The position numbers were made by a program, and so were the translations under genes. 64,000 bases of DNA from Macrostomum hystrix (lineage: Eukaryota; Animalia; Platyhelminthes). The first letter of the stretch is position 1; each line of letters begins with the position of its first letter. The stretch lies in NCBI GenBank assembly GCA_950097015.1, contig CATNEN010000003.1, positions 1,178,001 to 1,242,000 of the forward strand. Reading direction: 5' to 3'. Positions 1-64,000 of this stretch are shown here, in pieces. The notes beneath the pieces were generated by a model, which saw nothing but the letters and a program-made list of their open reading frames with translations, did not search any database and had not been told where the DNA came from.

Positions 1-49
1 GTAGTATAACAAGGCTTCGTCGCTTTTCTTTTTCAGAAATTATTTATCA

Positions 50-1190
50 GAGTACAGTGCATGACGATAAGAAAGTCTGGGCAGATGTGTACACCTCTGT
101 ATGAGTGCGTGCTTGCGTACAGTATTTGTGTGCATGTGTGCACCAAGCAGTCAGTGAAATGAGCAGAATTGGCAATTCGCTGGTTGCGGCCTGCGTGTCT
201 GTTGTCCCATAATGATGGGCCACTTCCCACAGCCCTGTGCAAATATTATACTATTATGATTACTATAGCATCTGTTGGGGTATTCGGAATTTGAGGACTT
301 TTAAGAAAGGCACGTTGTTTTTTATGCTGAAAAGCAAATATTTGGCTAAAATACTCTAAATTAGTTTTCTAATTCTTTTTCAGTATTTGATTTTCCTATT
401 TAAAAGCTTCCTTTTATAAGTAAAGTAAAACCCGCGATTTAAAGGTTTTGTTAGCTTTGTAAAATGTGCGTCAACAGCCAACCATCTAGATTCTAGGAGC
501 ACAATTTAATAACCACATCGAAAGAACACTTTCGTTTCGTTTACATAAGCTCTCTTGCTTGAAAATGGAATCCTAATCATTTGATGCCCTGCTACTTAAA
601 GTAAGTTTTTACTTAAAGTTTATGCTTTATTTCCTTTGAAAGGAGTTATGAGCCTAAAAAGCAAAAAGTGCAAATGAATTTCTGGAAGTATTACCTCCGA
701 CTTGAGACGCCAGCAGTTCGAATTTATAAAGTTTTCATGAAGTCTGTTCAGTGGCAATTCCGTGGCATTCCGTTGCTGATTTGGTGTAAATAAAACTCAG
801 ACCATTTTGGGAAGGTATTGCCGTGGCCATTCCGCAGAATTTGACCCAGCAATGCATTGCAGCAGTCACACGATATGTCCGCGGCAATTCCGCGAGAACT
901 CCGCGACTTTTCCTCGCAGTTTTGCATAGAATATGACGGATTTCTAAAAATAGATCGGCTTGCTACACATAAGCAATGTAAACTCTTCTCTCCGTGAATG
1001 TACTTTGTTCGAAAGTGCAGCCAAGCTGTTCAATGAGATAATGGACAAACCTTTTCTGTGTACAGTTGAACGAGTCATTGCAGGGTTGAAAATATTTCTA
1101 CAGTACAATAAAGAGGAACTTTGAAAATATGCAGAAGTTGAAAGAGCTATTGATCAACTAAAAATTAGCTTTTCAATTTGCTTTACAAAA
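50..1190 (+). repeat. Copy 1 of a ~1.1 kb duplicated segment (SINE 3' part plus AT-rich sequence), followed by a 12-bp minisatellite
   Basis: Near-identical to 4068-5147 over long stretches (e.g. gcagatgtgtacacctctgtatgagtgcg...gagttatgagcctaaaaagcaaaaagtgcaaatg). Confidence 0.95.
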
Positions 1191-1192
1191 TG

Positions 1193-1527
1193 GCCCCTGG
1201 CTCTGCCCCTGGCTCTGCCCCTGGCTCTGCCCCTGGCTCTGCCCCTGGCTCTGCCCCTGGCTCTGCCCCTGGCTCTGCCCCTGGCTCTGCCCCTGGCTCT
1301 GCCCCTGGCTCTGCCCCTGGCTCTGCCCCTGGCTCTGCCCCTGGCTCTGCCCCTGGCTCTGCCCCTGGCTCTGCCCCTGGCTCTGCCCCTGGCTCTGCCC
1401 CTGGCTCTGCCCCTGGCTCTGCCCCTGGCTCTGCCCCTGGCTCTGCCCCTGGCTCTGCCCCTGGCTCTGCCCCTGGCTCTGCCCCTGGCTCTGCCCCTGG
1501 CTCTGCCCCTGGCTCTGCCCCTGGCTC
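1193..1527 (+). repeat. Minisatellite (GGCTCTGCCCCT)n, ~28 units
   Basis: Perfect 12-bp tandem array. Confidence 0.99.
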
Positions 1528-1835
1528 TTGGGATTGGGATTTCAGAGAATCATATTCACAAAAACAATTTTGAAATATCTAACTGGAAATGCAGGTGCCT
1601 TGTTGGAGAAGTAAGGGCAATGGCTAATTAATGTAGAAGAGCACAGAAGAAAGGTTTGTTGGAAAGCAAGGGAGTGGTATTGTATATATACAGGCAGAGA
1701 GAGTTCTAGAACTATCCGTAAAAGGCAGGATGGAAGTTTCCTGAATTTTAGTTCCTAAAATAATATTATAATAATATAATATATAAATGTGCGAAAAATG
1801 CAAAAAAACATTTTGTGTTTCAGGTTCTGAAAATG

Positions 1836-3983
1836 TCAAAATTTCTCAGGTTGAGGCGAAGGGCATCTTTGGACATCATTTTCCATAGTAAACAATATTT
1901 GCGGATCTTGCAGTAACGAGTCAAATTGTGAATTTCCATTTGGCGCTTCAAATTTCTGATTGATGAGCTGACAAGTTTCCGCTTTAGCCAGCGTCAGAGC
2001 GGGATCGGCTTGCTTCTTCCGGAATGTGATATCTCTTTTCCCTCGGTAAAGAATCATGACTGCGGCAAACAGGGCTAAACAAACCGCCAACAGCAGAGCC
2101 ACAGCTAGGATTATGCAGAGGCCGTTTCCTACTCTTGATTGCTGATGGATTTCAGTCTCCGAATTCCTGCGAGCTTCTTCCATCCAAAGCTCCACAGTCC
2201 GGCTGCAGTTGGCGCAGCGAGTTCTGGCAGTCGCCGCGAAGCTGATCAGCGCACTCAGCGACTCGTTGCAGTCGCCAAAGAAAACGCGACCGATGGCACC
2301 GTCACCGCCCACCGACGCAGATGCGCTGAGGGAGCCGCAGAGCACGCCTGTGGCAGACTCTGATTGGACAGTGAACTTTCTGCAAATATTTTACAAACTC
2401 GCTTTGTACTCATATTTTGCGCTCAATTTGAAAGACTGCACGCGCTACTTACAGACTTGAGGTGTCGTTAAATATCTCCACTGTACAGCGGTCGTCCGAG
2501 TGTCTCAGGTAGAAAATCGACTGTTTTCTGGGCAGGTAGAACATCCCGATGCGGAGTCTCTTTGATAAGTCCAACGGAGTCTTTGAGCGAGTGCTGAGTC
2601 CCGATCCTACTCTGGTTCGCTGGCCTGCAATGAGTTGGTTTGCAAGTTCTTTTCGGGTGTGTGAGTGCCATTGTGAGCAAATCGTCACCCGGACTGACTT
2701 ACTCTCTCTGACGAAGCTGTGCAGGGAGCTGGAACTGTTGAAGGACGCCAGACTCATGACCAGGCTGTCCCCGTTGAGGGCTGTCAGCTCAGCATCCAGG
2801 CATCTGCGTGTTGGTGAGGCCATGAAGCAGCTGCTGTCGAAACTCGTCGTTTCCCGTCCACAGAAGCCGGGCTCCATCAGCTGAATCCTCAGGCCAGGTG
2901 TGTTTGGATTGTTAGACTTCAGTCGGTAGGTGACAGTCAGGTAGCTCCTGTGAGTACAAACAATTCGAGTACTGAGTATCGAGTACGTTTCGTTTTAATT
3001 AGCGATTAGGATAAGTAGAAGTTAACATGCATGGGAGCAGGAGTTGTAGCATGGCAGAATCGTCAAGATCGAGTAAAGCTCACCCTCGGGGCAGCTGTAG
3101 AACCCGAAAAGTCTCCAACTTCACCGACTCAGTCGTATTTGTTGAGTTTGACAAGCAGTGCGATGCTGTGAAAAGTGACAAAACGTTAGATACAATGTAG
3201 ATAAATTTTATTTTATGTTTTTTACGCGGTAACCGCTCTGCTACTTAAGTTTTTTGGTTGAATTTAACCGTCCAATGCAGGATGAGAAAAAGGAGAATAT
3301 AAAAATGTGATTAGAGTCACGTAAAATGATTGATATCAAGCTATTAAAGGCTTTGTTTTCGAAATCAAGCAGCTACATGAAAAATTAGTAAAATCTCAGA
3401 ACTAACGCACAAGTTGGAGCGTGTGTGCGGAGTTCGTATTTAATTTCTTCGACTTCGGATGGAGCAGATCGGAGGCCTCTTCCTCTATTATTCATGTGGA
3501 CGCTTAGATTGAATCCGCTCATAGTCAGGACCGCATTGCTCAGGTGGTCTACTGAGATGTGCCATTTGCAGTTGACTTCTTGACCTTCCTGAACTGGGAC
3601 ACCGTCGGTGAGTGGAATCAAACGAAAATCCACGAGTCTGAGCTGGCTTCCGAAATCCAGCATCCGCGTGCCTCCCACTGTGCAGTAGCAGTCACCGGAA
3701 TCAACTCTGCGGAATTGAAAAATGAATCGATTTCTCATCATTAGAACGGGAAGCACCCACTATTAAGAACAGCACTGCACCATGAGGGATGTAGAGATTT
3801 GTAGACCTGAGTCAACGATGCACTAACTTTAGATATAATAACAACAATAGCTATGATTATTCCAAATATTGAACTCCAAAAACTAATTAAAAACACTCAC
3901 ATGGTAGGTTGCAGTGTGAGGAGGCAAAGTAGCACAATCAAAACCACTTTAGTATAAGATCTGTCGGTGAGGCTGTACACCAT
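1836..3983 (-). CDS. Gene A: type I single-pass membrane protein, ~499 aa; exons 3983-3901, 3706-3411, 3165-3084, 2947-2453, 2379-1836
   Basis: Signal peptide MVYSLTDRSYTKVVLIVLLCLLTLQPT; four GT-AG introns join into one open frame (1500 nt); Cys-containing ectodomain with N-glycosylation sequons; TM LCIILAVALLLAVCLALFAAVMILY followed by RGKR; ~70-aa tail. Confidence 0.8.
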
Positions 3984-4067
3984 TTTGCTCTCGGCGAATT
4001 GGCTGCAATATTTCAGGGGTTGCGTTTTGTAATGTTTAGCATTTGAAAGACAAATCCAGACATTATT

Positions 4068-5147
4068 TAGAGTACACTGCATAAATCTGCGCAGATGTGT
4101 ACACCTCTGTATGAGTGCGTGCTTGCGTACAGTATTTGTGTGCATGTGTGCACCAAGCAGTCAGTAAAATTGTCAGAATTGCCCCTTCGCTGGTTGCGGC
4201 CTGCAGGTCTATTGTCCCAAAATGATAGGCCAGTTCCCACAGCCCTGTGCAAATATTATACTATTATGATTACTATAGCATCTGTTGGGGTATTCGGAAT
4301 TTGAGGACTTTTAAGAAAGGCACGTTGTTTTTTATGCTCAAAAGCAAATATTTGGCTAAAATACTCTAAATTAGTTTTCTAATTCTTTTTCAGTATTTGA
4401 TTTTCCTATTTAAAAGCTTTCTTTTATAAGTAAAGTAAAACCCGCGATTTAAAGGTTTTGTTAGCTTTGTAAAATGTGCATCAACAGCCAACCATCTAGA
4501 TTCTAGAAGCACAATTTAATAGCCACATCGAAAGAACACTTTCGTTTCGTTTTCATAAGCTCTCTTGCTTGAAAATGGAATCCTAATCATTTGATGCCCT
4601 GCTACTTAAAGTAAGTTTATACTTTAAGGAGTTATGAGCCTAAAAAGCAAAAAGTGCAAATGAATTTCTGGAAGTATTACCTCCGATTTGAGACGCCAGC
4701 AGTTCGAATTTATAAAGTTTTCATGAAGTCTGTTCAGTGGCAATCTCGTGGCATTCCGTTGCTGATTTGGTGTAAATAAAACTCAGACCATTTTGGGAAG
4801 GTATTGCCGTGGCCATTCCGCAGAATTTCACCCAGCAATGCATTGCAGCAGTCACACGATATGTCAGCGGCAATTCCGCGAGCACTCCTAGACTTTTCCT
4901 CGCAGTTTTGCATAGAATATGACGGATTCCTAAAAATACATCGGCTTGCTACACATAAGCAATGTACACTCGACAGTGCAGCCAAGCTGTTCAATAAGAT
5001 AATGGACAAACCTTTTCTCTGTACAGTCGAACGAGCGCAGGGTTGAAAATATTTCTAAAGTACAATAAAGAGGAAATTTGAAAATACGCAGAAGTTGAAA
5101 GAGCGATTGATCAACTGAAAATTAGCTTTTCCATTTGCCTTAAAAAT
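4068..5147 (+). repeat. Copy 2 of the ~1.1 kb duplicated segment, directly upstream of gene A
   Basis: Matches 50-1190 with small indels. Confidence 0.95.
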
Positions 5148-5154
5148 GAGCCAT

Positions 5155-6078
5155 GGCTCTGCCCCTGGCTCTGCCCTGGGCTCTGCCCCTGGCTCTGCCC
5201 CCGGCTCTGCCCCTGGCTCTGCCCCTGGCTCTGCCCCTGGCTCTGCCCTTGGCTCTGCCCCTGGCTCTGCCCCTGGCTCTGCCCCTGGCTCTGCCCCTGG
5301 CTCTGCCCCTGGCTCTGCCCCTGGCTCTGCCCCTGGCTCTGCCCTTGGCTCTGCCCCTGGCTCTGCCCCTGGCTCTGCCCCTGGCTCTGCCCCTGGCTCT
5401 GCCCCTGGCTCTGCCCCTGGCTCTGCCCCTGGCTCTGCCCCTGGCTCTGCCCCTGGCTCTGCCCCTGGCTCTGCCCCTGGCTCTGCCCCTGGCTCTGCCC
5501 CTGGCTCTGCCCCTGGCTCTGCCCCTGGCTCTGCCCCTGGCTCTGCCCCTGGCTCTGCCCCTGGCTCTGCCCCTGGCTCTGCCCCTGGCTCTGCCCCTGG
5601 CTCTGCCCCTGGCTCTGCCCCTGGCTCTGCCCCTGGCTCTGCCCCTGGCTCTGCCCCTGGCTCTGCCCCTGGCTCTGCCCCTGGCTCTGCCCCTGGCTCT
5701 GCCCCTGGCTCTGCCCCTGGCTCTGCCCCTGGCTCTGCCCCTGGCTCTGCCCCTGGCTCTGCCCCTGGCTCTGCCCCTGGCTCTGCCCCTGGCTCTGCCC
5801 CTGGCTCTGCCCCTGGCTCTGCCCCTGGCTCTGCCCCTGGCTCTGCCCCTGGCTCTGCCCCTGGCTCTGCCCCTGGCTCTGCCCCTGGCTCTGCCCCTGG
5901 CTCTGCCCCTGGCTCTGCCCCTGGCTCTGCCCCTGGCTCTGCCCCTGGCTCTGCCCCTGGCTCTGCCCCTGGCTCTGCCCCTGGCTCTGCCCCTGGCTCT
6001 GCCCCTGGCTCTGCCCCTGGCTCTGCCCCTGGCTCTGCCCCTGGCTCTGCCCCTGGCTCTGCCCCTGGCTCTGCCCCC
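5155..6078 (+). repeat. Minisatellite (GGCTCTGCCCCT)n, ~77 units
   Basis: Nearly perfect 12-bp tandem array; variants only near the left end. Confidence 0.99.
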
Positions 6079-6917
6079 TGGCTGCGGCTGGCTGGGAGTA
6101 ATGCGAAAACGTGCTCTGGCGCTAGCCCAAAGCTTCGCAAAGGATTCAAATTCCTGTATGTGCAATACTGGGCTGCATGGTATTTATTTCTATTAATAGA
6201 ATAAGCAGAAGAAGACCACGTGGGTATTTCTCGTATTTTCTTAATTTCTTTTTCACTCGAAATATAGAACATAAGAACTAATTTTTACTTTCTCGGATGT
6301 CCAGAATCACAAAAAATTGCAAAAATCTCGACGATGCTGACTTCGGCTTTGAGAATGAGTTCATCGCAAAGGGTTGAAAATGTTTTCCAATTGGTGGACT
6401 CTTACGAAAATCGGTCATTCGGTTTGGGAGACGGTTTGGGTCAACTGAAGATCCTGCATGATGTCGGCTGCACTCAGGTACGCACAGGTAACTACACAAG
6501 CTTCACAAGCAATCGACTCTCTAAGAGTGGTTTGAGGTCCAAGAAATGTCAGTTTTATCTGTCACTGTTTACAAATATGTCTCGAGTAGCTTTTTATTTG
6601 ATTATATCGAATGTTTGGTTTCTTTCAAACAAGAAACTATTACTATTCTTAATATATAAAATACATAATTAGATCTATGACATAGTACAGTGATAGAAAT
6701 GACAGACAATATTCTTATCAGTATTATCTGGAGCAAATTAGAACGTTTAACTGATAAATGATTTATCAAGCTGGTAGTAAGCTACCTAAAACCCAATTTT
6801 TTATCGATCAATGACATCTCAAAAAGAAAAAACTCAATTTGAGTAAGTTGTATTTGAGTAAAGTTTCGAGAATTAAAAAAGGAACTAATTACTTACGAAT
6901 TTGGTCAACGTAACTTT

Positions 6918-7060
6918 TTGCCTAGTCGGTAGTTTGCAATCTTAAGAGCTTGTATCTTTGGACTTCTGACTGAGAGGTCACGAGTTCGAATATCGTTCAT
7001 AAGGGATGCAGTTTGCGACCTTGAGCAAGGCACTAAAGTTCTCACTATTCCAGTATATAT
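6918..7060 (+). mobile_element. Degenerate tRNA-derived SINE fragment
   Basis: B-box-like gagttcgaat followed by ccttgagcaaggcact, a motif typical of SINE central domains. Confidence 0.5.
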
Positions 7061-7199
7061 AGCATTAGTTTGGCTAGAAGTTTAGGTAGGTGAGGCGCGT
7101 TGCGTTGATACTGAGTAAAATGAATTGCTACTGAAAATGAATATGCTAATAGAGTTCTTGCGAGCCCTCTCAGTCGACAGGTCTTAGCGAGCCAGCTCG

Positions 7200-9110
7200 T
7201 AGGTCCATCACTCCCGACCTTCTGATGGCCTCAGTAGTGCACAAAACTGATTCCGTCTGGCTCGTAATGGCCCACGGCCGTAGCGAACTCCTCTTCCTTG
7301 TAGCCTAGCAACTGCGCTTCGTCGCCTTCGTAGAGACTTTCGATGGACACGAGTGATGAATCTGTCGATTCTTTCTTGCACCTGCGGATGAGAAACAGGA
7401 CGATATACATGGTGATTCTGTTACGGAATGAAATGAAAAGCCGAGTGGAGAAGTTGGGGCCTACGAGTATAATTCTAAAATAAGAATATTTGCAGTTGGG
7501 CTGTGTGCACTGCAACAATAATTTGGGGTTGAACCACCGCCAGCGAGTGACAATTCTGCCCGTTCCAATGACTCCTGAGCACACATGCACATATGAGCTA
7601 CCTACAACTCACCGTGCAAGACAAGTCCTCAAGATTTCTCTTTGCGCCCCATGTCTCGACACGTTAGCGTAGCGTATGTTAGCGTACGCATGGCAATCCA
7701 CACCTTAATACCTATCTGTAGTTCAAAATTGTTCACTACGGTCGGTCGCAGTCAAGTTGTTCGGTGTTAACTTAGTACCTAATAATGAATAACAATGTTT
7801 AGTAAAGCCAATTAAACATGCAAAACTTGATCTGAGAATACAAGTAAAATCACTTGCTATAAAAATAAAAAGTTTACAAATATCAGCACAGAACGAGAGC
7901 AACAAGACCAATCCCAAAAATACACAGATGACGTAAAATTTCCACTGCAATACGGTTTATTAAAAAATGTTACGCAAATATTACCAACGTAACGCGACCT
8001 CTGATGGCACTGAGCAGTCTCACTGAGCAGAGAGTGTGAAACCCAATGCTCATTAGAGAATGCAAATGTGAGCACAACACTTGCCAGCACTGATTGGCGT
8101 TGAGAGGTCCGGGTTTTGGCCGAGCTGTCCCGCCTTTACATAGCGTCGCAAATAAAATTTATTCTCTACATGGGAGAGGCAGAAAGTCCTCACTGCGGAT
8201 TTTGCCTTGCAGTTTGCGATGGCTAGCGAAACAACCATTACCAGAGAGGGCCATGGTAACTGCCCTGATGTCCCTGCGGCTTGAGTCCAAGCAGGGCTTT
8301 GCGGAGGGCAGTGGAGGGACAAGGACCAGCAGCGCGAGACTGCCTTTTTATTCGAATATTTTTAGGGCCTGCTATATTCAGCCATTTACCATAGACGATT
8401 GTCGATAGGCCTTTGATTTTGTCACAGATTCTATATAATCTCCGAATCTGTCGCTCCGGCCGCTTTTGCTCACGTGAATTTCTACCCGAAACAAACAAAA
8501 TTATTTGAGAAAAACAAAATAAACTAAATAAAATAAACAAAATTATTTTTGGACAGCGCTTACTTTAGTACAACTGTGAGAATCAGCGGCACGACAGTAC
8601 ATCTCTTCTGCGCTGGCTGTGCAGTAGCAGCAGCAGCAGCGTGTCTGCAGTGATTCAGACCATCTCGACTGAAAAAGAAACTTTTGACTTCCTGAAACTA
8701 CAGTAGCTGCCCGACCACGATGCAGTTCTCGAAGTGGCCACAGAATCCGTCGGTGGCTTTGTGTTGAAGAAGAGCGGCGTGCTGAAGTGCCAGTGCTGTA
8801 TGTCGGAGCTGACTGCCGCCCACACTGTTGGAGTGTGTAACACACTAAAAGTGTGGAATGAACCTCGCGCTGGCTAACCGAGACCGGTTTCTGGCTTGTT
8901 TGCCTTCGTCAGTCAGCCATAGCCACGCCGTCCTCTCCCACCACTGTTGGTGTGCACAGAAGTCTCTTTTAACCGTGCCATTTTTATGGCGATACTTTTT
9001 AGTGTTATGTGAGAGATTTGCAGCCAAGTCTTAGCTTTTCTACTGTTGTCAGTAGTCAGAATTGTATCTCTCACAGGCTTTTTTCGGCTTTGCTGATTTT
9101 TCATGATATC
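7200..9110 (-). pseudogene. Pseudogene of the gene B/C receptor family
   Basis: Tail exon (7381-~7200) aligns to the gene B tail (VQERIDRFIT vs MHEAVDRFVT; shared FATAVGHYEPDG) but has a 2-nt frameshift and an in-frame TGA. TM-like stretch WKFYVICVFLGLVLLLSF near 7945-7890. 8044-8093 matches gene B intron 10 and is fused to an ETAQCH remnant of exon 12. The upstream limit is uncertain. Confidence 0.75.
8100..8340 (-). mobile_element. Decayed 3' fragment of the RT-RNase H non-LTR element also present at 23102-25178
   Basis: Reverse complement matches 24675-24935 (ccctccactgccctccgcaaagcc...ggacatcagggcagttaccatggccctctctgg). Confidence 0.9.
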
Positions 9111-9520
9111 TCACAAACGAATGTAACAATTGACTTGAGGGTGCGTCTGGTAAACTTATACATGCTATACATGCTTAAATATTGCAGCTAGGCTAGTAAG
9201 TTTCGCCATTTTCTTGATGTTTTGCTGCATTTTTTCTTAAAATGTATGTTCCATTAAACAATTTTTCTTGAATTTAGAAAAAATAAAAAGTTTATATTTC
9301 TTTACTGAACTTTAAGTGGTTACTAGCAGACATGTTAAGTGGCTCACCTAGTTATTCTAATATCTGTGATGCTAATAGTCTGCATGTACTATTGCTAAAA
9401 TACCATTAAAACATTTCTAAAATAGCCTCAGCCTGTGCCAATCGCCAGAGGCCAGTTGTACTTGAAGTTCTCATTCGCGCTCATTGCTGAACGTCATCAT
9501 CAAGTAAATTTCTTATTTTC

Positions 9521-12500
9521 TTAGTTATATTGCGGAATTAAATAGACCCGCTCATAGGCATGATCTTCACTGCTACCGCTCTGATGGCCAGGGTACGTCA
9601 CATAAGTGCCACCGTCGGGCTCGTAGTGGCCCACTGCCGTTGCGAAATTTTCTTCCTCGTCTTCACTGTCCTGGTGGACCGGTAGCTGCTGCTCAGTGCC
9701 ATTATCGGGGTTAATGATGGAAACGAGAGTGACGAATCTGTCGACAGCCTCGTGCATCTGTGGACGAGAAACCCGGCTATGTAGAGTTTCAAGAGTTACA
9801 ATAATGCTTATGTACTCAGGTACTCAAGTATTGATTTCTCGCTATCAACCTTTAATTTGACTATTTTGAATAGCCAACGAAAATACGGACTCACCCTGAA
9901 ATATATAGCGCCGTCGTCTTCAGTATTCAGTGAAAATTGTTCAGATTGATCAGGGATCTCTTCAGAGCTTCCCATCTGGCGCTCACACATAGCTGCAAGC
10001 TGTCTCGGCTTAATCATCAGCATCAGAAATGCAGTCATGACTGCTACAATGGACAGGGCTGTGACAGAAAATACAATCGTTGCACGCCGTGTTTCCCAGT
10101 CTGGAAACATTTTGTAAAGTTATTTTAGATATTATAGTGGCTAATTTGCCTAAAAGTCCTTGCTGACCTTGCGCTTTTTACTGTTATTTCAAACTTACTT
10201 GTATCTATGGGTTTCTTCCAATGGCACTGAGCGGTCTCATTGTGTGCAGTCTGGAATATCACTGAAGTATTATAGATCTGCTGAGCAGTGCAGTAAACAG
10301 TAAGCTCAGTGAGGTTGATACAATGCCTGCCCCGCAGCTCATGCTCAGTTGTCCAAATGCCGCTGCTGTTACCTGCAGTCAGCTCGACCGTCTGAAATGC
10401 GCAAATCAAGCCAAAAGTACATCCAAACTTCTGTCAGCACAGCAGCTTTCATGGCAGCAACCTACCTGACTGGCTCTGAGAGGGCTCGAGACTTCGCAGG
10501 CCACTGAGGACACCGGAGGTCGGCCGCCGGAGCTGCTCACAGTCAGCCGAGATCCATCGATGCTGGCATGCTGAACTCCAATTCTGGCAGGGTCTGGAGT
10601 GTGAGACACAATGCTCATTAGAGAATGCAAATGTGAGCACAAGACTAGCCAGCTCTGATTTGAGCACTGTGGACTCACAGAAAATGAGGGGCTGCTGATC
10701 GCTCACACTGCCAGCATGCTCGTAGCTCACACCTGACTGATTGACACTGCACCGGATGGACCAGTTCAGGTGCGCCATCGACTCGCTCACCTGCAGCTCA
10801 TGAGCACTGCTGAAGCTGCTCTGCTGCAATGGGAAAGAGAGTCACATTGGTGAATGTGGAGCTGATTGTGCTCACTCATTGGCGCTACTCCGACTCAATC
10901 AGTACAGCACGTACGTGAACTTTGTGGAGCATTGTGACTGGAGCTGCGTTACCGAGCAGTAGCCAGCAGCTGTGGCTCACGTTCCAGATGCTACATCGGC
11001 TGGAGGTCACGTTGAAGAAGCTGGTCTGGCCCACGCGCCAGTAGCGACTCGAGCCCAGGTCGATGGCTGTCTGACACGGCTCTGTGGAGTCAAGGAGCTG
11101 GCTGTGCTGGGTGAGGACTGGCTGTGCTGGGTGAGGACTGGTTGTGCTGGGTGAGAACTGGCTGTGCTGGGTGAGGACTGGCTGTGCTGGGTGAGGACTG
11201 GCTGTGCTGGGTGAGGACTGGTTGTGCTGGGTGAGAACTGGTTGTGCTGGGTGAGGACTGGCTGTGCTGGGTGAGAACTGGTTGTGCTGGGTGAGGACTG
11301 GCTGTGCTGGGTGAGGACTGGCTGTGCTGGGTGAGGACTGGCTGTGCTGGGTGAGAACTGGCTGTGCTGGGTGAGGACTGGCTGTGCTGGGTGAGGACTG
11401 GCTGTGCTGGGTGAGGACTGGCTGTGCTGGGTGAGGACTGGTTGTGCTGGGTGAGGACTGGCTGTGCTGGGTGAGGACTGGCTGTGCTGGGTGAGGACTG
11501 GCTGTGCTGGGTGATGACTGGCTGTGCTGGGTGAGGACTGGCTGTGCTGGGTGAGGACTGGCTGTGCTGGGTGAGGACTGGCTGTGCTGGGTGAGGACTG
11601 GCTGTGCTGGGTGAGGACTGGCTGTGCTGGGTGAGGACTGGCTGTGCTGGGTGAGGACTGGCTGTGCTGGGTGAGGACTGGCTGTGCTGGGTGATGACTG
11701 GCTGTGCTGGGTGAGGACTGGCTGTGCTGGGTGAGGACTGGCTGTGCTGGGTGAGGACTGGCTGTGCCAGGTGAGTGCTGACAGCAAAACAGTAAATTTC
11801 ACTCACTGCTGACATGTGTTAGATTGGCCGTCTTTTTGACAGCCACAGACTTGTATCGTTCCGCCACATTCGCAGAGCACTGAACAGAACCGCCAACCAT
11901 TAGCTCAGATGCATCAAACTGGAACTGGGACACAACTGAGTACAGGATTCTGCCTTTGTTGTCCTTGAAGATCGACTGTTCCTGCAAAGTTAGCAAAAGC
12001 TCATTGTCAGCTGATTCCACATGTCAAGCCCAAAGCGGCAAGCACTGACCTCGCTCAGCAGTGCCAAAACCTGCTGCTCAGCTGAGTAAATGACTGAGCA
12101 GTTGTGCTCTGGCCTGGGAAAACTGCCGTGCGATGCTAACTCAACGGAGACCGGCCGACCCGACACCAGCACTCGAGACACCGACAGACTGCGGTTGTTA
12201 GATTCATCTGAAATCATGCGCATGAAATCAGTTTCATCCAGATGATGTTACCTGCAAGTTCAGCTGGCTTAGGAGTCAAGTGTCTCCCACCACCAACGGT
12301 CATCTGCTGGACTTACACGCAACAGCGATGGCTCTCTCGACCTGAGCTCTAGCTGAGCTGCACTGTGAGCACACCAGAGCTCGTGGAATTTCCTTCTCGT
12401 CAGCCTTGAACTCAAAGTGGCTGATTTGAGGTCCGTCTGTGCCTTCACTCGGATTCAGCTGCAAGCGAGTCGGTGTGAGCTGCTTTCAGCCTTCTCAGCA

Positions 12501-14198
12501 ACTAAAGTACACAGCAGACCAGCCTCTCACCGGTGATACATTCCGCTGACTGCCATCAGCCAACCGAACAGAGCAGCTGGGAGGCTCAGGACCGCAGCTC
12601 CTGACAGAGAAAGCGATGTAGTCACCATTTCTCCAGGTGAGAGGCGAGCAGCCCAAGCAGAATTCGTTTCTTGTCTCATCCAACTGCAGTGGAGCCAAGG
12701 TACCTGCAATAGAGTTCCCTGACTGCTCTGAAATCTCCGAGATGAGCACACCTTAGAGCTCTGGCTTACCATTGAGACGGACAGAACTGACTGTGAGCGA
12801 CTGCGAGCTGTTCAGAAGGAGGAAGGACACTGGCATCTGAAACTTAAAAGTGATCAGCATTGACATTGATACTGACTGCACTGACAATGGCCATTCAGCA
12901 GAGCGATTTCAGAGTCACAATTGAGCAACCTGTCCGAGCTGCCTCCAGCGGTCGCTGCTGCCGAAGGCCTCCCAGCTGGCGCGGCACGGATCCTCCAGCT
13001 GCAGCTCCAGCGGGAGGCTCGCGGCTCCGAGCGCCGACACGGGCGAGTCGACCGCACCTGCTGCCTGCCACTGGCCATCTGAAACACGAGTGCCTTGCTG
13101 ACAGACTGACAGTCTCAGACTGACTGTCTCAGACTGACTGTCTCAGACTGACTGTCTCAGACTGACTGTCTCAGACTGACTGTCTCAGACTGACTGTCTC
13201 AGACTGACTGTCTCAGACTGACTGTCTCAGACTGACTGTCTCAGACTGACTGTCTCAGACTGACTGTCTCAGACTGACTGTCTCAGACTGACTGTCTCAG
13301 ACTGACTGTCTCAGACTGACAGACTGACTGTCTCAGACTGACTGTCTCAGACTGACTGTCTCAGACTGACTGTCTCAGACTGACTGTCTCAGACTGACAG
13401 ACTGACTGTCTCAGACTGACTGTCTCAGACTGACTGTCTCAGACTGACTGTCTCAGACTGACTGTCTCAGACTGACTGTCTCAGACTGACAGACTGACTG
13501 TCTCAGACTGACTGTCTCAGACTGACTGTCTCAGACTGACTGTCTCAGACTGACTGTCTCAGACTGACTGTCTCAGACTGACAGACTGACTGTCTCAGAC
13601 TGACTGTCTCAGACTGACTGTCTCAGACTGACTGTCTCAGACTGACTGTCTCAGACTGACTGTCTCAGACTGACTGTCTCAGACTGACTGTCTCAGACTG
13701 ACTGTCTCAGACTGACTGTCTCAGACTGACTGTCTCAGCATCGGTCATGAGAACAAATGAAGGTCAGCGTCACTCACCCCAGCCTCGCACGCTCACCCGA
13801 TCCAGCACCATCGGCTGCCTCAGCTGCATCACAAGCCACCGAGGCCCGGAGCGCACAGCAGCTGGGAATCGGTTTGTCTCCGACCGGCCATTCTGCCACC
13901 GCTGGCAGTCACCGTCCGGCTGCCAGGTGCGCACAATGTGGGTGCTGTTGAGTTCGATTGTCACAGAAAAGTTGGATTTAATTGCTGTTTCTGTGAATAT
14001 TGAGAATGAAAAATTTGATTCGTTGCTTAAACTAAAAAGTAACTTTCTTTATTCATTTATCTATGACAAAAAAATTTAATTCGAGTTCACGTTCTCACCA
14101 TTACAATTGATGTAGTTACAGTTGCTCTCACAATTTTCTGCACAAATAGCTTCCAGCATCAGCATCAATGCTAGCTGGACAATACCTTTGCGGAACAT
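9521..14198 (-). CDS. Gene B: discoidin-like + 4 atypical Ig-like domains, TM, Tyr-rich tail, ~750 aa; exons 14198-14099, 13990-13778, 13078-12930, 12836-12770, 12703-12531, 12458-12317, 12207-12050, 11981-11807, 11081-10915, 10823-10679, 10593-10466, 10391-10199, 10100-9895, 9757-9521
   Basis: All 13 introns are GT-AG and phase-consistent (2253 nt). Signal MFRKGIVQLALMLMLEAICA; discoidin-like [22 protein letters not shown]; C2-set-like motifs GSFPRP, YSVVSQFQF..GGSVQCSAN, GGRPP, TVYCTAQ; TM IVFSVTALSIVAVMTAFLMLMI; 7 Tyr in the tail. Confidence 0.85.
11097..11770 (+). repeat. 20-bp minisatellite (GCTGTGCTGGGTGAGGACTG)n in gene B intron 8
   Basis: Tandem array. Confidence 0.98.
13102..13738 (+). 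repeat. 14-bp minisatellite (CAGACTGACTGTCT)n in gene B intron 2
   Basis: Tandem array; the same unit occurs at 25392-25536. Confidence 0.98.
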
Positions 14199-14992
14199 AG
14201 TTTTTGGACGACACAATTTACTCTTGTTTCATTTCGCTTATTTTTAGAACCCGAAATGATTATTTCAGACAAGATTCAATGGTTTTCAAAATCAGTCTTT
14301 CAGTTAAACTCTATGCCTGTGTTGGATTGAATAAGGTTTGGCATCTTGTACGCCTGAATTAGAGAAATAGTTTACCATGATAATAGATTGGCTTATGGGC
14401 TGGTTGTTGACTTTGTTTATCTATACTGACAGCATAAGATAAATTATTTTATGTACATTTCTTAGTCATATTTATATTCAGACTCGTGGAAAAAATTTCG
14501 CAGCTATTTAGAAAAAAAACTAGCTAATTTAAAATTTTAGTTTTTCGTTCGACATTATCTTTTCGTGCGACAAAATACTGGCTCAAATCACTGAGTCCTA
14601 TCAACTTCCGGCTTAAATCTTTGACTCACTGTCAACTCCTTTCTCAATGCCTAAATCACTTTCTCAAATACCTTCTCAAATCCCTGAGTCACTGTGAAAT
14701 CTCTGGGGCGAAATAATAGAGCTCGAATGAACTCAAAACTCCTATATCCCTTAGTTTCTGTGTGCATTTGAAAGCATTTTTTTCTTTTAAGTTTCTAGAA
14801 CTTTCCACAGTAAACTATTTTGTCGCGACGAGATGGTAGCAATATGAAAATTATCTTGATTAAAACAAACAGCTTGGCGTACATCAAAAGCACTCGACTA
14901 GCAGATAAAATCGTAGACCTCATAAGCGAAGTTCAGTCTTTAGCATTCACATTATCGTAGCCATCGGAACAGACTTTTCATTTAAATCGATG

Positions 14993-16495
14993 TACAGCCC
15001 CTTCAGTACTGTAGCTCAATCCACCCACAGTACCTTCAGTACTGTAGCTCAATCCACCCACAGTCCCTTCAGTACTGTAGCTCAATCCACTAACAGCCCC
15101 TTCAGTACTGTACCTCAATCCACCCACAGCCCCTTCAGTACTGTAGCTCAATCCACTAACAGCCCCTTCAGTACTGTACCTCAATCCACCCACAGCCCCT
15201 TCAGTACTGTAGCTCAATCCACCCACAGTCCCTTCAGTACTGTAGCTCAATCCACTAACAGCCCCTTCAGTACTGTACCTCAATCCACCCACAGCCCCTT
15301 CAGTACTGTAGCTCAATCCACTCACAGTACCTTCAGTACTGTAGCTCAATCCACTCACAGTCCCTTCAGTACTGTATCTCAATCCACCCACAGTCCCTTC
15401 AGTACAGTAGCTCAATCCACCCACAGTCCCTTCAGTACTGTAGCTCAATCCACTAACAGTTCCTTCAGTACTGTAGCTCAATCCACTCACAGTCCCTTCA
15501 GTACTGTAGCTCAATCCACTAACAGTTCCTTCAGTACTGTAGCTCAATCCACTAACAGTCCCTTCAGTACTGTAGCTCAATCCACCCACAGTCCCTTCAG
15601 TACTGTAGCTCAATCCACTAACAGTTCCTTCAGTACTGTAGCTCAATCCACTCACAGTCCCTTCAGTACTGTAGCTCAATCCACTCACAGTCCCTTCAGT
15701 ACTGTAGCTCAATCCACTCACAGTATTTTCAGTACTGTAGCTCAATCCACTCACAGTCCCTTCAGTACTGTATCTCAATCCACTAACAGTCCCTTCAGTA
15801 CTGTAGCTCAATCCACCCACAGCCCCTTCAGTACTGTAGCTCAATCCACTCACAGTCCCTTCAGTACTGTAGCTCAATCCACTCACAGTCCCTTCAGTAC
15901 TGTAGCTCAATCCACTAACAGTCCCTTCAGTACTGTAGCTCAATTCACTCACAGTCCCTTCAGTACTGTAGCTCAATCCACTCACAGTACCTTCAGTACT
16001 GTAGCTCAATCTACTAACAGCCCCTTCAGTACTGTAGCTCAATCCACTCACAGCCCCTTCAGTACTGTAGCTCAATCCACCCACAGTCCCTTCAGTACTG
16101 TAGCTCAATCCACTCACAGTCCCTTCAGTACTGTACCTCAATCCAACCACAGTCCCTTCAGTACTGTAGCTCAATCCACTCACAGTCCCTTCAGTACTGT
16201 AGCTCAATCCACTCACAGTCCCTTCAGTACTGTAGCTCAATCCACTCACAGTACCTTCAGTACTGTAGCTCAATCCACTCACAGTCCCTTCAGTACTGTA
16301 GCTCAATCCACTCACAGTCCCTTCAGTACTGTAGCTCAATCTACTAACAGCCCCTTCAGTACTGTAGCTCAATCCACCCACAGCCCCTTCAGTACTGTAG
16401 CTCAATCCACTCACAGTACCTTCAGTACTGTAGCTCAATCCACCCACAGTCCCTTCAGTACTGTAGCTCAATCCACTCTCAGTCCCTTCAGTACC
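14993..16495 (+). repeat. 33-bp minisatellite (CAGTCCCTTCAGTACTGTAGCTCAATCCACTCA)n
   Basis: Tandem array between genes B and C. Confidence 0.98.
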
Positions 16496-17018
16496 GTTTA
16501 TAGAAATATACCAGATCACAGTTTCTAATTCTTGTAAATTATGAGAAGGAGCATGATAGTATACTGATTTATTTAACAATTTCTTGAAGGGAAGTATTGA
16601 TTAGAATGACTTAAAAACGTTTAGCTGGCAAACGGGACATCGTGATAAAAAATGTAATTTAGGAAGAATTGAAACATTGTGAGAATCTGAGTAACAATGA
16701 TGCGATGCCGGTAGCAACCAAAGACTCAAAAATATACAGGCTCTGTAAAAATGTGAAGCTAAAATTAGTTTTTGTCTCTGGTTTTTTATCAATTCATCAT
16801 CGCATCTGAATTTTGCTAATGTAAATGTGCCGTACTACTACTACACAGAAGTAGGCACTTTGTAAATGTACAGCTAAAAAAGCGAACTGTCTAAGATTTT
16901 TAATGATCAATTAACATTGCATCTAAATCTCGCAAACTTAAATGTACAGTAGTCTAACTACACAGTAGTAGGGGCTTTTCTTGTGCTAGTTATATTTTTG
17001 CCGCGTAGTGTCGGATTC

Positions 17019-17072
17019 GGGCTAGGGTATTTAGGGTTAGGGCTAGGGTTAGGGCTAGGGTTAGGGTTAGGG
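17019..17072 (+). repeat. Short interstitial telomere-like repeat (TTAGGG/CTAGGG)
   Basis: ttagggttagggctagggttagggctagggttagggttaggg. Confidence 0.85.
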
Positions 17073-17095
17073 TAGTTCTTTCGCCTCATTCGCTC

Positions 17096-20000
17096 TTATT
17101 CAGAAGTGTTGACGTAGGGCGACTTCCAGCAACTGCCGATCTGGCTGTAGGGCTCTCCAGCCTCGTCGTAGTAGTATTTGCCAATGTTGCTCGAGCTAGG
17201 TCGCTGAGGCAGTGGTCGCTCCCGATCTCTTAAATGCATGCACTGGCAAGCTCTGGGTCGCGTTGTTTTTTGATAGCGCTGAAATTTTAATAAAAGTTTA
17301 TCAAATGCGAATTCATTATACGACCAATCGATTGTAACTCAAGCAATTGAAAATACAATTTAAGCGATTTCTGATCAAAGTATTAAATTTATGTATGTTT
17401 TTACCTAGAACATTTACATTTCACTTTTCTGTTTAGTTTTTCAAACTTTTGTGCGATATAATCAGGAAGATTTCCCGTGACACTCGCTATTTAATACACA
17501 AGCGAAACGCTACATATTGAATATAGAATGTCATATGCTGGGCGTTTTGCTCGATCTGCTAGTAAAATATTTTGAAAGGCTGACTGACTTGGCCGGATGT
17601 TAGTTTCTATAGCTCGTTTCTGCAGAAAATCGTGCCTGCTTTGACTTTATCCAGATTTCGAAGTGGGGTCTCCTTGATGTTAAAATTGATAGCAGTAGGA
17701 TTATGCAATCGTGTGCAATTTAAAACAGATGACTCTCTAGCGCATCAGGTCATTTAATTTTGGCTTCTAGCAAGATTCAATTTATAAACAGAAAACTGAA
17801 TAATTTAGCTCTGTACGTTCATGCCCATACCTGGGGTGTGTAAGATCAACCATAAAAGAACAGACAGGCAATCAACAGGTCTCATAGGTCTCCCCCCCGT
17901 ATAGTATGTGGGTCAAGTCTAAAACCAACATTCGAATTATCTAAAAACATTTCGAAAAAGCGAAATTGTTTGAGCTGCAATAGGTTTCTATGAGTACATA
18001 ATTCTTTACTTTCTAGTTAGCGACAGCAAGTCAGCCTACAACTGTCTGAAAAAATGAAGCTCTATGATTATCCAGCTTCTATTATTAAAGCTCTACTGTG
18101 TAACGGGGCCCAACTCACCTGTGAGAGTTTGCGAACCATGATCAAAGCGCAAATGATCACGCATGCGATGCAGACCAGTGCGGTGAAGACAACGGAGATT
18201 AGCAGAAGACGAAGAGCTTCACATGAGTTTTTACTTAGCAGGTTTTTTACCTCTAAAAAGTGTTTTTTCATTTTTTTCAACTCTGTTGTGATTTTCAAAT
18301 TATACAGTTTGTAGGTCGTACTAGTAGTTTTAAATTAGCTACTGATTGAAGCCAACAGACATTGGGATCCCTGAGCTCGATTTCGTATGCATTTGGGGCG
18401 CAGCCTCGGAGAGAAGAGCTAGGCTTGGAGGCTTCACTCTCAGTAGTGCCAACTGCCCAAGGCACAGTGAGAGTGTACACTGCCTGACGATCAGAAAGTC
18501 AGGAGCCCTGTGTGAGTGTGTGCCTGCGTACGGTATCTGTGTGCGTGTGTGCTCAGGAGTCAGTGGAATGAGCAGAATTGCCTCTCGCTGGCTGCGGGTC
18601 TGCTCATGATGTGCCAGCAAAGATGATCACAAGCCAGGCACAAATCATGTCGAGCTGTGCAGCCTAGGTGCTAAAATTAGGAACCTTCTAGGCATTATTC
18701 TATTTTGCCGTGACCCAACTAATTATTTTAAACTAATCTACTATCCGGTAACTATGTAAATTAGTGAAAGCAAAAAATTACCAATAGGTATGCCTTCATT
18801 TCCATTATGATTTTTATCACTACTGAGTCGTGTTGACTTTTTGTTCGTAAGCATTTTGCTGTTATAGAGTCTGAAAATTTCAACTCCTTCGCTGATCTGT
18901 TGTCCAACGCAATTGATTTTTTGCTGGGCTTCAAAGCGGAACTCTGAGTCCGTCGGCTTGCCGGAGCTTATTTTTACCTGCAGAAGTTCCAGGTGGAATG
19001 AAATGAGAAATTTTGGGATTCCAAGAAAGCTTGATCTCTTCGAAATCATGCGAATCTGTCCACAGAGGGTAGTATTTCTCCAATGGGAAAAGTTCCTTTG
19101 CTCTTTCTACTCGTACTGTCTACTATTTTGAATTTCTTTAGCTTGGTGCCCTAAAGTGTTATTTTCATACATTTGAAACTGACAACGACACAGCTGTTCA
19201 TTACGCAATCAGCTCACATTGTTCAGAGTGCAGCTGAGATTCGTCACTTTGGGCAGGCCGTCATCAGTCCTCACTGACCACTGCAAGCCGTTGGTTGAGT
19301 ACATCGATGGCTTAAGCTCTATATTGAGTTTGCCTTGAACTGCAATGAATTCAATAGACCAAGAAATTCGTTAGAATGCCTGCAAAAGAAAGCATAGAAA
19401 GATTTTTAAGTACGCTCGTGTACCAATAGCTACTCACAGAACACTACCCATGTCTTGAGTTCACTTTGAACCATGTCGATAAGCTCCACGGGTTGGATAA
19501 ACCGACACTTGGCTCGCCAGTCTCTATTGCCCATCGATCGCCGCACTCGAATTGTGTGTATGCTGCTAGAGATGTTCAGCTAAAGAGGCAGATAGAGTTG
19601 AGATCGATTATCGATACTACCTTCTATTGTTTTCAATCAGTGCTCTCTAGCTGTGACCTCAGTTGGGAGCGGTTCTACGGTAATTATAAACAAACTGTTT
19701 TCCCCGAGTGCCCAAGGTGCCTTCCCTATTTTTCTTTCTCTCTTTTTTAATTACGTTTGTTATAAAACCTGATTCTAGGAAATATATTAGAGTACTTTGG
19801 TCCGTGGAATTGGGAGGCGGTCACACGCATAATTTTCTTCACAACACAACAATAATATTTTCATAGATAGCTGAGATTCGAACTCCCGACCTCTTAGTTC
19901 AGAAGTAAGGAGCTTCAACATGGAAAAACAGTGTTTAGGTTAGGATTGCAAACACCCTCAAAACTCACATTAGTTCTGTGTAAATGAATAGTGTTTGTAT

Positions 20001-23000
20001 TCGTGACGTCTATCAGTTCGCAGTGGTGGCTCGAGGCTTTGCAGCCAACTGTAGTCAAATGGATGATGTCTTCGTCTTGGTTCTCAATCAAGTGAGGCTT
20101 TGAGCTGAGAATTAAATCAGCTTTGCATGGCTCTGTTTAATGGTTTTCAATTGACGTTTGTTTACTCAAATTTAGCAAATCACAACAAGCCCCAGCTTAA
20201 TTAGTTCACAATGGCTCACCGAGTGAATCCACATTGAATTTTCGGTATAGAGTGGCAATGGACCACGGCATTGTTGATCTGCAATCGATTTCTCTGCCTT
20301 GAAATACTTGTTCAGTTTTCATTTCAAACAATGAGACGGTTGTGTAGCATGCCTTGCCAGAGCTCGACTTGGTTACCGTCGAACTCTGCGGTAAAGTGAA
20401 ATGTAAAGCAAATTAACAGTTGGCTGTTGGCTTCCAATTGTCTAAAGTTGGAAGCTTACCTTCGCCAAAAACGTCAGAGCTTGTGTTTGACCATTTTTAC
20501 TTTTGGATTGCAGTACGCAAAAATGTTTGGACACCGGATATTCCTCAATGGTGCTGAACTTGATGGCCACCGTCCGATTGACTAGCCAAACGCGTGGCGC
20601 GTCGAGCTGTGTGTGCTTGGCAATGACTGAAAAGCAAGTTATGTTTCCAACGGAAAAACTGCGTGACCTTTTTGCTGTTAAGGAGTTTTTGATGCTTCTA
20701 ACATTTGAAAAGTACACAATTATAAAACTGACACGCGACTCCGATACTGTTGACAATGGGACAGAAAGATTTGAAGCCATGGCCGTCACTGTAGCAGCAG
20801 GTGAGCTCAGAACCCTGCCAGTCTAGCTCGGGAACTAGATTCAGTTGGAATCTTCTTGGACGGGACGATACCACTTCAACCTGTTTTGATCACAAAAATT
20901 ATCGGTTTGCTAGGCATGATCAGTAGCTATAGTCGCTAGTCGCAAAGCAGATTCTACGTGACAAATTCACAAGTTTGCTAACCAGCTTGACGCGATTGCT
21001 GACAACTTCTGAATAAGTTTTATTGACGTAGCAGATCACGTTTGATCTGTTTGAGCCCGAATCGTCGATTAGCTCAAACGTGCGTCTGTTCTCCTCTTTC
21101 AGAAAGAGCAAATCGTGGGTAAACTTGTCAGAGGAGGCTCTCAACGAAGGATGACAGCCTGAAGAAATGGAGCGAAGCAGAAAAACGATGCAAGAATAAA
21201 TTTAATTCAGCTTATGCGTTCTTGCGAGCCTAAAACAGGCTTTGAAGAATAACTTTATGCTAGAGATTGCTCAGATATCATGAACAAAACGAGTACAAAT
21301 TAACTTTGTATTATAACGGACCTGTGAGATAAACCGACTTCCAATTAACCGATGTGCTGCTTTGAAAAAGAAGAAACGATACCAGCGTCTGAAAAAAGAG
21401 TGTTGGCATTCTACAAAAGTGTAAATACTCAATTCAATAAATATATTTGATGGCAAAACCTTTATAACGATAAGCTATATTTATAGCTAAAATATTCACT
21501 GACTAAAGCCGTTTCCGCGCCGAAACTTTTTGCTGTCACTCGACATCCGGAGAGACTCACCTGAAGCCTTTGCGGCCACCGTTGCCATTGCTTTGGAAAC
21601 CCTTCCAAAACGTACTCAAAATAGCCTAAAGGCTATCTGGGACTCTAACCCGCTAATCTTTCAGACCAGATCAGTGCGCAATCGCTAGGGAAGGGCGCGA
21701 AAGTGATCTATAGCTAACCAACTGCTAACTGAGCTCCAGCAGGCTTATACCCATCGCACTAAAACCTTCATTGAAGGTTAAAAAATTACCCGATCGGGGG
21801 GATACTAGCTCCTAGCTCGCCAGACTCTTGGGGGCTAGCTGAAATCGTGTCAGTACCAATAAGGACCATCTAATAGCCTTGATAACCAACGCGGCATCGC
21901 GACAGTGCAATGTACTGAAACTCCTAAACTCGATTCTTGGAAAACCGTCTGCTGCCCAACTGGATCCGCTGCTCCTTAGCATCCAAAGCTTCAAAGGCTT
22001 CCGACCTCGTACGAGCGTAGATCGACACTCGAGCAGATTGGAACCGTCCGGAGTATCGTGGATATTTGCAAAACTCGCCAGCCGTTTGTTATCATCTTGT
22101 TTATCGATTTTAAAAAGACATTCGATTCTGTGTCCCGCCGTGCTGGATCCTTGCCTCTTGCGGAGTTCCTCAAATTCTTTATGAGGCTATGATGGATCTC
22201 TACCAAAACACCACCGCATTTGTCCAGATGAAAGGAGACCAAACAAGTGTCTTCAAAACTAGTTCCCGCGTTCTTTTCATAATCCTTCTGGATTACGTAC
22301 TCCGCCGAAGCTTGCAAGAAATAGATCGACGGCTACGAAATCGATCCTAGCCCTAGCTTTCGCCGACGATATAGCTCTTGTCAGCAAGAATCCAAAGACG
22401 ACTAAGCGAACTCTGATCAGACTGTGTGAGGATAGCGCTAAATTTGGGCTTACGCAATGAAAACTAAAGTAATGCACGTAGGCCTATCTGCTCACACCCC
22501 TCTGACTCTGCCTAATTGCCGAACACGACCACTTCCGCTAGGCTCCTAGTGGCGAATGTTAGTGCCATAATTTCAGACATTTTTAGCTCGATTACTAAGC
22601 TGCGCACCTTCAACTCTGCAGCCAGCAGCGAACTGAAAATCTAGATTTTTCGCACAGCAGTTGAACCTGTCCTGCTCTACGAACGCGAAACGATACAGAT
22701 GACGAAGACGCGCGAGGGCGCTCTTGACGCGCTCTAAAGGGCGATGCTCAGGCATGCCCTGGGGATCCGGTACCCGGAAACGATCTCCAACCAGCTAGGC
22801 GCTTGAGCGGCGAACGAAAATTTGCACCCTGCAACTACGGCACCAGCGGCTTCCTTGCCATGTTCTCCGAAGACAAGGCCGAGGCGAGGCCAACACGCTG
22901 GCGATGACTGTTCTTCATCCGCCGCGCGACCAGCTTAGGCCCGGGCACGGGAGAGCTTCTACACTCGTCCAGACCTACCTCGAGGGAACGGGCATGACCG

Positions 23001-26000
23001 CCATCGAGGCTGTCGTTTGCCCGTAGCAACTATTTCGCGACCGACTGTGCGCTAGGGCCTACCTAGCCTCTACTACTATATACTATTACTAGCTCAAAAT
23101 GGTGCCTTCGACAATGTGCTTTTCGGAGCCTTTAGGCGAGCCCTGGAACGCTCGGCTACGCACGAGCACCTCACCCGCTGGATAATGTATATGATCTCTC
23201 ACCGAACTGCCACCTCGCACCTGCTTGGACACTCCCGTTCTGTGAATGTCCAGAAGGGAGGCCCGCAGGGTGGCGTTCTCAGTCCGATCCTTTGGAACCT
23301 TGTCATGGACGAGCTGCTCTGCAGCCCTGACCCGGACCCGGTCCAAAAAATCGGCTATGCTGACGACGTCACCGCCACCGTGGCCGGACCGTCTCCCCCG
23401 GTCCTTAGAGACCTTTTGCAAGCTTTCATCCACCGTGCCGAGCGCTGGGCCAATAGCTGCGGCCTCAAACTCTCTGAGTCCAAGACCGTCGCCATTATGT
23501 TCACCAGCAAACGAAACTGGAGGATTGAGCCTCTCCTTCTCTATGACAAACCCATCGCCATGGAGAAGCAAACCAGATGCTTAGGTGTCATCCTCGACCA
23601 CAGGTTGAGCTGGACACCTCACGTCAAATTCAAAACCCGTAAAGCTCTTGCGACGCTCGCGCAGATCCGCAGAGCCTTCGGCGCCACCTGGGGCCTCACC
23701 CCCCGCCGTCTCTGGTGGATTTACACTACCATTGTAAGACCGGCCATCTCTTTTGCCGGCTTCATCTGGAATAGTGCCCTGGAGACCAAAGGGGTCCTGG
23801 AGGCCCTAAACAAGGTGCAGGGCCGTGCTTGTCGAGCCATCATGAGTGCGGCACCCTCCACTCCCTTCGCTGGCATGAATGCCTTCCTGGACCTTCCCCC
23901 TTTAGATCTTTTTATCAAGGGGGAGGCGATGAAGACGGCTCGTCGTCTTCTGGACGCGGGCATCTCCATCCGGAAGCAACTTGCCTTCAGCAAGCGGAAC
24001 CTCCAGCCCCATGGCGACCTCAGCCTACGGGACCTGGACGCAGCAGGAGGTCTCAAAATTCTCTCCGACGGAATCCCGTCGACGCTGTGCCCACCGCAAA
24101 AATTCAAAACCAGCATTCCGCCTCGCCAGGAAGTACGTGACCACGGCCAACCCCGTGAAATTCACTGCTTCACCGACGGATCGCAAATCAACTCGGGCTC
24201 TGGTTTCGGCTACTGCATTATGTCCGGAGGGAAAACTGTGGCGACCTTCTCACAGCACACCGGCATAAACTCTACCGTTTTCCAGAACGAAGTTCTCGCC
24301 ATCAGCTCCTGCGCCCTGGAGCTGATCAACCAAAACGTCCACGGAGCAGAAATCTTCCTCCACTCGGACAGCCAGGCGGCGATCCATGCCCTTGGACGCA
24401 CGCACACCTGCTCGCGCACAGTCCTCGACTGCGTCGCGCAACTCAACCGCTTAGAGACCCACAACAAGGTGTCCCTAAGGTGGATTCCAGGGCACTCTGG
24501 CCACCCTGGTAACGAATTGGCCGACAGCCTCGCCAAGGCCGGTTCGACGGGTTCGCTTTTTGGCCCCGTACCTGCGGTCTCCACCCCTACCGCCGTCGTC
24601 AACACTCGGATTAACCAGTGGGTGACCTCAAAGCACAAGGACAGATGGATCAATACCGCCGATTGTCGGCAGTCTCGCGCTGCTGTCCCTTGTCCCTCCA
24701 CTGCCCTTCGCAAAGCCTTGCTTGGACTGAACCGCAAGGACATCAGGGCAGTTACCATGGCCCTCTCTGGCCATGGCTGTTTCGCCAGGCACCGCTTCCT
24801 GCAAGGCAAAATCCGCAGTGAGGAATGCCCCTTCTGCCTCTCCTATGTTGAGGATGCAGAGCATTTTATTTGCGACTGCCCCGCCTTCACTCAGGACCGG
24901 CTCACCTATCTCGGCCCAAACCCGGATCTCCCCGACGTTTTCAGGCCTGAGAACATCTGCCAGCTCGTCCGATACCTGAGGGCCACCGGGCGAGCAACCC
25001 TCCACCTCCTGGACTCTCCGGAGGAGGACCGCGCTGCGGACGCCGGCACCACCGGATCCCCCTGCGCGACACCGCAGCTCTAGTTGCCCGTGGTCGCCAG
25101 GGGCTAGCGGAATGGGCGGCAACGCCTCCCCGCTGCATCCGGAAGATGCCCCCTGTAGCTAAGTCAAAGTAAGTCAAGTACTAGCTCAAAATGAAAATAT
25201 TGATTTCAAAACCTTCTCAATGCGACTCCAGCGGCCGCTTCTGCCGAAGGCCTCCCAGCTTGCATTGCACGGATCCTCCAGCTGCAGCTCCAGCGGGAGG
25301 CTCGCAGCTCCGACCACCGACACGGGCGAGCCGACCGCACCAGCTGCCTGCCACTCATCGCCATCTGCAACACGAGTTCCATGCTGCTGCTCTCAGACTG
25401 ACTGTCTCAGACTGACTGTCTCAGACTGACTGTCTCAGACTGACTGTCTCAGACTGACTGTCTCAGACTGACTGTCTCAGACTGACTGTCTCAGACTGAC
25501 TGTCTCAGACTGACTGTCTCAGACTGACTGTCTCAGCATAGGTTATGAGAACAAATGAAGGTCGGCGTCACTCACCCCAGCCTCGCACGCTCACCCGATC
25601 CAGCACCATCGGCTGCCTCAGCTGCATCACAAGCCACCGAGGCCCGGACCGCACAGCAGCTGGGAATCGGTTTGTCTCCGACCGGCCATTCTGCCACCGC
25701 TGGCAGTCACCGTCCGGCTGCCAGGTGCGCACAATGTGTGACTTGCTGATCTGCACAGTAACATCTAGACGAGAAGATAATGATTGAATTTATATCTAAG
25801 CCTCTTTACTGTAAAGCTCGAACTGCCTTAGATGCCAGGGTAGGCACAACAATATTTATTTTGCTTTTCTCGTAGGCGAAAGCTAGACTAGTGAGTGAAA
25901 ATCTGTGAAAATACCTCGCGATCCCGAGCAGACTGTCGGCGCTGCACTCATAGAATGCTTCGTTAAAAGCAAAGCCATCAGAATCACGCTGACTGTAACT

Positions 26001-26008
26001 GGCTTCAT
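17096..26008 (-). CDS. Gene C: paralog of gene B, ~699 aa; exons 26008-25915, 25764-25576, 25364-25213, 21388-21322, 21158-20983, 20880-20733, 20626-20460, 20385-20220, 20132-19969, 19579-19438, 19339-19218, 18977-18782, 18252-18119, 17278-17096
   Basis: 14 exons with the same intron phases as gene B (2100 nt, open). Signal [21 protein letters not shown]; discoidin-like end KSVYLTGC; Ig-like [42 protein letters not shown]; [27 protein letters not shown]; tail with RPLPQRP, YSQI and YVNT. Confidence 0.85.
18360..18620 (+). mobile_element. SINE family 1 copy in gene C intron 12
   Basis: ccctgagctcgatt...catttggggcgcagcc...gagtgtacactgcctgacgat..gaaagtcagg...gcagaattgcctc, matching 54271-54634 and 60975-61258. 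Confidence 0.85.
21510..23086 (+). mobile_element. Degenerate RTE-like non-LTR retrotransposon with TAC/TAT-repeat tail, in gene C intron 3
   Basis: Frameshifted RT remnants ([33 protein letters not shown]-like) and 3' tail tactactatatactattact; 5' limit approximate. Confidence 0.8.
23101..25083 (+). CDS. Partial ORF2: reverse transcriptase - RNase H - zinc knuckle
   Basis: [19 protein letters not shown]; RNase H FTDGS / SDSQAA / [15 protein letters not shown]; CPFC...H...C; uninterrupted frame. Confidence 0.93.
23102..25178 (+). mobile_element. 5'-truncated non-LTR retrotransposon (RT + RNase H + CCHC; I/LOA/R1-type) with a 15-bp TSD
   Basis: TSD TACTAGCTCAAAATG at 23087-23101 and 25179-25193; tail aagtcaaagtaagtcaag; ORF begins mid-RT at GAFDN. 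Confidence 0.95.
25392..25536 (+). repeat. 14-bp minisatellite (CAGACTGACTGTCT)n in gene C intron 2
   Basis: Same unit and same intron position as 13102-13738, but shorter. Confidence 0.98.
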
Positions 26009-29000
26009 TGCGCTTTTTACACTTGCTTTCGTGAATCTGGTATGCTTGTTGATACCATTCTGGCCAGCGCTAGAAATTTAACTTGCAAAATAAATTACAA
26101 TCATCGTTTTCAAACTATCTAGGCACCCAAACACAAATAGTACTTGTAAACTTCCTTTAGATTCAATATTTTGTATTGGCAGCAAAAACAGAAGTTCTAC
26201 ATGGAGTGAATGTCCATATTTGGAAAGCAGTGCATTTAAGATGCTATTATATTGTGTCTATCATTGCGCGTATAGCTATATAAAGGGCTTGTCTATTTTC
26301 CTTTTTATTCCATTTCTGAAACATCTTTTGTGAAAGTTTTTAAAGTCAGATTTTAGTTTATTTTATCGCATGATAAATCGTCATCGCATGATTTACACAT
26401 GAGTGCTATTTAGATGGAAAAAACGTATAGGTCTATAGCCGATATAGCCGATTAAAAATAATGTTTTTCTTCAAACTTAAGCCCAGATTTTCGGGGCTTT
26501 CCATTCTCGCGAGATTATGCGTGCCCACTCCCCCTGTCGTTGAGACTTCGTCTGAAACGCATTCGTATTTGCAAAGCGAAGTCCGCGACCGCATCCTCTT
26601 TGGCTGGTTGTTCCTGCTGTCTGCTCCAGTCGCGCTTCATCTGCACAGAATAAAAAACTATGTTCTTTTTTTAACAGGAGAACGACCAAGACGCTTTCCT
26701 TTTTTAATTCTGTATCCCGCACTATGTTCAACCAATCGCCATGAAAATCAAGAACACGGGCTAAACTTTTCTGCTCAATATGATAAAACTACCCACTGAA
26801 TCACAAAACTTCAGCATCGTCAAGATGTTCAGCGTCGGTGTGTCAGTTAGCAAGTACAACATATTCATCTTAGGGGCTACTGTTTTACAGCCATGTACGA
26901 GTATACCATATAAATGCATAAGGCGAAACTGCTGACTTTTAGCGTGAACTAGGCATAGGAACAAAATGTTAGGACGAAAAGTAACTAGCTTAAATCATTA
27001 CGAAAGACATTTTTCAGATGAAATGGTCCTCAAAATATTTCGTTTAGTTGCCAATCGTTTAAAAACTTTTAATTTTCGATGTGCTCTTTTTGAACGTACT
27101 TTTTCTAGGAATATGATTTTGACTGCTATTGGGTAGTTCTCAAAACTTGGGTTAGAGTTTATGAAGCAAAAGTAAAGTGCAAGATTTATTTTAAATACTC
27201 TGTAAAGTTTTATGATACTACTGTATATGCCTTAAAAGGCAATTTAAAGCACATAAAAACGTCCTGGGGATTTGTTATGGTGAATTTTGATCACTCGTTT
27301 AAGACACCGGAGAAAAAGCAATTTTTCGAAACAATGGACGCTATAATAGACAACTAAGTATAGATCCAATCTTAAACTGTTAAACTTAAAATTACAAAAT
27401 GTCACCGATAAATATTTCGCAACTGTCTAGCTAAATTACAAGGCAGTCGAAGCATAAAACTTACATAAATTTTAGGCGTGATGTGTTACAATGCACGACT
27501 ACCACAATAACAAAGTTGTATAGAAATCAGATGTTGTTATGTTGAATGTGAAATTAAAACATCATAATGTGGCTTATGATACAAAAGGGAAAGTTTGAAT
27601 AAATATTTTTTCGAGGGTCGTTCCCTGTATATGTATCTGTATCAGTATCTGAATGGTGTATCATGTAAATATTTACAAATGTATTGGAATAGTAATATAA
27701 AATAAATACAAATCTAAAAACACAATTACAATTTGTGTCTTTAAACAACTAAGCAGGGAAATGCATAAAACAGCTCAAATATCTTCCTTAACTGCTTCTT
27801 TTTTAGTAACAAGCTTTTAAATGTGTGAATGGAATTATTTTTATGGGTCTTCCAGAAAAAAATGTTACTAAATTTACTGTTTTAATTCATTTCTACATAA
27901 AAACTAAGAAAAGACGACAGAAAAATCGTTTATTTTAGAGCTGTATATGTGGAAATTATTTATTTTAATTCTCATGACGATATTGCACACTGTCGCAGAG
28001 AAATGACACTCTTCCAGGAGTCACTTTGTAGTGCCAAAGAGTAAGACATTTCTATATTCTTTAGAAATACCATTCCTCAGTACGAAGACAATATTGTATG
28101 AAGCTAAATTGGAAAAAAGCAAATAAAAATTTGCATTTTAGCTGGTTTTGTACTATAAATAACTACAAAATAAATTACTTCTCCAAGGCCTAAAGTTATT
28201 GATAGAGCAAAGTCTGCAAACGGTGTGAAAAATATGATCCAACTTTACAAGTTATTAATTAGTTATGTGCCCCTTAACAGAAGAAAATTATAAGGCAAAT
28301 GAACTTTTCATTGTTTTTTAACCTTGAAAGCAACTTAATACGCACTAAACTATTTAGTACCTGTAGGTTTCTTACAGAATCTATTAAGTTACTCAACAAT
28401 AACATTTTTAATTTTAATTAATCTTCAATGAATTATCGCGCAATCAATGGCTGCTAAGCAACAATAAATATATATATGGTGTCTTTTGTCTTATTTGATT
28501 TTCTTGTATTGATATTCGGGCCTTTAATGCTCTTTTGTTTATGATTTGGAAAATTTAGTGACGTTTTTTTGTTTTGATGCATCAACCGAAATTTTGAGAA
28601 CTACCCTAATTATGTGTTTGACTGCTCCTGATCTTTTAGGCTTCTTAATCAAAATTAAGTTGGTAAATTAGATTTATTATAGTTACCTTATATTTAACTA
28701 TTTGAATTAGTTTTCTCTCTATTTTTAAAATAATATTTAAAAAATATCCACCTTGTTATTTCCATGTGAATACTTTTTTTAAGTTTTGCAGTTTGTAAAT
28801 AGAATTTTTTCTTAACACACAACAACTGTGCTATGATCAAGACTCAATTACATGTTTTATGCAGCTAGCTAGTAAAAATTAACAGTAGCATTATCGACAA
28901 TGGACAGAGTATTGCTCTTAAAGAGTCTACATCAGTATCATAAAGTAAAGTTATTTTTATAGACACAAATGCAAACTTATTATTAACATCATAATAAATA

Positions 29001-29181
29001 TTTAGTCTTAGCAATGGGATACTATTAAAGCAATATCAATAAATAATTATTAATCAAACCCTGTTATATAATCTAGCTAGCTGATGCACTACATTTTTTG
29101 TCAATCCAACTTCTGAAATTGAGCAGTTTCTTATTCTACCATTTTCAGTTAATCAATCAACAACAAGCCAATTGAGCTAGC

Positions 29182-32033
29182 ATGGCATCTGCAGTGATTC
29201 GCAATGTTGGCAAGCTCAGCCCAACTCGCACTGCCCTATTCCTATGCGATATGCAGGAGAAATTTCGCAAGACCATCACCCACTTCCCAGAGATTGTGGC
29301 CACATCTGCGCGCATGCTCAGGGCTTGCCAGATTCTAAAAATGCCTATCATTGTCACCGAACAGTACCCCAAAGGTGAGCAGCTGAAGAAGCTATCGCTA
29401 TGGTGGAGATAAATAGTACTTAAGTAACCCATAGACAGTTAGGCCCAGATGTCCATGGACTGGGATCTGGCTCACCCAAATTTCTTCCTCATCTAATGTT
29501 TAACTATAATTCCCATAGAAGAATTTATTTATTACTGTTAGATTCGAACTTCAGACCTTTGGGAAATATATCTAAAGATTTGAGCTATAATTACTGATTC
29601 GAGTAAGCTCAATCAAAGCACACCCTGATGAGTGGCCGCTCATTCTATCGCTTCATTAAAATATAAGTTTCAAACGTAGAGGTTAACTGAATTAAACCTG
29701 AAGAATAAAACTGAATTACTATAATTAGAAGATAGTAGTACTAATATAGTTGCGTGCAAAGCTTTATTGCGAATAAATAAAATGTTTTATTCTTCGCGCA
29801 GGTCTGGGTCGCACTGTTCCTGAGCTCGGCGATCTCTCAGGTGTGACACTCGTAGACAAGACCCAGTTCTCCATGTGTGTTAACGCCGTCATGTCCGCCC
29901 TGCCTCCGGAGATTGACTCTGTTGTGCTGTGCGGCATCGAGGCTCACGCGTGCGTTCAGCAGACTGGGTTAGACCTGATGGAGAAGAACATTCAGGTGCA
30001 TGTAGTTGCCGACGCTGTTAGCTCTAGGAATCCTGTGGATAGGTGAGAGCTGAATCATTGCTCAACTTATGTTGTGAAAAACTGATTGAAAGGCTTCATC
30101 ATTGCTTAACGTTAAAAGCTCGAGATTTTATCAAGTACCTCTAGGCGCACGGTTTGGCAAAATTCCGGCCCGTGGGCCAGATGCGGCCCTCGAAGCTCCC
30201 AAATCCGGCCTGTTGCCATTTTAACTTCTACAGTATCCTGTCTCATCTTTCCCCTCGATCTCTCTCATCATCTCCCTCGGTCTTATATCTTCTCTGTCTC
30301 ATCTCTCCCCTGTCTTATCTATCCCGTGTCTCATCTCTCTCTCTCATCTGGAGATAGAGTCTCATCTCTCTCCCTGTTTTATGTCTCTCCTTTCTCATAT
30401 TCCTACAGTCAATGCGGCCCGCTTTCGTCTTCTATGTTCCCTCCGTGGCCCGCACGGAGAGCTTTAATAAGTTTGCCGACTGCTGCTCTAGCTGCAGGAC
30501 TGTTACTGCGTCTTTAAATATTCGTCGAAGAAATACACTATAGAGATAGGATATCTTCACTTCGGCATAGATGCGGATCCATGGATGAATGAATAGAATG
30601 GATTGCTATTCTGGCTCTGGCTATTTTCGTTTTTGACTCTTTTGCATCCGGTTCCCCCCGTGCCTTTTCATTGGTTGATGATTGCCATAGACAATTTTCG
30701 GCCTTCGCCCCTTTCTTTCGATGCACAAGCGCAAAGAACTGAGAATGTCGGTTACTTGCAGAGATTATCGAGCGCTCGTTATGTGTGTTGTTTTCCTGTT
30801 CCAATTTCACTCAATTTCACCATTCTAACAGTCTGTGTTGTCATGTACGTTAATAGAATTGTGTACCACAAGTTTTGATGTGTCGCTGAAGAAATAGAAC
30901 TTACTAAAAGGGCACACACAAAGGTACTCCCTCGATGATGAAACTGAACTTACTACTTAGGCCGGGAGAGTTCTGGGCGAAATAGAAGTTACTTGTGTTG
31001 AAATAGAACTTTAAAACCAATTTCATAACTCCAATAGTAAAATTCAGATAAAGCATCGCCAGTAATCCATTATTGTAGCATTGTCATCGCACCCTCATCA
31101 TCACCCTCGACATGAAAATCTGAAATCATTACTGTTGTAATTTGCAGGGGATTTGTTATCATTCCTCTGCTTCAATTAACAACTTCAATTGACAAACAAG
31201 TAACCAGAGAATAACGAGCGCTCGATAATCTCTGCAAGTAACCGACATTCTCAGTTCTTTGCGCTTGTGCATCGAAAGAAAGGGGCGAAGGCCGAAAATT
31301 GTCTATGGCAATCATCAACCAATGAAAAGGCACGGGGGGGAACCGGATGCAAAAGAGTCAAAAAGGAAAATAGCCAGAGCCAGAATAGCAATCCATTCTA
31401 TTCATTCATCCATGTGCGGATCAGACTCATATTTAGCTAATAGTTTCTCTATTTATAGCTCCATCGATTTATTCAATGCTTTATCTGTGAAAGCATCCAT
31501 TTCACATAAATTTATTATCTACATGCCCTCCTCTGATCCTAACAGTTGGAGCCTAATCAGTTGAGCTCCTAAAACAACAAAACCATTTGGAGACAAGCTT
31601 TTTGTTTATCGGACAATATGATTGATTTGTTAAGAAAACCTCGAAATACAATAAGAAAAACTTTAAATATAACAATGAATTATTAGGTTAAATTGCTTAC
31701 TGAAATATTTTGTTATAATTTCTGCCTTTGAAAAATTCGTGAAACTTATTTATCTTTTTTTGAAATTTCATTGCAGGGACGTCAATAGTGGCAGGTCAAT
31801 AATCATTTCGCTTTTAAAACTCTCATTAATTTTACTGTAGAATATTCGCGCTAGAACGTATGAAGTCAGCTGGCTGCTGGGTGACCACCTCGGAGTCAGC
31901 CATTTTGGGCCTGGTGCGTGACGCTTCGGATCCTCGATTCAAAGAAATCCAGAAGATTATCTGGGAGCCGTCGCCAGACTCAGGGCTGCTGCAACCCGGC
32001 GGTAGAGAATCAGACGGAGGACGCAAGATTTAA
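29182..32033 (+). CDS. ISOC2: Isochorismatase domain-containing protein; exons 29182-29374, 29802-30042, 31841-32033
   Basis: TALFLCDMQEKFR, VTEQYPKGLGRTVPEL, DKTQFSM, VLCGIEAHACVQQT, VVADAVSSR, TTSESAI; GT-AG introns are phase-consistent. ISOC1 versus ISOC2 not formally resolved. Confidence 0.92.
30146..30485 (+). mobile_element. hAT-type MITE (family of 41911-42532), degenerate
   Basis: ttggcaaaattccggcccgtgggccagatg...aagtttgccgactgctg; CT-rich core. Confidence 0.8.
30580..31414. mobile_element. Non-autonomous DNA transposon with ~200-bp TIRs and an 8-bp TSD (P-superfamily-like foldback)
   Basis: TIR CATGGATGAATGAATAGAATGG...; 30580-30782 is the inverse of 31211-31414; TSD TGCGGATC at 30572-30579 and 31415-31422. 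Confidence 0.9.
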
Positions 32034-33789
32034 ACCGATGAACCTTGTTTACATTAACATTTCACTCCTGTGCATTCTAGTAGCTCTAGATGTTATTTTC
32101 TGTTCACATTTAGGCCGTACAATTTCTTTGCTGTACTTTTGAAACACTATAAAGAAAACAAGGTTTTGGTAGTTATATCAGTATTTCGATCGACAAAGTG
32201 GTTGAAAAGCTATATGATATAAAGAAGTGTTCTATAATTAAAAAAATTAATTTTATATTAAACTGTATCGAAATCGAAACAACTATATTTTTTGTTTCAT
32301 GAATCGAGATTAATTATTCGAGGCCATTCATAAGAAATTAAAATAATTTCTGAATTCCCACGATGATTATTTATAATTTTACGAACTTTTATAATTAGTG
32401 CAAAAAACTAAGTTTTCTTTTTTGTAGTTCTTCAATTTTCCTTTTTAGGCTAGCTGAATACTTATCTATGCGATTCACAACGGAAAACATTGCGAATAGT
32501 AATTACGAAGTTTTATTAGCGCATTATTTATGTATAAATATGAAAGGTGTCTATACTTCTGTTTTGTAATGCAGTGATCAATTAGGCGGAAACTAGATCG
32601 GATAAAGAGATCATGCAAAAATTTAAAGAAATCTTAGTGTTTATATGAACGCCCAATATAAATTAGGATATCACCTCGCCGGTCCACTCTTTTTGCGAAT
32701 ACAGTACATATAACAAAAATTCACTGATTGCTCCTTAATTAACGTTAAAGTAGTCTTTTTTATGTATGAATGAAGAAAATCAGTAAAACCTTTCTCCTAT
32801 TTCTGTTATTTAGTGTTAAACTCAGCATCTTTTAATCTAGTTGCATCATTTTTTAAACTTGCATATTGGTCTGACGCTCCGAGATGAAATCTGGCCAGAG
32901 GTGTTAAACAGTTTTTCTGAAAAGTTTCTCTTCAGATCGATGCGAAATCAAGAATACCTGTCCAACTAAAGTCTAGCTTCTCTACATATAGCCTATTATG
33001 CGAATCCCTAACCTATATGACTCAATGTCAATAGACAGGTCACAGAAACATGATTTCAAGAGTTAGACTTTTGTAGAGAGATCAATCTTTGAGAGTCAAG
33101 AGTTAAAGTTCTAGAGGGGGGAGCGAGCTCTACTATTAATAAGGAAACAAGTGAAGTAAAACATTTTATGTCCTTGCTGGAATAAAAATATTGTAATTGT
33201 ATCTTGCCCACACTCCGTAAGATGTACATTACGCCGGATTAAATCCGGCGTACATTTGGCTTGGCTAACCCTTTCTTGGCGTACAGTTGGCGTACAAATT
33301 TTTTATGCGTCTGGTGTACAACTGGCGTAACTTGTGCGCTGGACCAGACCGACCGACAGTACGCCAGACTAATTGTACGACAGGCCAATTGTACGCCAGG
33401 CATTTAAAGTAAAAAAACAAAAATGTATAATAGCAATGAAATGAACTTAAAAATTAAAATCTAATCTAACCAAGTAATTGGCTTGCAAAAGCCGCAAACA
33501 AAACACAAAAAATGTCCTGTTACACAACACGTTAAACACAAATTACAATGACGATAGTATTTGAATTTAAAAAGATTTCAGAGCGGTCCAAATTAACAAC
33601 TTGTTTATTGTATTGTCAGCAATAAAAATATTTTGACAATTTATTTAGATTGAAAGTATCATATTGTTAAAAGAATGGCTGGGAAAGACGTAATATTGTG
33701 TACTTTTAAAAGAAAATTATTTTATTTGAATTTTTCGTTTTCGTTTTTCGTTCTAAATCTTAAGTGTGCTTGCTAGCTGCGTTAACAAG

Positions 33790-34242
33790 GGTACCTGGAC
33801 ACTTCGTCATCTTACAACTTCGTCATCCAGATGACGATCTGTCCAATATCTCAGAGGGTGGATGACAAAGAGCCTTAGACTTGTGGACACTTCGTCATCT
33901 ATAAAACAAAAGTTTTCAAAGTTAAAACAGAACCACCCCTCCCCACCTCCTCACATGAGTCACATCGTGTTGGCACCTATCTTTCAACTCTTATAATGAA
34001 ATCAGTTTTGACACCTCTTTTTGACAATTTAGAGTTTGAAGTGTGTTCACACCTCTGCCCCACCACCCTCACTTTATTGATGACGAACTTGATTGCTTAT
34101 TTGTTATTAGTAGATGTCAGATGACGAACTGACCAAACTTTAAAGCATGCCAATTGGCTGGATGACGAAGTGTCCTACCTTCCAAGTGAATGACGAAGTT
34201 GTAAGATGACGAAGTTGTAAGATGACGAAGTGTCTAGGATCC
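33790..34242. mobile_element. MITE with a 9-bp TSD (Mutator-like)
   Basis: TSD GTTAACAAG on both sides; TIR GG(TA/AT)CCT(G/A)GACACTTCGTCATCTTACAACTTCGTCATC. Confidence 0.85.
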
Positions 34243-34257
34243 GTTAACAAGTACTTG

Positions 34258-34537
34258 CATACATGCGCAACCTCCCAAATCTTAGGCCCTAGCTGGCCGT
34301 GCGACTTAGTTTTTGCTCTCATTTGCGACTTAGTTTGTTTCATTGCTCTATTTACGACTTAGTTTGCTCTCATTGGCTCTCTTTTTCTCTCCCCTTTTTT
34401 TCATTTCTTCACGCCTTCCTTTTTTGTCCCTTGGTCCCCCCTTTGATTTTTTTGCGCTTGGTCAATTGGTTTTTGCGACTTACCTTGCTTGGCCCTTGTT
34501 TCACCCGGCTGGTTCGGCCGGGTGTTGCGCATGTATG
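34258..34537. mobile_element. hAT-like MITE
   Basis: TIR CATACATGCGCAAC / GTTGCGCATGTATG; 8-bp TSD AGTACTTG / AGTACTCG (1 mismatch). Confidence 0.8.
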
Positions 34538-36513
34538 AGTACTCGTATATACAGTCTGCTTTGCGCAAGAAAATCAGTTGCAAATTTTGGCGTAGGCCTA
34601 CAATTAGGTGAGAAAAATTTAATATCAGCGTACAAACACACGCATGTCCATTTTCAATCCGGCGTACACCCAGCATGATCCGGAGTCTGGTATCTTGCTT
34701 TTTGTTTTTAGTAGTTTTTTAAGTAGCCAAACTTCAAAATGGACTGTGACAAAAAAGTTCTGAAAAGTTGCTACACTCTCATTTTACATGGCAAAATTTT
34801 TTACTATTACCCATTATGCTTTTTTATTTGACAGCAAAAATTGTTTACTGCCTTTGCACTAGGCCTATAGTACCTTAGCTTAGACTCTTAGTAACTGCTC
34901 TTTGTATGAAATGTTTATAACACTAGGATAAAATCTGGCTATCAGCTTCCAACCAATAGGAACAAGTCCAACTGACTTGTTCCAAGGATCCAACTGACTC
35001 ATTGATGATTCCAACTGAAATCGTCATATTCTGTATAGTAGGCTAAACAATTGCAAAAGTTTGGCAAAATTGTCATATCAAATTTGTTGGGTGGTTTTGC
35101 CTTTATAAGTCATAAGTCTTCATAGGCCTAATCACATAAACAGAAGTTGCCTGTTTATGTGATTAGCTCCAGGTCAGGTTTACCCTGATTGGCTCCACTC
35201 ATCTACCTTACATTTATTTTTTTCTGCAATCTGACTTTTTTTCATTCTGCTAATTACATGATTGAATGTTTCTACCTAACCTTATACAAATAAGGACCTT
35301 AACATACATTTTAGAAAACAATTCTAATGTGTTAATGAACTATATGTTACTATGACTAATAATTTAGTTGGTAGTATATGTTGAACTGTTAATTACTTTA
35401 ATTTAAATTTAAATAGAAATAGAAATTTATTTACATTTTGTAGAAATAATGAAAAAATCTTTTAATTGGCAAAAAGTTTAACTAACAGTTCAATAGGATT
35501 GCTAGTTAATTAAATTAAATAACTAAAAAGTAAATGTTTCAATACAATACATCCATAAATTCTAATCAATAACTAATTACTAAAATCAGCATAGTAGAAA
35601 GAATCAAGCAAAGATCCAACTTTTCAACCCAATATCAATTTTTCTTCATAGCTGTGACATTTCTAGCTAGCTATATAGACAATATTGGCATCAATAGCTA
35701 ATAGGCAATGTGATAGACAAATAATATCAAGGAAGTGATAAGCAATAAGCGCAGTTGCTAAATGTTATTAAACCGTTTAACTGTTTCTTACTTATACAGT
35801 TTTATAGACTAATTTTATTACTCTGCATGGCAAAATTACCAATAATGAATTATTAATGCCTCTATTCAGTTCTATGCAAATAATTTATTGCTTTTTTGTA
35901 TAGCAGATTATTAAAATTTCATGATCTATCTGAAACCAAATGTTTCAGATTGGTTTTTATCAAACCAATTGATTCAAGGTTAATTTACTTTACCATTGCC
36001 AACCAAAAAGGTACTAATGTACATGCTTATTTTATATTAAAATATTCTTTAATTAAAATGAAAGCCTAGACATTTCAAACATATAAAACACATTCTTCTC
36101 TTTAAATTAATGCAACTCTCATTCCCTGATCACTGATCAAAAAGTACTTGTCAGTAGAAGCAAAACATTCTGTTTGAGAATGAGTCTTTATCTCTCAACA
36201 TCCCTTTGAAAATTTAACTTATTTGCAATGGCTTTTTGCATATATTTCGAACAGCTTAATAATAATTGAAATTAGGAAATCATGGAAAGTGCACTATCAG
36301 AAGCAAAAGTCAAGCTTTAAAGCTGATATTTTGTATCCTATATTCTTAGAAGTATAAGAAGTCTTGCCACTGCACTGGGAACCTGCTTAGAGAGTAATAC
36401 AATTAAAACTAACAAAATTTGGGATCTAGACTGACAATCAAAACAAAAAAGCTTTTAACTATTTAATTTCCAGGTTAAAATATTTACAATTAGTAGCTTC
36501 ATATTAGACTCTA

Positions 36514-36673
36514 GAGGGGTTGGCAAAGTCTGCCATATGCAGCCATTGAAGCTCCCAAATCTGGCCTGTTGCCCCTTACAACACCTGTCGTATACTCTTT
36601 CACACCTTAAGTTTTATCTTTCCCTGTCTTATCTCTCCTCTCTCTGGCTAAAAAATACGTTTGCTGACCCCTA
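36514..36673 (+). mobile_element. Short degenerate hAT-type MITE (family of 41911-42532)
   Basis: aggggttggcaaa...gaagctcccaaatctggcc...tttgctgacccct. Confidence 0.7.
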
Positions 36674-36878
36674 TTCTAGAAAGTAATGTAATTATATCAA
36701 TATCATTATTAAAATGCTTCAGAAAAAACTTTTTTTAACAGTTTGACATTAAGTCCAATAAGATATGCGGATATTGAGTTAAGCAACAAGCACAAAGCTA
36801 TATAATCAGTTGTATCGTAGCTGTATCGTAGGCTCTGTACTGCTTAGTAAGTGACAGTAAAAACTGTCAAAATTTCAG

Positions 36879-38902
36879 CAGCGAAGCATTCAGCAACAGG
36901 GGCAGAAGCCTCCACAGCAGCAGCAGCTATCTGCTGCATCGCCCAAGTCAGCCAATGCAGCTTCAGCTGATGTTGAAGCAGTCATTCGTGATGTTCTGCG
37001 TCGAGGCGGCGCGGAGCAGCTGAAGTGTCGGTTTCTCGCCGCCTCAGCCTCATCCTCCTCTTCCTCTTCCTCCGTTGTTGGTAATGCCACCGTGGCGTCG
37101 TCCGCCGAGGCGGCTGCTGCGGCGCGCAAGGCCGCCATCGAGCAGCTGCTGGCCTGCGCCCGCGACACCGTACTGCCGGCTCACGCCTCGGCACGGGCGT
37201 CGTTGGTTCGCGCCCACGCTGTGCTGCGAGCAAAGCGCGAAAAATTGCAGAGTCGCACTGAGGAACTGCACAAACAGTTGGAGGCCATGAAGCGAGACGG
37301 CGCGCTTGGCCGACTGGTGCGTTTTCACTGAGGACTTGTTGTCATAACAAGATATAAAAAATAATGTCTCAACATCCTCCAAAGGCCGCGTACAGCTCTT
37401 CCGTCCGTAGACTAGAATTACGGCTTTGGATTACTAGTATCCAATTCGCAGTTTGGAGAAATTGAGCAATGTGGAATTATTTGTACTGCTTGTGGACACC
37501 GATTGAGTCGAGTTTCCAACTCTCGATCTATCGTGTTAAGTAGCTCGCACCTTCAAAATTTAGTTTTAGTAAATCTTGCTTCGCACCTTTGTCTTAAATA
37601 CCTAGATCCTTTAATGTGGAGTTTTTAATGTTTCTGAGTCACTAAGTCCCTAGATATTTAGGCACCTGTTGATTCAAATCTCAAGATAATTTGATTCAGA
37701 TGTCTAGATCCTTTGATTCAGATCTCTAGATCATTTGATGTAGATCTCCAGATCATTTGATTCAGATCTCTAGATCATTTGATTCAGATGTCTAGATCAT
37801 TTGATTCAGATCTCTAGATCCTTTGATTCAGATCTCTAGATCCTTTGATTCAGATCTCTAGATCATTTGATTCAGATCTCTAGATCCTTTGATTCAGATC
37901 TCTAGATCCTTTGATTCAGATCTCTAGATCATTTGATGTAGATCTCCAGATCATTTGATTCAGATCTCTAGATCCTTTGATTCAGATCTCTAGATCATTT
38001 GATTCAGATCTCTAGATCCTTTGATTCAGATCTCTAGATCCTTTGATTCAGATCTCTAGATCCTTTGATTCAGATCTCTAGATCATTTGATGTAGATCTC
38101 CAGATCATTTGATTCAGATCTCTAGATCATTTGATGTAGATCTCCAGATCATTTGATTCAGATCTCTAGATCCTTTGATTCAGATCTCTAGATCATTTGA
38201 TTCAGATGTCTAGATCATTTGATTCAGATCTCTAGATCCTTTGATTCAGATCTCTAGATCCTTTGATTCAGATCTCTAGATCATTTGATGTAGATCTCCA
38301 GATCATTTGATTCAGATCTCTAGATCCTTTGATTCAGATCTCTAGATCATTTGATTCAGATCTCTAGATCCTTTGATTCAGATCTCTAGATCATTTGATT
38401 CAGATCTCTAGATCCTTTGATTCAGATGTCTAGATCATTTGATTCAGATCAACTACAGTCATGAATTAAGAGTCCAATCGATCAATACTCTACACAGGCG
38501 GACAAACTCGATCGGATATCGTCCACGGCCGAGTCCCAGGCAGCCCGTCTAGCTGTCGTGTCTCGCTGTCTCGGCAAACGTCAGCTGTGCTCAACACGCG
38601 AGGAGCGTTTGGCGCTGGCTGAGTTGGAGTCCATTCGGTCCGATCGGCTGTCAGTGTTAGCGGCTTCGCTGGTGTCAGCTCAGAGAAAGCGGTTGGCTTT
38701 GGAATCAGCTGGCGCCGAAGAGACTCGGCTGCGACAGCAGCAGCAGCAGCAGCAATCGCTTTCTGGCATGCACTACACGAGATCTGAAGGTGTGCTGTCG
38801 CCTAAGCAGTTCAACGGTTTAACTACTGCTTTGAAAGATGAATCTGGTCGAATCCAGAGTTTGGTTTCGCGAGTCAAGACTTTGCAGGATTGTCTCGAGT
38901 GA
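36879..38902 (+). CDS. NUP88: NUP88-like C-terminal coiled-coil region (two exons, 36879-37316 and 38498-38902); 5' exons not found
   Basis: Spliced frame RLADKLDRI...STREERLALAELESI...LSPKQFNGLTTALKDESGRIQSLV resembles, from memory, the NUP88 C-terminus (RLADKYEE...SDSERDMKKEL...[24 protein letters not shown]). Confidence 0.65.
37690..38450 (+). repeat. 22-bp minisatellite (TAGATCATTTGATTCAGATCTC)n, intronic
   Basis: Tandem array. Confidence 0.97.
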
Positions 38903-39040
38903 CTGCTCAGAATGAAGCCCAATAAATGCCTACACAGGTTAATGATTGAATCTAGACCCACAGACTAGTATAATTATGACCGATTAGATGACTTGAATAA
39001 ATTTAGATCATGACTAACTATTGGATAACGACTCATTATT

Positions 39041-39655
39041 TGACCTTGAGTAAGTTTGGATAATCACTGATTATATGACCTTGAGTAAGTTTGGATAATC
39101 ACTGATTACATGACCTTGAGTAAGTTTGGATAATCACTGATTATATGACCTTGAGTAAGTTTGGATAATCACTGATTATATGACCTTGAGTAAGTTTGGA
39201 TAATCACTGATTATATGACCTTGAGTAAGTTTGGATAATCACTGATTATATGACCTTGAGTAAGTTTGGATAATCACTGATTATATGACCTTGAGTCAGT
39301 TTGGATAATCACTGATTAAATGACCTTGAGTAAGGTTGGATAATGACTCATTATATGACCTTGAGTAAGTTTGGATAATGACTCATTATATGACCTTGAG
39401 TAAGGTTAGATAAGGACTCATTATATGACCTTTATTAGGGTTGGATAATCACTTATTATATGACCCTGAGTAAGTTTGGATAATGACTCATTATATAACC
39501 TTTAGTAGGGTTGGATAATGACTCATTATATAACCTTTAGTAGGGTTGGATAATGACTCATTATATAACCTTTATCAGGGTTGGATAATCACTGATTATA
39601 TGACCTTGAGTAAGTTTGGATAATCACTGATTACATGACCTTGAGTAAGGTTGGT
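39041..39655 (+). repeat. 35-bp minisatellite (TGACCTTGAGTAAGTTTGGATAATCACTGATTATA)n
   Basis: Tandem array. Confidence 0.97.
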
Positions 39656-40235
39656 AATGACCGATCGTATTACGTTGAGTCTGGTATTTGCCTTTCGTAA
39701 TGGTTAGATTATGCCATTTTTATCGTAAAGTAAGGTTGAAATAATGGTTTTGGCTTATAATCTATCATTGATTCATTACTAAATCGGTAATTCCAAATTC
39801 TGAAATTAATACGAGGGTAAAAGTTGAGTTCAGTCATTAAGCATGTTTTATTATTTTATTTTGCTCTAATTTCGTACCTTGTAAAATCGACTGTAACACT
39901 TTAAATTTCCATCGACTATCGAATCAATAATTTCTCATACTTAGCATGTTTTACTGCGATCTTATTTTTTAGTTAAAAATAAACTCAACCAGCTAGTCTG
40001 GAATAAAACTTGTAATTATAAATAGAAACATAATTGGTGTCTATTCCCAAGTATATGACCTGGCTCACGCTTTATTTCATGTGCAGCTTTCCATTTAGAA
40101 ATTATTTTGCAGTATTTTAATTTTCGGAATAAGATTAAGAATATAGATTAAAGAACTATGACTTCTTATTTTCTGAGTTCGATATTTCGGGTCTTAAGTG
40201 TCCTATAAATCATATTTTAAGCTCCATGTTTCTAA

Positions 40236-40491
40236 GGAGGTTGTAGCCTTGTGGTTAGACTCTCGGACTTACAACTTGAAGGTTGGGGGTTCGATTCCCG
40301 ACTCCACTACATTACTTCATTTCACCCAGCTCTTGAATGGGTACCAGAATTAGAATTAGTACCACCCTCCAGTCCATGGACTGAACAGTCGTACTCAGCC
40401 TTCAGATGCGCCGCGCAATAGCTGCGGCTGTGCTGTCGGCTGCACATCTGGCCCAATTGGGGCAGGTGTAATCAATCTAATTATTATTATT
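40236..40491 (+). mobile_element. tRNA-derived SINE, family 2
   Basis: A box tagccttgtgg, B box ggttcgattcc, central cacccagctcttgaatgggtacc, (ATT)n tail. Confidence 0.8.
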
Positions 40492-40823
40492 GCTCTAAAA
40501 GCCATTTCTTGTTTTTAGTTTATAAAAAGCAAATTTAAGCTTCCCGTTTCGTGAAAAAAATATTTTCTGTCCTTTTGTTTCTAAGAAAGCTGATATTGAG
40601 CTTCCACATAAAAAATCTGATTTCTTAGGCTTGAAAAAAGATTTTTTTGACCTTAAGACATTGACCCTGGTCTCAGAGTTTCTTTGGAATATTATTTCGG
40701 GTTCCTGATTGTAGTACTTCTAGAAAGATGGCAATTGATTAAAGGATTGGGTCTACAAAGGATAAGGATTCGCTGCAAATAGTACTCAAACTGTGCTCAC
40801 TGTCGCCGACTGTCTAATCGCAG

Positions 40824-41492
40824 CCTGCCAGACGTCAGCCGGCGAAGCCAATCAACGCCAGGCCGCCAAGGCGACCTCAGCCGCTCGGCAGTTCGTCGGG
40901 GCCCACCTACAGCGCAGCCGATGCTACTTCGCCGCCTCCTGACGATCCTCAGCAGCAGGCAGACGAGTACAATTATGAATTGGAGGTGTCCTGGTGCCTA
41001 GAGCGCCTCCGGCTCACCGCGGCCAACCGAATGGAGAAGCAGCGAAGCTCGGCCGGCAGCGGCGCAGCTGCGAGCGGCTCGGCTGCCGCCGGTTCGGGAA
41101 CACCGCGGCGTCAGCTGGAGTCCGAGTTAGCTGCCATTCGCATTCTGAGCAGCGCCAGTTCTAGCAAGCTGCAGAAGCGCCAGGCAATGCGACAGCATCT
41201 CGGCGACTACAGGGCCAAGATGCGCGCTGATCTAGCCAGACAGCAGCAGCAGCGTCACCAACAGGCGGCTATGAATCGTTTGAGCACACCAATTGGTCAC
41301 GCTGTGAGAACTGTGTCGACTGCTCATTCCGCTGACACAGTTGTGGAATGTTCTGATTCTGCTGCTGCTGCTGCTCCTGATGCCGCCAATTTAGCGGCAT
41401 TGCCTGACAAGCCATCTAAGAAGGTGTTTGATTTTCGATTCAACTTTGATGTGTCCTCGTCTTCTAATCAGGCGCTTGATGAAAACAGTTGA
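40824..41492 (+). CDS. UPF0488 / C8orf33-like (DUF4615) protein, main exon; start codon probably in an upstream exon
   Basis: YELEVSWCLERL, KRQAMRQHLGDYRAKM and FRFNF signature motifs; acceptor tcgcag at 40823; no in-frame ATG before the conserved region. Confidence 0.85.
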   Translation, partial: PARRQPAKPINARPPRRPQPLGSSSGPTYSAADATSPPPDDPQQQADEYNYELEVSWCLERLRLTAANRMEKQRSSAGSGAAASGSAAAGSGTPRRQLESELAAIRILSSASSSKLQKRQAMRQHLGDYRAKMRADLARQQQQRHQQAAMNRLSTPIGHAVRTVSTAHSADTVVECSDSAAAAAPDAANLAALPDKPSKKVFDFRFNFDVSSSSNQALDENS

Positions 41493-41910
41493 GAACACTC
41501 CGATGAGTAGCTTTACCACAATGCATTGAGTCCGAGCGTTGTGTTATTTTTCTGGCCAATAATTGTATTTTTGCGTCACCTTTGCTGTTTGCTTTTACTT
41601 CCGCAAAGTTAGGCTAATTAAATGCTTTTCAAATTATTATATTATATCTATCGACTAATAACTGTTCGCATATATACTGATTTAAAAGGCCGAGGTAGAG
41701 TCTTCATTTTCTATTTCCCTTATTTTCAATATCCATTATTGCGCTGCGTATCCAAAGAATGTGTACAGCTGTTTAGTCTGTGGACTGGAAAGCGCTGGTA
41801 CACATTTTATAGCTTAGGGAAAAGCAGGTGTTACCGCCTGAACTCTCAGCAGCTCAAATGACTCTCGTTAAGAAGTATAGAAGCTTTAACTACTGGGCTA
41901 CTACCTACAC

Positions 41911-42532
41911 CAGGGGTCGGCAAACTTATTAGCTAGTGGGCCAAAAAGAGAACCTAAAAGACGGCAGCGGGCCGCATTGACTGTAGAAATATGAGATAGA
42001 GGAGAGATGAGGCACGGAAGAGACGAGACTGAGGAGAGAAAAGACATGGGAGAGACGAGACTGAGGAGAGACGAGACTGAGGTGAGATGAGACAGCGGAG
42101 AGACGAGACTGAGGTGAGATGAGACAGCGGAGAGACGAGACTGAGGAGAGATAAGACATGGGAGAGACGAGACTGAGGAGAGACGAGACTGAGGTGAGAT
42201 GAGACAGCGGAGAGACGAGACTGAGGAGAGATACGACATAAGAGAGACGAGACTGAGGAGAGACGAGACACGAGAGAGACGAGACTGAGGAGAGATGAGG
42301 CATGGGAGAGATGAGACACGGGAGAGACGAGACTGAGGAGAGATGAGACAGCGGAGAGATGAGACACGGGAGAGACGAGATTGAGGAGAGATGAGACACG
42401 GAAGAGACGAGACAGGGGAAGATTAAACAGGGGAAAGATTAAACAGGATACTGTAGGTGTCGGAAGGGGCAACGGGCCGGATTTGGGAGCTTCGAGACAT
42501 CTGGCCCGCGGGCCGGAGTTTGCCGACCCCTG
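41911..42532 (-). mobile_element. hAT (Charlie-like) MITE with an internally expanded GA-rich tandem repeat
   Basis: Perfect TIR CAGGGGTCGGCAAACT; 8-bp TSD ACCTACAC at 41903-41910 and 42533-42540. Confidence 0.95.
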
Positions 42533-42994
42533 ACCTACACTGATTAGATTTATTTCAGCTCATACTACTAATTACAGTAGCATTTATAAGTAACAGAAAA
42601 AAATTCATTTGTGTTATGAACCTGAAACCGTTGGTATCTACAAGTATTCACTCCCCAAGCCTTTATCAATAGGGAGATATTGTGCATTTGTCCGCCACCT
42701 CATCCTGACCCTACAGTGAGGGTGGGCTATTTCTCTTGTCCTTCTAGTCCTCAGAGCAAGTTCACTAGGAATGAATGCGCGAACACTGCACAACTGGGCT
42801 CTAGCCTGCTGCCGCCCAGCCATAACCCCGGCCAACCCAGCCACCCCCACAGTGGCAGATTTATGATTCGCTCTCAACTACATGCAGTCTGACACTATGC
42901 CCGTTAAATCGCTCTGCGTGTGCATAGATGCGTCCACGTCCTGCGCATTAGTCCACTGCTCCGATAGCTCTATAGCGGCTGATTCGAAGCTAGC

Positions 42995-45900
42995 ATGATT
43001 GCGTCCGCTGAATCGGCTGCTACTAAAATTCTTCGCAGTCGCGATTTTGTGCGCCAATCGTTGCGCAATTGTCTATTGAATACGACTCTGCGCGGACCCC
43101 GGCGCATTGTGACATCTGAGGTTCGCGGCCTGAGCCTGTTCTGGGCTGCCGTGTGCATCGGGTCTCTCCTGTTGCTTGTTGTGCATCTGTACCAGCTGAT
43201 GCACACTTACCTGTCCTACCAGACTTACATGCTGCAGACCGATGTGGCCCAAACCGATTCAGCTTTATTTCCGACTGAGTTTCCTGACACCGTCATCTGT
43301 CCGCATCAGATGTTCTCCGACGCTGCGCTGCAGCTGTGGTCAAACAGTTCCGTACGCTCGCCATGGAAGGTCATTCGCGATTACAAGCATCGAACTAATC
43401 GGCACTCCGATAAGCTGTTGAACTTGTCCGAGACTGACCTGCGAGTACTGCTGGACGCTTTCAACTATCCAGCCACACTGGGCTACTATCTGAACAGTCT
43501 CAACGATGCTGAAGTGCTCAGACTGGGCCGCGGCAGCGACATGCTGATCGACTGTTCCGTGGCTACCAATGGCCGTCGGCGGACGCGACATAACTGTCCT
43601 ATTAAACTGAAAAAGATCATCTACCGAAAGTATCTAGTCTGCTTGCAGGTTAGTGCACCGGCGAGTGTGAATCGCTGTTGTTAGAAACACTCCTGATTAG
43701 CTTGCAAATGAAAACGAGTACTCTTACCTGTGAATCATGATAGGCGGATTGTGTTTAAAAAATTGGCCCTCTGACGAAACTCAGAAACACGGGCCAACTT
43801 TTTGTTGCGCATCTTCCGAAACAATAATCAAGTTGCCAGCCGTCGAGATATTCAACAGTTCTGGCCGAAGATTAGATTTTTCCATATAAGAGCTAGTCTA
43901 TTTCATACACCACCCCTATACACGAATTTGCACTGTGCCCCAGTGCGGCCTTGCAAGGCCTTCAAACTTAATCTGCACGTCACCCGAATGTGCCCGCATC
44001 ATCTCCTACTTCGGTCAACGAACTTTATCTAGACGGAACTGCTGCAGACCTTCCTGAAATTCTCCCCTTGGTATTAAAACGGGCGGAAAATGGCTTTGTA
44101 GTCCTACTGTTAATTGACGCAACAAATTGCCGGTCTCTTTGAACAACAAACCACTTTGATAAATATTTCGAAAGCCAAAAAGCAAAATCGCTGCAAAGAC
44201 GTGGATTTCAAAATTTGAAACTCCACCTCAAAAAAGACAAGTGGTACATTTACTAAGCATTCACGGCTTTAATATTGCATACTCGTACGTAGTACTTGAA
44301 GAAGTGCAATTGGGAAGTGTCTATTAATTAATTCCTGCCAGGCACACCTGACACGTGCATCGCCTTCTATGGTGATCAGTTAAGCTCCCACACACAAGGG
44401 ATTCATCAGAAACCCAGCAAATGCTGCCAGCTGCACATACTTGGGGTCAGCCCATGTGCCTGCGGATTTCAAATACATTAGGCTCCTATTAAAAGTACAC
44501 TTCTAATTTGAAAGGCTTCGTTGCTTTAAACTCTTTTGGCTATATTTGTTAATATACTCGTAATTAACTATTCTCAGTGGGTGTGAAATCAGTCCTCACA
44601 GTCTCATTTGGATGTGAGATCAGTCCTCTCAGTCTCATTTGGATGTGAAATCAGTCCTCACAATGTCAGTGGGTGTGAGATCAGTCCTCACAATGTCAGT
44701 GGGTGTGAGACCAGTCCTCACAGTGTCAGTGGGTGTGAGATCAGTCCTCACAATGTCAGTGGGTGTGAGACCAGTCCTCACAGTGTCAGTGGGTGTGAGA
44801 TCAGTCCTCACAGTGTCAGCGGGTGTGAGATCAGTCCTCAAAGTGTCAGTGGGTGTGAGACCAGTCCTCACAGTGTCAGTGGGTGTGAGACCAGTCCTCA
44901 CAGTGTCAGCGGGTGTCAGAGCAGTCCTCAAAGTGTCAGTGGGTGTGAGATCAGTCCTCACAATGTCAGTGGGTGTGAGACCAGTCCTCACAGTGTCAGT
45001 GGGTGTGAGACCAGTCCTCACAGTGTCAGCGGGTGTGAGATCAGTCCTCAAAGTATCAAGTGGGTGTGAGATCAGTCCTCACAGTGTCAGCGGGTGTGAG
45101 ACCAGTCCTCACAGTGTCAGCGGGTGTGAGACCAGTCCTCACAGTGTCAGTGGGTGTGAGACCAGTCCTCACAGTGTCAGCGGGTGTCAGAGCAGTCCTC
45201 AAAGTGTCAGTGGGTGTGAGATCAGTCCTCACAGTGTCAGTGGGTGTGAGACCAGTCCTCACAGTGTCAGTGGGTGTGAGACCAGTCCTCACAGTGTCAG
45301 CGGGTGTGAGATCAGTCCTCAAAGTGTCAGCGGGTGTGAGACCAGTCCTCACAGTGTCAGCGGGTGTGAGATCAGTCCTCACAGTGTCAGCGGGTGTGAG
45401 ACCAGTCCTCACAGTGTCAGCGGGTGTGAGATCAGTCCTCAAAGTGTCAGCGGGTGTGAGACCAGTCCTCACAGTGTCAGCGGGTGTGAGATCAGTCCTC
45501 ACAGTGTCAGCGGGTGTGAGATCAGTCCTCACAATGTCAGTGGGTGTGAGATCAGTCCTCAAAGTGTCAGCGGGTGTGAGACCAGTCCTCACAGTGTCAG
45601 CGGGTGTGAGACCAGTCCTCACAGTGTCAGCTGGTGTGAGATCAGTAATGTATATAGTATTCCACACCTGGACCTTTGTGAAGGAAAAATCCGTGAAGGC
45701 TGAAGCCAGGAAGGAATTTATTTCTCAAAAGAGCAGCTGAGGAAGCTTGAGTCTCGGATTCCTAATCCTCTGCACATCTGTACGATACTCAGGCGAACTC
45801 ATATAGCAGACTATTTTATTCCATGCTCTTAAACCTCTAAACTCAGCTCATATAAAGGACTCGAATCGATATTTTCTCTCTCTGCTTCATCGGGCGCGGA

Positions 45901-48900
45901 AGTGCAGGGCAACAAACTGGACAGAAAGATGGTCGGCATTAAGTATTATTGAGCTAAAGCACTATAGAATTTGGAATTTAATTAGGCTACTCGTAGACTG
46001 ATCCCAGTTCACTTTCGAGTTAAAATGAGCTTTCTTCGTCGTAATCCATCGTATAGCGGATAGCGGAATGAAGGAAACATGCAGTTTCTTTCGGTACATG
46101 AGAAGGGTAAAGTTCCATTAGTTTGTCGATCCCAGAGTTGCATGCCATGGCCGCCAGTTTGACTGCATTTTATATTCTAGCAGTTGAGTTTTATACTGCC
46201 ACGACTGATATTAATTATTTAATTGGCTGGTGTTTGCATGCCAGTGCTGCACAGCTCAGCACACATACGATACAGGAGTAATGAGTATTTAGTTTGCAGT
46301 TTATGAGTAGAGGACTCCACGAATAGTAGCTTAGGACGGTCTCGGAACTCCATAACTGACAATAGGCGACAATTCGAAGAGTTCCTTATAGAGCTTTAAG
46401 GAAGTCCAATTGTGCGTAACCGTTTTTATTATTGTTCTCTCACAGAAGTGTTTGGGAATTCCTCTCGTTCGATTTAGATAATATAACGAACCAATGTGGG
46501 AATTGTACTTACAATTCGTAAGTTTCAATGTCGGAGCAACGTTCGAAGCGAGAAAACAATAATTGTCTCGTGATAGGATTCAACAGCACTTTTGTCAATA
46601 TAAATTGGACACTCTCAATCGACACAAACACTCTGCAATCGACACAAACACTCTGCAATCGACACAAACACTCTGCAATCGACACAAACACTCTGCAATC
46701 GACACAAACACTCTGCAATCGACACAAACACTCTGCAATCGACACAAACACTCTGCAATCGACACAAACACTCTGCAATCGACACAAACACTCTGCAATC
46801 GACACAAACACTCTGCAATCGCCACAAACACTCTGCAATCGACACAAACACTCTGCAATCGACACAAACACTTTGCAATCGACACAAACACTCTGCAATC
46901 GACACAAACACTCTTCAATCGACACAAACGCTCTTCAATCGACACAAACACTCTTCAATCGACACAAACGCTCTGCAATCGACACAACACTCTGCAATCG
47001 ACACAAACGCTCTGCAATCGACACAAACACTCTGCAATCGACACAAACACTCTGCAATCGACACAACACTCTGCAATCGACACAAACGCTCTGCAATTGA
47101 CACACGAAATGTCTTCAGTAGACATAGGTATGAATAGCAAACACAATATTTTATATATCATAGCTTCCAAGTAAAACGTGGTTAACGAGGCGAAGTCAGT
47201 ATACTGTGCAATTTAATCCTACTCTTATATAGGTGACGGTAGATCCCAAAGTGTCGTTCAGTACACACGAGGTCAACCTGTTCCTGGACTCCGGGCCTCG
47301 CTGGGAGTCGTTGGGCTCGGAGTTCATGCACCACATGGTGTCCTACATGCAGGATTACGAGCAGCTGGGCAGAGGCTTCACTCTGTGGCTGAAAGAGCCG
47401 GGGAAGCCATTCGACTCGCTGTCTAAGAGGGTCTTTCTGCAGCCAGGCAGGGTTAGCCGGGTGACGTTCAAGGAGAGGATCGAGTACAAGGTTCAGGGTA
47501 ATTCAAATTCTATTCATTCCTCTGTGTTTTTCTCGTCAAAATATTACCAAATCTAACAGTTGGATGTCTTTGCAACACGAAGGTTGTGCGTCTTTCGCGA
47601 TGGTTCGTCTGTACCTTTTTGATAGAGTTCCATGTCTAGTCTACGAGCTGATGATCGTATCGTTTTGTGACATCTGACGAGAACTTTTGTGTTCATCGTC
47701 GATGGTTCGTGTGTCCATTATCAATGGTTCGCGTGTCCATTATCGATGGTTCGTGTGTCCATTATCGATGGTTCGTGTGTCCATTATCGATGGTTTGTGT
47801 GTCCATTATCGATGGTTGTTCGCGTGTCCATTATCGATGGTTCGTGTGTCCATTATCGATGGTTCGTGTGTCCATTATCGATGGTTTGTGTGTCCATTAT
47901 CGATGGTTTGTGTGTCCATTATCGATGGTTTGTGTGTCCATTATCGATGGTTCCTGTGTCCATTATCAATGGTTTGTGTGTCCATTATCGATGGTTCGTG
48001 TGTCCATTATCGATGGTTCGTGTGTCCATTATCGATGGTTCGTGTGTCCATTATCGATGGTTTGTGTGTCCATTATCGATGGTTGTTCGCGTGTCCATTA
48101 TCGATGGTTCGTGTGTCCATTATCGATGGTTCGTGTGTCCATTATCGATGGTTTGTGTGTCCATTATCGATGGTTTGTGTGTCCATTATCGATGGTTTGT
48201 GTGTCCATTATCGATGGTTTGTGTGTCCATTATCGATGGTTCGTGTGTCCATTATCAATGGTTCGCGTGTCCATTATCGATGGTTCGTGTGTCCATTATC
48301 GATGGTTCGTGTGTCCATTATCGATGGTTTGTGTGTCCATTATCGATGGTTGTTCGCGTGTCCATTATCGATGGTTCGTGTGTCCATTATCGATGGTTCG
48401 TGTGTCCATTATCGATGGTTTGTGTGTCCATTATCGATGGTTTGTGTGTCCATTATCGATGGTTTGTGTGTCCATTATCGATGGTTCGTGTGTCCATTAT
48501 CAATGGTTTGTGTGTCCATTATCGATGGTTCGTGTGTCCATTATCGATGGTTTGTGTGTCCATTATCGATGGTTCGTGTGTCCATTATCAATGGTTTGTG
48601 TGTCCATTATCGATGGTTCGTGTGTCCATTATCGATGGTTTGTGTGTCCATTATCGATGGTTCGTGTGTCCATTATCGATGGTTCGTGTGTCCATTATCA
48701 ATGGTTCGTGTGTCCATTATCGATGGTTCGTGTGTCCATTATCAATGGTTCGTGTGTCCATTATCGATGGTTCGTGTGTCCATTATCGATGGTTCGTGTG
48801 TCCATTATCGATGGTTGTTCGTGTGTCCATTATCGATGGTTCGTGTGTCCATTATCGATGGTTGTTCGTGTGTCCATTATCGATGGTTCGTGTGTTCATT

Positions 48901-50593
48901 ATCGATGGTTCGTGTGTCCATTATCGATGGTTCGTGTGTCCATTATCGATGGTTGTTCGTGTGTCCATTATCGATGGTTCGTGTGTCCATTATCGATGGT
49001 TGTTCGCGTGTCCATTATCGATGGTTCGTGTGTCCATTATCGATGGTTGTTCGTGTGTCCATTATCGATGGTTCGTGTGTCCATTATCGATGGTTGTTCG
49101 TGTGTCCATTATCGATGGTTCGTGTGTCCATTATCGATGGTTGTTCGTGTGTCCATTATCGATGGTTGTTCGTGTGTCCATTATCGATGGTTCGTGTGTT
49201 CATTATCGATGGTTCGTGTGTCCATTATCGATGGTTCGTGTGTTCATTGTCAGGTGTTTGTAGAATCGCATTATAGTACGAGTACGACTTCCTGCTTCGG
49301 AAAAACCTTAATTTCAAACCATTCCATGAAACTCGCCCCTGCTACTACCAATGCTCAGGTCCGTATCCAGGCACCTGTGAGCCCAGCCCCGACTACTCTC
49401 AGCAACAGTGCAGTATGGGCGCTTTTGTGAGACACGTCCAACAACAGTGCCGTTGCAATTATTACGAGGAGCGATCCCACTGGGAGCCGCAGCTTCCCCA
49501 TTGCACCGAATTGTTGGACAATCTAACCCTGTCGCTGTTGCAGAGCCGCTGCGTTGAACAGGTGGAGCACAACTACAGCCAGCGACCCCAAAGTCCTTGT
49601 CCGGTGAGCATTGGGAGACTATTCTGAGCCAATCAGAGATGAGCCTGTCTGAGCCAATCAGAGATGAGCCTGTCTGAGCCAATCAGAGATGATCCTGTCT
49701 GAGCCAATCAGAGATGAGCCTTTCTAAGCCAATCAGAGATGAGTCTGTCTGAGCCAATCAGAAAGAAGCAAGTCTAGGTCATGCCAATCAGGATGAAGGG
49801 ATTTAAAACGATTCAGTAGAAATATGTTTGTAAGCGACTGAGATTATTAAAGGAGAAAAAGAAACATGATTATTCAATAGCCAATAATATCTTAATTGGT
49901 TTGCAGGTTCCCTGTCGCAAGAACCTGTTTAACATGGACGTCAGCAGCTCAGATTTGGATCTGCCGCTTTGGTTTCTGTGCTTCCTACAGCGTCCGGTGC
50001 TTTCTAGCGTCAATGCTACGCACAGAGTGCATTAGTGAGCGACGGATTCTGTGAAACTCGAGTGCTTTTCTGAGATCAGTACAGAACGTTAGTGATTAGC
50101 CATCTCTTGCACCCCCCATTTCCGCCTGCTTAGTTGCCTAGACAACGCCAGTCGATGCAGCGAATACGCCACAGACATAATTCGCTACATCAGCACCAGC
50201 TCGGACAATGTGAGCGCAGTCACACAGGTGCTGGACAACTGTAATCGCTCACTGTTTGTCAATGTGCCACTGGACCAGGTGGTCAGTGTTGTTCTTTACC
50301 GGGGCGGTGAATTGCCCGCAGTGCTTCGGCAGCAGTACATCGTCACACCGTCGCTTCTGTTCAGTCAAATTGGTGGCGCCTCGAGCCTCTACCTGGGCCT
50401 GTCACTCACCTTCTTTGCCGAAATCATCGACTGGCTGATCAGGCTGGCTAATTGGTTTCGCTGCGGTAGAACCACCAGAAACACAGCCGCCAACGACGAG
50501 GAAGATGGTCGAGTGATACTTCCGCAGCAGGTGGAGCTAAATATGGTCGATGGCAGCTTGCGCGATGCTGACGAAAAAGCCGCGGCTTTGTAG
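42995..50593 (+). CDS. DEG/ENaC (amiloride-sensitive sodium channel family) subunit; exons 42995-43648, 47233-47497, 49359-49603, 49907-50034, 50134-50593
   Basis: TM1 LFWAAVCIGSLLLLVVHL, FPDTVIC, Cys-rich thumb PYPGTC..YSQQQC..CRC..CPVPC, TM2 SQIGGASSLYLGLSLTFFAEI; introns are GT-AG and phase-consistent. Confidence 0.9.
44575..45645 (+). repeat. 30-bp minisatellite (GGGTGTGAGACCAGTCCTCACAGTGTCAGT)n
   Basis: Tandem array in DEG/ENaC intron 1. Confidence 0.98.
46616..47105 (+). repeat. 20-bp minisatellite (GACACAAACACTCTGCAATC)n
   Basis: Tandem array in DEG/ENaC intron 1. Confidence 0.98.
47698..49250 (+). repeat. 22-bp minisatellite (GATGGTTCGTGTGTCCATTATC)n with 25-bp variants
   Basis: Tandem array in DEG/ENaC intron 2. 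Confidence 0.98.
49624..49762 (+). repeat. 25-bp minisatellite (CTGAGCCAATCAGAGATGAGCCTGT)n
   Basis: 5-6 units in DEG/ENaC intron 3. Confidence 0.95.
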
Positions 50594-50611
50594 AAGGCAG
50601 TGACTGTGCTC

Positions 50612-51918
50612 GGAGGTCTGTGCCTCTCAATGGGAGGTCTGTGTCTCTCAGTGGGATGTCTGTGTCTCTCAGTGGGAGGTCTGTGTCTCTCAGTGGGAGG
50701 TCTTTGTCTCTCAGAGGGAGGTCTGTGTCTCTCAATGGGAGGTCTGTGTCTCTCTGTGGGAGGTCTGTGTCTCTCAGTGGGATGTCTGTGTCTCTCAGTG
50801 GGAGGTCTGTGTCTCTCAGTGGGAGGTCTTTGTCTCTCAGAGGGAGGTCTGTGTCTCTCAATGGGAGGTCTGTGTCTCTCAGTGGGATGTCTGTGTCTCT
50901 CAGTGGGAGGTCTGTGTCTCTCAGTGGGAGGTCTTTGTCTCTCAGAGGGGTCTTTGTCTCTCAGTGGGAGGTCTTTGTCACTCAGTGGGAGGTCTGTGTC
51001 TCTCAGTGGGATGTCTGTGTCTCTCAGTGGGAGGTCTGTGTCTCTCAGTGGGAGGTCTTTGTCTCTCAGAGGGGTCTTTGTCTCTCAGTGGGAGGTCTTT
51101 GTCACTCAGTGGGAGGTCTGTGTCTCTCTGTGGGAGGTCTGTGTCTTTCTGTGGGAGGTCTTTGTCACTCAGTGGGAGGTCTGTGTCTTTCTGTGGGAGG
51201 TCTAGTGTGTCTCTCAATGGGAGGTCTGTGTCTCTCTGTGGGAGGTCTGTGTCTCTCAGTGGGATGTCTGTGTCTCTCTGTGGGAGGTCTGTGTCTTTCT
51301 GTGGGAGGTCTTTGTCACTCAGTGGGAGGTCTGTGTCTTTCTGTGGGAGGTCTAGTGTGTCTCTCTGTGGGAGGTCTGTGTCTTTCTGTGGGAGGTCTTT
51401 GTCTCTCTGTGGGAGGTCTGTGTCTTTCTGTGGGAGGTCTAGTGTGTCTCTCTGTGGGAGGTCTTTGTCTCTCTGTGGGAGGTCTGTGTCTTTCTGTGGG
51501 AGGTCTAGTGTGTCTCTCTGTGGGAGGTCTGTGTCTCTCTGTGGGAGGTCTTTGTCTCTCTGTGGGAGGTCTGTGTCTCTCTGTGGGAGGTCTGTGTCTC
51601 TCTGTGGGAGGTCTGTGTCTCTCTGTGGGTGGTCTGTGTCTCTCTGTGGGAGGTCTGTGTCTCTCTGTGGGATGTCTGTGTCTCTCTGTGGGAGGTCTGT
51701 GTCTCTCTGTGGGAGGTCTAGTGTGTCTCTCTGTGGGAGGTCTGTGTCTCTCTGTGGGATGTCTGTGTCTCTCTGTGGGAGGTCTGTGTCTCTCTGTGGG
51801 ATGTCTGTGTCTCTCTGTGGGAGGTCTGTGTCTCTCTGTGGGAGGTCTGTGTCTCTCTGTGGGAGTTCTGTGTCTCTCAGTGGGAGGTCTGTGTCTCTTA
51901 GTGGGAGGTCTGTGTCTC
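50612..51918 (+). repeat. 21-bp minisatellite (GTGGGAGGTCTGTGTCTCTCA/T)n
   Basis: Tandem array starting just after the DEG/ENaC stop codon. Confidence 0.98.
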
Positions 51919-52390
51919 TGATAACGGTCATTGTCTGTCTTCGTGAGGTCTTTTTTGGTCTGTCAGTCTAGCTTTGGTCTGTGTCTGTCCTTAAGTCTGG
52001 TCAGAAGCAGAAACAATGACCCGGAAAAATTCTGGGTCATCGTTTCTTATCAAACTATTTTTAAATCAATTTCCTACTCATGTTCAATTTTCCTCGCACA
52101 AATTTAATTATTTAGAAAATTATACTCAGTTTTTCAAAGCATTATTTTTATTCAACATTTCGCATGCGTTATCTACAAGGTGCACTATCTAAAAGTAATT
52201 ACAACTTTTACCCTAATTTTTTCGTTACTACTACTACTAAAAGTAATTCACAATTGAAATCTGTAAGGTGCATGCGAATTAAGAAATATATATATTGCGT
52301 AAAAGCGCACGCCACTGACGTAATTTCTTATATTTTTCTGAAAATAGCGAAATAAACTTTTTGTGTAGCCATTTTTACAGTTTGGAACAT

Positions 52391-53610
52391 TCTGAGATCT
52401 GAAGGACCAGATTTCTGAGATCTGAAGGACCAGATTTCTGAGATCTGAAGGACCAGATTTCTGAGATCTGAAGGACCAGATTTCTGAGATCTGAAGGACC
52501 AGATTTCTGAGATCTGAAGGACCAGATTTCTAAGATTTGAAGGACCAGATTTCCGAGATCTGAAGGACCAGATTTCTGAGATCTGAAGGACCAGATTTCT
52601 GAGATCTGAAGGACCAGATTTCTGAGATCTGAAGGACCAGATTTCTGAGATCTGAAGGACCAGATTTCTGAGATCTGAAGGACCAGATTTCTGAGATCTG
52701 AAGGACCAGATTTCTGAGATTTGAAGGACCAGATTTCTGAGATTTGAAGGACCAGATTTCTGAGATTTGAAGGACCAGATTTCTGAGATTTGAAGGACCA
52801 GATTTCTATGAACTGAATGACCAGATTTCTATGAACTGAAGGACCAGATTTCTGAGATCTGAAGGACCAGATTTCTGAGATCTGAAGGACCAGATTTCTG
52901 AGATCTGAAGGACCAGATTTCTGAGATCTGAAGGACCAGATTTCTGAGATCTGAAGGACCAGATTTCTGAGATCTGAAGGACCAGATTTCTGAGATCTGA
53001 AGGACCAGATTTCTGAGATCTGAAGGACCAGATTTCTATGAACTGAATGACCAGATTTCTATGAACTGAAGGACCAGATTTCTATGAACTAAATGACCAG
53101 ATATCTATGAACTGAAGGACCAGATTTCTATGAACTGAAGGACCAGATTTCTATGAACTGAAGGACCAGATTTCTATGAACTGAAGGACCAGATATCTAT
53201 GAACTGAAGGACCAGATTTCTGAGATCTGAAGGACCAGATTTCTGAGATCTGAAGGACCAGATTTCTGAGATCTGAAGGACCAGATTTCTGAGATCTGAA
53301 GGACCAGATTTCTGAGATCTGAAGGACCAGATTTCTGAGATCTGAAGGACCAGATATCTATGAATTAAATGACCAGATTTCTATGAACTGAATGACCAGA
53401 TATCTATGAATTAAATGACCAGGTTCTATGAACTGAAGGACCAGATATCTATGAATTAAATGACCAGATTTCTATGAACTGAATGACCAGATATCTATGA
53501 ATTAAATGACCAGGTTCTATGAACTGAAGGACCAGATATCTATGAACTGAAGGACCAGATTTCTATGAACTGAAGGACCAGATATCTATGAATTGAATGA
53601 CCAGATTTCA
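52391..53610 (+). repeat. 23-bp minisatellite (TCTGAGATCTGAAGGACCAGATT)n with a second variant class
   Basis: Tandem array. Confidence 0.98.
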
Positions 53611-54270
53611 ATGAATTGATGAATTAGATTGCAAGAAATTAATGAACCAGAATTCAAGAATTTTTATGAATTAAGCCACAAATGCTTTTTTATTGTTTTC
53701 ATTTTAGGACACATTCCAATCCTTTTGTAATCTCCAACAAACCAATTGGAACTCGTAGGTCGTGGCGCAGAGTAATGCTAAACAGTTTTTCAGAGACACT
53801 CAGTTTTAACAGAATATTTTGATTGTGGCCTTTGATTGACAGGTAGTTGATAAAAATATGTAAGAAATTGAAGGTCACATAAAATAGTGTCTTATCATAC
53901 GTTTTGAGATTGAGTTCTCATATATAAGCTGTAAAATGGTCTACTATTTGAGGCCATGTTCAAGAAATCTAGCTAATGGTATTGAAGGATCACTGATAGC
54001 AGAACAAATTTTATATGCAACTCTACATGAATGTCGCTGATCCAGTGCAATTAAACAAACAAAACTGATTGTGCTTGTATTAGAAAATTTTGCGTTAAGA
54101 AAAAGCATTACGGAACACCCAAGAACTAAGGTAATAACAATTTCATACTATGGCCTCATTAAGAAATTAATTCATATAGTCTCAAAATATAAAGCGTGTT
54201 TGATTCATTTAGGCATTACATTGTTCGATAGATTTACCTGTTAGACACTATAGAATCCCCTGTTATAGTA

Positions 54271-54634
54271 AATAAAAATAATTGCAGGAGGGCTGCAGGC
54301 AATGGCATATTCATCTGGTGACACTAGACCCGCAGCCAGCGAGGAGGCAATTCTGCCCATTTCGCTGACTCCTGAGCGCACACGCACACAGATACTGTAC
54401 GCAGGCACATGCTCACACAGGTGTGTACATCTGGCCTGACTTTCTCATCGTCAGGTTGTGTGTACTTTCATTGTGCCAATCGGAGGTTGGCTATTAAGGG
54501 CGTAAATTGCACGAACCCCCAAGCCTGCTCGATCCTCGACTGCGCCCCAAATGAATGTGGCCTCGCCGCGGAATCGAGCTCAGGCTCCTTGGTTCGAGAG
54601 ACAGACGCGTTAGACCTGCTCTGCCACTTTCCCC
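54271..54634 (-). mobile_element. tRNA-derived SINE family 1, near full length
   Basis: Reverse strand begins ggggaaagtggcagagcaggtctaacgcg (A box), then gagctcgattcc (B box) and an AT-rich tail; body shared with at least 6 other loci in the window. Confidence 0.85.
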
Positions 54635-54949
54635 TGAACTACCTGTTGGATAGTGGAGAACAACGTGTTAGACTGGGAGGAGAAACAACGTTATATATAC
54701 TTCGGAATACATGTTGGACACACGTATCATAATTATTTAGCCAATTCCTATAGGTGCAAATGAAAACTTACGTGCACTCCAGGGTCACATTTAATGTCAA
54801 GTAGAATGAGGGGTCTGTATGATGTACCTGTACTAAGTTTCAATAAATAAATTAAAAATTCTTCTCGCCACAGGTCACGCCCAGAAGAAGTCACAAGGAT
54901 TCCGCAGTTCAGAGAGTATTCACGGTCCAAAGTGTCGCTTCAAAACCAT

Positions 54950-55839
54950 ATGTCGACAACGCAGCAGCCGGGTGTCAGCCATGCATCATCGAAGCGTCGA
55001 ATTCTGATAGCGATGGATGGCAGTCTCTACAGCAGGCGAGCTTTGGAATGGTACGCCGGGTTCCTGGACCGCAGCGGCGACTTTCTTGTCTTCGTCTACG
55101 TCGCCGAGCCGCCGCCAGTTGGTGTCGGCGACGGCATCGGCATGATCCGGTCGGCGGAGCTGTTTCAAACTCGCCTGGAGGCGATGGTGCAGCGAGCCAG
55201 GTTAGGGAGAACATCGATAGCTTCCACATTTCCCACCTCATAGACATGAAGGAAATCTCCACTATTGAATTAGCTAATTTAAATCGCTCCTGCAGCTTGC
55301 CGATATTATAACACTTGGCAAATCCCTATACCCGTGAGCTGAAAACTAACCATGAATAAACTTATCCTATTATCTTGCCAAAAATCGTACTCAAACATAG
55401 TTCTTAAATTCCACCAAGATTTCACAAAATTAAATTCACATGGTCCGTAAAAACTTTCAATTATATTAGGCAGATGGCAATTCTTCTAGATGAGAAGTGC
55501 ATCCAGTTGGGCATCGAGCGGCCCTACAAATTCCTAGAATGCTTCGACTATAATGTCGGCGCAGCCATTGTCGCAGCTGCCGTACAAGAAGACGTCGATC
55601 TGGTCTTGATGGGCAATCGCGGCGTCAACTCACTGCGTAAAACCTTCATTGGCAGCGTGTCGAAGTATGTCCTGCATCATTCCAGTGTTCCAGTGATCAT
55701 CGTTCCGCTTAAGCCAGAGCCACGAAACTCTCTAGCTAGCACAGACACAACTTGGACAAGCTCCTCTTCGGAGTCTTCGTTGTCGACTTTCCCGGAGAGC
55801 TCCATTTATAGCAGCAATGCCGATGAACGAGATCTTTAG
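54950..55839 (+). CDS. Universal stress protein (UspA-like); exons 54950-55200, 55470-55839
   Basis: RRILIAMDGS..SRRALEW; MGNRGVNSLRKTFIGSVSKYVLHHSSVPVIIVP fits the G-2x-G-9x-GS ATP-binding motif; phase-2 GT-AG intron. Confidence 0.93.
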
Positions 55840-57867
55840 TTTAAAATTCGTACAATACATGCAGTCCAGCTTCTTCTATACAAATGTTGCTTATAAAGAG
55901 TATTTTAAATCAGATTTCGAAATTCATGCAGCTCAACAGACTGCTTGTCTGCATCAATGTGTTATTAAAAAGAAATACAAGTAAAATGTTAATTTTGTAT
56001 TTTGAAATAAAAAAACCTGGACAACAGCTAGTTAACGTCGAATTACAAACCACCAACAAGTGTTAATCTACTGGAGCAGTTGAAATTTAACAAATTAGTT
56101 ATAGATGCTTATGATCACAGCACTGTAGAAAAGTAAATTTAGTGGTGGTCAAGATGCAGCTGACTATTTTCTAGCTGATTTTATACGAATTAGTTTCTAT
56201 TATTTTTGGTGAGTTAAACTGAAGAACGGTTTCGCGTAATGAATCGAAAGGTAAAAATATAAATTTTAAGTGTTTTCTAAGAAAAGGAAGTACGAGTACA
56301 ATAATAATATGTGCTAATAATAATATTATTTTTAATAAGCACAAATGGCTATCGTCGTGGATTAAAAAAATACGAAACACAGGACTAAAAGTAGGCCTAC
56401 TCTAATCGCTAGCTTTTAAAAAAACTGACTACCACTATTCCACAAGAAGATGTGACACTCGGACCGTCGGGTCCTAGCTCACACTCAGTTGTGTATTAGA
56501 CTTTCTTTGTGTTATGTGTCATACCAGCTCGTGTACATCACGAGAATTTGTATATCTTGACTTGAACTTCGAACATTAAGTATATAGCTGCACCATTCGA
56601 AAGTGGCTAAATAGAAAAATTAAAAAAACATGGTGGACTCTGGAGAAGAGTTGGTTGTGCTAGACCTAGTCTGCAAAAGTGTTGTTTTTTCGTAGGCCCT
56701 GTTTGTAAGTAGTCAACATTAATTATTCCCTGCCTAGTATGCTAGTAGGATCCTGAAACATTTGTAAAATTTTTCATCCTAATTCTGTGATTTAGCCTTT
56801 AGAGTCAATAATTTAAACTCGCTGTTGATTAAAAATGTATTGTAGATTTTACTGCTGAGTGAGTAAAATTCTTGGCTCTTTGTCAGAGTACAACCCTTTA
56901 TTACCCTCTGGATTTAGTGGGTAATAAATAGCCAAAGGGGCTATAGGATTGATATATAAAATATTGTGCACACACATCCTATTCCTAATTTACATTTTAA
57001 GCTAACCTTTCCTCCTCTATCCAGAGGCACCCAAAGCATAAGCCATCCTCTCCAGTCTGAATCACAGGCCAACTTAACATTTTTGGGCCTTTTGTATATT
57101 TGTCTGAAGACTCAAAAAGTAAATCCTTTATGAATGGCTAAGCAAGGAACCTTCTAGCCTAGATTCTAGAAAAAAGGGATATGTATCAATGTATGGAATA
57201 GTTTTTATAAATATTTTGGCCACATTAGCATCAAAAGATGTAGGTGCAATAAAGAGGCCGCAATAAAGATAGATTTGGCCTGTGAGCCTGAGTTTGCATA
57301 GGCTAATACCTGGTGTATACTAAGAATAGCTAATCTATGTTTTATCAGAACATTGTTGTGTAAAATATTGCTAGAATGCAATATGGATGTTTGAAATCAA
57401 TTGTGAAATACTTGTTATCTATTTTAAGCTATCATTTTTATCATTTTTATGCATAATAAATAGTACCATCATTTATAAATCAGATTAGGATTGATCTATG
57501 ATTCTATAAAAGATTAAAAACACAGTAATATGTTTACTATAACAAAACTTAACTAACTGTAAAGGACAGATAAAACAGCAAATATTCTTTGCACATATTG
57601 AATATGATTATAAATTTATTTTAAAATATTTTTGACGGAAACAACGTGTCTAACCTATTGACTAAAATCAAGCTTTTGCATCTAATGATAACTCCATATG
57701 CATGTCTAGTATTCTAAGCTCAGTAAATTGTTTTCTAAATTCTACCTAGAGCAAAAAAGCTGGAGAAACTAATTGTTATCATCCAAGTAGTAGTCTGTCC
57801 ACTGCCCTGAATAATAACTAACTTGTACACCTACTCTGCAGCCATCTATCAATTAGCTGTGTACAAT

Positions 57868-60800
57868 ATGGTACTCAACTTGGATCCATGCCACGTGCAA
57901 GTGCTGCACTGCTCCCACTGCCAGTTTCTCACTCTGTCGGTGAGTCGCCTACTGGAGCACTGCCACACCCATAGGCAGGCCTCTGGCATTGTGTTCTATC
58001 AGTGCGAAGCCTGCGGCCTAGTTGGCACACACGAGTCGCTGCTGATCGAACACGCCAAAGCCTGGCACAAGGACATTAACCCGGCGCCAGTGAAGATCTT
58101 GTCTCGCTCAACTGTTAGCAACGAAGCCTTGGCAACTAGCGCTTGTGCATTCTGCGACTTTGTCTGCACGGACAGCGAGCACAGCCGCGGTGCTGACCGA
58201 CTGGCCGATCATTATCAAAACCAGCATAATGTGAAGAATGTCAGTTTGGGAATGCATCCGCAGCAGCAGCAGCAGCAGCATGATCAGGCCCGACCAGAAG
58301 GCGATCCAGATTTAGGCGTCGCCGCGGTCGGATTTCGTCGAGTTCTCGACATTCGTCGCAGGCCGGAGTGCCAGCAGATCAGCCTGCAGCATCGGTCGCA
58401 GCGAGTTGGCGCTGACGGCGGCGGCTATCGACGCGTCAGACGGCGCCGTCTGCGCATCGCCGGCATCGTGGACGACGAGGATGACGAAGATGTCGAAGAT
58501 GGCATTGTGGACGAGGATCGCGACGGCGACGATGAAATCGAAATTGACGACGAGGATGTTGAAGGCGGCAGAGGCGCAATAAGGGGACGAAACGGCGCTG
58601 ATGACGACGATTTCGTGATGACAGGCAGTGGCGGCGTTGTTGGCGCACCTTCGATTGTGATCGCGGCGACAGGCGCTGCAGCTAACGACCGAAACTGCTT
58701 GCTGCCGCCATCGCATGGACTGGTGAGCCTACTTCACATCTGCCGACTTATTAAAATAATAATAATTGCAGGAGGGCTGCGGGCAGTGGCACATCATTTG
58801 GTGGCACTAGACCCGCAGCCAGCGAGGAGGCAATTCTGCCCATTTCGCTGACTCCTGAGCACATACGCACACAGATACCGTACGCAGGCACACGCGCTCA
58901 CAGGTGTGTACATCTGCCCTGACTTTCTCATGGTCGGGCAGCGTACACACTCACTGTGCCTTGGAGGTTGGCCCTTAAGGGCGTAAATTGCACGACAAAC
59001 TTTCAAGCCTTCTCTCCGTGGCTGCGCCCAAATGAATGTGGCCTCGCCGCGGAATCGAGCTTAGGCGCCTTGTCCTTCAGGAGACTGCATCTCATTTATC
59101 TCGTCCTTTTTAAGAGTAATGTACTATTGTTCCTTGCCATAAAAATGATTTCCGCCCACTCTGCAGACTCTCAACCTTGTACCAGACGGCCCGCCGCCGT
59201 CGCTTAGCCGACTAGCTGACAATTCGATCATCAAAGTCGACGAAGATGCCGACGAAGACGAGGCAACCGACGATGCTGAGGAATCTTCAACCACAGTTTC
59301 TGGCGGCTTGTTCAATGGGACTGGCAGCGGTCTTGTCACTTATTTTGGTGACGACGACGATGCCGAAGCTGACTACATCGTTGCCAAAGGAGCTGCCGGA
59401 GCGTCGTCTTCGTCGTCATTCGTTCTGGCCAGGCGGCCGGCCGTCGCTTCGGTGTCCTCGACCCCGACTGTCCCGCCGCTGATATTGAGGCACACGAAAG
59501 CGCGTCAGCGTTCCGCCGCTGCGGCAGATTGTTCTACAGCTGGCGCAGCTGCTTCATCTTCATCAGCCTCTCCGATTGATGACGAAAATCCGTCCTCCAC
59601 TGCGGCTGGTGAGAAACTGATTTGCCATTGGATATAGGGATCGAGACCTACCTGAGATACATTGAGATCTACCTGAGATACTGGATATGGGTATTGAGAC
59701 CTACCTGAGATACCGGATATGGGTATTGAGACCTACCTGAGATACTGGATATGGGTATTGAGACCTACCTGAGATACTGGATATGGGTATTGAGACCTAC
59801 CTGAGATACTGGATATGGGTATTGAGTCCTACCTGACATACTGGATATGGGTATTGAGTCCTACCTGAGATACTGGATATGGGTATTGAGTCCTACCTGA
59901 GATACCGGATATGGGTATTGAGTCCTACCTGACATACTGGATATGGGTATTGAGACCTACCTGAGATACCGGATATGGGTATTGAGTCCTACCTGAGATA
60001 CTGGATATGGGTATTGAGTCCTAACTGAGATACTGGATATGGGTATTGAGACCTACCTGAGATACTGGATATGGGTATTGAGTCCTACCTGAGATACCGG
60101 ATATGGGTATTGAGTCCTACCTGAGATACTGGATATGGGTATTGAGTCCTACCTGAGATACTGGATATGGGTATTGAGACCTACCTGAGATACTGGATAT
60201 GGGTATTGAGACCTACCTGAGATACTGGATATGGGTATTGAGACCTACCTGAGATACTGGATATGGGTATTGAGACCTACCTGAGATACTGGATATGGGT
60301 ATTGAGACCTACCTGAGATACTGGATATGGGTATTGAGACCTACCTGAGATACTGGATATGGGTATTGAGACCTACCTGAGATACTGGATATGGGTATTG
60401 AGACCTACCTGAGATACTGGATGTATAAAACAAAAAATATACTTTGAAGTATGCTCTGAGCTGAAAACGCTGTCCCATCTATCCCTATCGCTATTGCCAG
60501 GTTGTCAATTGAAGTGCGACAAATGCGAGATGGTATTCGGCAGTGCCAAGGCCCTGAATCACCACCAGTCTAGGGCGCACGGAGCTCGTGGCGAGCTGTG
60601 CTGCGCCGAATGCCGGACCCGATTTGAGACCACCTTCGGCCTGCAGGAGCACACCCTTCTTGTGCACGGTCGCATTGTTGAACTGTGGGGCTGCGACGTC
60701 TGCCAGCGAGTGTTCACCCATCTGAGCTCAATGCGCCGGCACAAGAGATTGGCCCATTCAAATCAGAAGCTAATCCACGTATGCGGCAAATGCGGCATGG

Positions 60801-60898
60801 TGTTCTCGCGCAAAGACAAATTGCTGCTGCATCACAGGCGTCACGTGCCCTGCTCGCAGCGGCCCGGTGCGAAAACTATTGATAAGAAGGCTTGTTAG
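57868..60898 (+). CDS. C2H2 zinc-finger protein; exons 57868-58722, 59167-59608, 60501-60898
   Basis: Three N-terminal CxxC..H..H units, acidic low-complexity linker, four C-terminal fingers (CDKC, CAEC, CDVC, CGKC); splice phases are consistent. Confidence 0.85.
58755..59075 (-). mobile_element. SINE family 1 copy (ZnF intron 1)
   Basis: Matches 54271-54600. Confidence 0.9.
59643..60423 (+). repeat. 32-bp minisatellite (GAGACCTACCTGAGATACTGGATATGGGTATT)n
   Basis: Tandem array in ZnF intron 2. Confidence 0.98.
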
Positions 60899-60974
60899 GC
60901 CATTGACTAAACTCATCTGCGTTGCCTGCGTGGCTTAAGCTGTGTCTTTGTAATTCTTAGTCTAAGTGGCCTCT

Positions 60975-61258
60975 CGCACCTAGGTCCCTGAGCTCCGGGG
61001 CGTGGCCACATTCATTTGGGGCGCAGCCGCGGAGAGAAGGCTTGGGGACTTGTCGTGCAATTTACGCCAACCTCCAAGGCACAATGAGAGTGTACACTGC
61101 CTGACGATGAGAAAGTCAGGGCAGATGTACACACCTGTGTGTGCGTGTGTGCTCAGGAGTCAGTGAATTGGACAGAATTGCCTCCTCGCTGGCTGCGGGT
61201 CCAGTGTCACCAAATGATGAGCCACTGCCTGCAGCCCTCCTGCAATTATTATAATTAT
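60975..61258 (+). mobile_element. SINE family 1 copy downstream of the ZnF stop codon
   Basis: Reverse complement of 58755-59075; ends ctcctgcaattattataattatt. Confidence 0.9.
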
Positions 61259-62332
61259 TTGTCAGATGTATCTTAATATTAATATCCAGTGGGGAGAGCA
61301 CAGCCTTAAAAATACTGCCATGACTTTCTCATTGTCAGTCTGTGTGATCATGGGCGCAATTTTCACACTCGATCAGCTGGAGATCAAGAAGAAGTACTTT
61401 AGTTGGTTTCTGAATTGTTTTGATTTGATTTGATTTTTTGAGCAATGTTGTACATGGTACATGTATATGCATTCTGAAATATTAAAACATTCATATTTGT
61501 TATGTTCACCATTTGTTAGTTTTTTTGTGGCTTGCAGTTTCTAGCATAACAAGTTATATACTACTTATTAAAACTTATTATGTACAATTCGCGACTTTCA
61601 CTGCTAGACAGGCAGTGGGTAAAACTTCTTTTCCATTTTCCCTAACTTTATAATTATCGCATATTCTCCACACTTGTTACAACCTTTTAAAATAGACCAT
61701 TTTGTTTTGTTATCAGAAAACAAGTTTCTTAGGAATCTAATAGATTTCTATTCATTCTCGGATTCGCTTGAGTTCATACTCTTATCATGCTACTTGTGAG
61801 TAGTTACGCACTCTAGCCAGTCTTTATTTATAGATGCAGCAGCAGTGTTACTGTGCATTTCGCCGTGCTGTTTCTTTGTTTAATTAAACAGAATTTGATT
61901 TCTCTTCGTCAGGCAGAAATCGTTGTCATAAAAGGTTCTGATCATCAGGCCTCTGAAATACAAAAAACAAGCGAGGTCACCAAAATATCCCTAATTACAA
62001 TTTTCCTAGTAGTGCCATTGTCTTCTAAGCGAGTACTATTATAATGTGATTCATCCTTCAATGCTTCATAGCTTTTTATAGTCTGCATTCTGATTGATCG
62101 TGTTTTGTAAATCATTAAATATATTATTGCATACGCTTAGCAATCGCTTTTACCTCTGTTTGTTTGTAGTCTCTAAATACGAAGCTTTTTGTTAATCTTA
62201 ATTATTTTGGCCGACTTAATAGGCTTAGACCTAGAGTGTGGTAAAATTAAACCAACTATTTTAGTCCTGATTTGGCTATTTGTCATTTGTAACGTGACCT
62301 TTCCTAGGGCTGCAAACGGGTAGCCTGTTCAC

Positions 62333-64000
62333 CTTAGTGGCTAAACAGGTAGCTATGGTTGTTCACATGCTGTTCCTTCAGCCTTGCAACTTCAGTGGCT
62401 AAACAGGTAGCTATGGTTGTTCACACCTGTTCCTTCAGCCTTGCAACTTCAGTGGCTAAACAGGTAGCTATGGTTGTTCACACCTGTTCCTTCAGCCTTG
62501 CAACTTCAGTGGCTAAACAGGTAGCTATGGTTGTTCACATGCTGTTCCTTCAGCCTTGCAACTTCAGTGGCTAAACAGGTAGCTATGGTTGTTCACACCT
62601 GTTCCTTCAGCCTTGCAACTTCAGTGGCTAAACAGGTAGCTATGGTTGTTCACACCTGTTCCTTCAGCCTTGCAACTTCAGTGGCTAAACAGGTAGCTAT
62701 GGTTGTTCACCTGCTGTTCCTTCAGCCTTGCAACTTCAGTGGCTAAACAGGTAGCTATGGTTGTTCACATGCTGTTCCTTCAGCCTTGCAACTTCAGTGG
62801 CTAAACAAGTAGCTATGGTTGTTCACATGCTGTTCCTTCAGCCTTGCAACTTCAGTGGCTAAACAGGTAGCTATGGTTGTTCACATGCTGTTCCTTCAGC
62901 CTTGCAACTTCAGTGGCTAAACAGGTAGCTATGGTTGTTCACATGCTGTTCCTTCAGCCTTGCAACTTCAGTGGCTAAACAGGTAGCTATGGTTGTTCAC
63001 ATGCTGTTCCTTCAGCCTTGCAACTTCAGTGGCTAAACAGGTAGCTATGGTTGTTCACACCTGTTCCTTCAGCCTTGCAACTTCAGTGGCTAAACAGGTA
63101 GCTATGGTTGTTCACATGCTGTTCCTTCAGCCTTGCAACTTCAGTGGCTAAACAGGTAGCTATGGTTGTTCACACCTGTTCCTTCAGCCTTGCAACTTCA
63201 GTGGCTAAACAGGTAGCTATGGTTGTTCACCTGCTGTTCCTTCAGCCTTGCAACTTCAGTGGCTAAACAGGTAGCTATGGTTGTTCACATGCTGTTCCTT
63301 CAGCCTTGCAACTTCAGTGGCTAAACAAGTAGCTATGGTTGTTCACATGCTGTTCCTTCAGCCTTGCAACTTCAGTGGCTAAACAGGTAGCTATGGTTGT
63401 TCACATGCTGTTCCTTCAGCCTTGCAACTTCAGTGGCTAAACAGGTAGCTATGGTTGTTCACATGCTGTTCCTTCAGCCTTGCAACTTCAGTGGCTAAAC
63501 AGGTAGCTATGGTTGTTCACATGCTGTTCCTTCAGCCTTGCAACTTCAGTGGCTAAACAGGTAGCTATGGTTGTTCACACCTGTTCCTTCAGCCTTGCAA
63601 CTTCAGTGGCTAAACAGGTAGCTATGGTTGTTCACATGCTGTTCCTTCAGCCTTGCAACTTCAGTGGCTAAACAGGTAGCTATGGTTGTTCACACCTGTT
63701 CCTTCAGCCTTGCAACTTCAGTGGCTAAACAGGTAGCTATGGTTGTTCACCTGCTGTTCCTTCAGCCTTGCAACTTCAGTGGCTAAACAGGTAGCTATGG
63801 TTGTTCACATGCTGTTCCTTCAGCCTTGCAACTTCAGTGGCTAAACAGGTAGCTATGGTTGTTCACATGCTGTTCCTTCAGCCTTGCAACTTCAGTGGCT
63901 AAACAGGTAGCTATGGTTGTTCACACCTGTTCCTTCAGCCTTGCAACTTCAGTGGCTAAACAGGTAGCTATGGTTGTTCACACCTGTTCCTTCAGCCTTG
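62333..64000 (+). repeat. 57/58-bp satellite running off the window end
   Basis: TTCAGTGGCTAAACAGGTAGCTATGGTTGTTCACA(TG/C)CTGTTCCTTCAGCCTTGCAAC tandem units. Confidence 0.99.

What the first reader, a model, noticed from the sequence alone, without database searches (positions are those of the whole stretch)
7200..26008. Tandem cluster of diverged discoidin + 4xIg receptors with tyrosine signalling tails: candidate undescribed immune/recognition receptor family
Seen in sequence: two intact 14-exon genes (B, C) with identical intron phases, plus a pseudogene, all head-to-tail on the minus strand. Each gene has a signal peptide, a discoidin-like N-domain, four two-exon Ig-like modules bounded by phase-1 introns, one TM helix and a Tyr-rich tail with no catalytic domain. 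The Ig exons share little more than Cys and a few motif residues (GSFPRPEHNC vs [10 protein letters not shown]; WSIRC vs WRAKC; YCTAQQI vs NCVGQQI), and the two tails are unrelated. Established knowledge: tandem arrays of rapidly diverging Ig receptors with Tyr motifs and pseudogenes typify recognition systems such as Hydractinia Alr genes and vertebrate KIR/LILR/Siglec clusters. Inference: this is a lineage-specific receptor family for immune, allo- or gamete recognition. I do not recognise this domain architecture from any named family.
Basis: partly seen in the sequence, partly recalled or inferred. Interest (0 to 1): 0.9.

Follow-up and report, generated by a model that had tools for sequence, protein, structure and literature searches.

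The report
Flatworm Ig receptor family, gene-converted head
Two real, transcribed flatworm (Macrostomum-type) genes encode single-pass surface receptors with an unclassified head, four antibody-like domains and a tyrosine-motif tail; they belong to an undescribed 15-gene cluster in which the head is kept nearly identical between copies by gene conversion, and the role is unknown.

Summary
Genes B (window 9521-14198) and C (17096-26008), both on the minus strand, each have 14 coding exons with the same intron phases (1,1,0,1,0,1,0,1,0,1,0,1,0). The third copy is only a frameshifted 3' relic (7234-8022), not a whole pseudogene.

Spliced RNA contigs confirm six junctions. AlphaFold and structure search on the full-length Macrostomum lignano orthologue of C give four tandem Ig-like domains; the best matches are SYG-2 D1-D4 and ICAM-5 D1-D4.

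The "discoidin" head is not confirmed. Pfam finds nothing and AlphaFold gives no confident fold. The only support is a language-model lead towards F5/8-C or F-type lectins.

All detectable relatives are from Macrostomum lignano. The window's genome holds about 15 members, all within 1 Mb of one contig.

New here:
- The head exons evolve in concert. Their synonymous divergence is about 0.06 between paralogues whose other exons share no detectable DNA similarity. The head-exon tree groups by species, while the Ig3-exon tree crosses species.
- An expressed copy, B', has 97% of B's ectodomain joined to a different membrane anchor and tail.

Nothing supports polymorphism, fast evolution or an immune or allorecognition role. 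The scan has already noted lectin-headed Ig receptor clusters on other contigs of this genome; I could not show a link to them.

The parts
9521..14198 (-). Gene B coding span (ATG 14198-14196, stop 9523-9521), 758 codons. Exons: E1 14099-14198; E2 13778-13990; E3 12930-13078; E4 12770-12836; E5 12531-12727; E6 12317-12458; E7 12050-12207 (alternative donor after 12071); E8 11807-11981; E9 10915-11081; E10 10679-10823; E11 10466-10593; E12 10199-10391; E13 9895-10100; E14 9521-9757.
   Evidence: Splice sites read. Exon translations. RNA joints. E9 and E10 donors also fit M. lignano P0007.
14099..14198 (-). B exon 1: signal-peptide-like N-terminus (MFRKGIVQLALMLMLEAIC...), followed by a phase-1 intron.
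   Evidence: by reading only, no signal-peptide predictor was run.
12770..13990 (-). B head domain, about 143 aa in exons E2-E4. Intron 2 holds a 14-bp minisatellite (13102-13738). E2 and E3 are 80-98% identical to the other paralogues.
   Evidence: No Pfam match. AF2 confidence is low.
10199..12727 (-). B exons E5-E12: four Ig-like modules of two exons each (E5+E6, E7+E8, E9+E10, E11+E12). Each module is bounded by phase-1 introns and split by a phase-0 intron. A 20-bp minisatellite (11093-11775) lies in intron 8.
   Evidence: The Ig fold is inferred from the AF2 model of M. lignano P0006.
9895..10100 (-). B exon 13: TM helix (ATIVFSVTALSIVAVMTAFLMLMI) and the start of the tail, including AIYFRM (the M is the first residue of E14).
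   Evidence: The RNA joints on both sides come from contigs with no differences from B.
9521..9757 (-). B exon 14: tail with GHYEPDGGTYVTY, HAYERVYLIP and a C-terminal QYN. The GHY..DG..(F/Y)V.Y motif is shared with M. lignano P0005 and P0025.
17096..26008 (-). Gene C coding span, 699 codons. Exons: E1 25915-26008; E2 25576-25764; E3 25213-25364; E4 21322-21388; E5 20983-21158; E6 20733-20880; E7 20460-20626; E8 20220-20385; E9 19969-20132; E10 19438-19579; E11 19218-19339; E12 18782-18977; E13 18119-18252 (TM); E14 17096-17278 (tail with ...[19 protein letters not shown]).
   Evidence: Colinear with M. lignano P0006 (PAA64192.1), including the tail motif. No RNA was laid on C.
21800..25180 (+). 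Non-LTR retrotransposon sequence inside intron 3 of gene C and antisense to it. It has a 655-aa RT/RNase H-like open frame at 23116-25083 and an RT-like fragment at about 21880-22350.
   Evidence: by reading the RT motifs; not run against Pfam.
12943..13940 (-). Gene-conversion tract of B (partner in C: 25226-25738). It covers the 3' two thirds of E2, intron 2 and E3, at 91-99% nucleotide identity. No other part of the two genes aligns as DNA.
7234..8022 (-). Relic 'A': a mini-exon like the end of E12 (7985-8022, ...ETAQCHQRSRYVG), a TM-like exon (7878-7944) and a tail exon (7234-7396, ...FATAVGHYEPDGISFVHY*). It has indels and frameshifts relative to B E14, and its phases do not fit the family pattern.

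Best explanation
B and C are two old, divergent members of a Macrostomum-restricted family of type I single-pass membrane proteins.

Architecture: signal peptide, a conserved head of about 145 aa that is probably all-beta and belongs to no recognisable family, four Ig-like domains, one TM helix, and a short tail that has no enzymatic domain but several tyrosines.

The window's genome holds about 15 members in a 1-Mb cluster on one contig. Some appear to have fewer Ig modules.

The family evolves as a mosaic:
- The head exons E2-E3, with their intron, are homogenised between paralogues by gene conversion.
- The Ig stalk and the tails diverge and are conserved as orthologues between species.
- Segmental duplication with tail exchange makes new combinations. 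B' has B's ectodomain on another TM and tail.

Most likely mode of action (inferred, not shown): a cell-surface recognition or adhesion receptor. The common head would engage a shared partner. The tail tyrosines, once phosphorylated, would dock SH2 adaptors, for example through the pYxN Grb2-type site SPYVN in C and its orthologue. The ligand, the tissue and the biological role are unknown.
For: Gene models and phases.

Transcription and splicing.
- B-specific contigs cover E12-E13-E14.
- Contigs covering E8 to E12 carry exactly the B' bases.

Four Ig-like domains in the C orthologue P0006 (AF2):
- pLDDT is 75-88 over Ig2-Ig4 and 55-65 over Ig1.
- Foldseek gives E 3e-10 to SYG-2 D1-D4, KIT and ICAM-5.
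- VIA-align gives Z 14.0 over model residues 175-569 to SYG-2 D1-D4 and Z 13 to ICAM-5 D1-D4.

Genus restriction.

Cluster: 15 head exons and 15 Ig3 exons, all on contig C3 between 0.66 and 1.65 Mb.

Concerted evolution of the head:
- Synonymous divergence of E2-E3 among 12 paralogues has a median of 0.056 and a maximum of 0.11.
- The rest of B and C has no DNA similarity.
- In the E2 tree each species forms one clade (95/94). The E9 tree needs at least 3 label changes, and C groups with P0006/14/16 (97/80).

Tail motifs conserved across species:
- YSQIGSC.KSPYVN in C and P0006.
- GHY..DG..(F/Y)V.Y in B, P0005 and P0025.
- SSAYDYP in B' and P0029.

B' chimera.
Against: - No Pfam Ig model matches either the exons or the full-length homologues. 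The Ig assignment therefore rests on a predicted structure of a homologue that is 30-45% identical to C in the Ig region, not on the window's own proteins.
- The head has no confident fold.
- Gene C has no RNA evidence here.
- Phosphotyrosine signalling is inferred from motifs alone. B and C have no canonical ITIM or ITAM.
- Species-specific head clades could in principle reflect independent expansions. The trans-specific Ig3 tree and the shared tails argue against that.
Confidence: 0.72

Rival explanations
1. One reading: this is an immune, allorecognition or gamete-recognition receptor family. It would diversify fast under balancing or positive selection, like KIR/LILR/Siglec or the Hydractinia Alr genes.
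For: - The family is clustered and multi-copy and includes a gene relic.
- It is restricted to one genus.
- The tails carry tyrosine motifs.
- B and B' share a 97%-identical ectodomain but have different tails, which resembles paired receptors.
- M. lignano D-type tails carry the ITIM-like motif SVYLVL.
Against: - The membrane-distal head is the least variable part and is homogenised between copies.
- The paralogues are ancient, not recently diversified.
- dN/dS between B and B' is 0.44.
- No allelic polymorphism was seen; the RNA variants are B' bases.
- B and C have no canonical ITIM or ITAM, and no charged TM residue.
- There are no expression or infection data.
Confidence: 0.13
2. These are structural cell-adhesion molecules of the nectin, SYG/Neph or ICAM type. 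They would hold cells together or guide wiring through ectodomain contacts, and the tails would serve only as cytoskeletal or scaffold anchors.
For: - The best structural matches are adhesion IgSF ectodomains: SYG-2, ICAM-5, CD166, nectins, Necl-4 and Lutheran.
- The only PDB sequence hit, at E 0.057, is CADM4.
- The paralogues are conserved as orthologues between species.
Against: - Fold similarity among Ig strings is generic.
- Sequence identity to these proteins is only 10-14%.
- Neither tail shows a PDZ-binding or FERM-binding motif on reading.
- A 15-gene genus-restricted cluster with a gene-converted head is unusual for core adhesion molecules.
Confidence: 0.25
3. The family is a divergent branch of the F-type-lectin-headed Ig receptor families that the scan found on other contigs of this genome. 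The head would be a degenerate galactose-binding-like (F5/8-C or F-lectin) jelly roll that binds glycans.
For: - The nearest ESM Atlas clusters to the head (P0006 residues 22-175) are F5/8-type-C, F-type (FTP) and H-type lectin clusters, at score 0.92. All ten best hits that carry a family share a family or clan with the best one.
- The low-confidence AF2 model is all-beta.
- By reading, motifs resemble the fold: [16 protein letters not shown] resembles the WW..DL....V..V.I.NR strand pair, and xVSFILL......L.W.A.NLTG resembles the closing strands.
- Scan notes report the same overall design elsewhere in this genome.
Against: - PF00754 is absent at E<=1 on proteins and at E<=10 in the genome scan.
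- hhalign of the head profile against this genome's own F-lectin and discoidin profiles gives probability below 1%. The positive control, F-lectin against discoidin, also failed, so the test had no power.
- The fucose-binding His/Arg/Arg residues and the NR.DCC motif are not present.
- Head, Ig3 and tail exons hit nothing outside the C3 cluster.
- A score of 0.92 is reached by 4-10% of shuffled proteins.
Confidence: 0.3

Closest known systems
Multi-Ig adhesion and recognition receptors (C. elegans SYG-2/nephrin, ICAM-5, CD166/ALCAM, nectins and Necl)
   Same: Type I membrane proteins with a string of Ig-like domains. They are the best structural matches to the predicted ectodomain of the M. 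lignano orthologue: Z 12-14, covering all four domains.
   Different: - Sequence identity is only 10-14%, and no Pfam Ig hit is found.
- This family has an extra N-terminal non-Ig head of about 145 aa.
- It is a genus-restricted gene cluster.
- Its tails are different.
Paired or tyrosine-motif immune receptors (KIR, LILR, Siglec/CD22, SIRP)
   Same: - Clustered multigene IgSF receptors without catalytic domains.
- Tyrosine motifs in short tails.
- Gene relics in the cluster.
- One pair (B and B') has a near-identical ectodomain and different tails.
- CD22, SIRP and LILRB3 appear among the fold matches.
   Different: - B and C have no canonical ITIM or ITAM.
- There is no charged TM residue for adaptor pairing.
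- The distal domain is conserved rather than variable.
- No polymorphism was shown.
- There is no sequence homology.
Lectin-plus-IgSF invertebrate molecules (snail FREP/CREP/GREP 'VIgL' proteins, from my own knowledge) and the scan's F-type-lectin-headed Ig receptors in this same genome
   Same: A non-Ig, possibly lectin-like recognition domain is combined with IgSF domains. These are lineage-specific expansions in tandem clusters.
   Different: - FREPs are secreted and carry the lectin domain at the C-terminus.
- Here the head is N-terminal, fails the F5/8-C and F-lectin HMMs, and lacks the sugar-binding residues.
- No sequence link to the other clusters of this genome was found.
Discoidin-domain proteins (DDR1/2, neuropilin, Caspr)
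   Same: The sole support is a language-model lead.
   Different: - No PF00754 match.
- No kinase, CUB, MAM or laminin-G domains.
- Genuine discoidin exons of this genome (for example L035 and L036) look quite different.

Membership tests
F5/8 type C (discoidin) domain, PF00754 | Match to the family HMM at or above the gathering score | tested here: not met
   No hit at E<=1 on head exons of B and C or on seven M. lignano homologues that carry the head. The genome-wide six-frame scan at E<=10 gave 125 hits, none in C3 0.66-1.65 Mb.
F5/8 type C (discoidin) domain, PF00754 | Eight-stranded beta jelly-roll (galactose-binding-like) fold | tested here: inconclusive
   The head has pLDDT 24-32 in AF2 with 21 sequences and 25-58 with 47 rows, with beta strands only. 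The ESM Atlas lead to F5/8-C and F-lectin clusters scores 0.92. hhalign had no power, because its positive control failed.
Immunoglobulin superfamily (Ig-like fold) | Beta-sandwich Ig-like domains that match solved Ig domains structurally | tested here: met
   Tested on the M. lignano homologue P0006, not on the window's own spliced protein. Four domains span residues about 173-570. Foldseek gives E 3e-10 and VIA-align gives Z 14.0 (SYG-2 D1-D4) and 13.1 (ICAM-5 D1-D4). Ig1 of P0001 has pLDDT 75-90.
Immunoglobulin superfamily (Ig-like fold) | Match to a Pfam Ig model (I-set, Ig_3, C2-set, V-set) | tested here: not met
   No match at E<=1 on exons or on full-length homologues. A profile of the family against PDB sequences gives only CADM4 at E 0.057.
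Immunoglobulin superfamily (Ig-like fold) | Canonical B-strand Cys, C-strand Trp and F-strand Y.C triad | tested here: inconclusive
   By reading, F-strand-like motifs are present (VQCSAN, WSIRCSVN, VYCTAQQ). In Ig2 and Ig4 the B-strand Cys is missing and a Cys stands where the Trp is expected (ELASHGSFPRPEHNCSV, LTVSSSGGRPPVSSVACEV). Disulfide geometry was not examined.
ITIM/ITAM paired immune receptors (KIR, LILR, Siglec type) | Canonical ITIM ([SIVL]xYxx[IVL]) or ITAM (YxxL/I x6-8 YxxL/I) in the tail, or a charged TM residue | tested here: not met
   By reading the tails:
- B has YFRM, YEPD, YVTY, YERV and YLIP.
- C has YSQI-x7-YVNT, which has ITAM-like spacing but a non-canonical second half.
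- Neither TM has a charged residue.
An ITIM-like SVYLVL occurs only in M. lignano D-type tails.
ITIM/ITAM paired immune receptors (KIR, LILR, Siglec type) | Variable or polymorphic membrane-distal ligand-binding domain | tested here: not met
   The head is the most conserved part, with pN median 0.031 among 12 paralogues. The RNA variants equal the paralogue B' bases. No population data were available.
Hydractinia Alr / other named allorecognition genes | Sequence homology to the named genes | tested here: not met
   All hits in 1.84 billion and 5.8 billion protein libraries are from Macrostomum lignano.
The scan's F-type-lectin-headed Ig receptor clusters (same genome, other contigs) | F-type lectin head recognisable by HMM, and sequence similarity of stalk or tail | tested here: not met
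   PF00754 is absent from the head. Head, Ig3 and tail exons hit only the C3 cluster. The 11 PF00754-bearing stretches that I compared with the family exons were lectin arrays without detectable similarity. The receptor clusters themselves were not located, so this test is incomplete.

The most novel reading that the evidence does not exclude
The head would be a new, or unrecognisably diverged, binding module that gene conversion keeps nearly identical across about 15 clustered receptors. All members would then engage one common partner, or one another. The stalks and exchangeable tails would diversify the output. The expressed B and B' pair (same ectodomain, different TM and tail) would be an invertebrate paired-receptor system that arose independently of the vertebrate ones.
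Probability: 0.15. Interest if true: 0.75.

Novelty: new variant of a known kind. Interest (0 to 1): 0.45.

Why it matters
Free-living flatworms have almost no characterised cell-surface recognition systems. This family is expressed, genus-restricted and clustered. It couples an unclassified head to an Ig stalk and to conserved tyrosine-motif tails.

It also shows a clean natural contrast within single genes. The head exons are homogenised by gene conversion, with synonymous divergence of about 0.06. The stalk and tail exons are old enough to have orthologues in another species.

That makes it a useful case for studying how conversion tracts are bounded inside genes. M. lignano is a transgenic and RNAi model, so the family also gives concrete targets for asking what such receptors do.

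It is not evidence for an immune or allorecognition system.

Tried and rejected
- Pfam on every exon-sized open frame of B and C gave nothing.
- Pfam on full-length M. lignano homologues gave nothing relevant.
- The UniProt names of the homologues ('Ig-like', 'SRCR', 'PLAT', 'Vitellogenin domain-containing' and others) are inconsistent with each other, so I did not use them as evidence.
- P0010, P0012 and P0013 from the phmmer search are repetitive unrelated proteins and were dropped.
I laid the part beside it, 9000-11092, as the tool advised. Exons E1-E8 of B and all of C therefore have no read evidence.
- The 30-base loose end at 10213 is absent from the window. It turned out to be the E12'-E13' splice of paralogue B'.
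- A second AF2 run on the head with 47 rows, including exon fragments of the paralogues, still gave low confidence. I did not search folds with it.
- hhalign of the head against F-lectin and discoidin profiles built from this genome gave no signal, but the control also failed.
- I looked for the scan's lectin-headed Ig receptors among the PF00754 hits. The 11 stretches that I compared with the family exons were F-lectin/WSC/PAN arrays with no similarity to this family.
- The idea that the RNA differences are allelic polymorphism is rejected.
- Positive selection on B versus B' is rejected; dN/dS is 0.44, from 13.5 synonymous and 19.5 non-synonymous changes.
- No complex prediction was run, because no binding claim is made.
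Full report
**What the window is.** The window is animal DNA with GT-AG introns, many of which hold minisatellites. It is G000 contig C3:1178001-1242000 of a 220-Mb, 42-contig assembly. Every detectable relative of the genes in question is a Macrostomum lignano protein. Identity to those proteins is about 65% in the best-conserved domain. The genome is therefore a macrostomid flatworm, probably a Macrostomum species other than M. lignano; that is an inference.

**Gene models.** I read both genes on the minus strand.
- Gene B runs from ATG 14198 to the stop at 9523-9521. Gene C runs from ATG 26008 to the stop at 17098-17096.
- Each has 14 coding exons and the intron phase series 1,1,0,1,0,1,0,1,0,1,0,1,0.
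- Exon lengths add up to 758 codons (B) and 699 codons (C). All exon-internal translations are open, and none of the split codons is a stop.
- Intron 3 of C (about 3.8 kb) holds antisense non-LTR retrotransposon sequence with a 655-aa RT/RNase H-like frame.
- My first choice of donors for B exons 9 and 10 was wrong. M. lignano P0007 corrected it, and RNA then confirmed the correction.

Exons were searched one by one by reference, and full-length M. lignano homologues served as stand-ins.

**RNA evidence.** One sequencing study holds part of the B stretch. The part beside it, 9000-11092, was laid on four runs.
- Spliced contigs give joints with CT..AC ends at 9757|9895, 10100|10199, 10391|10466, 10593|10679 and 10823|10915. 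A further break at 11081 continues into the end of exon 8.
- These are exactly the modelled E8/E9 to E13/E14 junctions.
- The contigs over E12(3')-E13-E14 have no differences from B.
- In three of the four runs, the contigs over E9-E12 differ from B at exactly the ten exonic positions where paralogue B' differs. Those junctions are therefore documented on B', which has the same splice sites.
- Gene C and exons 1-8 of B have no read evidence here.

**The Ig part.** Pfam finds no Ig model on any exon or on the full-length homologues.
- AlphaFold2 of P0006 (PAA64192.1, 702 aa) used a 21-sequence alignment. P0006 is colinear with C and 30-45% identical to it in the Ig region.
- The model gives beta-sandwich domains over residues about 173-570, with pLDDT 75-88 for three of them and 55-65 for the first.
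- Foldseek's best matches are four-Ig ectodomains: SYG-2 D1-D4 (E 3e-10), KIT, ICAM-5 D1-D4, nectins, SIRP and CD22.
- VIA-align gives Z 14.0 over model residues 175-569 (SYG-2) and 13.1 (ICAM-5). Two-domain matches have rmsd 3-4.5 A.
- Four tandem Ig-like domains are therefore supported by prediction on an orthologue.
- By reading, Ig2 and Ig4 lack the B-strand Cys and carry a Cys where the C-strand Trp is expected. Another note of the scan made the same point.

**The head.** The 'discoidin' call is not confirmed.
- No Pfam family matches it.
- A PF00754 scan of the whole genome finds 125 exons elsewhere and none in this cluster.
- AF2 gives pLDDT 24-32. With 47 rows including paralogue exon fragments it gives 25-58, with strands only.
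- A full phmmer scan of 1.84 billion representatives with exon 2 finds only about 10 real relatives. A genuine discoidin would find thousands; that expectation is my own estimate.
- The only positive sign is the ESM Atlas. Its nearest clusters to P0006 residues 22-175 are F5/8-C, F-type and H-type lectin clusters at 0.92. Shuffled sequences reach that score 4-10% of the time.
- hhalign against profiles built from this genome's own F-lectin and discoidin exons gave nothing, but the F-lectin versus discoidin control also failed.
- The fold is open. A degenerate galactose-binding-like jelly roll is possible, at roughly 30%.

**Family and its evolution.**
- Head exon 2 occurs 15 times in the genome and the first Ig3 exon 15 times. 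All copies lie on C3 between 0.66 and 1.65 Mb.
- Several members seem to have a TM exon soon after Ig3, which would mean fewer Ig modules. I did not model them fully.
- B and C align as DNA only at 12943-13940 <-> 25226-25738, which covers the 3' part of E2, intron 2 and E3, at 91-99% identity.
- Across 12 paralogues the 104 core head codons have a median synonymous difference of 0.056 (maximum 0.11) and a median non-synonymous difference of 0.031.
- In a tree of exon 2, the M. lignano and G000 sequences each form one clade (95/94). In a tree of exon 9, the species labels need 6 changes (at least 3 forced by well-supported branches), and C groups with P0006/14/16 (97/80).
- Tail motifs are shared between species, not between paralogues: YSQIGSC.KSPYVN in C and P0006; GHY..DG..(F/Y)V.Y in B, relic A, P0005 and P0025; SSAYDYP in B' and P0029/22/32.
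- The paralogues therefore predate the species split, and the head is homogenised within each genome. This is concerted evolution by gene conversion confined to E2-E3.

**B'.** Locus L001 (C3:1561200-1571199) is a 97.3% nucleotide copy of B, introns included. It runs from E2 to window position 10213 inside E12.
- Beyond that point it has its own donor, a different TM exon (LLWAIITCLLLLTVAFGVAAV) and a likely different tail exon (SSAYDYP..., NPYERVIYV, EPYINMP).
- The RNA loose end at 10213 is the E12'-E13' splice, so B' is expressed.
- dN/dS between B and B' is 0.44, from 13.5 synonymous and 19.5 non-synonymous changes.

**Relic A.** At 7234-8022 lie a mini-exon like the end of E12, a TM-like exon and a B-type tail exon. 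They carry indels and frameshifts and their phases do not fit the family pattern. A retrotransposon fragment lies just upstream, and there are no head or Ig exons. This is a 3' gene fragment, not a complete pseudogene.

**Interpretation.**
- Shown: transcribed, genus-restricted, clustered type I membrane proteins with four predicted Ig-like domains, a conserved unclassified head, and tyrosine-rich tails whose motifs are conserved between species.
- Inferred: surface recognition or adhesion, with docking of SH2 or PTB proteins on phosphorylated tail tyrosines. Candidate sites are SPYVN (a pYxN Grb2-type site), YFRM (YxxM) and YLIP (YxxP); these assignments come from established motif knowledge and were not tested.

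**Context in the scan and in the literature.** The scan has already reported several clusters of F-type-lectin-headed Ig receptors with tyrosine tails on other contigs of this genome. The present family has the same overall design but a head that fails the lectin HMMs. I found no sequence link to those clusters and did not locate the clusters themselves, so the relationship is open. I found no paper on the family.

Noticed in passing
L001 (G000:C3:1561200-1571199), about 3840-9135, minus strand: Paralogue B' is a 97.3% nucleotide copy of gene B from exon 2 to a breakpoint inside exon 12 (window 10213). It is joined to a different TM exon and a likely tail exon (SSAYDYP, NPYERVIYV, EPYINMP). 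Spliced RNA contigs show it is expressed.
   Followed up: yes
window 9000-9075: RNA contigs of higher depth end at 9075. They continue with two different unlike sequences in different runs, which suggests an exon boundary of another transcript, or alternative or trans-splicing, between gene B's 3' end and relic A.
   Followed up: no
window 2151-2652, minus strand: Exons of a neighbouring gene match the N-terminal, internally duplicated part of M. lignano P0007 (35-48% identity; weak SPRY-like Pfam hit). The C-terminal half of P0007 is a B-like receptor. The two genes are therefore neighbours in M. lignano too, and were fused in that gene prediction.
   Followed up: partly
window 21800-25180 (also 8145-8344): Non-LTR retrotransposon with an RT/RNase H-like open frame (23116-25083, + strand) lies inside intron 3 of gene C. 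A fragment 85% identical to its 3' part lies just upstream of relic A.
   Followed up: partly
window 11093-11775, 13102-13738, 14994-16494, 25391-25536 and many others: Long minisatellites (units of 12-58 bp, 90-100% matches) fill introns and spacers. The 14-bp array in head intron 2 is shared by B, C and B' and lies inside the conversion tract.
   Followed up: partly
L002, L004, L005, L011, L013 (C3 cluster members): In several paralogues a TM-like exon follows the Ig3 exons within 120-320 bp. The family therefore seems to include members with fewer Ig modules than B and C.
   Followed up: partly
L037-L047 (G000 C1, C2, C3, C38): The genome carries large tandem arrays of F-type-lectin domain exons, some interleaved with WSC-like or PAN/apple-like Cys-rich exons. 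They show no detectable similarity to this family.
   Followed up: partly
window 8031-8096 vs 10594-10660, and 7531-7591 vs 18540-18600: Short shared non-coding stretches: intron 10 of B against the region upstream of relic A's mini-exon, and an 85%-identical 61-bp repeat on opposite strands. The first fits common descent of relic A and B. The second looks like a dispersed repeat.
   Followed up: no
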